Positions 1 through 64,000 of a DNA stretch of 64,000 bases are shown in pieces. The notes beneath the pieces were generated by a model, which had not been told where the DNA came from, did not search any database, and saw only the letters and a program-made list of their open reading frames with translations. Each line of letters opens with the position of its first letter. Within the stretch, counting starts at the first letter, position 1. The position numbers were made by a program, and so were the translations under genes. The DNA comes from Alphaproteobacteria bacterium (GTDB lineage: Bacteria > Pseudomonadota > Alphaproteobacteria > UBA828), in assembly GCA_965214705.1 (NCBI GenBank), contig CBDCCI010000002.1:2688001-2752000 (forward strand). Reading direction: 5' to 3'.

Positions 1-1
1 C

Positions 2-2017
2 GAGGCGGGCCGGGCGCTTGGCGGTGCCATCAGCGCGCTCATGACGGGCACCTCCTACGCGGCCTCGGCGGAGATGGCCGGCGAGTGCGGTTCCTTCCCC
101 GCGTTCGACGATAACCGCGACGCCATGCTCCGGGTGATGCGCAACCACCGCGCGGCCGCCCGCGGCGAGACGGGGAAATTCGAAGGCCTCGATATCCGGC
201 CGGTGCCGCTCGATCACGTCAACCTGCCGGACAAGGCGCTCGGCAAGGCCGCCAAGCGTGCCTGGGACCGGGCCGTGAAGCTCGGCGAGAAGCACGGCTA
301 TCGCAACGCCCAGGCGACGGTGATCGCGCCCACCGGCACCATCGGGCTGGTCATGGATTGCGACACCACCGGCATCGAGCCCGATTTCGCGCTGGTCAAG
401 TTCAAGAAGCTCGCCGGCGGCGGCCACTTCAAGATCATCAACGGCACGGTGCCCAAGGCGCTGAAGACTCTTGGCTACACGGCGCCGCAGATTCGCGCAA
501 TCGTCGCCTACGCCGTCGGCAGCGGTACCCTCAAGGGCGCGCCCGCAATCGACCACGCGGCGCTCGCGCGCAAGGGCTTCACGCCGGCCGCCATCGCGCA
601 GGTCGAGGGCGCTCTCGATGCCGCCTTCGACCTCAACCTCGCGTTCAATAAGTGGACGCTTGGCGAGGATTTCTGCACCGGCTCGCTCGGCCTCGACGCC
701 GGCGATCTCGACAGGCCCGACTTCGACTTGCTCGGCACCATCGGCTTCAGCGCGCGCGAGATCGAGGCGGCCACGCTCTACTGCTGCGGCGCCATGACGC
801 TGGAAGGCGCGCCGCACCTCAAGGACGAGCACCTGCCCGTCTTCGACTGCGCCAATCCCTGCGGGCGCACCGGCTCCAACCGCTGCCTCTCGACCGAGAG
901 CCACGTGCGCATGATGGCGGCGGCCCAGCCCTTCATCTCCGGCGCGATCTCGAAGACCATCAACCTGCCGATGGACGCCACAGTCGAGGATTGCCGCCGG
1001 GCCTACGAGCTCTCCTGGCGCCTCGGCCTCAAGGCCAACGCGCTTTACCGCGACGGCTCCAAGCTCTCCCAGCCTTTGACGGCGCTCGCGCTCGGCGATG
1101 GGCTCGACGAGGCGGCGGAGGAGGAGACAACCGACGCGCCGCCGGCCGTGGCTAGCCGACCCGATCCGCTCGCCGTGGCCGAACGCATCGTCAAGCAGGT
1201 CATCCGCGAGGGCGACCGGCGGCGCCTGCCCCATCGACGGCGCGGCTACACCCAGAAGGCCATCGTCGGCGGGCACAAGGTCTACCTCAGGACCGGCGAG
1301 TTCGAGGACGGCGGACTCGGCGAGATCTTCATCGACATGCACAAGGAGGGCGCGTCCTTCCGCAGTCTGATGAACAACTTCGCGATCTCGATTTCCATCG
1401 GGCTGCAGTATGGCGTGCCGCTGGACGAATACGTCGATGCCTTCACCTTCACCCGGTTCGAGCCGGCGGGGATGGTGGTCAACAACGACGCCATCAAGAT
1501 GAGCACGTCGATCCTCGACTATATCTTCCGCGAGCTCGCCATCTCCTATCTCGGGCGCAGCGACCTCGCCCATGCCGAGGCCGAGGACCTGCTGCCGGAC
1601 ACCATCGGCGGCGGCGAGGAGCAGACCGTGCGCGCACCCATGCTGCCCGACAGAGGCGGGCGTGCCGGTGCGAACGGCGGCACTGACGACCCGGTGAGCG
1701 CCGGCTACGTGCGCTCCAACCTGCTGGTGCTCAACGGCGGTGCCGGCGGCGCGGGCGACGACGAGGCCGGCCGGGCAACCGCCCGCCGCGCGGGCACGGC
1801 GCACGACGCCGAGGTTGCAGCGGTGCAGCCCCGGCACGAGCGGCGGAGCGAAGCTGCGGCGAGCGGTGCGGCGACGGGCGGCCGCGCGCCCCAAACCCAA
1901 GCGCGTGGCAAGGGTTACGAGGGCGAGGCCTGCGGCGATTGCGGAAATTTCACGCTGGTCCGTAACGGGACCTGCATGAAGTGTGTGACTTGTGGCGCTA
2001 CCAGTGGTTGTTCCTGA
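2..2017 (+). CDS. nrdJ: Class II (B12-dependent) ribonucleotide reductase, 5' truncated by the window edge
   Basis: [32 protein letters not shown] and [11 protein letters not shown] motifs; TSCPD-like C-terminal domain; terminal CxxC...[11 protein letters not shown] zinc ribbon. Confidence 0.95.
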
Positions 2018-2055
2018 CGACCGTCCATCTCCCGCGGTCATGAACCACTGGCACT

Positions 2056-2088
2056 GGGGAGTGCGTGCAATGCGCACTCCCCTTCTTT
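2056..2088 (+). terminator. Intrinsic terminator after nrdJ
   Basis: Stem GGGGAGTGCG/CGCACTCCCC followed by TTCTTT. Confidence 0.7.
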
Positions 2089-2212
2089 CCCCGCCTATTG
2101 CAGCGCCCTTTGCCGGAGCCGTCAAGCGGCCTGAGTGACAACGATATATCAGAATTGAACACCGAAGCAGTCGGCGGCGGCACCATTAGGAGGCTTGAGC
2201 AGAGGCACACCG

Positions 2213-3121
2213 ATGAGCGTCACCAAGAGACTCGGCTTGCTAGGCACCTTGGCTGTGGCTCTGGTGCTGGGCCTCGCGGCGTGTCAGACGTCGGGAACGA
2301 TGACCTCGCTCGTCACCGACACGGGAGAAGAGACGTTCACATCCTGGCTCGCCAAGCCCGACGGCGAGGGCCCCTTCCCCGCCGTCGTCCTGATGCACGG
2401 CTGCAGCGGGACCGAGAGGAACACATCGCATCAAACGGTATGGCGGGGCTTGAACCGTCATGTCGCGCGGCTGAACGATTACGGCTACGTCACGCTCATC
2501 GTCGACAGCTTCGGGCCGCGCCGCATCACCGATGGCTGCCAGACCGGCGGCAAGTACTACCCCGTACAACTAAGCGACGCCCATGCCGCCTTCGACCATC
2601 TGGCATCGCTGTCGTTCGTGGACGCAGAACGAATTGGCTTTGCAGGTTGGTCTCTCGGCGGCGGCACTGCGCTGCGTCTGGCTGCGGAGGGTTTCGGCAG
2701 AGTGACATCGGGTTACAGCGCAGTCGTTGCCTACTATCCCTATTGTAGCGACTACTTCTTCACCTTCGATCTTCCGGTCTTGATCCTGATCGGCGCCGAT
2801 GATGACTGGACGCCGGCGCGGCTATGCAGGGCAATCGCGAAGCGCGCTCCCGAGCACATCGATTTGACGGTGTATCCCGATACCCACCATTCCTTCGACC
2901 TACCAATGGGCGGGCCCTACTATATCGAGGGTGCAAACGGCGAGTTCCACAGGACCCAAGGGAATGACAAGGCGTATCGGGATGCGCAGGCGCGCATGCT
3001 GGCCTTCTTCGCGAAACACCTTGGCGGGCCGTATCCGGCCACGGCCAGCGCGGGAGTCGACGCCGCAGGTCACTCGGGCTTTGGAAACATCTTGCGTGCC
3101 GCCTTCGCGCTGAACGATTAG
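2213..3121 (+). CDS. Dienelactone hydrolase family lipoprotein
   Basis: Lipobox-like LAAC; GPFPAVVLMHGCSG; nucleophile elbow GWSLGG; GADDDWTP; HHSFD. Confidence 0.85.
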   Translation: MSVTKRLGLLGTLAVALVLGLAACQTSGTMTSLVTDTGEETFTSWLAKPDGEGPFPAVVLMHGCSGTERNTSHQTVWRGLNRHVARLNDYGYVTLIVDSFGPRRITDGCQTGGKYYPVQLSDAHAAFDHLASLSFVDAERIGFAGWSLGGGTALRLAAEGFGRVTSGYSAVVAYYPYCSDYFFTFDLPVLILIGADDDWTPARLCRAIAKRAPEHIDLTVYPDTHHSFDLPMGGPYYIEGANGEFHRTQGNDKAYRDAQARMLAFFAKHLGGPYPATASAGVDAAGHSGFGNILRAAFALND

Positions 3122-3192
3122 TCTCTCGGCCCGACCGGCCGGGACCCGCCCGTCCCACGCCTCGACCGCACCCATCACGGCAAGAGGGAACG

Positions 3193-3894
3193 ATGACGCC
3201 GAGCGCCTTCCGCGCCTTCACCTTCGATTGCTACGGCACTCTGATCGACTGGGAGCAGGGCATGCTTCGGGCACTGCGCACGCTCGCAGGAATCGATGCC
3301 GACGACGAGGCACTGCTCGCCGCCTTCGCCCGGCACGAGCACACGATCCAGGAACAGAACCCGGCCTTGCGCTACCCCGAGGTGTTGAGTCGTGCCTGCA
3401 AGGCGATCGCGGCCGACTTCGGCCATGCTGCGACCGATGAACAGGCCGCCGCCTTCGGTGCCTCGATCGCCGACTGGCCGCCTTTTCCCGATTCAGTCGA
3501 GGCCCTCGCCTACCTGCGCGAGCACGGCTTGCTGATGGTGCTCTCGAACGTGGACCGCGCGTCCTTCGCCGTGAGCGCCCGGCGCCTGGGCGATCCCTTC
3601 CACGCCGTCGTCACAGCCGAGGATGTGGGGAGCTACAAGCCCGCGCCCGCGCACTTCGAGCGCGCCAAGGCGCTGCTCGCGGACGAAGGGATCGCGCCCG
3701 GCGAGGTGCTCCACGTGGCTCAGAGCCTGTTCCACGACGTGCAGCCCGGCCGCGGCGCGGGCTTTTCCACCTGCTGGATCGATCGCCGCGCAGGCCGCCC
3801 CGGTGGTGCCACGCCGCCGGTGGACGTGGAGCCGGACATCACCTTCACCGACCTCGCCTCCCTCGCCGCCTGGCACCGCGCGGGCGGCGCCTGA
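3193..3894 (+). CDS. HAD-family hydrolase (haloacid dehalogenase type II-like)
   Basis: FDCYGTLIDWE motif I; LSNVD; GSYKP; HVAQSLFHDV. Confidence 0.9.
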   Translation: MTPSAFRAFTFDCYGTLIDWEQGMLRALRTLAGIDADDEALLAAFARHEHTIQEQNPALRYPEVLSRACKAIAADFGHAATDEQAAAFGASIADWPPFPDSVEALAYLREHGLLMVLSNVDRASFAVSARRLGDPFHAVVTAEDVGSYKPAPAHFERAKALLADEGIAPGEVLHVAQSLFHDVQPGRGAGFSTCWIDRRAGRPGGATPPVDVEPDITFTDLASLAAWHRAGGA

Positions 3895-3929
3895 GCAGAC
3901 CGCGGTGCTGGGCGGCCGCGACGACGCCC

Positions 3930-4304
3930 CTACTCGTGCACGTCGAAGCGGAAGGACTTGGAGACGATCTTCCAGTCGCCGTCGATCTTGACGAGGCTCA
4001 GGAAGTCGGTGAAGTAGCGCGGATGGATCGCGCACTCGCAGGTCACGACGGCGGTGTTCTCGTCCGACATGTCGATGGAGAGGATCTTGTCGAAGCGCGC
4101 CTGCCCCGTCGACGCCGGCGGCACGCGGCCCCTCACGATTTCGAACCACTCCTCGCGCGGCCAGTCGACGAACTTGCCGTCCATGTTCGCGAAGAGGCGG
4201 CTGGACGGGTGAAAGATCGTGGCGAGCTTCTCGGTGTCGCACTCGTAAAGCCCGTCGAAATAGACCTGCACCACATCGGTAATCTCTTGGTAGCTGTTGC
4301 TCAT
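3930..4304 (-). CDS. NTF2/SnoaL-like (lumazine-binding-like) protein
   Basis: YFDGLY...D.EKL..IFHP and FTDFLSLVKIDGDWKIVSK pattern; ATG 4304 preceded by GGGAGGGAG. Confidence 0.8.
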   Translation of the reverse strand: MSNSYQEITDVVQVYFDGLYECDTEKLATIFHPSSRLFANMDGKFVDWPREEWFEIVRGRVPPASTGQARFDKILSIDMSDENTAVVTCECAIHPRYFTDFLSLVKIDGDWKIVSKSFRFDVHE

Positions 4305-4501
4305 TCGTGCTCCCTCCCGGTCCCTTGCGGCCCCTCGGCCGATTCCGCCGGCCACGGACCCCGTATAGGCTTTTCTCCCGGCCCACAAGAGCCGCATCGC
4401 CGGCGCCGAGCTTGATCCCCGGGCGGGCCGGCGTGCTACCGTCACACTCTGCGACAGCGAGGACCGACCGGAGGCCGCGCCGGAGCGCGGGAGGGAGACC
4501 G

Positions 4502-5692
4502 ATGAAGACGGTCGTGCGGAACAAGCAGTGGGCGGAGAAGTATCCCGACCTCGGGACCGAGCCGGTGCCCACCGAGCCCTACTACTCGGATGAACACCAC
4601 GCCCTCGAGCGCGAGCGCATCTTCCGCCGGTGCTGGATCAATGTGGGCCGCGTGGACGAAATCCCCGAGCCGGGCGATTACTTCGTGCGCGACATCGCCA
4701 TCTGCAAGACCTCCGTGCTGATCATCCGGGGCTCGGACGGTGTCGTGCGCGGCTTCCACAACGTCTGCTCGCATCGCGGCAACAGGCTGATTCTGGACGA
4801 ACGCGGCTCGTGCCCCGGCAGCGTCTACTGCCACTTCCACAACTGGGTCTACAGCGACACGGGCGAGTTAATCCGCGTGCCCGACGAGGAGAACTTCTTC
4901 GACCTCGACAAGCGCGACCACGGGCTCACCCCGGTCAACACGGATTTCTGGGAGGGCTTCGTCTTCGTCCACCTTGAACCGGAACCTGCGGAGACGCTGC
5001 GGCAATATCTCGGCGGCGTCGCCGACCAACTCGACGGCTGCCCGTTCCACGAGATGAGATTGATGCAGACCTACAAGGTGGAGGAGCAAGCCAACTGGAA
5101 GGTGGCGCTCGACGCGCAGAACGAACTCTATCACCTGCCGTTCCAGCACCGCCTGATCGTGGGTGATGCCTTCGTTAAGAACGACAAGGGCCTCATTCGC
5201 TTCCAGGACGTCAATCTCTACAACTATCACAGCGTCTGGTCGTGCGAGAACAACCCGACCCGCGCACTGCCACCGCTGGAGAGCATGCTGTTCGACGGCG
5301 ACGACGGGGCTCCCGTGATCCGCATCCCGCAGATGATTGGCGAGTTCGACTTCTTCGTGGTGTTCCCGAACTTCGTGCTGCTGCTGTTCGATGTCGGCAA
5401 TTCGACGAGCTACATCAGCTACAATTTCTGGCCGCTCGCCGTGGACCGAACGATCTGGGAGATCCGCATGCACTTCAGGGAACCCAGGTCCACGCGTGAA
5501 CGGCTGCAGCAGGAGTATTTCAAGTGCATCATTCGCGATGCGCTGCAAGAGGACGCATTCGCGCACGAGAACATTCATGCGGGTCTCGCCTCGCGCGCGA
5601 AGTCGCACGTGATCCTGCAAGACGAAGAGGCGCCGATCCGCTACTTCCACAAGGTTCTGGAGGATTACTGCGGGTTCTACCGGAACGCGTGA
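4502..5692 (+). CDS. Rieske non-heme iron aromatic ring-hydroxylating oxygenase, alpha subunit
   Basis: Rieske ligands CSHRG...CHFHNW; mononuclear iron site ELYHLPFQH; ANWKV; QED. Confidence 0.9.
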   Translation: MKTVVRNKQWAEKYPDLGTEPVPTEPYYSDEHHALERERIFRRCWINVGRVDEIPEPGDYFVRDIAICKTSVLIIRGSDGVVRGFHNVCSHRGNRLILDERGSCPGSVYCHFHNWVYSDTGELIRVPDEENFFDLDKRDHGLTPVNTDFWEGFVFVHLEPEPAETLRQYLGGVADQLDGCPFHEMRLMQTYKVEEQANWKVALDAQNELYHLPFQHRLIVGDAFVKNDKGLIRFQDVNLYNYHSVWSCENNPTRALPPLESMLFDGDDGAPVIRIPQMIGEFDFFVVFPNFVLLLFDVGNSTSYISYNFWPLAVDRTIWEIRMHFREPRSTRERLQQEYFKCIIRDALQEDAFAHENIHAGLASRAKSHVILQDEEAPIRYFHKVLEDYCGFYRNA

Positions 5693-5723
5693 GGAGCGCG
5701 GGCGGAAGGAAGGAACGCGCACG

Positions 5724-6047
5724 ATGGCCGACGCTGCGTTGCCGGACGGGTTCGAGGACCTCGCACCTTGGCTCGACTGGGCGCTGGAGCCCGAGCGCGC
5801 GCGCACGGCGAAGAAAACCGAGTCCTCGATGGAGGAGCTCCGCGCCTTCTACGACGCGATGATGCCGCGCATGGAGGAGATCATCGCCTACCTGGATGGC
5901 GTTCCTGGCGACGACAGGCCGGCGCCGGCGCACCGCCTCTACCTGATCACCCTCTCACTCGTCGAAGTCGCCAACCTGGCGGAGATTTACAAGCGTCGCG
6001 AGGTCATCGAGGCCTGCGACCCGCTGCACTTCAACCCTCAGCACTGA
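5724..6047 (+). CDS. Small hypothetical protein co-oriented with the Rieske oxygenase
   Basis: AAGGAAGGA RBS; codon usage fits the genome; LPDGFEDLAPW...ELRAFYDAMMPR. Confidence 0.7.
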   Translation: MADAALPDGFEDLAPWLDWALEPERARTAKKTESSMEELRAFYDAMMPRMEEIIAYLDGVPGDDRPAPAHRLYLITLSLVEVANLAEIYKRREVIEACDPLHFNPQH

Positions 6048-6068
6048 GGGGAAGTGCTTCCGTCTCGA

Positions 6069-6467
6069 TCAATCGAGCAAGCGAGCCTGCAACCACTCGG
6101 CAAGTTCAGCCTCACCGGCGCGGCCGGCCGCGACGCTCTCCATTATGCGGATCGCTTCCAAATGATCGAAGACGAGGCGGTAATCGTTATCCAGCAAAAA
6201 TAGGCGCCCGACGACCCAGGCCACTCGTTTGTTGCCGTCGACGAACCCGTGATTCTTGGCCAACCCATACATGTAGGTGGCGGCCAGCGCGGCGGCATCG
6301 GGATCGTCGTACGCCGCGAGATTCACCGGGCGGGCTAAGGCCGACTCGATTGCTCCAAGATCGCGTATGCCGCCTGAGCCGCCGTGCTCGGCAATTTGAC
6401 GGTCATGGATGGCCAAGACAACATTCAGACCGATCCAGTTCCAAGAATCATGACCTTCTGCGCTCAC
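6069..6467 (-). CDS. doc: Doc (death-on-curing, Fic family) toxin
   Basis: HGGSGGIRD and NHGFVDGNKR Fic/Doc motif; GTGA overlap with the antitoxin stop. Confidence 0.9.
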   Translation of the reverse strand: MSAEGHDSWNWIGLNVVLAIHDRQIAEHGGSGGIRDLGAIESALARPVNLAAYDDPDAAALAATYMYGLAKNHGFVDGNKRVAWVVGRLFLLDNDYRLVFDHLEAIRIMESVAAGRAGEAELAEWLQARLLD

Positions 6468-6691
6468 TTCGCGAGCGCCCGCAGCACCTCGCGGTCGTCG
6501 TGCATGATCTCTTCGGCAAGCGCCATCTGGCGCGCGAAGTCAGGGTCGTACGGGGTTAGCCGGTAGCCGCCGTCCGGCGCTTCGGTCAGATAGAGCGTAT
6601 CGCCCTTCTTCACGCGAAGGCGCGCCATCGCCTCCTTGGTGAGGATGACGCCAGACGATGCACCGACGGTGGTGATCTTGAAGGAGAGCAC
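6464..6691 (-). CDS. AbrB/MazE-family antitoxin
   Basis: KITTVGASSGVILTKE...LRVKKGDTL AbrB fold; C-terminus ...REVLRALAK typical of Doc partners. Confidence 0.88.
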   Translation of the reverse strand: MLSFKITTVGASSGVILTKEAMARLRVKKGDTLYLTEAPDGGYRLTPYDPDFARQMALAEEIMHDDREVLRALAK

Positions 6692-6700
6692 AGGAAACCT

Positions 6701-6730
6701 CCATCTATATAATCATCATTATATAGATGG
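6701..6730. promoter_or_regulatory. Palindromic operator over the TA promoter
   Basis: Perfect 13-bp arms CCATCTATATAAT-CATC-ATTATATAGATGG containing TATAAT and overlapping the GGAGG RBS of the antitoxin. Confidence 0.8.
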
Positions 6731-6791
6731 GCTGAGGAAATCTACAAGTGAATAACCGCCCAGGTGGCACGCCGCCGGGACAAATGAGCCT

Positions 6792-8591
6792 CTACCCCTC
6801 ATCCCCCGTCTCCCGCGCAGGCGGCAGGTCGAGCTTGAGGCTCAGCTCCTTGAGGTGCCTGTCCGGCACGGTCGCCGGCGCCCCCATCATCAGGTCCTGC
6901 GCCGTCTGGTTGAGTGGGAACATGATGACCTCGCGGATGTTGGGCTCGTCCGAGAGCAGCATGACGATCCGGTCGATCCCAGGTGCGATGCCGCCGTGGG
7001 GTGGCGCGCCGTACTGGAAGGCGTGGTAGAGCGCGCCGAAGCGCCGCTTCACCTCGTCCTCGCCGTAGCCCGCGATCTCGAACGCCTTGACCATCAGATC
7101 GGGCTGGTGATTGCGGATCGCGCCGCTGGAAAGCTCCACGCCGTTGCAAACGATGTCGTACTGGTAGGCGAGCACGCTTAGCGGATCGTCGCTCTCCAGC
7201 GCCTCCATCCCGCCTTGCGGCATGGAGAAGGGGTTGTGGCTGAAGCCGACGGCGCCGGTCTCCCCGTCGCGCTCGAACATCGGGTAGTCGACGATCCAGC
7301 AGAACGCGAACCTGTCCTCGTCGACCAAATCCAGCCGCTTGCCGAGTTCCAGCCGCACGGCGCCTGCGTAGCGCGCGGCTGCGTCCGGCCTGTCGCAGCT
7401 CAGGAAGACCGCATCGCCGTCCTCCAGGCCCGCGATCGCGCGAATCTCGTCCTGCACCGCCTCCGGCACGAACTTCGCGATCGGCCCCTTGCCGGCGCCG
7501 TCAGCAAAGGTGATGTAACCGAGGCCAGGCGCGCCCAGGTCTTGGGCGAATCCGATCATCCGGTCGAAGAAGCTGCGCGGCCGGTCGGCGATCCCCTTCA
7601 CCGGAATGCCGCGCACGACGCCTCCCTTGGCAATCGTGCCCTTGAAGGCCTTGAACGTGACCTCCTCGCGCCCGAACTGCTCGGTGAGGTCGACAATCTC
7701 GATGGGGATGCGCAAGTCCGGCTTGTCCGTGCCGAAGCGCAGCATCGCGTCCTTGTAGGCGAAGCGCGGGAACGGCGGTTTGGTGACCGCGCGCTCGGTG
7801 AACTCCGTGAAGACGCCGTGCATCACCGGCTCCAGCGCGTCGAACACGTCCTCCTGCTCGACGAACGCCATCTCCACATCGAGCTGGTAGAACTCGCCGG
7901 GGGAGCGGTCGGCGCGCGCGTCCTCGTCGCGGAAGCAGGGCGCGATCTGAAAGTAGCGGTCGAAACCAGACGCCATGACCAGCTGCTTGAACTGCTGCGG
8001 CGCCTGCGGCAGCGCGTAGAAGGTGCCGGGATGCAGCCGGCTCGGCACCAGGAAATCCCGCGCGCCCTCGGGCGAGCTCGCGGTCAGGATCGGCGTGTGG
8101 CACTCCATGAAGCCCTGCTCGACCATGTGCCGGCGGATGCTGGCGACGATGGCGCTGCGGCGCACCATGTTCTGGTGCATGCGCTCGCGCCTAAGGTCGA
8201 GGAAGCGGTAGCGGAGCCGCACCTCCTCGCCATAGTCGTGCTCGCCGTGAACCGGCAACGGCAGGGTCTCGGCCGCGTTCTGCACCTGGAGCTCGGCGAT
8301 CCGCACCTCGACCTCGCCGGTCGGGATCTTGGGGTTCACGGTCTCGGCGTCACGCGTGACCACCGGGCCGGTCAGCGTCACCACCGTCTCCGGCTTGAGC
8401 GCCGTCACCGCGTCGAACAGCGGCTCGCCGCTCTCGGCAACGCACTGGGTGATGCCGTAGTGATCGCGCAGGTCCACGAAGACGAGGTGGCCGTGATCGC
8501 GCACCCGATGAACCCAGCCGGAGAGGCGCACGGTCGAGCCGACATCGGACGGCCTGAGCGCGCCGCAGGTATGCGTACGGAATCGATGCAT
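6792..8591 (-). CDS. aspS: Aspartate--tRNA ligase
   Basis: RTHTCG; FVDLRDHYG; [12 protein letters not shown]; [14 protein letters not shown]. Confidence 0.97.
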
Positions 8592-8725
8592 GGCGGGAGG
8601 CCCCGTGGTGCGTGAGGTGGTGGGTGATGCCCGGAGCGGGCCGAGCCGGGCCGGAAAAGCGCACGGAACCGGACGCCTTGTCAAGCGCCGCTCCAGGCCG
8701 GCGCCGCGGCGCCGCTCAAGTCACG

Positions 8726-9502
8726 TCAATGCAGCGTCGCGATGTCCTCGGCGGTCTCCTCGCCGGGCTGCTTGCCGAGAATGATCATGCTCAGCACCTG
8801 GTCCTTGGTGACCTCGGCGGTGCGGTGCGTGCCGATCTGGCGACCGTTCGTCATCACCGTGATCCGGTCCGAAAGGTCGAACACGTCGTGAATGTCGTGG
8901 GAGATCAGGACCATGCCGATCCCCTCTGACTTGAGCCGGATCACAAGCTCCTTGAAGACCGCGGTCTCCCGGTGCCCGAGGGCAGCGGTCGGTTCGTCCA
9001 TGATCAGGACCTTGGTGTCGAAATAGAGTGCCCGCCCGATCGCCACCGACTGGCGCTGGCCGCCGGAGAGCCGCTGCACCGGCTCGCGCAGGTTCACGAA
9101 GTTGGGGTTGATGCGGGCGATGACCTCGCGGGTGGCCTTCTCCATGGCGTTGCCGTCGAGGGTCGCCCAGCGGGTCATGATCTCGCGGCCGAGAAACAGG
9201 TTGGCCACCGCGTCGAGATGGTCGGCCAGCGCCAGGTCCTGATAGAGCGTCTCGATGCCGAGGTCCCTGGCGTCGCGGGGATTGTGGATCGAGACCTTCT
9301 CGCCCTGCATGTAAATCTCGCCGCTGTCCATGCGGTAGGCACCGGCGAGAATCTTGATGAGCGTCGACTTGCCGGCCCCGTTGTGGCCGACGACACCGAG
9401 CACCTCGCCGCCCTGGACCGTGACCGAGACATCCTCGACCGCGTGGGTGCCGCCGAAGCTCTTGTAGATGTTGCGCATCTCGATCAGCGGCGGCGCGCTC
9501 AT
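8726..9502 (-). CDS. Sugar ABC transporter ATP-binding protein
   Basis: Walker [10 protein letters not shown]; LSGGQRQ; [10 protein letters not shown]; [11 protein letters not shown]. Confidence 0.92.
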
Positions 9503-9610
9503 CGTATCCCCCTGCGGGTCAAGCGACGTCGTACTGACGGGACATTCTCGAAAGCGCGCCTCTGGCCGTCAAGCACCGGCCCCGCCCTGTGGCATGGGCT
9601 CATGCGCGGC

Positions 9611-10105
9611 CTACTCCGACGCGGCGCCTTCCTTGAACTGCTCGATGGCCTCCGCCAGCTCCTCGGTCTCTTCGCAAGACGCGCAGATGTCCTGCAGGGT
9701 CGCGAGATGCCCCTCGGCCTTGGCCAGATCGCCGACGATCAGATAGGCCTCGCCGATATATTCGTGGGCGCCGAGGTGCCGGGGGTCGAGGTCGAGCGCG
9801 CGCCCATAATTCTCGAAGGCATCGTCGATCCGGTCCAAATGGCGATAGCTATAGGCGAGCAGGTTGAAGACATCGGCGTTGCGCGGGTTGGACTCGGCCG
9901 CGCGCTCCAGGAATGCCGCGGCGCGCTCCCAGTCGCCGGCCTCGATCGCCTGCTTGCCGCGCTCGATGTTGCGCTGGTCGGCCTGGGACGCTGCGTTGCT
10001 CGTGCTGCTGGAGCTCCCCGCAGCGATGGCGTCCGACACGGGAAGCATGGCCAGGGCGCCGCCGAGCAGCAGGATGGCGGCGAAAACTCTTGTGTGAATC
10101 GTCAT
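9611..10105 (-). CDS. Exported tetratricopeptide-repeat protein
   Basis: Signal peptide; NPRNADVFNLLAYSYR and ALDLDPRHLGAHEYIGEAY TPR pattern. Confidence 0.85.
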   Translation of the reverse strand: MTIHTRVFAAILLLGGALAMLPVSDAIAAGSSSSTSNAASQADQRNIERGKQAIEAGDWERAAAFLERAAESNPRNADVFNLLAYSYRHLDRIDDAFENYGRALDLDPRHLGAHEYIGEAYLIVGDLAKAEGHLATLQDICASCEETEELAEAIEQFKEGAASE

Positions 10106-10166
10106 GTCGCACCTCTGCGGCTGAGTTGGGTCGACGGCCTCGTCCGGCCCGACCACGCCGCCGGCC

Positions 10167-12492
<2,326 letters not shown>

Positions 12493-12658
12493 CTCCCTCG
12501 TTTTGCTCGGTATCGCAGCCTAGGCGCGTGGCAATCCGGCGCGCAACGGGGCGCGTGGACGGTCAATGGTAGTGCGCCTATAGTGAACTTCCCCGGCGCT
12601 CGGCGAAGCAAGACCAAGAACCCGATGGCGCCCGGACAAGAATGGGAGGAATGGAACG

Positions 12659-13888
12659 ATGCTAGGGAGATTCGCAGCTCTCGTGGCGCTAGGCGCATTG
12701 GTCGCCGCGCCGTTGGCCCACCAACAGCAGGCGAAGGCAGACGACCACGAGGTGGTGATCGGCTTCGCCATCGCGTTCAGCGGCTGGATGAACCAGTACG
12801 ACGGCCCGCCCTATCAGGGCTCGCTGATGGCGATCGAGGAGTTCAACGAACAAGGTGGCATCCTCGGCAAGCAGATCCGGGCGGTCACTTCCGACACCAA
12901 GACCGACACGGTGCAGGGCGCCAAGGCCGGCGCTGACGTGGTGGCGCAGGGAGCGCAGTTCATGGTGGTCTCCTGCGACTACGACATGGGCGCGCCTGCC
13001 GCGACGGTCGCCAACAGCAACAACATGATCTCGATCTCGTCCTGCGCATCGGACGCCAAGATGGGCGTCCAGGGCATCGGGCCCTACGCGTTCACGCTCA
13101 ACACTTACGGCCAGGGCGAGGGCGCCGGCATGGCCAAGTACGCCTACGTGGACCGGGGCTGGCGCAAGGCCTTTCTGCTTCTCGATGCCTCGATCGAGTA
13201 CGACAAGAGCATCTGCCACGGCTTCCTGGAGCAGTGGAAGGACTATGGCGGCGAGGTGATCGGCGTCGACAGCTACATGCAGGAGGACGCCTCCATCGCC
13301 TCGCAGATCACCCGCTACAAGGAGCTGGCGGCAGAGCGTGGCGAGCCCGAGTTCCTCTATCTCTGCTCCTACGGCGCTGGCGCGGTGAGCGCGATCCGGC
13401 AGATCCGGGCGGCCGGGATCGACGTTCCCATCGGGGGCGGCGATTCCATGGACGGCGACTACTGGTCCGAGGCGGTCCCCGGCCTCAGCGACCACTACGC
13501 GTCGTCCTTCGGCTCGATCTGGGGCGACGACCCCCGGCCCGAGGTGAACGAGTTCTTCGACCGCTACCGTGCGAAGTACGGCGAGCCCGAGACCTCGTTC
13601 CCGCTCAACGGCTACAGCGTGATCCAGGCGATCAAGGTGGCGGCCGAGCGGGCTGGCTCGCTGGATTCAGACGCCGTGCTGGCCGAGATGAACAAGTTCG
13701 ACAAGGAGCCGCTGCTCTGGGGTCCGACCACGTACACGGCCGACACCCACATCGACCTCACGCACGTGCTGACGATCATCCAGATCCAGGATGGCAAGGG
13801 CAGCTACGCCGGTCAGGGCGGTGCCGAGAACCCACCGGCGCTCCAGCTCATCTTCCCGGACTTCACCGAGGACCTTTACGAGAACTAG
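12659..13888 (+). CDS. Liv-type ABC transporter substrate-binding protein
   Basis: Signal peptide; NEQGGILGKQI periplasmic binding protein type I signature; leads a livHMGF-like operon. Confidence 0.88.
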   Translation: MLGRFAALVALGALVAAPLAHQQQAKADDHEVVIGFAIAFSGWMNQYDGPPYQGSLMAIEEFNEQGGILGKQIRAVTSDTKTDTVQGAKAGADVVAQGAQFMVVSCDYDMGAPAATVANSNNMISISSCASDAKMGVQGIGPYAFTLNTYGQGEGAGMAKYAYVDRGWRKAFLLLDASIEYDKSICHGFLEQWKDYGGEVIGVDSYMQEDASIASQITRYKELAAERGEPEFLYLCSYGAGAVSAIRQIRAAGIDVPIGGGDSMDGDYWSEAVPGLSDHYASSFGSIWGDDPRPEVNEFFDRYRAKYGEPETSFPLNGYSVIQAIKVAAERAGSLDSDAVLAEMNKFDKEPLLWGPTTYTADTHIDLTHVLTIIQIQDGKGSYAGQGGAENPPALQLIFPDFTEDLYEN

Positions 13889-13900
13889 CCAGCGTTACCT

Positions 13901-13934
13901 GAAGGCCGGTCCGCCGCGCGGCGGGCCGGCCTTC
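13901..13934 (+). other. GC-rich hairpin between the binding protein and permease genes (mRNA stabiliser or partial terminator)
   Basis: GAAGGCCGG...CCGGCCTTC inverted repeat without a strong U tract. Confidence 0.55.
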
Positions 13935-13966
13935 GGCACTCTCGTGGTTGTCTTCCAGGGGCCGCC

Positions 13967-14881
13967 GTGACCGGACTGGTCCAGAACGCCATCGACGCGC
14001 TTGCGCTGGGCAGCCTTTACGCGCTGACGGCGCTCGGCATCGGGCTGATCTTCGGCGTCATGCGGCTGATCAACTTCGCCCATGGCGACCTCATCATGAT
14101 AGGCGGCTATGCGCTGATCGTGCCGTCGAGCGCCGCCGCAGCGGTCGCCTTCATCGGCGCCTGGCCGGCCCCGGCGATGGTCGCCGCCATCGTCTTCATC
14201 GTCATGCTGTTCGCATTGGCGTGCGAACGCCTGGCCTTCCGGCCGCTCAGGCGCGCCAACCCGTCGGTACTGCTGATTACCTCGTTTGCGCTCAGCTTCT
14301 TCCTCGAACACCTGGTGGTGATGATCTATGGCGGCCGGGTGAAGGCGGTGAGCATCTGGCCCGAGCTGCTGGAGGTCTTGCCCATCAGCGGCGTGCGCAT
14401 TCCGTATCTGCAGATCGTCACCATCGGGGTGACGATCGGGCTGCTGGTGCTGCTGGTGGTCTTCCTCAAGCGCACCCCCATGGGCATCCAGATGAGGGCC
14501 GCGTCGGAGGATTTCTCCACGGCACGGCTGCTCGGCGTGCGCGCCAACCGGGTGATCGCCGTGGCCTTCGCCATCAGCGGCTTACTCGCCGCCGTGGTCT
14601 CGCTGCTCTACGTCTCGCAGGTGGGCGCGCTCACCTACAGCATGGGAATCCCGCTGGTGCTGTTCGCCTTTGTCGCCACCGTGGTGGGCGGCATGGGGAG
14701 CCTGACAGGCGCGGTGCTCGGCGGCTTCGTGGTCGGCATCGCAAGCGTGGTGCTCCAGGTGGCGCTGCCGGTGGCCATGCGGCCCGACCGTGACGTCTTC
14801 GTCTACGGACTGATCCTGCTGATCCTGCTGATGCGGCCCTCGGGCCTGGTGAAGGTGAAGTCGATCGAGGAGAAGGTCTGA
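13967..14881 (+). CDS. livH: Branched-chain amino acid ABC permease (LivH-like)
   Basis: LIFGVMRLINFAHGD; MRAASED...ARLLGV; VVGGMGSLTGAVLGG. Confidence 0.9.
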   Translation: MTGLVQNAIDALALGSLYALTALGIGLIFGVMRLINFAHGDLIMIGGYALIVPSSAAAAVAFIGAWPAPAMVAAIVFIVMLFALACERLAFRPLRRANPSVLLITSFALSFFLEHLVVMIYGGRVKAVSIWPELLEVLPISGVRIPYLQIVTIGVTIGLLVLLVVFLKRTPMGIQMRAASEDFSTARLLGVRANRVIAVAFAISGLLAAVVSLLYVSQVGALTYSMGIPLVLFAFVATVVGGMGSLTGAVLGGFVVGIASVVLQVALPVAMRPDRDVFVYGLILLILLMRPSGLVKVKSIEEKV

Positions 14882-14882
14882 G

Positions 14883-16031
14883 ATGGCCGGGCCGGGTGGC
14901 AGTGGCATGGAACGGCGCGACCTGATCTTGCGCCTGCCCGTCGTGAGCTTGCGCGTCTTCTGGACGCCCATCGTGCTCTCCCTCGGCATGCTCGTCATCG
15001 TGCTTGCGGTGTGGGCGAGCGGAGACACGGTGCTGGCGCTCGCGGTCACCGCCGCGCTGATCCGCGCGGTGATGGTGATCGGCCTCTATATCTTCATCGG
15101 CAACTCGGGCGTGCTGGCCTTCGGCCACGCCACCTTCATGATGGTGGGCGCCTACGGCGTGGCGTGGCTGACGCTCCGCCCCTTCAACAAGAGCTTCGCC
15201 CTGCAGCTGCCGGAGTTCCTGGCGGCGCACCAGTACCCGATGCTGCCATCGGCAATCGCAGCCGCGCTGCTCGCCGCCATCGTCGCCTTTGTCGTCGGCA
15301 TCCCGATCATGCGGCTCTCGGGCATCGCCGTGGCCATCGCGACGCTCGCCGTGCTCGGCATGTTCAAGACCTTCTACTCCAACTGGAGCGAGTGGACCCT
15401 GGGTGCAGCGACCATGCCGGGCATCCCGATCTACGTGGACATGTGGATCGCGCTCGCCTGGGTCGTGGTGGCGCTCTTTGCCGCCTACATCTACCAGCGC
15501 TCGAAGTACGGCCTGGCACTCCGGGCTTCGCGGGAGGACGAGTTCGCGGCCCGCGCGGCCGGAATCAACATCCCGCGCCAGCGCCTCGTCGCCTTCGTGC
15601 TGAGCGCCTTCTTCATGGGCATCGGCGGGGTGCTGGAGGCACACTATCTCGGCACCATCGCGGTCAAGAATTTCTGGCTCACCATCACCTTCATTCTGCT
15701 CGCCATGCTGATCGTGGGCGGTCAGCGCAGCCTCACCGGGGCGCTGGTGGGCGTGGTGGTGATCTCGACCCTGATCGAGATTCTGAACTCCCTCGAAGCC
15801 GGCATGAACGTGGGCATTGCGGTGCTCTCTGTGCCGATCGGGGCCCAGGAGCTCACCATCGCGGGTCTCATGATCATCATCCTGGTGTTCCGGCCGGACG
15901 GGATCATGGGCGGGCGCGAGGTGCCCTGGCCCTTCGGCAAGGTAGGACGCATCGTGCGGGATCCCGGCGCGGCCGAGAGCGGGGACGACCCCCTGCGCCG
16001 GGGCGTCGCACAGCGGGACGGCGCCCCATGA
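14883..16031 (+). CDS. livM: Branched-chain amino acid ABC permease (LivM-like)
   Basis: GNSGVLAFGHATF; LRASREDEFAARAAGIN; FRPDGIMG. Confidence 0.88.
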   Translation: MAGPGGSGMERRDLILRLPVVSLRVFWTPIVLSLGMLVIVLAVWASGDTVLALAVTAALIRAVMVIGLYIFIGNSGVLAFGHATFMMVGAYGVAWLTLRPFNKSFALQLPEFLAAHQYPMLPSAIAAALLAAIVAFVVGIPIMRLSGIAVAIATLAVLGMFKTFYSNWSEWTLGAATMPGIPIYVDMWIALAWVVVALFAAYIYQRSKYGLALRASREDEFAARAAGINIPRQRLVAFVLSAFFMGIGGVLEAHYLGTIAVKNFWLTITFILLAMLIVGGQRSLTGALVGVVVISTLIEILNSLEAGMNVGIAVLSVPIGAQELTIAGLMIIILVFRPDGIMGGREVPWPFGKVGRIVRDPGAAESGDDPLRRGVAQRDGAP

Positions 16032-16837
16032 TGGACCGGCTCGCCCGCAGGCTGATCCCGGCGCGGCCCGGCGCGGCGTCCCTGGCCCTTGCCGGCACGC
16101 CTGAAGACACGCTGGAAGCCTTCGATGTCACGGTCCATTTCGAGGGGCTCGCAGCCGTGGACGGGGTCTCCATCTCGATGCGGAACGGCGAGGTGTTCGG
16201 GCTGATCGGACCCAACGGCGCCGGCAAGACCACGCTCGTCAACGCGATGACCGGTTTCCAGCGTCCGACACGGGGGCGGGTCGTCCTGGGCGGCGAGGAC
16301 GTGACCGGGCTTTCCGCGCACGAGCTGGGCCGGCGGGGGCTCGCGCGGACCTTCCAGGCGGTGCGGCTCTTCCGCGACATGCCGGTGATCGAGAACCTGG
16401 AGGCCGCCGCCGTGGGCACCGGTCTCGGCCGCCGCGAGGCCGCGCGCCGGGCCTCGCGCATCCTGGCCTGGATGAGGTTCGCGCACAGGGCGGACGACTG
16501 GGCGGACACGTTGCCCTACGGCGACGAGCGCCGGGTCGGCATCGGCCGTGCGCTCGCCATGGCGCCCCGCTTCGTGCTGCTGGACGAGCCTGCGGCGGGG
16601 CTCAGCGACGCCGAGTGCGACGAGCTGATGGGGCTGATCGCCGAGATCCCCCGGGTCTTCGGCTGCGGCGTGCTGCTGATCGAGCACAACATGCGGGTCA
16701 TCATGGGGGCCTGCCACCGCATCCACGTGATCGAGAGCGGGCGCACCGTGGCCGAGGGCTCGCCGGAGGAGATCCAGGTGAACCCCGACGTGCTGCGCGC
16801 CTATTTGGGGACCAAGTCGGCCGATGCTCGAGGTTGA
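16028..16837 (+). CDS. livG: ABC ATP-binding protein (LivG-like)
   Basis: GPNGAGKTT; GLARTFQ; LPYG; LLDEPAAG; VLRAYLG; start overlaps the livM stop. Confidence 0.9.
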   Translation: MMDRLARRLIPARPGAASLALAGTPEDTLEAFDVTVHFEGLAAVDGVSISMRNGEVFGLIGPNGAGKTTLVNAMTGFQRPTRGRVVLGGEDVTGLSAHELGRRGLARTFQAVRLFRDMPVIENLEAAAVGTGLGRREAARRASRILAWMRFAHRADDWADTLPYGDERRVGIGRALAMAPRFVLLDEPAAGLSDAECDELMGLIAEIPRVFGCGVLLIEHNMRVIMGACHRIHVIESGRTVAEGSPEEIQVNPDVLRAYLGTKSADARG

Positions 16838-17564
16838 GAACCTGCACGTCCGCTACCGGCGGCTCCGCGCGGTGCGCGGTGTGTCGCTTACCGTGGGCGA
16901 GGGCGAGATCGTCTGCCTGGTGGGCCCCAACGGCGCCGGCAAGTCGAGCACGCTGCGCAGCATCGCGGGCCTGCACCCGCCGTCGGAAGGCGACATCCGG
17001 CTCGCCGGCCGCTCCGTCAAGGGCCTCGCGCCGGAGACCATCGCGCGCCTGGGCCTTTCCATGGTGCCGGAGGGGCGCCACGTCTTCACCCAACTCACGG
17101 TGGAGGAGAACATCCTGCTCGGCAGCCAGATGCGGCGCGACCGCAAGCAGGTGAGGGCCGACTTCGAGCGCATGCTGGAGAGCTTCCCCTTCCTGCGTGG
17201 GCGGCTCTCCGCCCCCGGCGGCAAGCTCTCGGGCGGCGAGCAGCAACAGCTGGTCATCGCCCGTGCGCTGATGACGAGCCCCCGGCTCATCCTGCTCGAC
17301 GAGCCTTCCCTCGGCCTCGCGCCCATGGTGGTGGACACGGTTTACGAGATCCTCAAGGGGCTGCGCGACGAGGGCATCACACTGCTGGTGGTCGAGCAGA
17401 GCACCCATCGGGCGCTAGAGAACGGCGACCGCATCTACATCATCCGTTCGGGCCAGATCGAGCTCGAAGGCGAGTGCAGCGCGCTCACTGACGAGCGCGT
17501 CGAACAGGCCTACTTCGGCTTCGGCGAGGCGGAAGCCGAGGCGGATCACCGCTCGCGCTTCTGA
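16824..17564 (+). CDS. livF: ABC ATP-binding protein (LivF-like)
   Basis: GPNGAGKSS; VPEGRHVF; LSGGEQQ; LDEPSLGLAP. Confidence 0.92.
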   Translation: MLEVENLHVRYRRLRAVRGVSLTVGEGEIVCLVGPNGAGKSSTLRSIAGLHPPSEGDIRLAGRSVKGLAPETIARLGLSMVPEGRHVFTQLTVEENILLGSQMRRDRKQVRADFERMLESFPFLRGRLSAPGGKLSGGEQQQLVIARALMTSPRLILLDEPSLGLAPMVVDTVYEILKGLRDEGITLLVVEQSTHRALENGDRIYIIRSGQIELEGECSALTDERVEQAYFGFGEAEAEADHRSRF

Positions 17565-17606
17565 GCATCTGGCGAACCGCGCGCAAGACAGACAGGAGAA
17601 AGATCT

Positions 17607-18392
17607 TTGGGCTACCACGACCGCCATATCGAGAAGGGAGCGGGACCAGCCGTGGTCTTCAGCCACGGAACGCTGATGGACGCGACGATGTTCGACCCCC
17701 AGCTCGACCATCTGGCCGAGCGGGGCTACCGGGCCATCGCCTACAACAGCCGCGTGCTCACCGGGGCGCCCGCTGCGCATACGCTCGGCGATCTGGTCGA
17801 GGATTGCCGGGTGCTCCTGGACGATCTCGGAATTCAGAAATGCGTCCTCGCGGGCATGTCGGTCGGCGGCTTCATGGCCCTGGAATTCGCCCTCGCGTAT
17901 CCGGAGCGGTTGAACGGGCTGATTCTCATCGCCGCCACGTCGAAGGACTATACGGCCGAGGAGCGGGAGGCCTACCACCGCCAGTTCGACAAGCTGGACA
18001 TCGACGGCATGGTGCCGCGAGACTTTGCCGAGTGGGTGGCGCCCTTCTGCTTCGGCGAGACGACGCTCAAGCGCAACCCGGCACTCGCGGAGAATTGGGT
18101 CGACCGCTGGGCAACGACGGTGCCGGCGCGCGCGGTGCTCTATCAGGGCCGCTCCTGGCTCGACAAGGAAGACATCACCGCGCGGCTCGCGGCCGTGCGC
18201 GTGCCGGCCCTCGTGATCCATGGCGAGGAAGACGTGCCGCTTCCCATCGAACGCGCGCAGGCGATGGCGGATGCGCTCCCCGACGCGACCTTCGCGCGGG
18301 TTGCACACGCCGGGCATTCGGTGAATCTGGAGCAGCCGGCGATCGTCAACGCGGCCATCGCCCGCTTTCTCGGCCGCCTCGACCTGTCATAA
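17607..18392 (+). CDS. Alpha/beta hydrolase
   Basis: SHGTLMD; GMSVGG; HGEED; AGHSVNLEQP; TTG start after AGGAG. Confidence 0.88.
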   Translation: MGYHDRHIEKGAGPAVVFSHGTLMDATMFDPQLDHLAERGYRAIAYNSRVLTGAPAAHTLGDLVEDCRVLLDDLGIQKCVLAGMSVGGFMALEFALAYPERLNGLILIAATSKDYTAEEREAYHRQFDKLDIDGMVPRDFAEWVAPFCFGETTLKRNPALAENWVDRWATTVPARAVLYQGRSWLDKEDITARLAAVRVPALVIHGEEDVPLPIERAQAMADALPDATFARVAHAGHSVNLEQPAIVNAAIARFLGRLDLS

Positions 18393-18443
18393 CGCGACGG
18401 AACCGAATACGGTTGCCACCCTCCGACGAAAGGAAGACCAGCC

Positions 18444-19028
18444 ATGTCAGACTCCGCATTCCTCGTGTTGCACTTTCAGAACGGCGTCGCCCATCCCGAT
18501 GGCGTGTGGGGCAAGTATTTGTTCCCGCAAGTGGAGAAGAACGGATCGGTGGGTAATGCGAGGCGGGCGCTCGACGCCGCGCGGCAGCGCGGCATGCTGG
18601 TCATCTACGTGAACATCGCCTGGCGGCCGGGCTTTCCCGAGCTGCCGGACGATACCTGCGGCCTGCTCAAGGAGGCCAAGGACAACAACGAGTGCCTGGT
18701 GGGCTCCTGGGGCGCGGACGTGATCGACGAGCTCAAGCCCGAGGGCAACGAGATCATCGTCATCAACTTCGGCTCGGACAGCTTCGAGGGCACCGACCTC
18801 GACCTGATCCTCAGAAACCGGGGAATCAAGCGCGTCTATGTCGTCGGCCAATGCATCGAGCACGTCGTCGCGACGACGGTGAAACGCGCGGTCAACATGG
18901 GCTACGGCGCCTCGGTCTTGAGGGACTGCACCAGCGGCTTCACCGACCAGAACTACGACGCCATGGTGGAGATCCTGCCGCTCTACGCCGATCTGGTCAC
19001 GGCAGACGATTTCGTCGGCATGAACTGA
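18444..19028 (+). CDS. Isochorismatase/cysteine-hydrolase fold protein with a non-canonical triad
   Basis: GSWGADVIDELKP; SFEGTDLDLILRNRGI; triad positions read H, N and V instead of D, K and C. Confidence 0.8.
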   Translation: MSDSAFLVLHFQNGVAHPDGVWGKYLFPQVEKNGSVGNARRALDAARQRGMLVIYVNIAWRPGFPELPDDTCGLLKEAKDNNECLVGSWGADVIDELKPEGNEIIVINFGSDSFEGTDLDLILRNRGIKRVYVVGQCIEHVVATTVKRAVNMGYGASVLRDCTSGFTDQNYDAMVEILPLYADLVTADDFVGMN

Positions 19029-19056
19029 TCCGGTGCCCGGCTCATTCCGGCCGGGC

Positions 19057-20037
19057 TCAGACCGCCGCGATGCTCGCCTCCGCGATCAGCCGGTTGATCG
19101 CGCGGCGCTTGTTCTGCGCCTCGTCCACGGAGACGGCGCGGAAGCGGTAGACATCTCCCGGCTTCGACTGGGCGAGCTTCCAGAACGCCGCCGACGGCAC
19201 GGTGTAGGGATTGATGAAGCCGCCGGTGCTCGGCCCGTCGTTGACCAGGATGATGGGCGTCTGGCCGCAGAGATTGACCGCGCCCACCGGATAGCCGTGG
19301 TCGAGGATGTTGGAGGGGTCCTCGCCGTGCTCGGAGCGCTTGTCGGTAGCCCTCTCCGTGAAACTCCAGGCCGGTCCGTCGAGCCGGAAGCCCGTGCGGT
19401 TGCTCCGGGTCTGCACAGTCCAGTCGCTTTCCAGGAATCTGCGGTGGCCGGCCTCGTCGATCCAGTCGTCGTTGGGGCCGGGCACCGCCTCCATCTGCCA
19501 CACCCGCTCGCCGGTAAGGGGCGGCCGGCATTCTTCTCGCACCCTCCGGCCCGGCGTGCCGTTGCCCGTATCGCCACCGAGCGGCAGGTTCTGCTCCGCC
19601 TTGAGCGCGTAGCCGTCGAGCCCGCCGATCCCGGCCTGGTGGAAGGTCGCGCGTGAGCCCAGCACCGGCGTCGTGTCGATACCGCCGGCCACGGCAAGGT
19701 AGGCACGGGCGCCGAGGCGCGCGAACCCCAGCGTCAGCACCTGCCCGGCACGGACGACGAAGCTCTCCCACATGGGCGCGGGCGCGTTAACGAGGGTGGG
19801 CTGCAAGTCGGCGCCGGTGACAGCGACCACGGCGTCCCGGCCGAAGCGCAGCGTCGGGCCGGTGAACTGGCATTCGAGGCCGGCGGCATCCGCCGGGTTG
19901 CCCACCAGCAGATTGGCGAGGCGGAAGGACCAGTCGTCCATCGGCCCGGAGAACGGAAAGCCCTGCTCCCAGTAGCCGATCCGCCCCGGCCAGTCCTGCA
20001 CCGTGGTCTCGAGGCCGGGCTTGATCACCTCCAGCAT
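19057..20037 (-). CDS. Biotin-dependent carboxyltransferase-family subunit (urea amidolyase/PxpC-like)
   Basis: MLEVIKPGLETTVQDWPGR; GPMD; ANLLVGN; SNRTGFRL; DGPSTGG. Confidence 0.88.
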   Translation of the reverse strand: MLEVIKPGLETTVQDWPGRIGYWEQGFPFSGPMDDWSFRLANLLVGNPADAAGLECQFTGPTLRFGRDAVVAVTGADLQPTLVNAPAPMWESFVVRAGQVLTLGFARLGARAYLAVAGGIDTTPVLGSRATFHQAGIGGLDGYALKAEQNLPLGGDTGNGTPGRRVREECRPPLTGERVWQMEAVPGPNDDWIDEAGHRRFLESDWTVQTRSNRTGFRLDGPAWSFTERATDKRSEHGEDPSNILDHGYPVGAVNLCGQTPIILVNDGPSTGGFINPYTVPSAAFWKLAQSKPGDVYRFRAVSVDEAQNKRRAINRLIAEASIAAV

Positions 20038-20039
20038 GG

Positions 20040-20909
20040 CTAGAAGCGCACCGTCTCGTCGATGGTGCCGAGCCAGCGGTGGTAGTTGCCGATCGAAAAG
20101 CGCTGATACTCGGCCACGTTGTGGAGGTAGGTGCCGGCTTCGACCTGGGCGGCGACGTGGTCGTACTCCTCGGCACTCGTCGGGATGAAGCGCACGCGAT
20201 CGCCGGGCCGGAAGAGCGCGAGGCTCTCGGCGAAGGCGGCGAGTCGTTGCGCGGGGCCCCAGATCGGTACCGGCGTTCGCGCGATCATCTGGTAGCCGCC
20301 CGGCGTCCTGTCGGGATAGATCGAGCAGAGCGCACCGCCAATGCCGATGGTGCCCTTGTAGGTCCAGGTGCGCGGCGGATCGTACTTGGGCGCGGTCAGC
20401 CGGCAGCGCGGGTCGAGCGGCATCAGCGAGACCAGGCCGGGATAGAAGCCCAGTGCCGCCACCCAGTAATCGGTGCCGGAATGAACGCGGGCGAGCTGCG
20501 CGAGATCGGCGAGGCCGTTGAGCCGCGCCACCAGCTCCGGGTCCTGCTCCTTGGGCGCGATCTTCGCGCAGTAGTCGTCGTAGCACTCGCGCGTCCACGG
20601 GTCGAAATAGCGGATCGGCAGGTAGAAGATCCTGCTGTCGAGCTCCAGCCCATCGAGCGGGCCCACGGCGTGGAACAGAGCGGTCACCTCGGCCACGACA
20701 TCGGCGTAGGAGATGCGCTCGAAATCGTAGCTGATCATGATCGAGGTGAGCTCGGGCACGATCTCGATGATCCCGGCGGGGCCGCTCTCGCGGATCAACC
20801 TGGAGACGCTGTGCACGCGAAAGTTGAGATCGAAGCTCATCTCGTCGCCGAGCTCCATCTCGATGAAGCGGTCGCCGCCGGGCCTGAAGACCGGCTCCGC
20901 AAAAATCAT
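20040..20909 (-). CDS. Allophanate hydrolase subunit 1/PxpB-like protein
   Basis: GGDRFIEMELG; GFYPG; GIGG; PGGYQMIART; FRPGDRVRF. Confidence 0.85.
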   Translation of the reverse strand: MIFAEPVFRPGGDRFIEMELGDEMSFDLNFRVHSVSRLIRESGPAGIIEIVPELTSIMISYDFERISYADVVAEVTALFHAVGPLDGLELDSRIFYLPIRYFDPWTRECYDDYCAKIAPKEQDPELVARLNGLADLAQLARVHSGTDYWVAALGFYPGLVSLMPLDPRCRLTAPKYDPPRTWTYKGTIGIGGALCSIYPDRTPGGYQMIARTPVPIWGPAQRLAAFAESLALFRPGDRVRFIPTSAEEYDHVAAQVEAGTYLHNVAEYQRFSIGNYHRWLGTIDETVRF

Positions 20910-21074
20910 GAACGCGCCTCCCCGCCTACCCACACCGGCGGGTCTTGGCGCGGCTTGAACGGTCGTCGCGCCCTTCATTGTCCGGCGGAGGACGCATCAC
21001 CCGGTGCGCTCTCGCCCACCGTGGGTGACGCGCCAAGCGTAGGCACCGAGCGCCATGCCGATCAAGGGGCCGGC

Positions 21075-23277
21075 CAGGGCAAATTTGTCCAAGCGGCTGG
21101 TAGGCAGTTGAGTTCTGGCCACGGGTTGTGCGGATCGGCTTTGTTGCGGGGTTTGCGGCGGGGTCTGGCCGAGCATCCGGTTCGGTCAGAGGGTTCTGGC
21201 ATTACCGTGTGGGCGGTGCGGGCGGTGCCGTCGCGATTTGGCGGTGCCCCGACATGATGGATCGCGCCACCGGCGTGGTCGGGAGCGAGGGCAGGTACGA
21301 TCTTTGCGCCCGGCTTGCCGGGCGCCGGGGTTCAGGCCGGCGCGGCGCGCTTTGCGGTCCTCGGCTGGGTGTTCCCGGTCATTTTCAGGAAGTCGAGGAC
21401 GGCGCGGACGTTGCGGGCGAGCCTGCGCACGGTCGAGGCGACCTCGAGCCCCCGGCCCTTGATCAGGCCGATGGCGAAGCGCCGCAGGCGGGTCATGTTC
21501 TCGGGGCCGAAGCCTGTGCGTATGCGGCTGCGGTCCTCGTCCCAGGTCCAGTCGAGGCAGTGGTGCGAGCTGTTCTCGATGCACCAGTGGCCGCGGTTGA
21601 GGGCGAGCAGGCTCTGCGCGTTGGCCGTGCCGGGCGTGTGGCTGGAGATCCCGTAGGCGGTCTCGGTGCCGGTCTCGCCGGTCTTCTTGTCCTGGCGGGA
21701 GCGCTCGATCATGAAGACCTGGCCGACGCCCGGGAAGTCGAGAAAGCCGTTCAACTCCGTGCTCGTCCAGATTGCCCGCTGCTCGATGCGTCCGTGCGAC
21801 AGCGCGGCCTCCTCCTCGAAGTCAGGCTCACGCTCCGGCGCCTCTTCGAAGAGCAGCGTCACATCGTCCCGCATGGTCTTCTGGTTCCCTTTCACGATGA
21901 ACATGAAGTGCGCGCCCCGGTCGAGCAGGTAGCGGGCGAACTTGCGCTGGGTTAGCAGCGCGTCCGTCGTGACCGTCTTGCCCGCGATGTTCGGGATCAG
22001 GTCCACCAGCGCCGTCACGGTGCCGATCTCGTTGGTGCGCTTTGTCTCCTCGTCGGCCCCGACTTTCAGGAGAAGTTTTTTTGGGCGAGCGTGGCCTTGG
22101 TCTCGTGCCCGACCGCGCTCATGACATGAGCCTGGGTCCCGTCCTCGTCGATGGCCCCCCTCAGGGTCTTGCCGTCGATGGCAAGCGCCGCGTCGCCTGA
22201 GCCGTGGGCCTCCTGCCACTTGCGCAACGCCTCGTCCAACTGGTCCGGGTCCACCCGGATCACCACATTGCGGATGGTCGACATCGAAGGCGGCCGGCGC
22301 ACCCCGTCGCGCAGCCGCACGCCGAAGCGGGCCAGCGCCTTCTCGCCGAGATCGTCGACCCACTCGGACATGGCCTTCCAGCCTCGCATGCCGCAGAGCG
22401 TCGCGCCACTCGCAAGCGCGAGCACGCTGGGCAGCGAATGCCGCCGTCCCTTGCGCGTGCGGGGGTCGTCGATGTCCTTGAAGTAGGCGTAGAGCGACTC
22501 TTGCTGAGCGGCGCTGATCATGGTTCTCGGAACTCCTTTCTTCCACAACTCCCGATCCAGCCCGGCAGCGGACAGCCGGCGGCAGGCGTCGGGAACCAGG
22601 GGGCGCAGCAGCACAAGCTTCGGCGTCGAGCCGGCGACATAGCCCGAGCGGTGGCGCCGGAAGCCGCGGGTCTGGCCGACCGCCAGCCATCCAGCCGCCC
22701 GGTAGACCGTGCCCCGGAACCTCGCCGCGTCCACGAATGTTTCCAGCATCAGCACGGGGTGGCCGAAGCGGGCCGGCCAGTCGCGCGCCAAGCGCCGCGC
22801 GCAAAGCCCCAGCACCCGCGAGCCGAGGTTCGGAACACCCCGTCCCGGCAGGATCAGGAAGCGCGCGTTGTTCGCGATCAGATGCAGCCGCCCGTGCTGC
22901 GTGCGGAAGTCCCAGCCGATCCACTCGTCCCGCGCCCGGCACTTGCGCGCCGCAGCCGAAAACACGGCCAGCGCCAGCCACTCGCCGCGCCGATGGGCGA
23001 CGTACCACGCCGTCGCCCCCACCTTCGCAGACGCACCCAGGTAGTGATGCCCCTCCATCAGCGCGCGGAACCGGGCCTCGTCCTCCGGCCGGACAGCAGC
23101 GACATCGACCTCGGAAAGATCCACCGTAGAAACCGTCCCCCTGCTCGAAGCCGATCCGCAGCAGAACACCGCGAATCCAGTCGCCTCAATCCATAGCAGG
23201 GTTGGCGCGCGCTGACCAGACCCAAGGTCAACTCGTAGCGCAGAACTCAAAAATCAGGCTTGGACAAATTCGCCCTG
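21075..23277 (-). mobile_element. ISAs1-family IS with DUF4338/DruA-like domain, copy 1 (2203 bp)
   Basis: 20-bp IRs CAGGGC(A/G)AATTTGTCCAAGC; 10-bp TSD AGGGGCCGGC at 21065-21074 and 23278-23287. Confidence 0.92.
21332..23250 (-). CDS. DUF4338/DruA-like plus ISAs1 transposase, split by a -1 frameshift at 22075-22082; start uncertain
   Basis: ORF1: HHYLG, IANNARFLILP, LETFVD, GTVYRAAGW, then IDDPR...GRRH and AIDGKTLRG; ORF2: NEI, VTTDALLTQ, VKGNQ, HGRIEQR, RGHWCIEN, WDEDRSR. Confidence 0.85.
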
Positions 23278-23994
23278 AGGGGCCGGCCACGTAGATCCAG
23301 TAGTGGGTGAAGTCGCCCATCGCGACGTAGGGCCCGAGCGCCCGCGCGGGGTTCATCGCGGCACCCGCGACCGGGCCCATCAGCATGACCTCGATGCCGA
23401 CCACCGCGCCCACGGCGACGCCTGCGAAGGGGCCGTGCGCCCGCTTGTCGAGGCCGACGCCGGCGACCACCCACATCAGCAGGAACGCGAGAAAGAGCTC
23501 GATCAGGAACGCGGTAACTGGCGTGATGCCGATGGCCGCATTGGGCAGGTTCGCGCCCATCGCACCGTAGTCGCCGAGCGCCCACAGCAGGCACATCCCC
23601 GCCAGCACCGAGCCCGCGAGCTGGGCCAGCGCGTAGCCGGGGACGAGGCGCCAGTCGAGATGGCCGATCAGCGCGGCTGCGATCGAGAGCGCCGGATTGA
23701 CGTGGGCGCCCGAGACGTGACCGAAGGTATAGATGACGACCGTAATGATCAGGCCCGAAATCAGGCCGGGGCCAATGGCGCCGAGCATGCCGCCCATCTT
23801 GGCATCGACCACCACGGCGCCGGCCGCGAAGAAGACGAGCGAGAACGTGCCGATGAACTCGCAGCAGTAGCGGCGCAGGTCGTCGGGTCGCGCGCCTGCG
23901 GGCAAGCCCGCGCGAAGCGTGGCCTCGTCACTCATACGACCGGAGAATAACCGGTATCGCCGCCGCGCCAATCGGCCGCGCCGGCGGCGGATGC

Positions 23995-26649
<2,655 letters not shown>

Positions 26650-26793
26650 GGAATGGCCCTGCATGGTTCCCTGGGCCGCAGGCGGCCCGGGGCTTGGATG
26701 CGTGCCGTGCTACTTAGTGCGCCTTGGGCGGGCTGTCCAGATTGGCGCGCACCTTCGCGCGTCAGCGTTCGCCCGCCTCCGCTCCCAAGCTCG

Positions 26794-27876
<1,083 letters not shown>

Positions 27877-27935
27877 CACCGCCTCCTTATTCCACACAGG
27901 TAAAACCGATGCAATGCGACTCCGATTGGGCCAAT

Positions 27936-27950
27936 GTACCCTATTTGTTC
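27936..27950 (-). promoter_or_regulatory. Alphaproteobacterial LexA (SOS) box upstream of recA
   Basis: Minus strand GAAC-AAATAGG-GTAC matches the established GAAC-N7-GAAC/GTAC alpha LexA motif, 60 bp upstream of the recA ATG. Confidence 0.85.
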
Positions 27951-28023
27951 TCACCCCGCAAGCCCTCATTTCATCGCCGTCCGGGCGCGGGCACGCTATG
28001 ATGGGCGCGGCTGTCCGCCCTCC

Positions 28024-28100
28024 GGGCCCGTAGTTCAACTGGTTAGAACCCGCCGCTCATAACGGCGTTGTTGCAGGTTCGAGTCCTGCCGGGCCCACCA
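28024..28100 (+). tRNA. tRNA with CAT anticodon, most likely tRNA-Ile2 (lysidine)
   Basis: Acceptor GGGCCCG/CGGGCCC-ACCA; anticodon arm GCCG-CTCATAA-CGGC; T loop GGTTCGAGTCC; lacks the initiator GGG/CCC anticodon stem. Confidence 0.92.
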
Positions 28101-28132
28101 ACTCCCCTGAGTTTCTATTGTGGATCAATGGA

Positions 28133-28312
28133 TTACGAGCCTCGATTGTCCAACCTCTCGGGAAGGTTGGACAGCTTTGTTCCGGTTTCGGCCCCGAGCT
28201 TCGCCATGCCGGAGTCCGCGAGCGTCACTCGATTGGCAGCCGCCACATAACGACTCGCCTCCTTCGCGCTCGCGTGTCCGAGAAAACTCATGACCTCGAA
28301 TTCGGTTGCTCG
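28133..28312 (-). pseudogene. C-terminal relic of a tyrosine integrase next to the tRNA 3' end
   Basis: Minus strand reads ATEFEVMSFLGHASAKEASRYVAAANR...LDNRGS-stop, with the catalytic LGH...RY box; not in the ORF track. Confidence 0.75.
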
Positions 28313-28529
28313 GCGCGGGGATTTGCCGCCGACCGGCTCTGTAACCTATAGACCAAGCTGGACTCCGGCAGGGGCGGGCTATATTCGACGCTAGACAACA
28401 CGCTGCGCGCCTTTCCTGCCCTGCGGGCTGGATTGCGCCGCGCAGACCGTGACCCTGGCGAGAAATGCTGGCTAAGAGTATTCCAGCAGCCGTCCGGCCC
28501 ACTGCTTTCATGAGGAGTGCCGCGCAGCC

Positions 28530-30356
28530 ATGGACCTGCGCAACATCGCCATCATCGCCCATGTCGATCACGGCAAGACCACTCTGGTCGATGCCCTGCT
28601 GCGCCAGAGCGGCACGGTGCGCGCGAACCAGCCGATGCAAGAGCGCGCCCTCGACAGCGGCGAGCTCGAACGCGAGCGCGGCATCACGATCCTGGCCAAG
28701 TGCACCGCGATCGACTGGCGCGGCGTGCGCATCAACATCGTCGATACCCCCGGTCACGCGGACTTCGGCGGCGAGGTCGAGCGGGTGCTCGGCATGGTCG
28801 ACGGCGTGCTCGTTCTGGTGGACGCAGCCGAGGGCCCGATGCCTCAGACGAAGTTCGTCGTCGACAAGGCGCTTCGGCTCGGGCTCAGGCCGATCGTGGC
28901 GATCAGCAAGATGGATCGCGCGGACGCCCGACCCGAGATCGTGCACGAGGCGGTCTTCGACCTGTTCGACGCCCTGGGTGCGACCGACGCACAACTCGAC
29001 TTTCCGCTGGTCTACACATCGGCGCGCGACGGCTGGGCCTCGCGCGATGCGGCCGTCGCAGGGGCCGACATGACCCCGCTCTTCGAGACCGTCATCGCGC
29101 ACGTGCCCGCGCCTTCGACGGATCGGGACGGGCCATTCCGCATGCTGATCAGCCTGCTGGAGGCCGATCCCTTTCTTGGCCGGCTGGTGAGCGGCCGTGT
29201 GCTCTCCGGCCAGGTGGCAGCGAACCAGACCGTGACGGTGCTCGGCACGGACGGTGCCGTGGTCGAGGTCGCGCGCCTCACTAAGCTGCTTCGCGCGCGC
29301 GGGCTGGAACGGATCGCGGTGGGCAGCGCCGGGGCCGGCGAGATCGTGACGCTCGCGGGCCTCAAGACCGCCTCTGTGGCGGACACCGTCGCCGCTTCCG
29401 GGAACTGCACCGCGATCCCGGCCGAGCCCATCGACCCGCCAACGATCGCAATGGTGTTCTCGATCAATGACTCGCCGCTCGCGGGACGCGAGGGAACGCA
29501 ACTCACCTCACGCATGATCGCAGCGCGCCTCACCCGCGAAGCCGAGGGCAATGTCGCGATCCGGGTGAACGGCATGGCGGAGGACGGTGCCTTCGAGGTC
29601 GCCGGCCGGGGCGAGCTTCAACTCGCGGTGTTGATCGAGACCATGCGCCGCGAGGGCTTCGAGCTCTCCATCGGCCGCCCGCGGGTGCTGATGCGCGAAG
29701 ACCCGGCGGGCAGCGCGCCGCTCGAGCCCATCGAAGAAATCCAGATCGATGTGGACGAAGCCTTCGTCGGCGACGTGGTGACCGCGCTCGCCGAGCGGCG
29801 CGCGGAGCTGGTCGAGCTCAGGCCCTCGGGGCGGGACAAGATCAGGGCGCTGTTTCACGGCCCGACGCGCGGCCTGATCGGCTTCAACGGCGAGCTGCTC
29901 ACGGTGACCCGGGGCACGGCGATCATGCATCGGCTGTTTCACGGTTATGCGCCGTTCAAGGGCCCGCTGCCGGGACGGCAGACCGGCGTGCTCGTCTCGA
30001 GCGCGGACGGCAGGGCGGTCGCTTACGCGCTCTGGAATCTGGAGCCGCGGGGCACGCTCTTCATCGAGCCGGGGATGCCCGTCTACGGCGGCATGATCGT
30101 GGGCGAGCACACGCGGCCGCAGGACCTCGATGTCAACCCGCTGAAGAGCAAGCAGCTGACCAACATCCGGGCCGCCGGCAAGGACAATGCCGTGCGCCTG
30201 AGCCCGCCGCGGCCGATGCCGCTCGAGGTCGCGCTGGCCTATATCGCGGACGACGAACTGCTCGAAGTGACGCCGGCGGCGATCCGCCTGCGCAAGCGGC
30301 TGCTCGACCCCCATGCCCGCCGACGCGCCGCTCGGGCGCACGCGCGGGCATCGTGA
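28530..30356 (+). CDS. typA: Translational GTPase TypA/BipA
   Basis: [17 protein letters not shown]; [11 protein letters not shown]; [14 protein letters not shown]; GRGELQL; [10 protein letters not shown]; LEVTP. Confidence 0.95.
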
Positions 30357-31557
30357 TCGTCTGCCCAACAATCGAACACGCACAGCACGGCCTTGAGACT
30401 TTGCCAAGCGGAGCCTCTCTGGCTAGGAATTACCCGATCCCAGCGGAGCCTCGTCGATCATGGACCAAGACATCCTCTCCCAGCTTGCACCGAGCGGCAC
30501 CCTGCGCGCGGGTATCAACCTGTCCAACTTCCTGCTGGTGACGGGCAGGGCGTCGTCGGGCGACCCGATCGGCGTCGCACCCGACATGGCGCGCGCGATC
30601 GCAGATCGCCTGGGTGTCGCGGTCTCCTACGTCACCTTCGCCTCGCCCGGCGAACTCACCGATGCGGCGGGACGGGATCTCTGGGACATCGGCCTCATCG
30701 CCGCGGAGCCTGCGCGCGCGGAGACGATCGCGTTCTCGCCGCCATACGTCGAGATCGAGGCGACTTACATGGTTCCCGAGAGCAGCTCCCTCGCTGCGAT
30801 CGAGGACGTCGACCGCTCCGGCATCCGCATCGCGGTGTCGGACAGGAGCGCCTATGACCTGTACCTGACGCGCCATCTCAAGCACGCCGAGCTGGTGCGC
30901 GCGAAGGGCCTTGCGGCCGCCTTCGAGGTCTTCGTGAACGAGCAGCTCGACGCGCTCGCGGGCCTCAGGCCCGGTTTGATCGCGGACGCCGACAAGCTCC
31001 CCGGCGCTCGGATTCTCGACGGGCGCTTCACGGCCGTTCGGCAGGCGGTGGGCACAGCGACGACCAACCGTGCGGGCGCCGCCTTCCTGGCCAACTTCGT
31101 CGAGGAGGCCAAGGCGAGCGGTCTTATCGCCCGCCTGATCGATCGCCACGGCGTGACCGGTCGTCTCCTGGTCGCGCCGGAAAATCCCCCCTCGCCTGAG
31201 GATTGTGGATCCGAAGTGAATCCGCAGGCCCAGGCCGCCGGCGGTCTCCGGATGTCGCGTGAGCAGATGATCGACCTCGGGCAGAAGGCGCTTGAGCTCG
31301 TGGTAGAGCGGATCGAGAGCCTGCCGGGAGAGAATGCCTGGGAGGGCGAGTTCCGGTGGGTCCTCGAAGAGCAGTTGCTCGAGGACCCACCTGAGGACGG
31401 GAAGCCGGCCGCAGAGGTGATCGAGCGGGCGGCGCGCGAGGTTCTGCCGTTCACGGCGCGAATCGACCACCCCCGCTGCTTCGGGTTCATCCCGTCATCG
31501 CCCACCTGGCCCGGCGTGGTGGCCGACTTCATGGCCGCCGGCTATCACATCAATCAA

Positions 31558-33231
31558 CCTAAATCCCGCAGTTGGGGGCGATGATCGGTCGATTTCCGGG
31601 CTCAATTTCAGCCTGCCAGCGCAGGCCGAGGCGGTGGAATCCAGGGCTGGCGACCCGGCTGGCGGCCCCGGAGGTACTTCTTCAGCGCTTCCGCCAGGAT
31701 CCGGCGCCAGCGATCCTCAGCGCTCAACTGCTCCGCACTTGTCAGCAGAGTCTGGAAGAAGCCGGTGATCCGCCGCAACGCCGCGACCACGGCCCCCCGC
31801 CGCCCGTGGCTCGACGTCACCGTCAGCCGGGTTTGACCGGCGTGATGGGTCTGGCGGGCAACCCCATGCAGCAGGAGCGGTCGGCTGGTGATCGCCTCGC
31901 GGTGGTGATCGGGGTCCGCCAAGCGCACGAACAGGCTCCACCAATTGTAAATGAGCGCGATCAGCCGGGCCATGTGCTGGCAGCGCTTCAGGTCTCGCGT
32001 GGTGAAGCCGCCCCAGCCCCACTGGTTCTTCAACTCGTCGAAGCCGTTCTCCGCGTCCGCCCGATCCCGGTAGAGCTGGGCGATCGAGAGAACCTCCAGA
32101 TCCAGAGACGTCGCCAGAACCGCAAACTCCCACACCTTGGTGCCAGGCTGCGCGTCGGCCCAGAAGAGATCGCCCTGACCGTCGTCTGCGCGCGTCAGCG
32201 CCACCGTCCCGGGAAGCCGACGGCGCAGCACCACCACGCGACGCGTCCGGCTCCAGCCATGCAAGCGAAGCTCGGCCTCGATCCCCGACCAGCCCGGGCC
32301 CGCGTCCGTCCACTCGTCCCGCGTCATCAGGCACTCGGCAAGCCGGCGCGCGCCCTTGGTCAGGCGCAGCTTGAACAGATAGTCGAGACCCGCCCCCTCG
32401 CACGACGCCATGTTGCCCTCGTTGCCCCAGTCCTTGTCGCCCCGTACGAGCCGCGGCCAGTTCTCACGGCCGAGGCGGTCGAGCAAGGCCCACAGCGAAG
32501 GCGCCGCGTTCTTCGAGTGGTGACGGTTCCCGGGCGCGACATCGACGTCCAGAACAAGGCGCGTGCCCGCCATCAGGAACGCATGGTAGGCATGCGACGG
32601 ACGGCCCGGCTTCTTCGGGTTGTAGCTCACCACAGCCCCCTCCTGGTGGCCGTAGAGCGGCTTGATCGTTGTGTCGCAATCCAGAACCCACGGCTCGCTC
32701 AGCAAGGGCCGCGCCGTGTCGTCGAGATGGCCGTGCAGCCAGGAAGCGCCGTCCTCCGCGTCGATCCGTCCCAGGCCGCGCCGAACCGAGTCCTCGCTCG
32801 CCACCTTGGTCATGCCCAACAGCGACGGATTGACGCCGTCGCCGCGCAGCGCCGTGATGTGCGCGTAGCGCCAGTGTCCTGCGAGGGCCGACAGCATCAC
32901 CGTCCCCAGCACGTCCCGCTTCGAGGGCGCGTTCGGGCTCGTGTAGTGCAGCGGGCAGTCCGCCACCAGCGCGTCGAAGCGGCCGCTGACTTTCAGGTAT
33001 TCGGCGAAGAACACCAGATGACCCAGCGGTGTGGCCGCCGCATCCGGGTCCCATTCGACGTGGACGGTGCCGCCGAAGGTGTCCACCTTCACGGCCTCTC
33101 GGGCGAGCTCCCGCGCAGTGCTGGGACCATCACCCGCAGGGTGAGCCTCAAGGGCCTGTTTCGATTCGCTCATGCCCCTAGCCTACAAGGCTTTTTCGTG
33201 ATCGGCCCCGAAACCAACTGCGGGATTTAGG
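31558..33231 (-). mobile_element. IS1380-family-like insertion sequence (1674 bp)
   Basis: Perfect 18-bp IRs CCTAAATCCCGCAGTTGG; 5-bp TSD ATCAA at 31553-31557 and 33232-33236. Confidence 0.88.
31608..33173 (-). CDS. DDE transposase (IS1380-like)
   Basis: WVLDCDTT; YGHQEGA...YNPKKPGRPSH; VRGDKDWG; YRDRADAENGFDELKNQWG. Confidence 0.85.
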   Translation of the reverse strand: MSESKQALEAHPAGDGPSTARELAREAVKVDTFGGTVHVEWDPDAAATPLGHLVFFAEYLKVSGRFDALVADCPLHYTSPNAPSKRDVLGTVMLSALAGHWRYAHITALRGDGVNPSLLGMTKVASEDSVRRGLGRIDAEDGASWLHGHLDDTARPLLSEPWVLDCDTTIKPLYGHQEGAVVSYNPKKPGRPSHAYHAFLMAGTRLVLDVDVAPGNRHHSKNAAPSLWALLDRLGRENWPRLVRGDKDWGNEGNMASCEGAGLDYLFKLRLTKGARRLAECLMTRDEWTDAGPGWSGIEAELRLHGWSRTRRVVVLRRRLPGTVALTRADDGQGDLFWADAQPGTKVWEFAVLATSLDLEVLSIAQLYRDRADAENGFDELKNQWGWGGFTTRDLKRCQHMARLIALIYNWWSLFVRLADPDHHREAITSRPLLLHGVARQTHHAGQTRLTVTSSHGRRGAVVAALRRITGFFQTLLTSAEQLSAEDRWRRILAEALKKYLRGRQPGRQPWIPPPRPALAG

Positions 33232-34264
33232 ATCAATGCACCTGGCTGGTCGCGAGCGGCCCCAGCCAGCTGGAGCTGGTCGTCATCGACTGGTTCAGGC
33301 GTTGGCTCGGCTATCCGGAGGGCGCGGGCGGGCTCTTCACCAGCGGCGGCTCGGCGGCGAGCGTCGACGCCTTCGTCGCGGCGCGCGAGGCGGCGGGCCA
33401 CCCCGAACGCGCCACTGTCTACATGAGCGACCAGAGCCACAGCGCGCTCTCCCGCGCGGCGATGATCGTGGGCGTCCGCCGCGAGCGCATTCGCATGATT
33501 CCGAGCGACGCGGACTTCCGCATGGACATGGATGCCCTCGCCAGCGCCGTGGCCGCAGACCGCGACGCCGGCCTTAGCCCCATCGCGGTCGCCGCCAACG
33601 CCGGCACGGCGGGCACGGGCGCCATCGACCCACTTGAGGAGATGGCCGACTTCTGCGCGGCGGAAGGCCTCTGGCTGCATGTCGACGCCGCCTACGGCGG
33701 CTTCGCGGTGGTGACCGAGCGCGGCAAGCGGCTTCTCCGCGGCATCGAACGCGCCGATTCGGTCGGGCTGGATGCGCACAAGTGGCTCTTCCAGCCCTAT
33801 GAAGCGGGCTGCCTGCTGGTTAAGGACGAGAATACGCTCACGAACGCCTTCGGGGTCCGGCCCGACATCCTTCAGGACACGGTATGGGGAGCAAACCATC
33901 CCAACTTCTCGAACCTCGGCCTGCAGCTGAGCCGCTCGGTTCGTGCGCTGAAGGTCTGGATGTCGGTCCAGACCTTCGGCATGGCGGCGTTCCGGCGCGC
34001 TGTCGAGACGGGGATGCAGCTGGCCGAGACGGCGGAAGAGTACATCCGTGAGAGTCCAGTCCTGGAAGCCACAAGTACGCCGACGCTGGGGATCGTGTGC
34101 TTCCGGGTCAATCCGTCTGACGATGAACTCGACGAGGCGGTACTGGACAAGGTCAACAGGACGGTCCTCGCCCGCATGTTCTGGGATAATCCTGCGTTCA
34201 TGTCGTCAATGCTGCTGCACGGGACGTTCACGCTCAGGATGTGCATCATCAACCACACCACGAC

Positions 34265-34427
34265 GCGCACCTACGGTGCTAATCTACTGATAAAGCGTTG
34301 CTTTTTTCCTCCTGCTTTGGCCGATGGCCGCGGAATCGGTCCCCGATTTCGCCCCGGCTGCAACGCAGCGCAGGAGGAATATCAATGGCGACGCTTCGCC
34401 TCAACCAACGCCGCGTCGACGCGCTCA
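34265..34427 (+). repeat. Left arm of the long inverted repeat
   Basis: GCGCACCTACGG...GCGTTGCTTTTTTCCTCCTG...TTCGCCCCGGCTGCAACG...CAGGAGGAAT.TCAATGGCGACG...GCGCTCA. Confidence 0.85.
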
Positions 34428-34753
34428 AGCCCCGCAAGTCCGCCTACGACGTGCGCGACCGCGATCTCAAGGGCTTCGGCGTAAGGGTCCTGCCCTCGGG
34501 CGCCAAGCGCTACTTCGTCCATACCCAGCACCAGGGCCGGCGGGTCTGGAAGATCGTCGGCCAGGCCGGGGCCATCGGCGCCGACGAGGCCCGCGACCGG
34601 GCCAGGACCCTGGTGGCCTCGCTCCGCAAGGGCGACGGCGGCGAAGCCGCGGCGGCGCCGGACATCCCGTTCGAGACGGTCGCCGATGAAGTCTTGCGCC
34701 GCTACGCCCGGAACTGGAAGCCGTCCACGCTCAAGGTCAACCGCTACTACTAC

Positions 34754-36956
34754 CAGGGCGAATTTGTCCAAGCCTGATTTTTGAGTTCTGCGCTACGAGT
34801 TGACCTTGGGTCTGGTCAGCGCGCGCCAACCCTGCTATGGATTGAGGCGACTGGATTCGCGGTGTTCTGCTGCGGATCGGCTTCGAGCAGGGGGACGGTT
34901 TCTACGGTGGATCTTTCCGAGGTCGATGTCGCTGCTGTCCGGCCGGAGGACGAGGCCCGGTTCCGCGCGCTGATGGAGGGGCATCACTACCTGGGTGCGT
35001 CTGCGAAGGTGGGGGCGACGGCGTGGTACGTCGCCCATCGGCGCGGCGAGTGGCTGGCGCTGGCCGTGTTTTCGGCTGCGGCGCGCAAGTGCCGGGCGCG
35101 GGACGAGTGGATCGGCTGGGACTTCCGCACGCAGCACGGGCGGCTGCATCTGATCGCGAACAACGCGCGCTTCCTGATCCTGCCGGGACGGGGTGTTCCG
35201 AACCTCGGCTCGCGGGTGCTGGGGCTTTGCGCGCGGCGCTTGGCGCGCGACTGGCCGGCCCGCTTCGGCCACCCCGTGCTGATGCTGGAAACATTCGTGG
35301 ACGCGGCGAGGTTCCGGGGCACGGTCTACCGGGCGGCTGGATGGCTGGCGGTCGGCCAGACCCGCGGCTTCCGGCGCCACCGCTCGGGCTATGTCGCCGG
35401 CTCGACGCCGAAGCTTGTGCTGCTGCGCCCCCTGGTTCCCGACGCCTGCCGCCGGCTGTCCGCTGCCGGGCTGGATCGGGAGTTGTGGAAGAAAGGAGTT
35501 CCGAGAACCATGATCAGCGCCGCTCAGCAAGAGTCGCTCTACGCCTACTTCAAGGACATCGACGACCCCCGCACGCGCAAGGGACGGCGGCATTCGCTGC
35601 CCAGCGTGCTCGCGCTTGCGAGTGGCGCGACGCTCTGCGGCATGCGAGGCTGGAAGGCCATCTCCGAGTGGGTCGACGATCTCGGCGAGAAGGCGCTGGC
35701 CCGCTTCGGCGTGCGGCTGCGCGACGGGGTGCGCCGGCCGCCTTCGATGTCGACCATCCGCAATGTGGTGATCCGGGTGGACCCGGACCAGTTGGACGAG
35801 GCGTTGCGCAAGTGGCAGGAGGCCCACGGCTCAGGCGACGCGGCGCTTGCCATCGACGGCAAGACCCTGAGGGGGGCCATCGACGAGGACGGGACCCAGG
35901 CTCATGTCATGAGCGCGGTCGGGCACGAGACCAAGGCCACGCTCGCCCAAAAAAACTTCTCCTGAAAGTCGGGGCCGACGAGGAGACAAAGCGCACCAAC
36001 GAGATCGGCACCGTGACGGCGCTGGTGGACCTGATCCCGAACATCGCGGGCAAGACGGTCACGACGGACGCGCTGCTAACCCAGCGCAAGTTCGCCCGCT
36101 ACCTGCTCGACCGGGGCGCGCACTTCATGTTCATCGTGAAAGGGAACCAGAAGACCATGCGGGACGATGTGACGCTGCTCTTCGAAGAGGCGCCGGAGCG
36201 TGAGCCCGACTTCGAGGAGGAGGCCGCGCTGTCGCACGGACGCATCGAGCAGCGGGCAATCTGGACGAGCACGGAGTTGAACGGCTTTCTCGACTTCCCG
36301 GGCGTCGGCCAGGTCTTCATGATCGAGCGCTCCCGCCAGGACAAGAAGACCGGCGAGACCGGCACCGAGACCGCCTACGGGATCTCCAGCCACACGCCCG
36401 GCACGGCCAACGCGCAGAGCCTGCTCGCCCTCAACCGCGGCCACTGGTGCATCGAGAACAGCTCGCACCACTGCCTCGACTGGACCTGGGACGAGGACCG
36501 CAGCCGCATACGCACAGGCTTCGGCCCCGAGAACATGACCCGCCTGCGGCGCTTCGCCATCGGCCTGATCAAGGGCCGGGGGCTCGAGGTCGCCTCGACC
36601 GTGCGCAGGCTCGCCCGCAACGTCCGCGCCGTCCTCGACTTCCTGAAAATGACCGGGAACACCCAGCCGAGGACCGCAAAGCGCGCCGCGCCGGCCTGAA
36701 CCCCGGCGCCCGGCAAGCCGGGCGCAAAGATCGTACCTGCCCTCGCTCCCGACCACGCCGGTGGCGCGATCCATCATGTCGGGGCACCGCCAAATCGCGA
36801 CGGCACCGCCCGCACCGCCCACACGGTAATGCCAGAACCCTCTGACCGAACCGGATGCTCGGCCAGACCCCGCCGCAAACCCCGCAACAAAGCCGATCCG
36901 CACAACCCGTGGCCAGAACTCAACTGCCTACCAGCCGCTTGGACAAATTTGCCCTG
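34754..36956 (+). mobile_element. ISAs1-family IS with DUF4338/DruA-like domain, copy 2 (2203 bp)
   Basis: Same IRs as copy 1; 10-bp TSD CTACTACTAC at 34744-34753 and 36957-36966; differences from copy 1 seen at 35662 and 36207. Confidence 0.92.
34781..36699 (+). CDS. DUF4338/DruA-like plus ISAs1 transposase with a -1 frameshift at 35950-35956; start uncertain (GTG 34907 plausible)
   Basis: ORF1 ends GCC CAA AAA AAC TTC TCC TGA; the -1 frame continues KKLLLKVG...RTNEI into the DDE core. Confidence 0.85.
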
Positions 36957-37725
36957 CTACTACTACCGGAACCAGATACTACCCTGGTTCAAAGGACGCT
37001 CCATCGCCGGCATCGCCGCAACCGACGTACAGTGCTGGTTTGCATCCCTTCACGAGACCCCCGTGTCGGCCGACCGCTCGGCCCCCGTGCTCTCGGTCAT
37101 CATGCGCCAGGCCGAAGTCTACGGCTACCGGCCGGAGGGGACCAATCCGTGCGCGGGCATCAAGCGCTATCGGCGCCAAGGGCGGGAGCGCTTCCTGTCC
37201 ACCGCCGAGATAGGCCGGCTGGGCGAGGTGCTGGCACGCCACGAGGCGGACCAGCCGCAGGCCGTGGCGATCGTACGGCTGCTCCTGCTCACCGGTTGCC
37301 GGGCAGGCGAGATCGTCTCCCTGAAATGGCGCGACTACCGCGAGGGCAAGCTGTTCCTGCGCGACTCCAAGTCCGGTCCGCGCACGGTCTGGCTCTCGTC
37401 TGCCGCGTGCGCGGTCCTCGACGGCCTTCCCCGCAAGGCAACCTGGATCTTCCCCTCGCCGCACAGGGACAGCTGTCTGTCCGGAGCGACGGTCACTCGT
37501 GTCTGGCATTCCGTGAGGGCGGAAGCGGACCTGCGCGACGTCCGCCTTCACGATTGCCGGCACTCGTACGCCAGCATGGCGCTCGCGCAAGGCGAGACGG
37601 TCCTGACCATCGGCCGGCTGCTCGGACACCGCGATCCGGCGACGACGCTGAAGTACATCCATCTGTCCGACACCATGGTGCGCGAGGCCGTCGACATGGT
37701 CGGCGCTGCCTTGGAGGGCTGACAC

Positions 37726-38913
37726 ATGGCCGCGAGGAGGCGGCGTCTGACCGACGCCAGCGTGGCCCGGCTGATGCCGGCGGCCCGGGAGTACACGGTC
37801 TGGGACACGCGGCAGGCGGGTCTCGGCGTGCGGGTCCGTCCGTCGGGGCACCGCAGCTTCGTGTATTGCCGGAAGGGCGACGGCGGCGCGCGCAGGATCA
37901 CGCTGGGACCTGCCGCGGTGACGGGCGTCGAGGAGGCGCGCGCGCGGTGCCTGGATATCGAGACCGGAGCGCGGTCCGGCGGGCCGGAACGCGGAGCGGT
38001 GCCGACGTTCGGCAAGTTCGCCGCGGGACCGGGCAAGGCGTGTTTCGAGCGGGGCAAGCCGTCCACGCGAGAGGCCCAGGCCAGGGTCGTCGCCGCGCGC
38101 CTGCTTCCGGCCTTCGGCTCCCTGCCGCTCGACCGGATCGACCGGGCCGGCGTGACCCGCTGGTTCGACGAATACAGCCGCACCGCGCCGGGCGGGGCCA
38201 ATGAGGCACTGGGTCTGCTCTGTCGAATCCTGAACCATGCGATCGTCTGCGGCCATCTCCGGTCGAACCCGGCCCGGGGCATCAAGCGGAACCCCAGGCC
38301 GAAGCTCACGCGCTTCCTGTCGCGCGGGGAGATCCGCCGCCTTCACCGCGAGCTGGATCGTTACGCCGGCGCGCGGCCGTCGCGCGCGCGGCAGGCGGAC
38401 ATCATCCGCCTGCTGCTGCTGACCGGCTGCCGCAAGAGCGAGATCCGGACCCTGCGCTGGCGGGACGTGGACGGGGACACGCTCAATCTGGCCGACGCCA
38501 AGACCGGCCCGAGACGGGTTTTCCTCAATGCGCCGGCCCGCGCCATCGTGGAACGGCAGCCGCGATCCGGGAGTGCCCTCGTCTTCCCCTCGCCGATCGA
38601 CCCGGGTAGGCCACTGTGCTCCGACTTGCCGCTCTGGTACTCGGTGCGCAGGGAGGTCGGGGTCGAGGACGTGCGAATTCATGACCTTCGGCATACGTTC
38701 GCCAGCCACGCCGTGCTGCAAGGCGTCCCACTACCCGTTGTCTCGCGCCTGCTCGGCCACAAGCACCCGAGCATGACGCTTCGCTACGCGCACGTCGGCG
38801 ACCGCGAGACCGAGGCGGCGGCGGAGCGCATCGGCGCGGCCATCGCGCAGGCGCTGGGACTGGGCACTCAACTGCACCCCTCGGATGCGTCGAGCGGCAG
38901 CTCGTCCGGGTGA
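37726..38913 (+). CDS. Tyrosine integrase 2 (N-terminal arm-binding domain), intact
   Basis: LTDASVARL...VWDT...GLGVRVRPSG...RITLG; LTGCRKSE; DAKTG; IHDLRH; LLGHK; TLRY; starts 3 nt after the int1 stop. Confidence 0.92.
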   Translation: MAARRRRLTDASVARLMPAAREYTVWDTRQAGLGVRVRPSGHRSFVYCRKGDGGARRITLGPAAVTGVEEARARCLDIETGARSGGPERGAVPTFGKFAAGPGKACFERGKPSTREAQARVVAARLLPAFGSLPLDRIDRAGVTRWFDEYSRTAPGGANEALGLLCRILNHAIVCGHLRSNPARGIKRNPRPKLTRFLSRGEIRRLHRELDRYAGARPSRARQADIIRLLLLTGCRKSEIRTLRWRDVDGDTLNLADAKTGPRRVFLNAPARAIVERQPRSGSALVFPSPIDPGRPLCSDLPLWYSVRREVGVEDVRIHDLRHTFASHAVLQGVPLPVVSRLLGHKHPSMTLRYAHVGDRETEAAAERIGAAIAQALGLGTQLHPSDASSGSSSG

Positions 38914-39073
38914 GCGCATCGACCCGGCGCTCGGTGAGGCGAACCGTCGCCATTGACATTCCTCCTGCTTTCCGTTGCAGCCGGGGCGAATTCGTGGACC
39001 GATTCCGTGTGTTCCGGCCAAGTCAGGAGGAAAAAAGCAACGCTAAGTCAGTATATTAGAGCCGTAGGTGCGC
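38911..39073 (-). repeat. Right arm of the long inverted repeat, with an integrase-start relic MATVRLTERRVDAL
   Basis: Reverse complement of the left arm; retains the AGGAGG RBS and ATG. Confidence 0.85.
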
Positions 39074-39107
39074 CGAACACACACGACAATACAGGCGATG
39101 TGTTCTT

Positions 39108-40538
39108 CTACATCGCCTCTAGCCCGAATCGCTCGACCGCTTCGAGCGTCTCACGAACGTCGTCCCACGATGTGGTGTGGTTGATGATGCACATCCTGAG
39201 CGCGAACGTTCCACGCAGCATCGTCGACGACATGAACGCCGGATCGTCCCAGAACATGCGGGCGAGCACGGTCCTGTTGACCTTTTCCAGCACTTCCTCG
39301 TCGAGGTCAGCGCCCGCCGGATTGACCCGGAAGCACACGATGCCCAGCGTCACCGTGTTCAGGGACTCCAGGACCGAACTCGCGCGGACGTACTCTTCAG
39401 CCTGGGTGGAAAGTTCCATCCCTCTGGCGACCGCACGCCGAAACGCCGCCATCCCGAAGGTCTGAACCGACATCCAGACCTTGAGGGCGCGAACCGAGCG
39501 GCTCAGCTGCAGGCCGAGATTGGAAAAATTGGGGTGGTTCGCCCCCCAGACCGTGTCCTGAAGAATATCGGGTCGGACCGCGAATGCATCCGCGAGCGTG
39601 CTCTCGTCCTTCACAAGCAGGCAGCCCGCCTCGTAGGGCTGGAAGAACCACTTGTGCGCATCCAGTCCGACCGAATCGGCGCGTTCGATTCCGCGGAGAA
39701 GCCGCTTGCCGCGCTCGGTCACCACGGCGAAGCCGCCGTAGGCGGCGTCGACATGCAGCCAGAGGCCTTCCGCCGCGCAGAAGTCTGCCATCTCCTCCAG
39801 CCTATCGATGGTCCCTGTGCCGGTCGTGCCGGCGTTGGCGGCGACCGCGATAGGGCTGAGGCCGGCGTCGCGGTCTGCGGCCACAGCGCGAGCGAGGGCA
39901 GCCATGTCCATGCGGAAGTCCGCGTCGCTCGGAATCATGCGGATGCAGTCGCGCCGAATGCCGACGATGAACGCTGCGCGGGAAAGGGCGCTGTGGCTCT
40001 GGTCGCTCATGTAGACAGTGGCGCGTTCGGGGTGGCCCGCCGCCTCGCGCGCCGCAACGAAGGCGTCGACGCTGGCAGCCGAGCCGCCGCTGGTGAAAAG
40101 GCCGCCCGCGCCCTCCGGGTAGCCAAGCCAACGCCTGAACCAGTCGATGACGACCAGTTCCAGCTGGCTAGGCCCGCTTGCAACCAGCCACGTACTTTGG
40201 TTGATGTGATAGCCGGCGGCCGCGAAGTCGGCCACCACGCCGGGCCAGGTGGGCGACGACGGGATGAAGCCGAAGCAGCGTGGATGATCAAGACGTGTGG
40301 CGTAGGGGAGAATGTCGCGCGCCGCCCGCTCGATCACCTCTTCTGCGGACCTCCCGTCCTCTGGCGGGTCCTCGAGCAGCTGGTCTTCGAGGACCTGCCG
40401 GAACTCACCCTCCCAGGCATTCTCTCCCGGCAGGCTCTCGATCCGCTCTACCACGAGCTCAAGCGCCTTTTGCCCGAGGTCGAGCATCTGCTCACGCGAC
40501 ATCTGGAGTTCGGCAGCCGCCTGCGCGTCAAGATCCAC
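39108..40538 (-). CDS. Group II PLP-dependent decarboxylase (aromatic-L-amino-acid decarboxylase-like); original N-terminus detached by an IS1634-like element
   Basis: HPRCFGFIP; TSGGS; LHVDAAYGG; DAHKW; LRMCIINHTT; removing the IS adds in-frame MADRPVTRKTGDPLPDDFKSE from ATG 42701. Confidence 0.9.
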   Translation of the reverse strand: MDLDAQAAAELQMSREQMLDLGQKALELVVERIESLPGENAWEGEFRQVLEDQLLEDPPEDGRSAEEVIERAARDILPYATRLDHPRCFGFIPSSPTWPGVVADFAAAGYHINQSTWLVASGPSQLELVVIDWFRRWLGYPEGAGGLFTSGGSAASVDAFVAAREAAGHPERATVYMSDQSHSALSRAAFIVGIRRDCIRMIPSDADFRMDMAALARAVAADRDAGLSPIAVAANAGTTGTGTIDRLEEMADFCAAEGLWLHVDAAYGGFAVVTERGKRLLRGIERADSVGLDAHKWFFQPYEAGCLLVKDESTLADAFAVRPDILQDTVWGANHPNFSNLGLQLSRSVRALKVWMSVQTFGMAAFRRAVARGMELSTQAEEYVRASSVLESLNTVTLGIVCFRVNPAGADLDEEVLEKVNRTVLARMFWDDPAFMSSTMLRGTFALRMCIINHTTSWDDVRETLEAVERFGLEAM

Positions 40539-40549
40539 CTCGGACTTGA

Positions 40550-42645
40550 CCCATCTTTGCCATTTTGGCGCGCGCCTGCGACCTAAGTAGTTGCGATGAT
40601 GGGCTGATTTTCTGGCCCATCTGGGATTATGGCACTACGTTTGTGCGCTCATCGCGACACTCCCGGGAGCACCGCCCGGCGCCTGTGGGGATCCACCGTG
40701 AGGCCCGCCGCCTGCGCGATGACGCGCGCCTCGGCGTCGGGTTGAGCATCCTGGCGGATGACGATGCGGTTTCCGTCCACCTCCCGGATGGTGGAGGTGA
40801 GACGCACCCAGCCCGCGAGCTTGTCGCGGATCGTACTCCAGCGGTCATGCAAGCCGTGCGCCGCCAGACGGGTTCGCAGCAGATGAACCGCGTGGTAGGC
40901 GAGGACGGCGATGAACAGGTGGGCGGCGATGCGCGAGGTCTTGGAGTGCCAGACCGGGCGCAGGCCGATTTCGGATTTCAGGCTGCGGAAGGTGGCCTCG
41001 AGCTCTGTGAGCTTCCAGTAGGTTCGGACCACGGTTTCAAGATCCCACTCGACGTGGCTGGTGCGCAGCACATAGATGCCCGCTTGGCGGTCGCGCTCGG
41101 CATGGAGAGCGTTGCGCCTCCAGCGGACCGCACTGGCCCGCCCCTTCTCTCCGGGCTCGACCTCGATGTCGTACTGACGGTGGACGCGCCTGTACCTTTC
41201 CTTCAGCCGGCCCAGCTTCTCCATCACCTTGGTGAACTGCTTGATGTGGTTCTTCTTCGACAGCCCGCCATGCAGGGCGCGCAGGGCGTCCTCGAAGTTG
41301 TGACGCTGACGGGCGAGCACGGCCTCGTCCTTCTGCTGGCGCTCATGGCTCCAGACGCACAGGTGCGCTTCGTCGTCCCCTGCCGCGAGACGCCAGGCGC
41401 GGGCATCGTGGCCGGCCCGGGTTTCGAAGGCGGCATCGGCTTCGCGCCCGGGCGGCGCCGAGACGCCGCGGCGAACGGTGATCCAGTGATAGCCGCCCGC
41501 CCGCAGCCAGGCGAGGTTGGCCTCGGTGGAGATGCCGGCGTCCATGATGACCGTGGGCCTGGGGGCGTTGCTGCCGCGCGCTTGGCATTCCAGCCGCCCG
41601 ATGGCGTCGGCGAGAGTGGCCGGCTCGGAGATGTTGCCGGGCAGGATCTCGCTGTGCTGCGGAAAGCCGGCCTGGTTCAGCGACAGGGCCAGGGTCACGA
41701 TCGGACAATCGTCACGCCTCTGCTTCGAGCGCCCGAAGCGGGCCAGCGCGGAGCTGGGCCGTCCGGTCATATGGGTGTTGGTCAGGTCGAAGAAGACGAT
41801 GGTGTCGGGGATGCCGAAGAGATCGCGCTCCCGGGCGCACAGCGCCTCTTCAAGCGCCGCGCGGTGACGCCACAAGAGGTCGCCGATGCGGTAGAGCTTG
41901 CTGAGCGTGAGCGACTTGCCGCTGTCGACATCGAGCAACTCCAGGGTCGCGCTGTTCGCGCTCAGCCAGCGGAAGGCCTCGCGCTCGCTGGAGGGATGGA
42001 TCATGCGCGCGACCACCAGTGCCGCCGCGATGCGTGCGTCGCGCTCACTTGCGCCCAGCCTCTCCAGCGTCTCGATGAAGCGAAGGTCGTCAAGCGCGGC
42101 GAGAGCCAGGCGCTCGCAGCCCACCGAGCGGACCTGTTCGTGGGAGAGGCTATCGAGACGGACCGTGGCCAGGTCGCTCTCGTCCCCGGGCCGCGACGCG
42201 CCGAGATCGCGGGCGTGAAGCCGCCGTACGACGTCCTCGGCGACGGGGCGCAAGGCGGCATCCGGCTCCAGCAGCGGCTCGCTGCCGGCGAGAAGGGTTT
42301 CGATCAGAAGCGCCAATTCGCGCCATTGCTCCTCGGGCACACCGAAGTCGGCGCCGAGATTGAGGAGCGTGACCTGGCGCACCCTTCCGCCGATGCGTTC
42401 GCTGCGCACGAGGCGGTAGGTGGCATAGCGCTCGCCACCGTCTCCGCGACCGGTGAGGGTTTTGCGAATGAACATGGCGGCAGGGTCACGGACAGTTTGC
42501 GGACTGTCAAGGAGCGCCGGCCCACAGACCAAAGATTATGGCACTACAATGGACTTCCCAAAACACAATCCAACAAAATCAGTGCCTTAGATCCCAAAGG
42601 CTACCCAAAATCAGGCCTTCGGGACCGAAAAGTGGCAAAGATGGG
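40550..42645 (-). mobile_element. IS1634-family-like IS (2096 bp)
   Basis: IRs CCCATCTTTGCCA/TGGCAAAGATGGG; TTGA on both flanks (40546-40549, 42646-42649). Confidence 0.88.
40649..42475 (-). CDS. IS1634-like DDE transposase
   Basis: YRLVRSERIGGRVRQVTLLNLG; FFDLTNT; FGRSKQRRDD; IMDAG; YWKLTELEATFRSLKSEIGLRPVWH. Confidence 0.88.
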   Translation of the reverse strand: MFIRKTLTGRGDGGERYATYRLVRSERIGGRVRQVTLLNLGADFGVPEEQWRELALLIETLLAGSEPLLEPDAALRPVAEDVVRRLHARDLGASRPGDESDLATVRLDSLSHEQVRSVGCERLALAALDDLRFIETLERLGASERDARIAAALVVARMIHPSSEREAFRWLSANSATLELLDVDSGKSLTLSKLYRIGDLLWRHRAALEEALCARERDLFGIPDTIVFFDLTNTHMTGRPSSALARFGRSKQRRDDCPIVTLALSLNQAGFPQHSEILPGNISEPATLADAIGRLECQARGSNAPRPTVIMDAGISTEANLAWLRAGGYHWITVRRGVSAPPGREADAAFETRAGHDARAWRLAAGDDEAHLCVWSHERQQKDEAVLARQRHNFEDALRALHGGLSKKNHIKQFTKVMEKLGRLKERYRRVHRQYDIEVEPGEKGRASAVRWRRNALHAERDRQAGIYVLRTSHVEWDLETVVRTYWKLTELEATFRSLKSEIGLRPVWHSKTSRIAAHLFIAVLAYHAVHLLRTRLAAHGLHDRWSTIRDKLAGWVRLTSTIREVDGNRIVIRQDAQPDAEARVIAQAAGLTVDPHRRRAVLPGVSR

Positions 42646-43073
42646 TTGAAATCGTCAGGCAAGGGGTCACCTGTCTTCCTTGTCACCGGTCGATCCGCCA
42701 TTTTCACTTCGTACTTTCATTCCCAGATCCCAACACGTGCGCCGCGGGAAGGAAACTCCGAGCAGCAAATGCGGCGCGCCGCTGTATGCGGCCAACAACG
42801 AAAACCCATCCCGGAAACGGCGGTCACACGGTAGTAGAGACGGCAACATGGAGCACTGCCCCGGACGGGACGCTGCGCTCTCCACGCCCAAAGCCCCAGC
42901 TTCGACGTCGCAGACCGGGTTCTCACCTTGTTTGGCGTGATCAGATAGTTCATTGGCGCGTTCGGGTGATGATCTGGCACGTCTTTGCCCCCACATTTCT
43001 GGCTACGACAACACTTGGCAACAACGCGGGCGATCTGGCCTGCAATCAAGACCCTATTGAAAGGAGACCCAAC

Positions 43074-44088
43074 GTGAGCCAAACAATATTCATTACCGGC
43101 GCTTCGAGCGGCATCGGCAGGGCGACGGCGATTTTCTTTCAGGAAAGGGGATGGAACGTCGTTGCGACGATGCGCCGTCCCGAAAACGAAAAGGAGCTGA
43201 CCCAACTCGACAACGTGTTCGTTACGGCACTCGATGTTCAGAACCCCGCTTCGATCGCCGATGCGGTGGAAGCAGGCATCGAGCGATTCGGCAAGATCGA
43301 AGTGCTGTTGAACAACGCGGGTTACGGATCCTACGGCGTGCTCGAAGCCACGCCGATGGAAAAGGTGCGGCGGCAGTTCGACGTCAACGTGATCGGCCTG
43401 CTGACCCAACTCGACAACGTGTTCGTTACGGCACTCGATGTTCAGAACCCCGCTTCGATCGCGATGCGGTGGAAGCAGGCATCGAGCGATTCGGCAAGAT
43501 CGAAGTGCTGTTGAACAACGCGGGTTACGGATCCTACGGCGTGCTCGAAGCCACGCCGATGGAAAAGGTGCGGCGGCAGTTCGACGTCAACGTGATCGGC
43601 CTGCTGGAAACCACCAAGACCGTGCTTCCCCATTTCCGAGCCAATGGGGGTGGCGCCATCATCAATGTTTCTTCGGCGGCAAGATGACCTTTCCGCTCGG
43701 CACCCTTTACCACGGCTCCAAGTTCGCAGTGGAGGAACTATCCGAGGCTTTGAGCTTCGAGATGGAAGCCATTGGGGTGAAGGTCAAGATCGTCGAGCCG
43801 GGCATAATCAACACCGACTTCAGCGGCCGCTCTCTCGACATCAATAACGATGAGAGCCTGACTGAATACCAGGAGTTCGTCGGCAAGATCTTCACTGCCT
43901 TTGGCTCGCGGACGGACCCCGGATCGGAGCCGGAGACGGTCGCCGAGGTGATCTACGACGCCGCAACCGACGGATCGAACCAGCTGCGCTACACCGCCGG
44001 GCCCGACGCCGTCGAGATCATCGCCAGCCGCAAGGCTGCTGACGACGCGACTTTCATCGGCGGCATCAAGGACCAATTCGGGCTTTGA
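43074..44088 (+). pseudogene. SDR oxidoreductase with an internal tandem duplication and two frameshifts
   Basis: ITGASSGIG, LLNNAGYG (twice), YHGSK and VEPG spread over three frames. Confidence 0.85.
43196..43602 (+). repeat. Tandem duplication of 204 + 203 bp
   Basis: Units 43196-43399 and 43400-43602, with GCTG at each junction; second unit lacks one C (GATCGCCGATG vs GATCGCGATG). Confidence 0.92.
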
Positions 44089-44108
44089 TTCGCCGGGGAG
44101 TGACAAGG

Positions 44109-45710
44109 ATGAAAGCGAAAGAGGCCGTTGACCGTTTGGACCCGAACAAGTGGTCCCGAACCCCGCCCGCAGAGCGCCTGCATTTCCTTGAGCAAGTGCG
44201 CGGGAACCTCAAGACGTATGGCAACGAGCTCGCCGCCGCCGACACGAGGATGAAAAACGGACTGATGGGCGAGACCCTGTTCAACGATGCGCTCTCGAAA
44301 GTTGCCACCATGGTGCCGATGGCGAACACCGTCACCGCGGCGATCGAGCTCTACGAAGAGCTGGTGCACGGCGAGATGCCAGAACCGCTGGCGATCACCA
44401 AGATTGACAAAGGCCTCTACGACATCAATGTGTTTCCGTCGTCGGCGAAAGACCGACTGATGTACGGTGATCGCACGGAAGTGCTGCGCGTGACAGGCGA
44501 GCCGAAACAGATCGATCCCATGGATAAGCCCGCCGGCATCGTCGCTGTGCTTGGAGCAGGCAACTACTCGTCGTCGCTGGAAATGCTCAAGGCGATGTTC
44601 TTCGAGAACTGCACCGTCGTGCACAAACCCCACCACTTGAATGCCGCGACGGATGCGGTGTGGGAGAAGATTATGGAGCCGCTGGTGGAGCACGGCGTGC
44701 TCAGCTTCGTCGACCACGACCAAGGGCGCGACCTCACCGTCGATCCGCGGCTCAGCAAGATCTACTTCACGGGTGGCACGAGTACGGCGCTGGCAATCAT
44801 GAAAGCCACCGATACGCCGATGGTCAGCGAGTGCGGTGGCAACAACCCCTGCCTGATCGTGCCGGGAGAACGGCCGTGGACCGACAAGGAAATCACCCAT
44901 CAGGCCCAGCAGATAGCCACGATCTCCAAGATGAACGGCGGCGCCGTCTGCGGTCGGGTCCAGACGGTGGTGACCTCCAGGAACTGGCCGCAGCGGGAAG
45001 CATTCCTGGTCGCGCTGAGACGGGCAATAGCCGAGGATACGCCGGCAGCGGGCACCTATTATCCCGGGTCCGACGAAACCGCCCAGGCCTTCCGTGAAGC
45101 CTACCCGAACGCCGAGATCCTCGAGCCGGAGGGCGGAAGATTCGAGCATGCCGATTTCGTGCTGATCACCAACGCCGAAGAGCAAGGCTACGCCACGGCC
45201 CACGAGGCCTTTTGCCAGATCATCGGCGAAGTACCGCTGGACACGGAGGCGAATGCGGATGACTTTCTGCCCAAGGCGGTCGCCTTCTGCAACGCCCACC
45301 TGCTCGGTACGTTGGCAGGCTGCATCCTGATCGACGAAGACACGAAGAAGGTGCATCAGGCCGCGCTGGATCAGGCAGTGACCGACATGGAGTATGGGGC
45401 GATCGCGATCAACACCATGCCCCCCTTTATCTTCCTCAGCCCTTGGCTGACCTGGGGAGGCAACGAGGAAGGCAAAGAGTTCGTTTCCGGCCACGGCAAT
45501 TTCGGCAACGGGATGAATTTCGAGAATGTGCAAAAGTCGATCATGACCGCCGGTTTCATGTCTCCCGGACACATGATCCAGACCAACAAGACTGCCTTCG
45601 ATCGCATGGCGACCAACATGGCGCGCTATGCCGTCGAACCGAACTGGATGAACCTCATCCGGCTGATGGGCGGCGCCGTCGCTGGTTCTTTGCGCCACAA
45701 GGATTTCTAG
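44109..45710 (+). CDS. Aldehyde dehydrogenase family protein
   Basis: VLGAGNY; IYFTGG; ECGGNNP; catalytic GAVC; EAFC; LLGTL. Confidence 0.85.
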   Translation: MKAKEAVDRLDPNKWSRTPPAERLHFLEQVRGNLKTYGNELAAADTRMKNGLMGETLFNDALSKVATMVPMANTVTAAIELYEELVHGEMPEPLAITKIDKGLYDINVFPSSAKDRLMYGDRTEVLRVTGEPKQIDPMDKPAGIVAVLGAGNYSSSLEMLKAMFFENCTVVHKPHHLNAATDAVWEKIMEPLVEHGVLSFVDHDQGRDLTVDPRLSKIYFTGGTSTALAIMKATDTPMVSECGGNNPCLIVPGERPWTDKEITHQAQQIATISKMNGGAVCGRVQTVVTSRNWPQREAFLVALRRAIAEDTPAAGTYYPGSDETAQAFREAYPNAEILEPEGGRFEHADFVLITNAEEQGYATAHEAFCQIIGEVPLDTEANADDFLPKAVAFCNAHLLGTLAGCILIDEDTKKVHQAALDQAVTDMEYGAIAINTMPPFIFLSPWLTWGGNEEGKEFVSGHGNFGNGMNFENVQKSIMTAGFMSPGHMIQTNKTAFDRMATNMARYAVEPNWMNLIRLMGGAVAGSLRHKDF

Positions 45711-45755
45711 GCGGTCGAACTGGCGAAGCTGAACCCGGCGCGGTAGGAAGAGAAG

Positions 45756-46751
45756 GTGGTTACATACGACTACGCGCTCGACGTAGGCTGGCGCGCGCTC
45801 CTCGCCGATCTTGGAGTATCCCCCGCAGATGTGCTGCGGCGTGCGGCTTTACCGGAAGACCTTTTCTCGCGGCCGGATGCGCGACTCGAGCCACAGGCGT
45901 TCTATCGCTTTTGGGAGAGCCTCGAAGCCGAGTTCGACGATCCGCTGTGGCCTATTCACCTGTGCCAGGCCGTACGGTCGGAATCATTCTCCCCTCCCCT
46001 GTTCGCCGCCATGTGCAGCTCGAACTTCCTCTCCGCAGCGAAGAGGATCAGCCAGTACAAGCCGCTGATCGGACCTCTGCGGCTCGACGTCGCCGAAGAA
46101 GGGGAATTGGTCCGGCTCACACTGGAATGGTTGGGGTCAGCATCGAATCCCCCCGTTTCACTGGTGACCGTCGAGCTATTATTCTTCGTGTGCTTGATCC
46201 GCATGGCGACGCGAGCCCCGATCTGCCCAATCGAGGTCACCACGCCTGTTCCCCCGGAACCTGCCCAACCATATGAGGAGTTCCTTGGCGCGCCCGTCAG
46301 TAGTTCTGCTACGCATACCCTGCGCTTCAGCCGCGACGACGCTTTGCTTCCGTTTCTTACGGCAAGCGACGGCATGTGGCAGGCGTTCGAGCCCGAGTTG
46401 CGCCGCCGACTCGCTGAGCTCGACGAATCGGCCAAGATGTCGGAACGCGTGCGTGCGGCGTTGCTGGAATGCCTGCCAAGTGGGCGAATATCGATAGACT
46501 CGGTGGCCAAAACGCTCGCGCTGAGCAAGCGTACGCTCCAGCGCCGACTGAGCGACGAAGACACGAGCTTCCAGTTTGTCCTGAAAGCCACGCGTGAGGC
46601 ACTTGCCCGCCACTACCTGCAACAGACAACGCTGCCGGCAGCGGAGATCTCCTTTCTGCTCGGCTTCGAAGAGCCGAACTCGTTCTACCGAGCCTTCAGC
46701 GACTGGACGGGGCAGACGCCGGACAGTGTTCGCCAAGCTGCGCTCCATTGA
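45756..46751 (+). CDS. AraC-family transcriptional regulator
   Basis: VAKTLALSKRTLQRRL; ISFLLGFEEPNSFYRAF..WTGQTP. Confidence 0.92.
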   Translation: MVTYDYALDVGWRALLADLGVSPADVLRRAALPEDLFSRPDARLEPQAFYRFWESLEAEFDDPLWPIHLCQAVRSESFSPPLFAAMCSSNFLSAAKRISQYKPLIGPLRLDVAEEGELVRLTLEWLGSASNPPVSLVTVELLFFVCLIRMATRAPICPIEVTTPVPPEPAQPYEEFLGAPVSSSATHTLRFSRDDALLPFLTASDGMWQAFEPELRRRLAELDESAKMSERVRAALLECLPSGRISIDSVAKTLALSKRTLQRRLSDEDTSFQFVLKATREALARHYLQQTTLPAAEISFLLGFEEPNSFYRAFSDWTGQTPDSVRQAALH

Positions 46752-46769
46752 TACTCAATCTCAACGGGC

Positions 46770-47092
46770 CGGCGATTGCAGATATCATTCCCAACGCACA
46801 CGCCTCACAGGCCATCGTGAACGCGTCGATCTTGCCGCAGCTATTCATCTCCGATGTGTTCATCCGGATGGAGAACGCGTCGGCGTGGCCCACGACCTTC
46901 GCGGACGTGTTCCCGGTGCGACACATGGAGCTGGCCCGACATGCATGCTTCGAACCCTTTGAGACCGTAAGTGGATTCGAGTGGGTGCTGGCCGTCATGG
47001 CGACATGGCTGGTCGGTGGACTGCTGGTCACGGTGCGCTCTTTCCGGTGGGAGCCGCGCTGCTGGGCGCCGCTCCGGCTGGCGCAGACTTAA
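46770..47092 (+). pseudogene. C-terminal fragment of an ABC-2 type permease
   Basis: AIVNASILPQLFISDVF...ADVFPVRH...RSFRWEPR; no N-terminal half. Confidence 0.6.
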
Positions 47093-47093
47093 A

Positions 47094-49185
47094 CCGAACT
47101 TCCGTTAGCATCTGATTGCCGATCTGGCCGGATTTTGCCTGTTTCCGCCCTTTCTGCGCAGTTTAGCGCCCGGTTTGGCGCGAAATTCCCGAAATGATCG
47201 CCGAAACCGCCGCGATTCGGCGCTCCAGCGCTGGATCACGCCGTCCCGGCGCATCCACCAAAACCTGAATACTAGTCAGTAGATAGTTTTCTCGTTACGA
47301 TAATTGCTCCGCATTCCCAAGCCTTTCCGATATGATTGCCGCGATTCGCTAGGCAGATCGATATGCACATCGAAACCACCCGGTCCGGAAACTCCCGCTG
47401 CCACCTCCTCAGACAGTCCTACTGGCAGGACGGAAAACCCAAGAAGCGCACCCTGTGCAACCTCTCCGCCCTCCCGGAACACGCCATCGAAGCCCTCAAA
47501 CGCGCCCTCAAGCGCGGACCCGCCCTCAATCCCGACAGCGCCGACGTCGAACTGCGCGCCAGCCGGGCGCACGGCGCCGTCAGCGCCGTTCTCGGCACCC
47601 TTCGCGACATCGGCCTCGACCGCGTCATCTTCCACCGGCCCGATCGCCGCAGGGCCCTCGTCATCGCCATGATCGTCGCCCGCCTGATCCGGCCCGGCGC
47701 CAAGCTGCGCGTCGAGCGCGAACTGGGAGCGGCCGGCACAACCACCCTCGCCGCCCTGCTCGGCGTCGAAGGCGTCAGCGTCGACGAACTCTACGCCGCC
47801 ATGGACTGGCTGGGCGCGCGACAGGGCGCGATCGAGCGCAAGCTCGCCCGGCGCCATCTCGGAGAGGACGATCTCGTCCTCTACGACGTGTCCTCGAGCT
47901 ACATGGAGGGCAACGCCTGCCCCATGGCGAAGCGCGGCTATTCGAGGGATCGCCGGGGCGACCGCCCGCAGATCGTCTACGGCCTCCTCTGCACCCGCGA
48001 TGGCTGTCCGGTCTCGATCGAGGCCTTCGCCGGCAACACCGGCGACCCGATGACTCTGGCCAGCCAGGTGCGCAAGGTCCGCGACAGCTTCGGCATCCGG
48101 CGGGTGGTGTTGGTGGGGGACCGCGGCATGATCGCGCAGACCCGCATCGACCGCGACCTCGCGCCCAACGGCATCGACTGGATCACGGCGCTGCGCGCAT
48201 CCTCGATCCGCAAGCTCGTCGACCGGGGGCATGTCACGCCCGGCCTGTTCGACACCTGGGGCCTCGCGCGGGTGACCACGCCGGACTATCCCGGCGAGAG
48301 GCTGATCGTCTGCTACAACCCGGTTCTGGCGGCCGAGCGCAAGCGCAACCGCGACGGGCTGCTCAATGCGACCGAGACGGACGCGCGCGATTTCGCCGCG
48401 CGCCACGCCGCCGGCGACATCGACCGCGACGAGTTGAACCGTCGGCTGGGAACCTTGCGCCGCCGCAAGATGGCCAAGCACTTCCGCTTCGAATTCGACG
48501 AGGGCAGCGGCACCTTCAGTTGCGAACGCGACCGGGCGTCGATCGACGCCGAGGCCGCCCTCGACGGTCTCTACGTCATACGCACCAACGTGGACGAGGA
48601 CGAGATCGAGGACGTCGAGGCGGTCCGCGTCTACAAGAGCCTGTCACGCGTCGAGCGCGCCTTCCGCTCGCTCAAGACGGTGTCGTTGCGGATCCGCCCG
48701 ATCTTCCACTGGCGCGACGACCGAGTACGGGCGCATCTTCTGATCTGCATGCTGGCTTGGTATGTCGAGTGGCACATGCGCCGCAGGCTGGCGCCGCTGC
48801 TGTTCGCCGAGGAGGACGGAGCGCCGCTGTCCGCGAACCCGGTGGCGCCGCCGGAACGCTCGGAAAAGGCCCGGCGCAAGGACAAGCGCCGAAAGACGGA
48901 TGATGGACTTGCGGTGTGCGACTTCCGCGATCTCCTCGGCCATCTCGGCACGCTTGCTGCCACTGAGATCGCCACCGGAACCGACTTCGCCGTGCCCGCC
49001 CTGACCAAGCCGACCGAACTGCAGGAAAGGGCGTTCGCATTGCTCGGGCTGCGGCCCCATCCTGCGCCCGCGCTCACCGAAAAGGGGATGACCACCGCCA
49101 AACCTGTCCAGTAATCGTCGCTTCGAAACTCGCCGAAACCCCTGCCGCACAACGGTTCTTTGACTATCCCACACTGGAAGTTCGG
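47094..49185 (+). mobile_element. Second, distinct IS1634-family-like IS (2092 bp)
   Basis: IRs CCGAACTTCC/GGAAGTTCGG; 6-bp TSD CTTAAA at 47088-47093 and 49186-49191. Confidence 0.88.
47363..49114 (+). CDS. IS1634-like DDE transposase
   Basis: LLRQSY...KKRTLCNLS; LYDVSSSY; GYSRD; VGDRGM; YKSLSRVERAFRSLK...RPIFHW. Confidence 0.9.
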   Translation: MHIETTRSGNSRCHLLRQSYWQDGKPKKRTLCNLSALPEHAIEALKRALKRGPALNPDSADVELRASRAHGAVSAVLGTLRDIGLDRVIFHRPDRRRALVIAMIVARLIRPGAKLRVERELGAAGTTTLAALLGVEGVSVDELYAAMDWLGARQGAIERKLARRHLGEDDLVLYDVSSSYMEGNACPMAKRGYSRDRRGDRPQIVYGLLCTRDGCPVSIEAFAGNTGDPMTLASQVRKVRDSFGIRRVVLVGDRGMIAQTRIDRDLAPNGIDWITALRASSIRKLVDRGHVTPGLFDTWGLARVTTPDYPGERLIVCYNPVLAAERKRNRDGLLNATETDARDFAARHAAGDIDRDELNRRLGTLRRRKMAKHFRFEFDEGSGTFSCERDRASIDAEAALDGLYVIRTNVDEDEIEDVEAVRVYKSLSRVERAFRSLKTVSLRIRPIFHWRDDRVRAHLLICMLAWYVEWHMRRRLAPLLFAEEDGAPLSANPVAPPERSEKARRKDKRRKTDDGLAVCDFRDLLGHLGTLAATEIATGTDFAVPALTKPTELQERAFALLGLRPHPAPALTEKGMTTAKPVQ

Positions 49186-49264
49186 CTTAAAGCCCGGCGC
49201 CGCTCAACTCCTCCTTCAGTGCGGGCAATCGACCAAAGCGTTCTCGCAACTCGGCAATGAAGCG

Positions 49265-49309
49265 GGTCTGCGGGGGGAGGGGCTCGGCAACGACCCCTCC
49301 TACCCTGCC
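49265..49309 (+). ncRNA. Probable orphan group II intron 3' end (domain VI) remnant
   Basis: GGTCTGCGGGGGGAGGGG-CTCGGCAACGA-CCCCTCCT(A)CCCTGCC stem with a bulged A; domain V not recognisable. Confidence 0.45.
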
Positions 49310-49421
49310 GGAAAAACTCGCAGCACCCGCACGCTCCGAGCGTACCATTGAACAGAACTGTCACGGCCGCGCAACGATGCGCGCATCCAGTCTTGAAACC
49401 CAGTTCCTCGACATCCCCGAG

Positions 49422-49979
49422 CTACACCACTGATATTCCGAACAGCGCGTCGTGATAGTGCATCAGCAGCCCGGCCACGACGAGACCGCCAACAACCGCC
49501 GCCACGTCCATCGCGATACGGGGCGCCCTGCTTACGGCCGGTCGCCTGGCCCGCACAATCGCGCTGAGCGTCGCCACCATTGCGAATCCCGCGAAGCCGC
49601 CGAAGAGCACGATGGAATGCAGATCGCCGTTCGCGAGGAGGTGGGCAAGCGCCCACAGAAGTAGCCCGAGCAACATCGGATGCCGGACAGCTGCACGGAT
49701 GTGGGTAGGCATGTTGGCGGCCGCGAAGAGAACCAGCCCGATCGGTACCGCAACCAACGCCGCGTCGTGCCCCCAGCTCGGAGGAACGTACACCGGATCG
49801 GAAGGCGCTTCGGAGTATCCCCACACAGTCAAGGCGAGGCCCGCCAGCGCTACGAGCGAGAACACGCCGCGGTAGGCTCTCTCGCCCATGAGTGCCACCA
49901 TGGCGGCACGCAGGGGCGCAACGCTCGGGACCAAGTGTATGGTGAAGAACAGCACGAGGCCAACAATGAGAAGAGGCAT
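49422..49979 (-). CDS. nnrU: NnrU family membrane protein
   Basis: GLVLFFTIHLVP; YRGVFSLVAL; VRHPMLLG..LWALAHLLANGD. Confidence 0.85.
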   Translation of the reverse strand: MPLLIVGLVLFFTIHLVPSVAPLRAAMVALMGERAYRGVFSLVALAGLALTVWGYSEAPSDPVYVPPSWGHDAALVAVPIGLVLFAAANMPTHIRAAVRHPMLLGLLLWALAHLLANGDLHSIVLFGGFAGFAMVATLSAIVRARRPAVSRAPRIAMDVAAVVGGLVVAGLLMHYHDALFGISVV

Positions 49980-50186
49980 GAGGATGTTCCTGACTGATGC
50001 GTCACGATCATGCGAAACAAACGCTGCAATATGCGAGGCGAAATTTCCGCTCGCGTGGCCTCGGCTCCACTAAACCCACGGAAAGCGATGCTACACGCTG
50101 TTCGGCGTTTCTTACAGATTACTCCGTATTGCAATCACCACGTGCTCGGCGGCGATGCCTCCCGATCGCGCCGATCATGCAGGCTC

Positions 50187-51242
50187 ATGATCCCGACGAT
50201 GGCCATCCGGTTCGTCCGCCGATGCTTGGGTATATGTGCCGTCACGGGCTTTTTGGGCGCGGCGATGACCGGCGTCGAAGGCCGCGAGCTCCTGTGGCAG
50301 ACCAACGCCGAAGGCGACGACGTTCACGTCTTCGACGTCGAGACCGGCGCGTTGGTGCGCCGGCTTGTGGTCGGCGCGAACCCCCATGGGATCGCGGCGA
50401 CGTCCGAGGGAGAGACCGTCTATCTGTCGCTCGAGCGAAACGGTGAGGCCCGGGGCGAGCTGATTTGGGTCAACCGTCGGACCTTCGAGATCGAGCATCG
50501 CCTGGAGGTCGGCCCGGAGCCTCACGCCATCGCCGTAACGCCCGACGGCCGCTGGGTCTACGTGCCGTGTCGCGACGGGCACTATTGGGTGATCGACGGG
50601 ACCCGGCGCGAAATCGTCGCGCGGATCGAGACCGGCGGCCGGCCGCACAACACAATGGTTGCGCCCGACGGCAGCCACGTCTTCCTCTCGCCGATGGGAT
50701 CGCCCGAGAGGGTCTCTATCGTCGATCCCGATGTCGGTCACCGGGTGGTGGGGACCATTTCGTTCTCATCGTCCGTGCGCCCGCCGGCGATCGCCTTCTC
50801 GCGCAACCTGTTCTTCCAGCACGTGGACGGTCTCAACGGTTTCGAGGTCGCCGACCTCGACACCCGAACGGTCATTGCCCGGGTGGAGCACAGCGCCGGT
50901 CTGGGGATCCCGGTCTGGCCGGCCCGACTCGGGTTCCTCGGCCTCTCTGGGCTCAGTCGCTGCCACGGTCTCGCCGTGCGCCCGGGCGATCGGGAAATCT
51001 GGTCGATATGCGGCACCAACGCGACCGTTCACGCGCTCGCGGACCGCACCTTCCCCGAAGAGGCCCATCTCGACCTGCCGGGAAAGGGATACTGGCTCAC
51101 CTTTTCTGCGGACGGCCGCTACGTCTTCGTCGCGCTCTCGGCGGAATCGCAGGTCGCGATGATCGACGCGGAGACGCGCGAGATCGTCCGAATTCTCGAC
51201 GCCGGTGCCGGACCCAAGAGGAACCTGATTCTCGCTGAGTGA
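50187..51242 (+). CDS. YncE/YVTN beta-propeller repeat protein; start uncertain
   Basis: Repeated VGANPHGIA, VGPEPHAIAVTPDG and TGGRPHN blades; hydrophobic N-terminus. Confidence 0.8.
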   Translation: MIPTMAIRFVRRCLGICAVTGFLGAAMTGVEGRELLWQTNAEGDDVHVFDVETGALVRRLVVGANPHGIAATSEGETVYLSLERNGEARGELIWVNRRTFEIEHRLEVGPEPHAIAVTPDGRWVYVPCRDGHYWVIDGTRREIVARIETGGRPHNTMVAPDGSHVFLSPMGSPERVSIVDPDVGHRVVGTISFSSSVRPPAIAFSRNLFFQHVDGLNGFEVADLDTRTVIARVEHSAGLGIPVWPARLGFLGLSGLSRCHGLAVRPGDREIWSICGTNATVHALADRTFPEEAHLDLPGKGYWLTFSADGRYVFVALSAESQVAMIDAETREIVRILDAGAGPKRNLILAE

Positions 51243-51400
51243 GCGCCTCTCTCGAATAGCGACTGCCCGAGCCGTTGCTGTTGCCCCGAGAGCGCGGATC
51301 AGTTTCTATGCTGCCCGCTGCTGCCGCGGGGTCGCCGACCACATGATGGCGTTTCGGACCGCCTTGTGAAAGGATCGTGACCGAACCACGGAGAGACTCC

Positions 51401-51811
51401 ATGACACGCGATGTCGGACCGTTCGATCTGCAGACCGTCCGTCTGATCATGGATCCGCGCGGCCGCGCGACGCCGAAGCGGGTGGGGCCAGATTTTTACA
51501 GCGAGCTCGACGCCGAGTTCGACGGCTTTGCCGGCCACCTGTTGATCTCAAAGCATGAATTCTCCGAACCATGGGGCGCCTGGGAGATGCATCCGAAGGG
51601 CGACGAGATCGTTTATCTGCTGTTCGGCGGTGTCGACTTCGTGCTCTGGACCGCCGGTACCGAGCGCGTGGTCCGCCTCAGCGAGCCGGGCTCCTATGTA
51701 CTCGTTCCCCAGGGCACCTGGCACACCGCGCGGCCGCACGAGAGGAGCGCGCTGCTCTTCGTCACTACGGGCGAAGGCACGCGGCACAGCGAGGCTCCTG
51801 AGACAGTTTGA
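51401..51811 (+). CDS. Cupin domain protein
   Basis: WEMHPKGDEIVYLLFG and VPQGTWHTA cupin motifs. Confidence 0.88.
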   Translation: MTRDVGPFDLQTVRLIMDPRGRATPKRVGPDFYSELDAEFDGFAGHLLISKHEFSEPWGAWEMHPKGDEIVYLLFGGVDFVLWTAGTERVVRLSEPGSYVLVPQGTWHTARPHERSALLFVTTGEGTRHSEAPETV

Positions 51812-51940
51812 GGTGTCTTGGCGGCCACCGCCCCGACTTCGACGTCGAACCGCCGTTGGCTGCACACGATAAGGAGATGGACGTCAACGGCGTCGGTTGC
51901 CGACAACGCTATGCTAGCACGTCAAGCTGAAATATCGGAT

Positions 51941-53442
51941 GAGCCACTTGCAAAACTCCCAGGCGCGGTCTGCTTTTCCCGAGAGCCCGGCGTGAGGACA
52001 TTGACGGTCGGAACGTAACATGAACTTCGGGACGAGCGGACGTCGCTGGCTGCCGCCGGGGCGCCGATTCGCCGCAAACCGATGCCCATGCGGGCGCATT
52101 TTGGACCCGCCGTCGCGATGCGGACATGGCTTTTTGCGCCTCCGCGGAGGGAGGCGTGCCGGCGTGACAGCGACGGAGGCGCCGCTCAGGCCAGGAGGCG
52201 CATCAGCTGGTCGACCGTCAGCACCAGGATGCCGAACATCAGGTGGCAATGAACCTTGGCATGGCCGCGCACGCGGACATGGCGGCCCCCGCAGTTGTCC
52301 TTCAGCCCACCGTTGATGCGCTCGATGTTCGAGCGCTCGTTGTAGCGCTCGTCCGCCGGGTGGCGGTGACCGACGCCTCTCTGCGCCCTGGCCTCGCGCG
52401 CCAGCTCCTCCTTGTACTCCTTGTCGCGAGGGTTGACGTCGATGATCGGGACGTGGCCCAGCAGGTAGCTGTGCCAGCCGATCTCGGGCGCGTCATAGGC
52501 TGAGTCCATGAGGTCGTACAGATTGGTGACGCGGTCGGCGGTCATACTCGCCAGCGGGATCGCGGCCTGGCTGTCGTGCAGCGAGGCGGACGTCAGGATG
52601 CAACTGATCGGAATGCCGCCATCGGCGGCGTCGATGTGCAGCTTGTAACCGATCCACGATGTGGTATGGCCCCTGGCGTTGCGCTTGGTGCCGACGTCGC
52701 AGGCTTTCGGCAGGTCGTCGAGCATCTGGGGCAAGCTCATCGTGAGCTGGCGTTTCACGCGGCGCTCCTCCTTGGGCCGCTCCTCGCCCTTGCGCGGGCG
52801 GCCGCGCTTGCGCTTCGGCTTCTCCGCCTTGGGCTTGGGCTGAGGCTTCTCGCGCGCCTCGATCGCCGTCGAGTCGCGCGAGACGTGCCCGACCAGATGG
52901 TCTCCGAGGGTCTGCTTGATCAGCGCCTCATGCACGCGAGCGGGCAACGCACTCTCGGAGAACTCCGCAAACGCCCGCGAAAACGTCGCCTCGCTCGGGA
53001 TCTCTGCGGCATAGGTCCAGCCGCAGAGACGGCGTAGCGTCTTGTCGTTCTCAAGGCGCTCGATCAGGGCGCGCGTCGTGGGTACGTCGAACACCGCCTT
53101 GGCGATGAAGGCGCGGGCCAAGGCCGCCCGATCCTCGACCGGCCGACCGGGCAGGCCATGGAAATGGGGAAGGAAGCTCTCGACCCGCGCAAGCTCAAGC
53201 ACGGTGACGAAGCGCCGGTACCTCTCGCCGAGCGGCCCGAGCTCCTCCTCAAGCCACGGGAAAAGATCCGCTTGAATGTGATGCCAGAATCCGGATAGTG
53301 TCTGTCCCAGCGACATGGGGCCGCCCTCTCCGTCGACGTTGTCCGAAACCCGACAGGAACAGAGAGCGGTCCCGATTTCCAGGACAATCTGACCGCCACG
53401 GCGGCAAAATCCCGCTCAAATGCGGAATTTTGCAAGTGGCTC
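51941..53442 (-). mobile_element. IS5/IS1182-like IS (1502 bp)
   Basis: IRs GAGCCACTTGCAAAA/TTTTGCAAGTGGCTC; 4-bp TSD GGAT at 51937-51940 and 53443-53446. Confidence 0.85.
52186..53316 (-). CDS. DDE transposase
   Basis: PSEATFSR; SRDSTAI; WIGYKLH; HDS; MDSAYD; YNERSNIERING. Confidence 0.88.
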   Translation of the reverse strand: MSLGQTLSGFWHHIQADLFPWLEEELGPLGERYRRFVTVLELARVESFLPHFHGLPGRPVEDRAALARAFIAKAVFDVPTTRALIERLENDKTLRRLCGWTYAAEIPSEATFSRAFAEFSESALPARVHEALIKQTLGDHLVGHVSRDSTAIEAREKPQPKPKAEKPKRKRGRPRKGEERPKEERRVKRQLTMSLPQMLDDLPKACDVGTKRNARGHTTSWIGYKLHIDAADGGIPISCILTSASLHDSQAAIPLASMTADRVTNLYDLMDSAYDAPEIGWHSYLLGHVPIIDVNPRDKEYKEELAREARAQRGVGHRHPADERYNERSNIERINGGLKDNCGGRHVRVRGHAKVHCHLMFGILVLTVDQLMRLLA

Positions 53443-53498
53443 GGATGAGACGGCCGCCAGGGCCTTGGCGGGCCTTCCTGTACGCGGGGGTCAGGTCG

Positions 53499-54340
53499 TT
53501 GAGTGAATCGCAGACGGGCAAAGGGCAAACATTCAAGGACTTGCATTTGGCCGATGGCATATTCGTGATGCCGAATGCGTGGAATGCCGGCAGTGCCCGC
53601 ATGCTGGAAGCAGCGGGCTTCGCCGCGGTCGGCACCTCTAGCGCGGGCATCGCATTCTGTCTGGGTCTGCCCGACTATGAAGGGGCGCTCACCCGTCAAG
53701 CGGCGCTTGAGGAGACCAACCGGATTGTAGGCGCGCTTCGGATACCCGTCAGTATGGACGCGGAAAACGGCTATGGACATACGCCGGAACAGGTGGCCGA
53801 CACCGTCCGCCGAGCGGCCGAGATCGGCGCAGTGGAGCCAGCATCGAAGACTATGCTGCTGCCTGCGGCACAGGCGATCTTTACGATCGGGCGTTATCGG
53901 TGGCGCGGATCAAGGCTGCGGTGATAGCCGCCGTGTCGCTGCCTTTCCCCTTTACCCTGACCGCGAGAGCCGAGTGCTATCTCATCGGACACCCGAACCC
54001 GTTCGAGGAATCGGTGGCAAGGGTCAACATGTATCGGGAAACGGGCGCGGACTGCCTGTATGTGCCCGGCATCAGGGACGCCGAGACCATCGGCAGGTTG
54101 GTGAAGGAGGTCGACGGACCGGTCGACGTCGTCATGGGTCTTGCCGGCAGTCCGATGAGCGTACGCCAACTCGAGGACCTGGGGGTCAAGCGGGTGAGCA
54201 TCGGCGGTTCGCTGGCCCGGGCCACATTTGGTGTCATCCGTCGGGCGGCGACGGAAATGCGTGACCGCGGCACCTTTGCATTTGCCGAAGATCAGGTGCC
54301 GAATGGCGAGCTCTGCCGGTATTTTGCCAAGCGACCGTGA
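53499..54340 (+). pseudogene. Isocitrate lyase/PEP mutase family protein with a 1-nt frameshift near 53834
   Basis: MPNAWNAGSAR; TSSAG; DAENGYG; adding one G restores AVGASIED and joins LTARAE, GADCLYVPG and LGVKRVSIG. Confidence 0.82.
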
Positions 54341-54636
54341 CCGGCCCGTGCATCATAGGCCTGCAGGCGCGGTGGCGGACGCGGATGCGGCGGAGCCGGT
54401 CGCATCGAAGCCCTCGATCTGCGTCTTGGTGCAGCCGTCGAGCACGAACTCGGCCGACGCCGCGCCGAGGTCGGGGCGAGGCAAGAGCTGTGGCCGGCGA
54501 AGTCGAAGACATGGACCAGGCCATGTGTGGTTCGGCTCAGGCAGAGCGCAGGGAGGTGCTCCGGGGTGCAGCCCTCGACTTCATTCCAAAAACCAATCGG
54601 GAAACCCTTTCTACCTACCGACTTCGGCCAAAGGTT

Positions 54637-54678
54637 AAGGGTTGGGCAGGCTCTCTCTCGAGAGCCTGCCCAACCCTT
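54637..54678. repeat. Perfect 19-bp hairpin abutting the IS91-like element end
   Basis: AAGGGTTGGGCAGGCTCTC-TCTC-GAGAGCCTGCCCAACCCTT. Confidence 0.9.
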
Positions 54679-54940
54679 TTGAACGAAGCCGCGGGCCACG
54701 AGAGGCGAAGTTGAGCTATGTGGAAAGTGCGCTGATGTCAGCGTCAGGCGGCATCCACCGGCAGCAGAGTTGCGCATAAAATCGACGCTCGCGCCGGTCT
54801 TTCGGCAGGCATGCGGGCGCACGCTGCGAGGACTGAGCGGGGTGTGAGCCGAGGGCTGTCAGCCCGGCTCAAGCGGAGACAGGTTCGGTCGTGCGTCGGC
54901 GCTTTGGCGCCGTTGCGCGGGGCCGAAGCGAGCGGGCGTC

Positions 54941-56182
54941 TCACGGTTTCCCCCTGTGGGTCGGCGGCAGCGCCGGCGGGCCGCGCGTCGAGCGGGGCTC
55001 ATGGCGGCGGCGGATTTCGCGGACGAGGCGCATGACGCCGCCGCAGTGGGGGCAGGCCACGGGCGCGGTGCCGATCTCGGGCTCTTCGTCGGGCTCGGCC
55101 CGAGCGCCGTCCACGCTTCCCTCGGGGGCGGCGCAGCCGAGGGCGCCGAGAGCCTGGCGTGCTCTCTCCAGCGTGCTGGCGCGGCAGCCGTTGGCGAGGA
55201 TGCCGAAGTAGCGAATGCGGTGCATGCCGTCCGGCAGGACGTGCCTCAGGAAGCGGCGGATGAACTCGTCGGCGCTCACGGTGGCGATGCCGTAGCGCGG
55301 CTTTCTCTGCCCCGGCGCCTTGGGCTTTCGGTGGCGGAAGGAGACCGTCTCGCCGTCGAAGGAGACGATGCGGCTGTCGGAGATGGCGATCCTGTGCGTG
55401 TAGTGCGACAGGTACCGGAAGACCTGCTCAGGCCCGCGGAAGGGCCGCTTGGCGTAGACCACCCAGTCCCTGGCCCGGGCGGCGGCAAGCGTGGCGTGGA
55501 ACTCGCCGGGATTGGCGAGGTGGGCGACGGTGCCGTGGAACTCCAGGTCCCCCCGGCCGTGGGCGCGGGCGAGCTCCTCGAGGAAGAGGCGGCGGAACAG
55601 GCTGCCGAGGACCTTGACGGGGGCGAGGAAGGTGGTGCTCCCCGTCTTCCACTCGCCACTGTCTACGTCGAAGCCCGCGTTGGGCACGACCACGTGCAGG
55701 TGCGGGTGGAAGCGGAGCTTCTGATCCCAGGTATGGAGGACCGCGGTGCCGCCGATGCGCATGCCGCCGTGGCGGGGATCGGCGGCGATGGTGCGCAGGG
55801 TCTCGGCGACGGCCCGGAAGAGGATGTCGAACACCACCCTGCGGTTGCAGAAGGCAATGGCGGCAACCTCCTTGGGCAGGGTGAAGACCACATGGAAGTA
55901 GGGCACCGGCAGGATGTCCCCGGCGCGCTCCTCGCTCCAGAGGTTGGCGGCGAGACCCTGGCAGGTGGGGCAGTGGCGGTTGCGGCAGGAGTTGAAGAGC
56001 GGATGCTCGCGCCCGCAGCCCTCGCAGGCGTACATGTGGCCGCCGAGCACGGCGGTGCGGCACGCCTCGATGGCGCCCATGACCTTGAGCCGGGCGGCGT
56101 CGATGCGCCCTTTGTGGCGCTCACGGAAAGCGGCGCCGGCGCGGCGGAAGATCTCCGCCACGCCCGCGCGTTCGGCCTCCAC
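54941..56182 (-). CDS. IS91-family rolling-circle transposase
   Basis: CRTAVLGG...CEGC...NSCRNRHCPTC zinc domain; YFHVVFTLP; HUH motif HPHLH; YLSHYTHR; C-terminal CPHC. Confidence 0.92.
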   Translation of the reverse strand: MEAERAGVAEIFRRAGAAFRERHKGRIDAARLKVMGAIEACRTAVLGGHMYACEGCGREHPLFNSCRNRHCPTCQGLAANLWSEERAGDILPVPYFHVVFTLPKEVAAIAFCNRRVVFDILFRAVAETLRTIAADPRHGGMRIGGTAVLHTWDQKLRFHPHLHVVVPNAGFDVDSGEWKTGSTTFLAPVKVLGSLFRRLFLEELARAHGRGDLEFHGTVAHLANPGEFHATLAAARARDWVVYAKRPFRGPEQVFRYLSHYTHRIAISDSRIVSFDGETVSFRHRKPKAPGQRKPRYGIATVSADEFIRRFLRHVLPDGMHRIRYFGILANGCRASTLERARQALGALGCAAPEGSVDGARAEPDEEPEIGTAPVACPHCGGVMRLVREIRRRHEPRSTRGPPALPPTHRGKP

Positions 56183-56188
56183 GCGCCG

Positions 56189-57067
56189 TCAGTTGCGCAA
56201 CGCTGCGAAGCCTGAGATCGGGTGGTCGAGGCCCTCGAACATCTTGCCGGTGACGCGGGCGTAGTGACGGGTCGTGTTCGCGCTTCGATGGCCGAGCATG
56301 TCCCGGATCACCTCGATATCGCCGCCGCGCTCGAGGAGATGGGTCGCCGCCGAATGGCGCAGGCAATGGAAGGTGTAGCTGCGGTCGAGCTCGGCAATGT
56401 CGCGCGCCCTCCTGAAGGCGGCCTGCAAGGTCTCCGTTGCGATGGGCCTGTCGAGCGAGACGCCGTAGAAGAGCCAGTTCGTCGGACGCGGCCAGATGTT
56501 CCTGTAGTAGACGCGCAAGTAGTGGATGACGATGTCCGGCAACGGTGCCATTCTCTCGGTGCCGCCTTTGCCGGAGGGGATGTGCAGCAGCTTCTTCTCC
56601 GACAGGATGTCGCCGACCTTGATGGCCAAGGTCTCGGAGATGCGGAGCCCGCCGCCATAGCCGGTGACAATGGCAGCACGGTGGCGGAGGTCGGGTGTCG
56701 CAAGGATGAGGTGCTCGACCTCCTGCTCCGACATGTAGCGCGGCAGCTTGCCGGGCTTCTTGCGGGAGCGCAGGCCGGCGACATGGTCAGGCCAGCCGAG
56801 TGTGTCGATGTAGAGGAAGTTCAGCGCGGCGAAGGAGACGTTGGTCGTGCCCGGACTGAGCCCCTTGTCGATCCGCCCCAGGTACCACTGGCGCACCTGC
56901 TCGGCGTCGAGCTCGTCCGGCGAGGCGTCGTAGTACCTGGCCAGGTTCTTGATCTCGCAGATGTAGGCCTTGGACGTGCTCGCGGCCAGATTGGCGATGC
57001 GGAGCTGCTCCTCCATGCGCTGGCGAAGAGGGGTGACGGTGTTCGTGTCGCACGCGGTCCCGGTCAT
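56189..57067 (-). CDS. Tyrosine recombinase/integrase
   Basis: TPLRQRM SAM-like N-terminus; GLRISE; GKGG; HCLRHSAATHLLERG; LGH; TRHY. Confidence 0.92.
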   Translation of the reverse strand: MTGTACDTNTVTPLRQRMEEQLRIANLAASTSKAYICEIKNLARYYDASPDELDAEQVRQWYLGRIDKGLSPGTTNVSFAALNFLYIDTLGWPDHVAGLRSRKKPGKLPRYMSEQEVEHLILATPDLRHRAAIVTGYGGGLRISETLAIKVGDILSEKKLLHIPSGKGGTERMAPLPDIVIHYLRVYYRNIWPRPTNWLFYGVSLDRPIATETLQAAFRRARDIAELDRSYTFHCLRHSAATHLLERGGDIEVIRDMLGHRSANTTRHYARVTGKMFEGLDHPISGFAALRN

Positions 57068-57458
57068 TATCGATCTCCCTGGATCGCGACGGCGCGCCGC
57101 CGGACCGATCCGGCGACGGTCCGTCGCAGGGGTCGATACTAACCACTGGTGATCGGGAGGCTGCTGGGGATCCGCCACCCGACGGGCGGAGCGCCACTGA
57201 CGCAACCGGGAAGCGAACGCACAGAACAAACGGCACCCGCGACGCCTCGGAAATGAATGAACTCTACGCCGCTAACTCCGCGTAGCGGCTTCGTTCAAGT
57301 TGCAGTGGCGCCATCGACGGCCACATCTAGCCGCTCGACGGCCCGGTTTCTGGGCCCGACATATACAAGACGGTGCTCGACTGCTGCCTCGCTGTTTCGG
57401 TTGCCCGCATTGTCCCGGAGAGCGCGAAGCTGCGGCTCCTTGCGCCCATGAAGGAGTG

Positions 57459-57851
57459 ATGAAAATGCCATCGACCAAGCACGGCGAGGTCCACTGGAAC
57501 GAGCTCATGACCCGGAATGTCGCGGATGCCAAAGCGTTCTATTCGGAGACATTGGGCTGGCAATACGAGGCATTTCCGATGCCCGAGAGCGAATACACGG
57601 TGTGCAAATCCGGCGATGTGCCGGTGGGCGGCATGATAGAAATGAGCGGCGCCTTGTTTGACGGCATCCCGAACCACTGGTTCGCCTATATCGCGGTCGA
57701 CGACATCGATGCCCGGCTCGCCAAAGTCGAGGCGGCCGGCGGTGACATCATCCGCCCGGCCTTCGATGTGCCGAAGGTGGGGCGCATCGCGGTCGTGAAA
57801 GACAAGACCGGCGCCGCGATCGGCTGGATCACCCCGGCTGAGCAGGGCTGA
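57459..57851 (+). CDS. VOC/glyoxalase family protein
   Basis: WNELMT...AKAFYSETLGW; WFAYIAVDDID; PKVGRIAVVKD.TGA; AAGGAG RBS. Confidence 0.88.
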   Translation: MKMPSTKHGEVHWNELMTRNVADAKAFYSETLGWQYEAFPMPESEYTVCKSGDVPVGGMIEMSGALFDGIPNHWFAYIAVDDIDARLAKVEAAGGDIIRPAFDVPKVGRIAVVKDKTGAAIGWITPAEQG

Positions 57852-58218
57852 GCACCTCCTGTGCGCTGACCAAGTCCCGGGCGAGAACAACGCATCGCGT
57901 GAGCCCCGCCGGGGCACATGTCTACGGCAAGTATGGCTCACGCACGGCTGTGGTCGACGGACGTCTGAGAATGAGCCGTTCAGGCTCCGAAAGCAGCCCA
58001 GCGTGCACCGTCGAGATCATGATTGCTTCACCGTGCAGTGGTTTCGCTTGCACGAGACCTCGGGTCGGTTCGCCGCCATTGCGATGATTTCCTGACGGGT
58101 CTCGCTTGCTCGTGGCAGAATGCGCTGAATCGCCTCCTCCTCCATGAAGTCTCATGTTGGGCGACAGCGACCAAGGTCTCACACACACCGAAAGTGGGAA
58201 GGCGGCGAAGAACGAGAG

Positions 58219-58720
58219 GTCGCGGTAGGGACGCCGGTTCCCCCCCCCCCCACAGATCCGGACGTGGTCGTTAAACCATCCGGTTCCTACCTCTGGTATT
58301 TGACGTTGAACCGCTGTCACCGGCCACGGGTGGCGGATCCACGGCTTGGGCCAGTATCGGTCCACCAGGGCTTGCAGCCGTTGCCAACTGAAGCGATCCC
58401 GTTGCGACCGTCGGTGCAAAGCCCTCAGCCATATCCGTTTCAGGATGTAGGTGAAGCGTCACAGGAAGCGGGCGCTTGTCGGGACGGCATAGTAGTTCAG
58501 CCATCCGTTGACGACCCGTCCCAGCCACCGCGCGACCTCGTGGAGATCGTGGTGCCTGCGCCGCCGCAGAACCTCCGCGATGCGCTTCGGCGTGCGGCTC
58601 ATCCGCTTTGCAGCGGGCTTGCGTCCGAGCCCGAACCGTCCGCTCCTGGTCGTCCTGCAGTAGTGCGTGAAGCCCAGGAAGTCGAACGCCTTCGGGCGGC
58701 CTAGTCCCCGTGCCCGACGG
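58219..58720 (-). mobile_element. Degenerate 3' portion of a group II intron (RT/maturase end plus domains V-VI)
   Basis: FDFLGFTH...GWLNYYAVP, in-frame TGA at 58459, RRSQR...HPWP; domain V GAACCGGATGG...CGTCCGGATC; ends CCCTACCGCGAC. Confidence 0.85.
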
Positions 58721-58728
58721 TCCACTTC

Positions 58729-59230
58729 CTATCGCCAACCTGGCGATCTTCGGCCACATGATCGTCAGCGCCATCATCACTGTTCTCGCGCCGACTCAGT
58801 TGATCGGGCCGCTCCGCAGGCGCTATCCGCGTGTTCACCGATAGTCAGGCTACCTGCTGGTCGGCTGCGCCATACCGACCGCCGTCGGTGGGATCGCCTA
58901 TATCGCAACGCGCGGCACGATCGGCGGTCAATTGATAGACTATGCGTTCGCGGGCTACGGCGCTTGCGTCCTCATCGCCGCTGTCCAGACGGTGCGCCAC
59001 GCCCGCGCACGCAACCTCACGCGGCACCGCGAATGGGCGCTCCGTCTCTTCGTCTTGGCAATCGGTTCCTGGATATACCAGGTTCACCATGAGATCTGGT
59101 ACGGGCTCACCGGCGGCCTCTGGACTGCGCCCGGCTTCTCCGGCCCGTGCGCCACGTTCCAGCCCTTCGCCTTCCACGTGCCGTACCCTCTCTCTCGCGC
59201 TCGAGGTCTATTTCAGACGAACACGAAAAG
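58729..59230 (+). pseudogene. DUF2306-like membrane protein fragment with an internal stop
   Basis: QLIGPLRRRYPRVHR*SGY (TAG at 58842-58844); HREWALRLFVLAIGSWIY; 5' end replaced by the intron fragment. Confidence 0.7.
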
Positions 59231-59297
59231 GCGACCACCCGTCGTTCTCGACGGGATCTCACGCAATGGGTTCCCGCGGGCAGACCGAGCGACTCGC

Positions 59298-59400
59298 CTA
59301 GGGCCTGTTTACACTAACGCACAGCATCGTAGATGCGTGCGAAGTGGACGAAGCCCAGGAACGGGGCATCGAGTTTCTCGAAGCCATTGCAACAGGGAAC
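59298..59400 (-). pseudogene. IS5-family (IS427-like) 3' end remnant
   Basis: ...FEKLDAPFLGFVHFA-like transposase tail, then GTGTAAACAGGCCCTAG. Confidence 0.45.
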
Positions 59401-59447
59401 CGGCTTCGAGGCTGATCGCGGCGATCTCGTGCGGCAGATTGCCCATG

Positions 59448-59607
59448 AATCGTCGAGAACCGGCTCGTCACGGTAGGCGAAACTCACCGCGTCGAAGACG
59501 ATGTCGGCACCCTCCGGCTTTGCGGCTGCCGAAGCCGGCGGCTCGGGGAGAGGCGGTGTCGCGAGCAGCGTGTCCATCCGCGCCAGGCTGTTGCGACTCA
59601 CCCCCAT
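59448..59607 (-). pseudogene. Internal fragment of an ABC exporter (TMD-NBD linker)
   Basis: SLARMDTLLATPPLPEP...DIVFDAVSFAYRDEPVLDD. Confidence 0.6.
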
Positions 59608-59667
59608 CGGTGCCGTCGATCGTCGAGGATCTCGTCCATCGTGCTTCGTTGGAAGAGCTGCCGAATT

Positions 59668-60192
59668 CTAGTTGCCCGGCCTTGTCGCCATCAGCTGAAC
59701 TCTTTGCGCCAACGCTTCGTTTGCCGCCGAGTAGGCAGGTTCGATCCAGTCCGTGTCCACGAACCAGAGGCCGATGCCCCGGTCCACCTCGTGCTGAACG
59801 ACCCGCGTCCCGCCGTCCATGGGCTCCAACAGCCAGCGATGGTCGAAGGTCAGAATTCCGGGGATGCCCCCCGATTGGCGCAGTTCCACGCCTGGACGAA
59901 AGGTCTCAACCAACGCGGTCATTTCGAGGATCGCTCCGCCCGGGTCGCGGACCCTGTTCAGCACCGTCTCTCCCTCCGCGTAGGCACCTTCGACCTCGAC
60001 GAAGACCGGATTCCACTGCGGGTAGGCCTCCGTGTCGGCCAGGACCGCCCACACCGCGTCCGGCGACGCGGGGATATCGATCTCAACATGAAAGGTCTTG
60101 TTGGTGGCGAACGAAGCCGCCGCAGCGATGGCGACCAGGGTTAAGACAACCCAAAGTGCGGGCAAGCCCCGTTTGGCGAGTGACCGGAACAT
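59668..60192 (-). CDS. SRPBCC (polyketide cyclase/dehydrase-like) protein
   Basis: EIDIPASPDAVWAVLAD..AYPQWNP; GGTRVVQHE; NEAL; N-terminal membrane anchor. Confidence 0.85.
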   Translation of the reverse strand: MFRSLAKRGLPALWVVLTLVAIAAAASFATNKTFHVEIDIPASPDAVWAVLADTEAYPQWNPVFVEVEGAYAEGETVLNRVRDPGGAILEMTALVETFRPGVELRQSGGIPGILTFDHRWLLEPMDGGTRVVQHEVDRGIGLWFVDTDWIEPAYSAANEALAQRVQLMATRPGN

Positions 60193-60470
60193 CGGCGCCT
60201 CACATGTGCTTGTCGAACCAGTTCACCGGGTCGCCGGGAACGCGGCCGATATAGTCATGGGCAGCTAACCAGCGACGCCCGCAAGACTCGGTCCGCCCGG
60301 GCTTCCCTCGGACGAATCGTGAAAATCCAAGGGCCAGGATTGCACCCTGAATCGCACCAAATGCTGCCGTCACGAGGGACGACTTTGGTGAGTTTCGGCG
60401 GCTACTCTCGCGAGTTTGCGCAAGTCGAGTTTGGTTCCGGGACACGAGAATCTTCCGACAGCTTCGTCCC

Positions 60471-61487
60471 TCACATATGTGCGTCGTACCAAACAATCAT
60501 TTCCTCGGGCCTCTGGCTGAAATAGCGGTAGCCCTCGTAGCGCACCGGTGTGCCCTCGATCCACAGCAGCTTCTTGTCCGGGTTCGGCAGCTTGTCATGT
60601 ATGCCCTGCGCATCCGAAGGCTTGGTGGTCACGTCATCCCTCACCTGCACGACCATGGTTGGGCATTCGACCGCGTGGGCCCAGGCGATGGCGTTGGAAT
60701 CCGTGTGGCGGAAACTGGAATAGTAGGAGTAGCGCTCGTTGAAGCGTTCATAGGCGTTCTTGACGCCCTGGTCGATCAGGGCGCGCTCGATGAAGGGCGC
60801 GGCCGACAGCGGCTGCAGCGCGATCATGCAGGCGATGTGTTCGAACTCGTCGGGATGCCGTGCCATGGCGATGAAGGTCGCATTGCAGCCCATGCACAGG
60901 CTGTGCAGCCCAATCTTCATGCGCATGGTGTCATGGCGTGACCTGGCGTAGCGCATGGAGCCGATCACGTCGCGCCATTCGATGGCGCCGACGCCGGTGA
61001 TGTTGCCGGCACCGTCCGCCGAATGGCCATGACCCCGCAAATCGTAGGCGAGCACGTTGTAGCCGGCCTCGTGCAATGTCTTGTAGGCTTGGACAAAGTT
61101 CACCTCGAACCCGCCCTGCTGGTCCCAGGGTGCCAAATGGCCGGGATAGCCGTAGCGGTTGGCGCCGATGAAGTGGTTGCAGATGATCAGCTTGTCGGAG
61201 CCTTGCGCAGGAACGAACCAGCCATCCAGCATCACCCCGTCCGCGGCGGGGAAGAATACGTCTTCGTAGTCCAGCCCGTAGTCCGACGGCCGCCGCAGGA
61301 TAGGCGTGCGGAAGGAGTAGCTTACCCCCTTGGCGATCTGATCGATCATTGCGTCTTCCTGTGTCGGGTCCATGGCTGTTCCCTTCGTTTGGGTGTTCTC
61401 GGCAGCATCTGCCAAGCGCAGCGGTGCGATGGTTGCGGCGGCGGCAACGGCGCCGACTTTCAACAGGTTGCGTCTTGTCTGGTTCAT
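60471..61487 (-). CDS. Tat-exported alpha/beta hydrolase
   Basis: TRRNLLK twin-arginine signal; DGVMLDGWFVP; AYDLRGHGHS; nucleophile elbow SLCMG. Confidence 0.82.
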   Translation of the reverse strand: MNQTRRNLLKVGAVAAAATIAPLRLADAAENTQTKGTAMDPTQEDAMIDQIAKGVSYSFRTPILRRPSDYGLDYEDVFFPAADGVMLDGWFVPAQGSDKLIICNHFIGANRYGYPGHLAPWDQQGGFEVNFVQAYKTLHEAGYNVLAYDLRGHGHSADGAGNITGVGAIEWRDVIGSMRYARSRHDTMRMKIGLHSLCMGCNATFIAMARHPDEFEHIACMIALQPLSAAPFIERALIDQGVKNAYERFNERYSYYSSFRHTDSNAIAWAHAVECPTMVVQVRDDVTTKPSDAQGIHDKLPNPDKKLLWIEGTPVRYEGYRYFSQRPEEMIVWYDAHM

Positions 61488-62257
61488 CGAGGAGTCCTCC
61501 ATTCACCGGTTGGTTGACTGTACACATGTACTATTCTTGCACAGTAGTATGCTACACTCAGACGGGGATCGTCAAGATGTAAAATGCGGCTCTTGAAGCG
61601 ACCGAAACTCGGCAGGCTCGGTCGAGGCGGAGAGGCGCTGAAGCCGAGACCTCCGCGTTGCAGCGATGCCAGAGACCCCATCCGCGATCTTGACGGCTCG
61701 CTCTGACAGAGAGCGTCCGACGACGCTCGTGTCCGCTCACACCGATGGCACGTCAATGCCCGGCGGCGCGGACGATGGTGGCGACCATGATGTTTGGCAC
61801 GGGCTCTTCGACCGCGGCGCAGGAGCAGAATTTGTGCCGCCGGCGATCTGCAGCGCTATTCCCCAATCCCTGAGCCGCCCTCCGACCGCCCCCTCGCACG
61901 ACATTGCGCAAGCCTTCGCCCGCAGCCTCCCGGTGCTCGCAATAGCCCGCGACCGAGACCGCTGCGGTTTGTCCACCTCCGTGGCCTTCTTGAAGATCGG
62001 CCTTGTCACCAGCTTCACAAGATCGACGCAGCCATCGCCCGACGACCCTCCATCAGGTCCGAAAGGGATTCGCGCGTGCGTATCGACCCAAGTATTCTTG
62101 TCGCCACAGATGCCTCGGCGCCTCCGTGCCGGGGCCGGCGGCAAGCGGCACCGGTTGGCCAATCGTCAACAGGGTGCGTCCCAGCCGAAATTCCCTGCAA
62201 ATCTAGAATTTTCCAGAACGCTCCAGAAACGGCCCCCAACAGGATCGGCAAGACGAG

Positions 62258-62836
62258 ATGACCGCGACGGAACAAAAGATCATCGAGGCCGCCATCCGCA
62301 CTTTCGTGCGCTATGGCGCGCGCAAGACGGCGATGGCCGACATCGCGTCAGAGGCCGGCGTGTCGCGTCAGACGCTTTACGACACCTTCGGCGGCAAGAA
62401 TGAGCTGATTGTCGCCTCCATTCGCTGCATCACGGACAGGAACCTGCAAGCGGTCAGGGACGAGCTTGCGGGACGCACGTCATTGTCGACGCAACTCGAC
62501 GCCTATTTTGAGGGAACGGTAGTCAAGTCGTTCGAGCTGCTGCAGACATCGGGTGATGCGGAGGACCTGGTCAGCGGCCACAATCAGGCTGGGCGCGAAG
62601 AGATAGAGCGCTCCCATGACAAGCATCACGCCTTGATCGCCGAGCTGTTGAGGCCCCACTCGAGAGTGTTGGCAGACTCCGGCCTGACGCCCGACCAACT
62701 GGCGCATCTTGTCGTCACAGTCGTGATGGGCCTGAAATATTCGGCGAAAAGCCGAGACGACCTGGACGCCCTTCTTGTCACGTTGAAGGTAGCGGTGTTG
62801 GCGCTCTTGGGAGTCTCGGTGCCGGAAATGGCTTAG
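62258..62836 (+). CDS. TetR/AcrR family regulator
   Basis: IIEAAIRTFVRYG...MADIASEAGVSRQTLY..FGGKNEL. Confidence 0.92.
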   Translation: MTATEQKIIEAAIRTFVRYGARKTAMADIASEAGVSRQTLYDTFGGKNELIVASIRCITDRNLQAVRDELAGRTSLSTQLDAYFEGTVVKSFELLQTSGDAEDLVSGHNQAGREEIERSHDKHHALIAELLRPHSRVLADSGLTPDQLAHLVVTVVMGLKYSAKSRDDLDALLVTLKVAVLALLGVSVPEMA

Positions 62837-62838
62837 CC

Positions 62839-63021
62839 TCAACACTCCCGGCTGCGGTGGCGTGGGAAGCATTGCTCGATGATCTCGCCGGCGACGATGT
62901 CCAGCGCCGCGAACAGCGTGGTGGTGCCACGGCGCAAATGGTCATGGGTACGCCGCTCGACCTGGCCGGGCCGCATGGGCAGCATCGGCTGGGAACGATC
63001 CAGCGCCTGGATCTGGCTCTG
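62839..63021 (-). pseudogene. IS630-family transposase internal fragment
   Basis: [26 protein letters not shown]...[10 protein letters not shown]...PRHR. Confidence 0.82.
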
Positions 63022-63107
63022 TCGTTTCGACGATTCGGCGGCAGGGACGATACCACCAGGAAAGACAGCCATGCGGCTGCCGTTCCCTCAAGTACTGTGC
63101 CGGGGAG

Positions 63108-63998
63108 CTATTGCCTATGCACACCGAAAGAGCCTGCTAGACCTCTCTCGCTTTGCTGGTTGTCGTCCCACACATACGCGGAGAAGGCCCCGCCGATCGA
63201 TGTCGGCAGATCGGTCGGTGCAGCACCGTTTCCGAAGAACATGCCGCTCCAATAGCCGCTCATGTACGAGCCGTCGTCCGCACTTCCCCCCTCAATTTGA
63301 CCGCTGATCCAGCCTCCGCGGCTAGGAGCGGAGACTGTCGGCCAAGACCGATCGAATATGTTTTGGCTGCCTTGTTCGACGCCATAACCGTCGAAGGCGT
63401 TCGCCGTCAGGCTCAACGCGGTTGGGTACAGAGAGGAAACAGAAGAGCTCGCATCGCCATCGAATACGAAATTGCTCACTGCTCCGCTGACTACTCCGTA
63501 TTCGCTGCTCGACTTAAAGTCGGCCATCAGGTCGACGTCCGCAGTGAAGGTCCCGATGTCTGGGCTGCTTGACAAACCGTTTGCGTAGTACACTCCAGCC
63601 GCGTCGCCACTGTAAGTCGCCGTGCCGGTCAACGCCACGATATTGTTGACCTGGAACGCATCGCCACCGCTCGCGAAGACGCCGAAGTCATACGCATCCG
63701 CGTCCGTCTCGTCTTCAGACACGTAGAGCCAACGGCCGAATGCCAGATAGTCGGCAGGCGTCGCGGAAAGCAGCTCTGTCGGAATAACCGGCTGTGGCGT
63801 TCCACCGTCCGGAGTAAATGTTACGCCGGGATCGGCAGCATAGTACGATCCCCGATAGCGATTATCGATGAACACGCAACCGTCTTCATTGGCACAGGAA
63901 AAAGTGCCTGTGACACCGCTAAGCGATCCCTCCGTGGTCTCGCCGTCACCAATCCAAGCGACCATGAAGTCCTTGTCGATCTCTAGAGTCGGGGCTCC
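63108..63998 (-). CDS. Acidic surface protein with a TbpB-like C-terminal beta-barrel; 5' part lies outside the window
   Basis: DYLAFGRWL; LTGTATYSGDAAGVY; FTADVDLMADF; WSGMFFG; GLAGSFG; frame open to the window edge; lower GC. Confidence 0.65.
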   Translation of the reverse strand, partial: GAPTLEIDKDFMVAWIGDGETTEGSLSGVTGTFSCANEDGCVFIDNRYRGSYYAADPGVTFTPDGGTPQPVIPTELLSATPADYLAFGRWLYVSEDETDADAYDFGVFASGGDAFQVNNIVALTGTATYSGDAAGVYYANGLSSSPDIGTFTADVDLMADFKSSSEYGVVSGAVSNFVFDGDASSSVSSLYPTALSLTANAFDGYGVEQGSQNIFDRSWPTVSAPSRGGWISGQIEGGSADDGSYMSGYWSGMFFGNGAAPTDLPTSIGGAFSAYVWDDNQQSERGLAGSFGVHRQ

Positions 63999-64000
63999 TG

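Follow-up and report, generated by a model that had tools for sequence, protein, structure and literature searches.

Two coupled tyrosine integrases of an alphaproteobacterium as the probable left-end module of a mobilizable genomic island

Genomic islands of the P4/SXT type normally carry one integrase and occupy one fixed site, often a tRNA gene. According to PMC8138268, their integrases (IntSXT, DUF4102) combine an N-terminal Arm-DNA-bind_3 domain (formerly DUF4102) with a C-terminal catalytic domain bearing the full residue set. MTnPi1-3 of Prevotella intermedia are described in PMC4755523 as mobilizable transposons (IMEs) with a tandem tyrosine integrase pair at one end and a relaxase; an 11-bp att core is duplicated at both borders, there are several copies per genome (2-6), and insertion into other mobile elements occurs. 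Excision failed in an MTnPi copy lacking the second integrase, but the integrase left in that copy had diverged as well, so a need for both is only suggested (PMC4755523). PMC10214605 describes Tn554 as an element in which two tyrosine recombinase genes lie side by side, the ends are asymmetric, insertion favours a specific orientation and the junctions share a short core. To SE (strand-biased circularizing integrative elements), GInt and RIT the paper attributes several tyrosine recombinase genes on the left, cores of a few bases and termini that form imperfect inverted repeats. It gives the operons as intA-tfp-intB-srap for SE, ginABCD for GInt and three recombinases for RIT, places SE synteny blocks only in Gammaproteobacteria and no GInt blocks in Alphaproteobacteria, and regards SE and GInt as putatively non-mobilizable. 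The BIM (bipartite module) elements of Cupriavidus have a two-gene module with a tyrosine recombinase (PMC3414803).

The locus studied here lies in a window of 64,000 nucleotides, the whole stretch of DNA that was analysed. An initial annotation had proposed that two arm-type tyrosine integrase genes 3 nt apart, int1 and int2, formed a 2.6-kb transposon or invertible cassette between inverted arms. The description of the genes was confirmed. Arm-DNA-bind_3 and Phage_integrase domains were found in both products (PF00589, E 3e-21 and 5e-18; the PF13356 match of int2 had E 1.6e-6 and 28.6 bits, with a cut-off of 27), and the R, K, HxxR, H and Y residues were legible in both translations as TGCR, KTG/KSG, HDLRH/HDCRH, GH and the Y in LRYAH/LKYIH. 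Both proteins thus show the N-terminal Arm-DNA-bind_3 (DUF4102) domain and full catalytic set of IntSXT/P4-type integrases; they are paralogs with 36-40% amino acid identity, and int2, of about 380-395 aa, is of ordinary size. The passenger insertion sequence inside int1 is also real, with a DruA-like N-terminus, DDE_Tnp_1_assoc and DDE_Tnp_1 domains, 19-bp terminal inverted repeats and a 12-bp direct repeat (GCTACTACTACC); the genome contains no fewer than 20 full-length, nearly identical copies of it. The 3′ part of int1 retained 80-82% amino acid identity to intact sibling genes. Because the insertion splits int1, the island copy in the window is probably immobile on its own.

The boundaries first assigned to this unit were wrong. 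Neither a target duplication nor a matching 3′ remainder of the interrupted decarboxylase gene dec1 had been recognised, and both lie beyond the window: the dec1 remainder was found 38,492 bp downstream, from C3:2760757 (window-equivalent 72757), with the 10-bp core ACACCACGAC occurring again in front of it. The intervening DNA includes the interior 39074..64000 (+) and 8,756 bp more beyond the window end. In two relatives (G006 and G008), the decarboxylase gene is uninterrupted, contains a single ACACCACGAC, and matches on both flanks. The locus thus combines direct repeats at both borders with an empty site elsewhere, as expected of an IME. We therefore put the probability at roughly 85% that an integrative mobilizable island of 38,492 bp interrupts dec1 close to its 3′ end and that int1-int2 serves as the integration module at the left end of this island.

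The statement that the unit lacked cargo genes held only for the misplaced boundaries. The island interior encodes several insertion sequence copies, an aldehyde dehydrogenase, NnrU, a cytochrome-d1-like protein, a glyoxalase, a hydrolase, TetR, an IS91-type Y2 transposase and an integrase. The TrwC relaxase and NikA-like genes at the right end supply, together with the integrases, the island's own mobilization module. No conjugative mating-pair apparatus was detected among 20 cargo ORFs, which were picked for scanning by a GC3 heuristic, so that a conjugation apparatus or an excisionase elsewhere in the island is possible. The right terminus is distinct from the arm and has only an inverted motif of roughly 20 nt in common with it.

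Table 1. Features of the island and the interrupted decarboxylase gene. Positions are those of the window, except those prefixed L011, which lie beyond its end.
Feature	Position	Strand	Remarks
dec1, 5′ part	31228..31557	+	87.6% identical to dec2 over 330 nt
Insertion sequence separating the dec1 5′ part from the rest	about 31572-33233
Transposase of that insertion sequence	31608-33173	-	DDE_Tnp_1 and DDE_Tnp_1_4 domains
dec1, middle part, up to left junction (attL)	33234..34264	+	one arm of the 1,028-nt repeat with dec2
Left core ACACCACGAC	34255..34264	+	recurs 38,492 bp downstream ahead of dec1 remainder
Island (probable extent)	34265 to window-equivalent 72756		host gene: resident PLP-decarboxylase dec1
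Left arm	34265..34427	+	conserved left terminus of island family, int1 RBS, first 14 codons
int1, 5′ part (Arm-DNA-bind_3)	34385..34754	+	PF13356, E 1.1e-9, 38.7 bits
Passenger ISAs1-family insertion sequence, 2,201 bp	34755..36955	+	splits int1
int1, 3′ part (catalytic domain)	36956..37722	+	PF00589, E 4.7e-18
int2, intact arm-type tyrosine integrase	37726..38913	+	PF13356, PF22022, PF00589
53 nt between conserved integrase module and right arm	38858..38910		not alignable to siblings
Right arm	38911..39073	-	solo left end: terminus, RBS, 14 int1 codons only
dec2, intact PLP-dependent decarboxylase inside island	39108..40538	-	PF00282, E 8e-66
TrwC relaxase	L011:3863-7042		E 1.7e-75
NikA-like gene	L011:7577-7939	-
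RHH gene	L011:7936-8262	-
Right-end motif CAGGAGGAGATTGCAACGCT	L011:8623-8642
7.1 copies of CTCATGTTTTGT	L011:8672-8756		directly before right core
Right core ACACCACGAC	L011:8757-8766

The arms themselves are a genuine inverted repeat of 163 nt, 84% complementary with 26 mismatches, placed tightly around both genes. As had been noted, each begins with GCGCACCTACGG and carries AGGAGG and an integrase start, and the int2 stop (38911-38913) coincides with the inner border of the right arm. The left arm reads GCGCACCT.CGGTGC..., with a GTTGC-T-run-CCTCCTG motif and the RBS, and homology to sibling copies starts exactly at its outer end. These features, and the partly inverted ends that islands of this family do have, would suit a self-contained two-recombinase element of 2.6 kb (4.8 kb with the insertion sequence) ending in the arms. 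That reading is nevertheless very improbable. The right arm contains an RBS and int1 codons and is therefore a left end; genuine right ends differ from it in sequence, and the true right end and dec1 remainder are 38.5 kb away. Comparison of copies, which the initial annotation had itself named as a means of refutation, also went against it: in seven full sibling copies, homology set in at the outer end of the arm and ceased where int2 ends at its 3′ side, no inverted arm following, and a convergent arm was present only in the window copy: of the genome's 39 arms just 1 has such a partner, and of 46 related loci from other genomes none does. The arm-bracketed reading fails because the convergent arm is unique to this copy and because the pair is part of a longer island that has a relaxase and a right end of its own. 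The proposed 4.8-kb element is not a unit. Among candidate classes, an inverted-repeat-bracketed twin-integrase transposon was rejected, since the 163-bp bracket is not shared by other copies.

The right arm is instead a truncated left end of a sibling island, essentially the fallback that the initial annotation had offered. No similarity to int1 was found beyond its codon 14, and the 53 nt preceding it likewise gave no alignment to int1 beyond that codon. Conservation among siblings stops near 38857, and roughly the last 18 codons of int2 extend into non-conserved DNA. A sibling island may formerly have been inserted 34 nt downstream of dec2, with a deletion later removing everything past codon 14 of its int1; such an insertion and deletion would account for the solo arm. 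Its outer flank, TGTGTGTTCG, lacks ACACC, whereas 35 of the 39 left ends have it, and its origin as an ordinary insertion is thus unproven. Could the inverted structure be an assembly artefact? Repeats abound in the region, and contigs from short reads end at the arm boundary; yet, with 26 differences in 163 positions, the arms are not a collapsed or mirrored repeat, and 318-nt contigs from two runs (X16 and X17, possibly of the source sample) span 38884-39201 without a difference. The chance of an artefact is negligible.

The initial annotation had overlooked that, immediately beyond the arms, the two decarboxylase copies form an inverted repeat of 1,028 nt with 88% identity (33234-34261 / 39172-40199). 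This repeat and the 84% repeat of the arms are adjacent and collinear, with a length difference of 95 nt between them, as would follow if a segment containing the decarboxylase and the island's left end had been duplicated in inverted orientation and had since diverged. The origins of the copies argue otherwise. The last 300 nt of dec1 before the junction were 99.7% identical to the intact ortholog of G006, with which both flanks are shared. In the 10 best-matching relatives, the single-site orthologs showed 84-87% identity to dec2, and no arm lies next to any of them. Furthermore, the right arm is nearer to an arm on another contig (C1:514292-514454, 89.6%) than to the left arm, and the left junction is a canonical ACACC+N5 whereas the right junction is not. 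A single segmental duplication is accordingly improbable, and dec2 is a foreign decarboxylase copy carried in the island cargo. The presence of an intact, divergent dec2, inverted beside the integrases of the very island that disrupts dec1, counts against the island reading. For annotation purposes, the feature is an ordinary result of nested, decayed mobile elements and should not be entered as a new inverted-repeat-bounded transposon.

A profile search with the arm recovered 39 left ends in this 7.9-Mb genome, preceded at -10 by ACACC in 35, ACACG in two and neither in two. There were 27 right-end matches, 24 of them adjoining ACACC. A right end on the same strand was found within 120 kb of 21 of the 39 left ends and was not detected within that distance for the other 18. 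The two 10-mers of these 21 pairs were identical in 11, agreed at nine positions in five, at eight in four and at seven in one; the five candidate pairs with two or three core mismatches, like the 18 left ends for which no right end was detected, count against the favoured model. Islands interrupt a variety of sequences: one lies in an insertion sequence of roughly 40 copies, 36 unoccupied copies of which hold the core once, and another is nested in the int2 of a further island, that int2 continuing after the right core. All of 15 islands compared contained the integrase pair, while a small RHH gene was present in 11 and a relaxase in nine. It also counts against the model that neither an excised circle nor a restored empty site turned up for any of the copies in the assembled contigs of public runs, although rare forms are invisible in such contigs.

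The 10-bp repeats could be read as true target-site duplications, made by a staggered cut with fill-in or copy-in, and not as a core carried by the island. The five variable bases match the target on both sides in three independent cases (dec1, an insertion sequence and int2), many different N5 are in use, and 12-nt tandem arrays occur at two right junctions. Set against this, islands that are close relatives have their 10-mer in common at otherwise dissimilar loci (in one pair, with 99.2% identity over 1,200 nt, the two loci share only 24 nt beside the core), and five pairs differ by one core mismatch, as expected if a carried core recombines with a near-match. Target duplication is not known from tyrosine recombinases. 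Target-site duplication is thus unlikely, though less so than the alternatives considered above.

The preferred reading is that of a core carried by the island. The family layout would run from a left terminus with the int1 RBS and start, through two translationally coupled paralogous P4/SXT-type integrases and variable cargo, to a mobilization module (TrwC relaxase, ribbon-helix-helix accessory genes) and a distinct right terminus; both borders would bear a 10-bp core in which ACACC is followed by five bases specific to the lineage. Both integrases together would act on the circularised island, whose core would recombine with a matching ACACC+N5 site in fixed orientation; the second direct repeat would be the island's own core copy, and a helper conjugation system would transfer the excised form. 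Joint integrase action, the circular intermediate and helper mobilization are what we infer from this arrangement. We tentatively propose, though slightly more doubtful than confident, that these copies belong to one family of islands, mobilizable and found in MAGs of marine Alphaproteobacteria, with a coupled integrase pair, a minimal ACACC target, one orientation and a retargetable, island-carried N5. If true, a change of N5 would retarget the island, allowing dozens of sites in genes, insertion sequence copies and other islands to be colonised, which would explain the 39 left ends in a single genome; a site-specific recombinase system would then act like a transposon with a portable address. 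With its many naturally paired left and right junctions, its empty sites and its nearly identical copies inserted in different places, the family offers material on how the core sets the target.

Most of the literature searches yielded no published description of this island family, and the closest precedent was the MTnPi elements. MTnPi1-3 resemble the family in their two tandem integrases at one end, relaxase, short duplicated core, multiple copies and nesting in mobile elements. They differ in host (Bacteroidota, as opposed to Alphaproteobacteria), in copy number (2-6, compared with 39 left ends here) and in integrases described there as mutually without significant homology, whereas those here are paralogs. 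Both integrases of the present pair carry Arm-DNA-bind_3. The relaxase is of the TrwC/MOBF family, for which a 2017 review gives no known canonical IME (PMC5704250). The domain architecture of int1 and int2 is that of P4/SXT-type genomic-island integrases. Islands of that type normally have a single integrase and a fixed site, whereas two coupled paralogs and dozens of different ACACC+N5 sites are found here, with no tRNA at the junctions (the only one in the window is at 28024-28100). The distinction from RIT and Tn554 drawn in the initial annotation was borne out. Adjacent recombinases, asymmetric ends, orientation specificity and a short core recall Tn554, but Tn554 has TnpA, TnpB and TnpC whereas the islands compared have no conserved gene after int2; int2 is not a large TnpB, and, unlike in Tn554, the core is 10 bp and can be identical on both sides. 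SE, GInt and RIT are similar island- or transposon-like units: several recombinase genes occupy the left end, the termini are imperfectly inverted and the cores are short. The two genes 3 nt apart do not form the four-gene SE/GInt operon with its non-catalytic recombinase-fold and small proteins, nor the three consecutive tyrosine recombinases of RIT, and the relaxase sets the family apart from the putatively non-mobilizable SE and GInt. In BIM, the second gene encodes a non-recombinase of unknown function (a predicted SMC-domain protein; PMC3414803), whereas here it is a second integrase. The family joins arm-type island integrases, normally single and dedicated to one site, with a MOBF relaxase and a way of life based on two integrases, many sites and strong amplification, and is a variant close to known two-integrase IMEs, with a paralogous P4/SXT-type pair and short ACACC cores, mobilizable and heavily amplified.

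By sequence comparison, the two integrase genes int1 and int2 very probably make up the terminal module of a mobilizable island 38.5 kb long. The initial annotation had described an inverted repeat enclosing two integrases and a passenger insertion sequence (IS), and these parts stood: a repeat finder recovered the two 163-nt arms, which are 84% complementary. Its reading of positions 34265-39073 as a twin-integrase element bounded by the repeat was not borne out as a real unit. Both arms open with GCGCACCTACGG and include an AGGAGG sequence ahead of an integrase start. The catalytic residues R, K, HxxR, H and Y were readable in the translations of int1 and int2, which are paralogs (36-40% amino acid identity) with a constant 3-nt coupling. 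By domain content both were assigned to the IntSXT/P4 type, and an NCBIfam scan of the two returned sub-threshold matches to Xer and integron integrases and no named family.

Features of the window island (window numbering)
Feature	Position	Size or spacing	Remarks
Left arm	34265-34427	163 nt	conserved left terminus of the island family
int1	34385-34754 plus 36956-37722		split by IS; Arm-DNA-bind_3 and Phage_integrase domains
IS, ISAs1 family	34755-36955	2,201 bp	splits int1; 19-bp terminal inverted repeats; 12-bp direct repeat GCTACTACTACC
int2	37726-38913	3 nt from int1	Arm-DNA-bind_3 and Phage_integrase domains
Right arm	38911-39073	163 nt	
TrwC relaxase with helicase domains	right part of window island	1,059 aa	E 1.7e-75
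NikA-like gene	right part of window island		mobilisation gene

The IS that interrupts int1 is present in at least 20 full, near-identical copies, which are found on all three contigs (C1, C2 and C3) of the 7.92-Mb genome, in which the window corresponds to C3:2688001-2752000. The coding region of this IS consists of two overlapping frames, with a DruA-like (PF14236) N-terminal region fused to ISAs1-type DDE_Tnp_1_assoc and DDE_Tnp_1 domains. Because int1 is broken, the window copy of the island would need a sibling integrase pair in trans.

Within the genome, BLAST identified 16 arm copies at 74-100% identity, both window arms included. A recognisable int1 follows at least 12 of them, and the full int1-int2 pair is present at no fewer than 8, with 76-83% amino acid identity to the window pair. 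A profile search with the arm raised the number to 39 copies (E ≤ 1e-3). Homology among seven full sibling copies begins within about 10 nt of GCGCACCT and does not extend past the int2 3' end (near ...GCGCGGGCGTTGGA), and an inverted arm behind int2 is absent from all seven. The window pair is the sole case of convergent arms among the 39 profile copies (1/39). Related loci in other public genomes numbered 80, and in 46 of these the arm lies at the expected distance upstream of int1-int2. In none of the 46 do the 3 kb behind int2 contain an arm on the reverse strand. The initial annotation had itself named int1-int2 copies lacking the right-hand arm as evidence against its proposal; because sibling pairs have no inverted arm behind int2, 34265-39073 is not a unit bounded by inverted repeats. 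A possible N15-CACC motif after int2 had suggested a minimal element with its end there, a reading that was discarded after the true right ends emerged.

In this genome, the flanks of the left ends carry ACACC at -10 to -6 in 35 of 39 cases and ACACG in two; the right arm of the window, with the flank TGTGTGTTCG, is one of the two that carry neither. The frequency of ACACC is as low as 1.6 per kb, both strands counted. In other genomes ACACC stands at -10 in 25 of the 46 loci and within two positions of it in 16 more, and the remaining 5 have one-mismatch variants. A downstream search located a second copy of the left 10-mer of the window island, ACACCACGAC, at C3:2760757 (72757 in window numbering continued past the end), a distance of 38,492 bp. 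Directly after this copy comes the missing 3' end of dec1, the PLP-decarboxylase gene interrupted by the island. This remainder lies outside the window and was therefore invisible to the initial annotation, whose claim that no matching 3' remainder exists is overturned. In two related genomes, G006 and G008, the decarboxylase ortholog is intact (...AACCACACCACGACCTGGGACGACG...) and holds a single core, the 10-bp ACACC+N5 found on each side of an island. In G006 the 300 nt leading up to the junction match dec1 at 99.7% identity; of the 800 nt beyond it, 783 align, at 92-94% identity, and the upstream solute-binding-protein gene is conserved at the locus. Since these orthologs are uninterrupted with one core and the flanks match, the whole 38.5 kb is one inserted interval.

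Six islands whose flanking 10-mers are identical were compared at their right ends, which align over about 125 nt. These ends hold CAGGAGGAAA..GCAAC, the inverted counterpart of the arm motif GTTGC-T-run-CCTCCTG; apart from this motif they are unlike the arm and comprise at least three terminal types. Because the search by exact 10-mer favours identical repeats, pairing was redone with an independent right-end profile. This gave 27 matches, 24 of them abutting ACACC (the window island's own counted, behind a tandem array). A same-strand right end was found within 120 kb for 21 of the 39 left ends, and by this profile none was found within that distance for the other 18. The 10-mers of the 21 pairs are identical in 11 (island sizes 13.9 to 58 kb) and agree at 9/10 positions in 5, 8/10 in 4 and 7/10 in 1.

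The decarboxylase copies, which adjoin the arms on the outside, are themselves an inverted repeat of 1,028 nt and 88% identity (33234-34261 and 39172-40199) that the initial annotation had not listed; 3 nt separate it from the left arm and 98 nt from the right arm. The gene dec1 is a resident gene, unlike dec2, the copy inside the island. The right arm, 34 nt past the dec2 stop, contains the left-end terminus, the ribosome binding site and 14 int1 codons, and the sequence beyond is unlike int1. Inverted segmental duplication of a block of decarboxylase plus arm, which would produce both repeats, is unlikely: dec2 shares 84-87% identity with its orthologs in the 10 best-matching relatives, and the right arm is closer to its nearest relative, an arm on C1 (89.6%), than to the left arm (84%). 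None of these 10 relatives has an arm beside the decarboxylase ortholog. The right arm is most probably the stump of a sibling island's left end. In the simplest history, the sibling would have inserted beside dec2 within the cargo, and a deletion would then have taken all sequence between codon 15 of its int1 and a position 53 nt beyond int2. As contigs of two short-read runs in Logan, possibly from the source sample, span 38884-39201 without differences, this junction is not a misassembly; Logan contigs are short and broken at repeats, and most of the listed joints came from paralogous copies. Intact dec2, 88% identical and inverted, lies right beside the integrase module of the island that disrupts dec1 (39108-40538 versus 31228-34264). 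Chance, selection for replacement or capture from an earlier site may account for this arrangement.

Besides the relaxase and NikA-like genes, the right part of the window island has a third putative mobilisation gene, small and conserved, with no Pfam match, whose alignment resembles a ribbon-helix-helix relaxosome protein; on both grounds its candidacy as an excisionase was discarded. In a comparison of 15 islands, all 15 have the integrase pair, 11 the small gene and 9 the relaxase. The window island's cargo includes IS copies, an aldehyde dehydrogenase, NnrU, a cytochrome-d1-like protein, a glyoxalase, a hydrolase, a TetR regulator and an IS91-type transposase with its own integrase. No conjugation apparatus was found among 20 window-island ORFs scanned, a non-exhaustive selection. 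The layout is consistent with an integrative mobilizable element (IME). At 54941-57229 the IS91-type Y2 transposase (Y2_Tnp, Zn_Tnp_IS91) adjoins a SAM_4-type tyrosine recombinase, a gene pair present in 5 of the 15 islands. A short-chain dehydrogenase ORF beside an IS (42786-43514) has a stretch of about 20 residues twice (TQLDNVFVTALDVQNPASIA) and an abnormal end, and looks rearranged or truncated.

Several loci provide evidence of past movement within the island family. An IS of about 40 copies harbours one island: 36 unoccupied copies hold ACACCGACAA once, the overlap between left and right flank being exactly 10 nt, and occupied copies have it on both sides. Another island sits within the int2 of a second island, and the interrupted int2 continues directly after the second core. 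Two islands whose first 1,200 nt match at 99.2% identity occupy loci with no more than 24 nt in common beside the core. Of 20 other same-genus genomes searched, 16 contain relatives of int2 (E ≤ 1e-60), as do 2 of 20 genomes that are more distant; record titles of related loci name Alphaproteobacteria, Defluviicoccus and Rhodospirillales MAGs.

The junctions are orientation-specific at ACACC+N5, and the 10-bp core is duplicated in occupied sites. In the proposed model, Int1 and Int2 would act jointly on a circular island whose junction holds one core copy, recombining it with a target that carries ACACC and a matching or near-matching N5. A core carried by the island fits because related islands reuse the same 10-mer, because five left/right pairs have a single core mismatch and because tyrosine recombinases are not known to duplicate targets; that the 10-bp direct repeats are instead a true target duplication is improbable.

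Two integrase modules with 97.6% identity (C1:3377403-3381547 and C2:610227-640508) have cores that match crosswise: ACACCACCGG is the left core of one and also the right core of its counterpart, and the other two cores differ at one base, which suggests flank exchange by recombination between islands on different contigs. The core ACACCTTAAC of several islands (C1:430248, 433464, 4118661, 4138431, 4139680; C3:548519) lies within repeated sequence. Unoccupied copies continue ...CTGTCCGATTTTCCGGGGCCACCTCA, and related motifs stand behind the right cores of other islands; this repeat probably represents the terminus of a further repeat family, used as a preferred landing site. Perfect 12-nt tandem arrays occur at two right junctions: 7.1 copies of CTCATGTTTTGT just inside the window island's right core (L011:8672-8756, in the stretch starting at the window end; C3:2760672-2760756), and 6 copies of ACACCACCCGCG at C1:360200-360464, the first beginning with that island's right core. 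At left junctions the distance from the core ACACC to the terminal GCACC is 12 nt too. The arrays may stem from slipped recombination between neighbouring core-like sites.

Full-text literature searches for tandem or paired tyrosine integrases returned no description of the island family; supplementary tables could list such pairs. Plasmids of Shewanella and Photobacterium carry overlapping 'site-specific integrase' pairs, 38-40% identical to int2 and annotated without a family name. The word ACACCCCACG occurs in Photobacterium damselae pPHDD1 (L104:2230-2245) and the Shewanella oneidensis MR-1 megaplasmid (L105:2195-2210), some 130-165 nt ahead of where the first gene of these pairs begins. 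The ACACC junction may extend to these distant gammaproteobacterial relatives. RIT, Tn554, SE and GInt each mismatch on the defining gene number or on a third or fourth conserved gene (PMC10214605, PMC8138268). BIM elements were dropped, having one recombinase and a second gene that is not a recombinase (PMC3414803). According to a 2017 IME review, a MobF relaxase was encoded by none of the known canonical IMEs (PMC5704250). Among described elements, MTnPi1-3 of Prevotella intermedia come closest: these IMEs encode a relaxase and two integrases in tandem, use an 11-bp att and are present in several copies per genome (PMC4755523). Their integrases are described there as unrelated to each other, whereas Int1 and Int2 of the window family are paralogs. 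The island family is a variant of the IMEs with an integrase duo.
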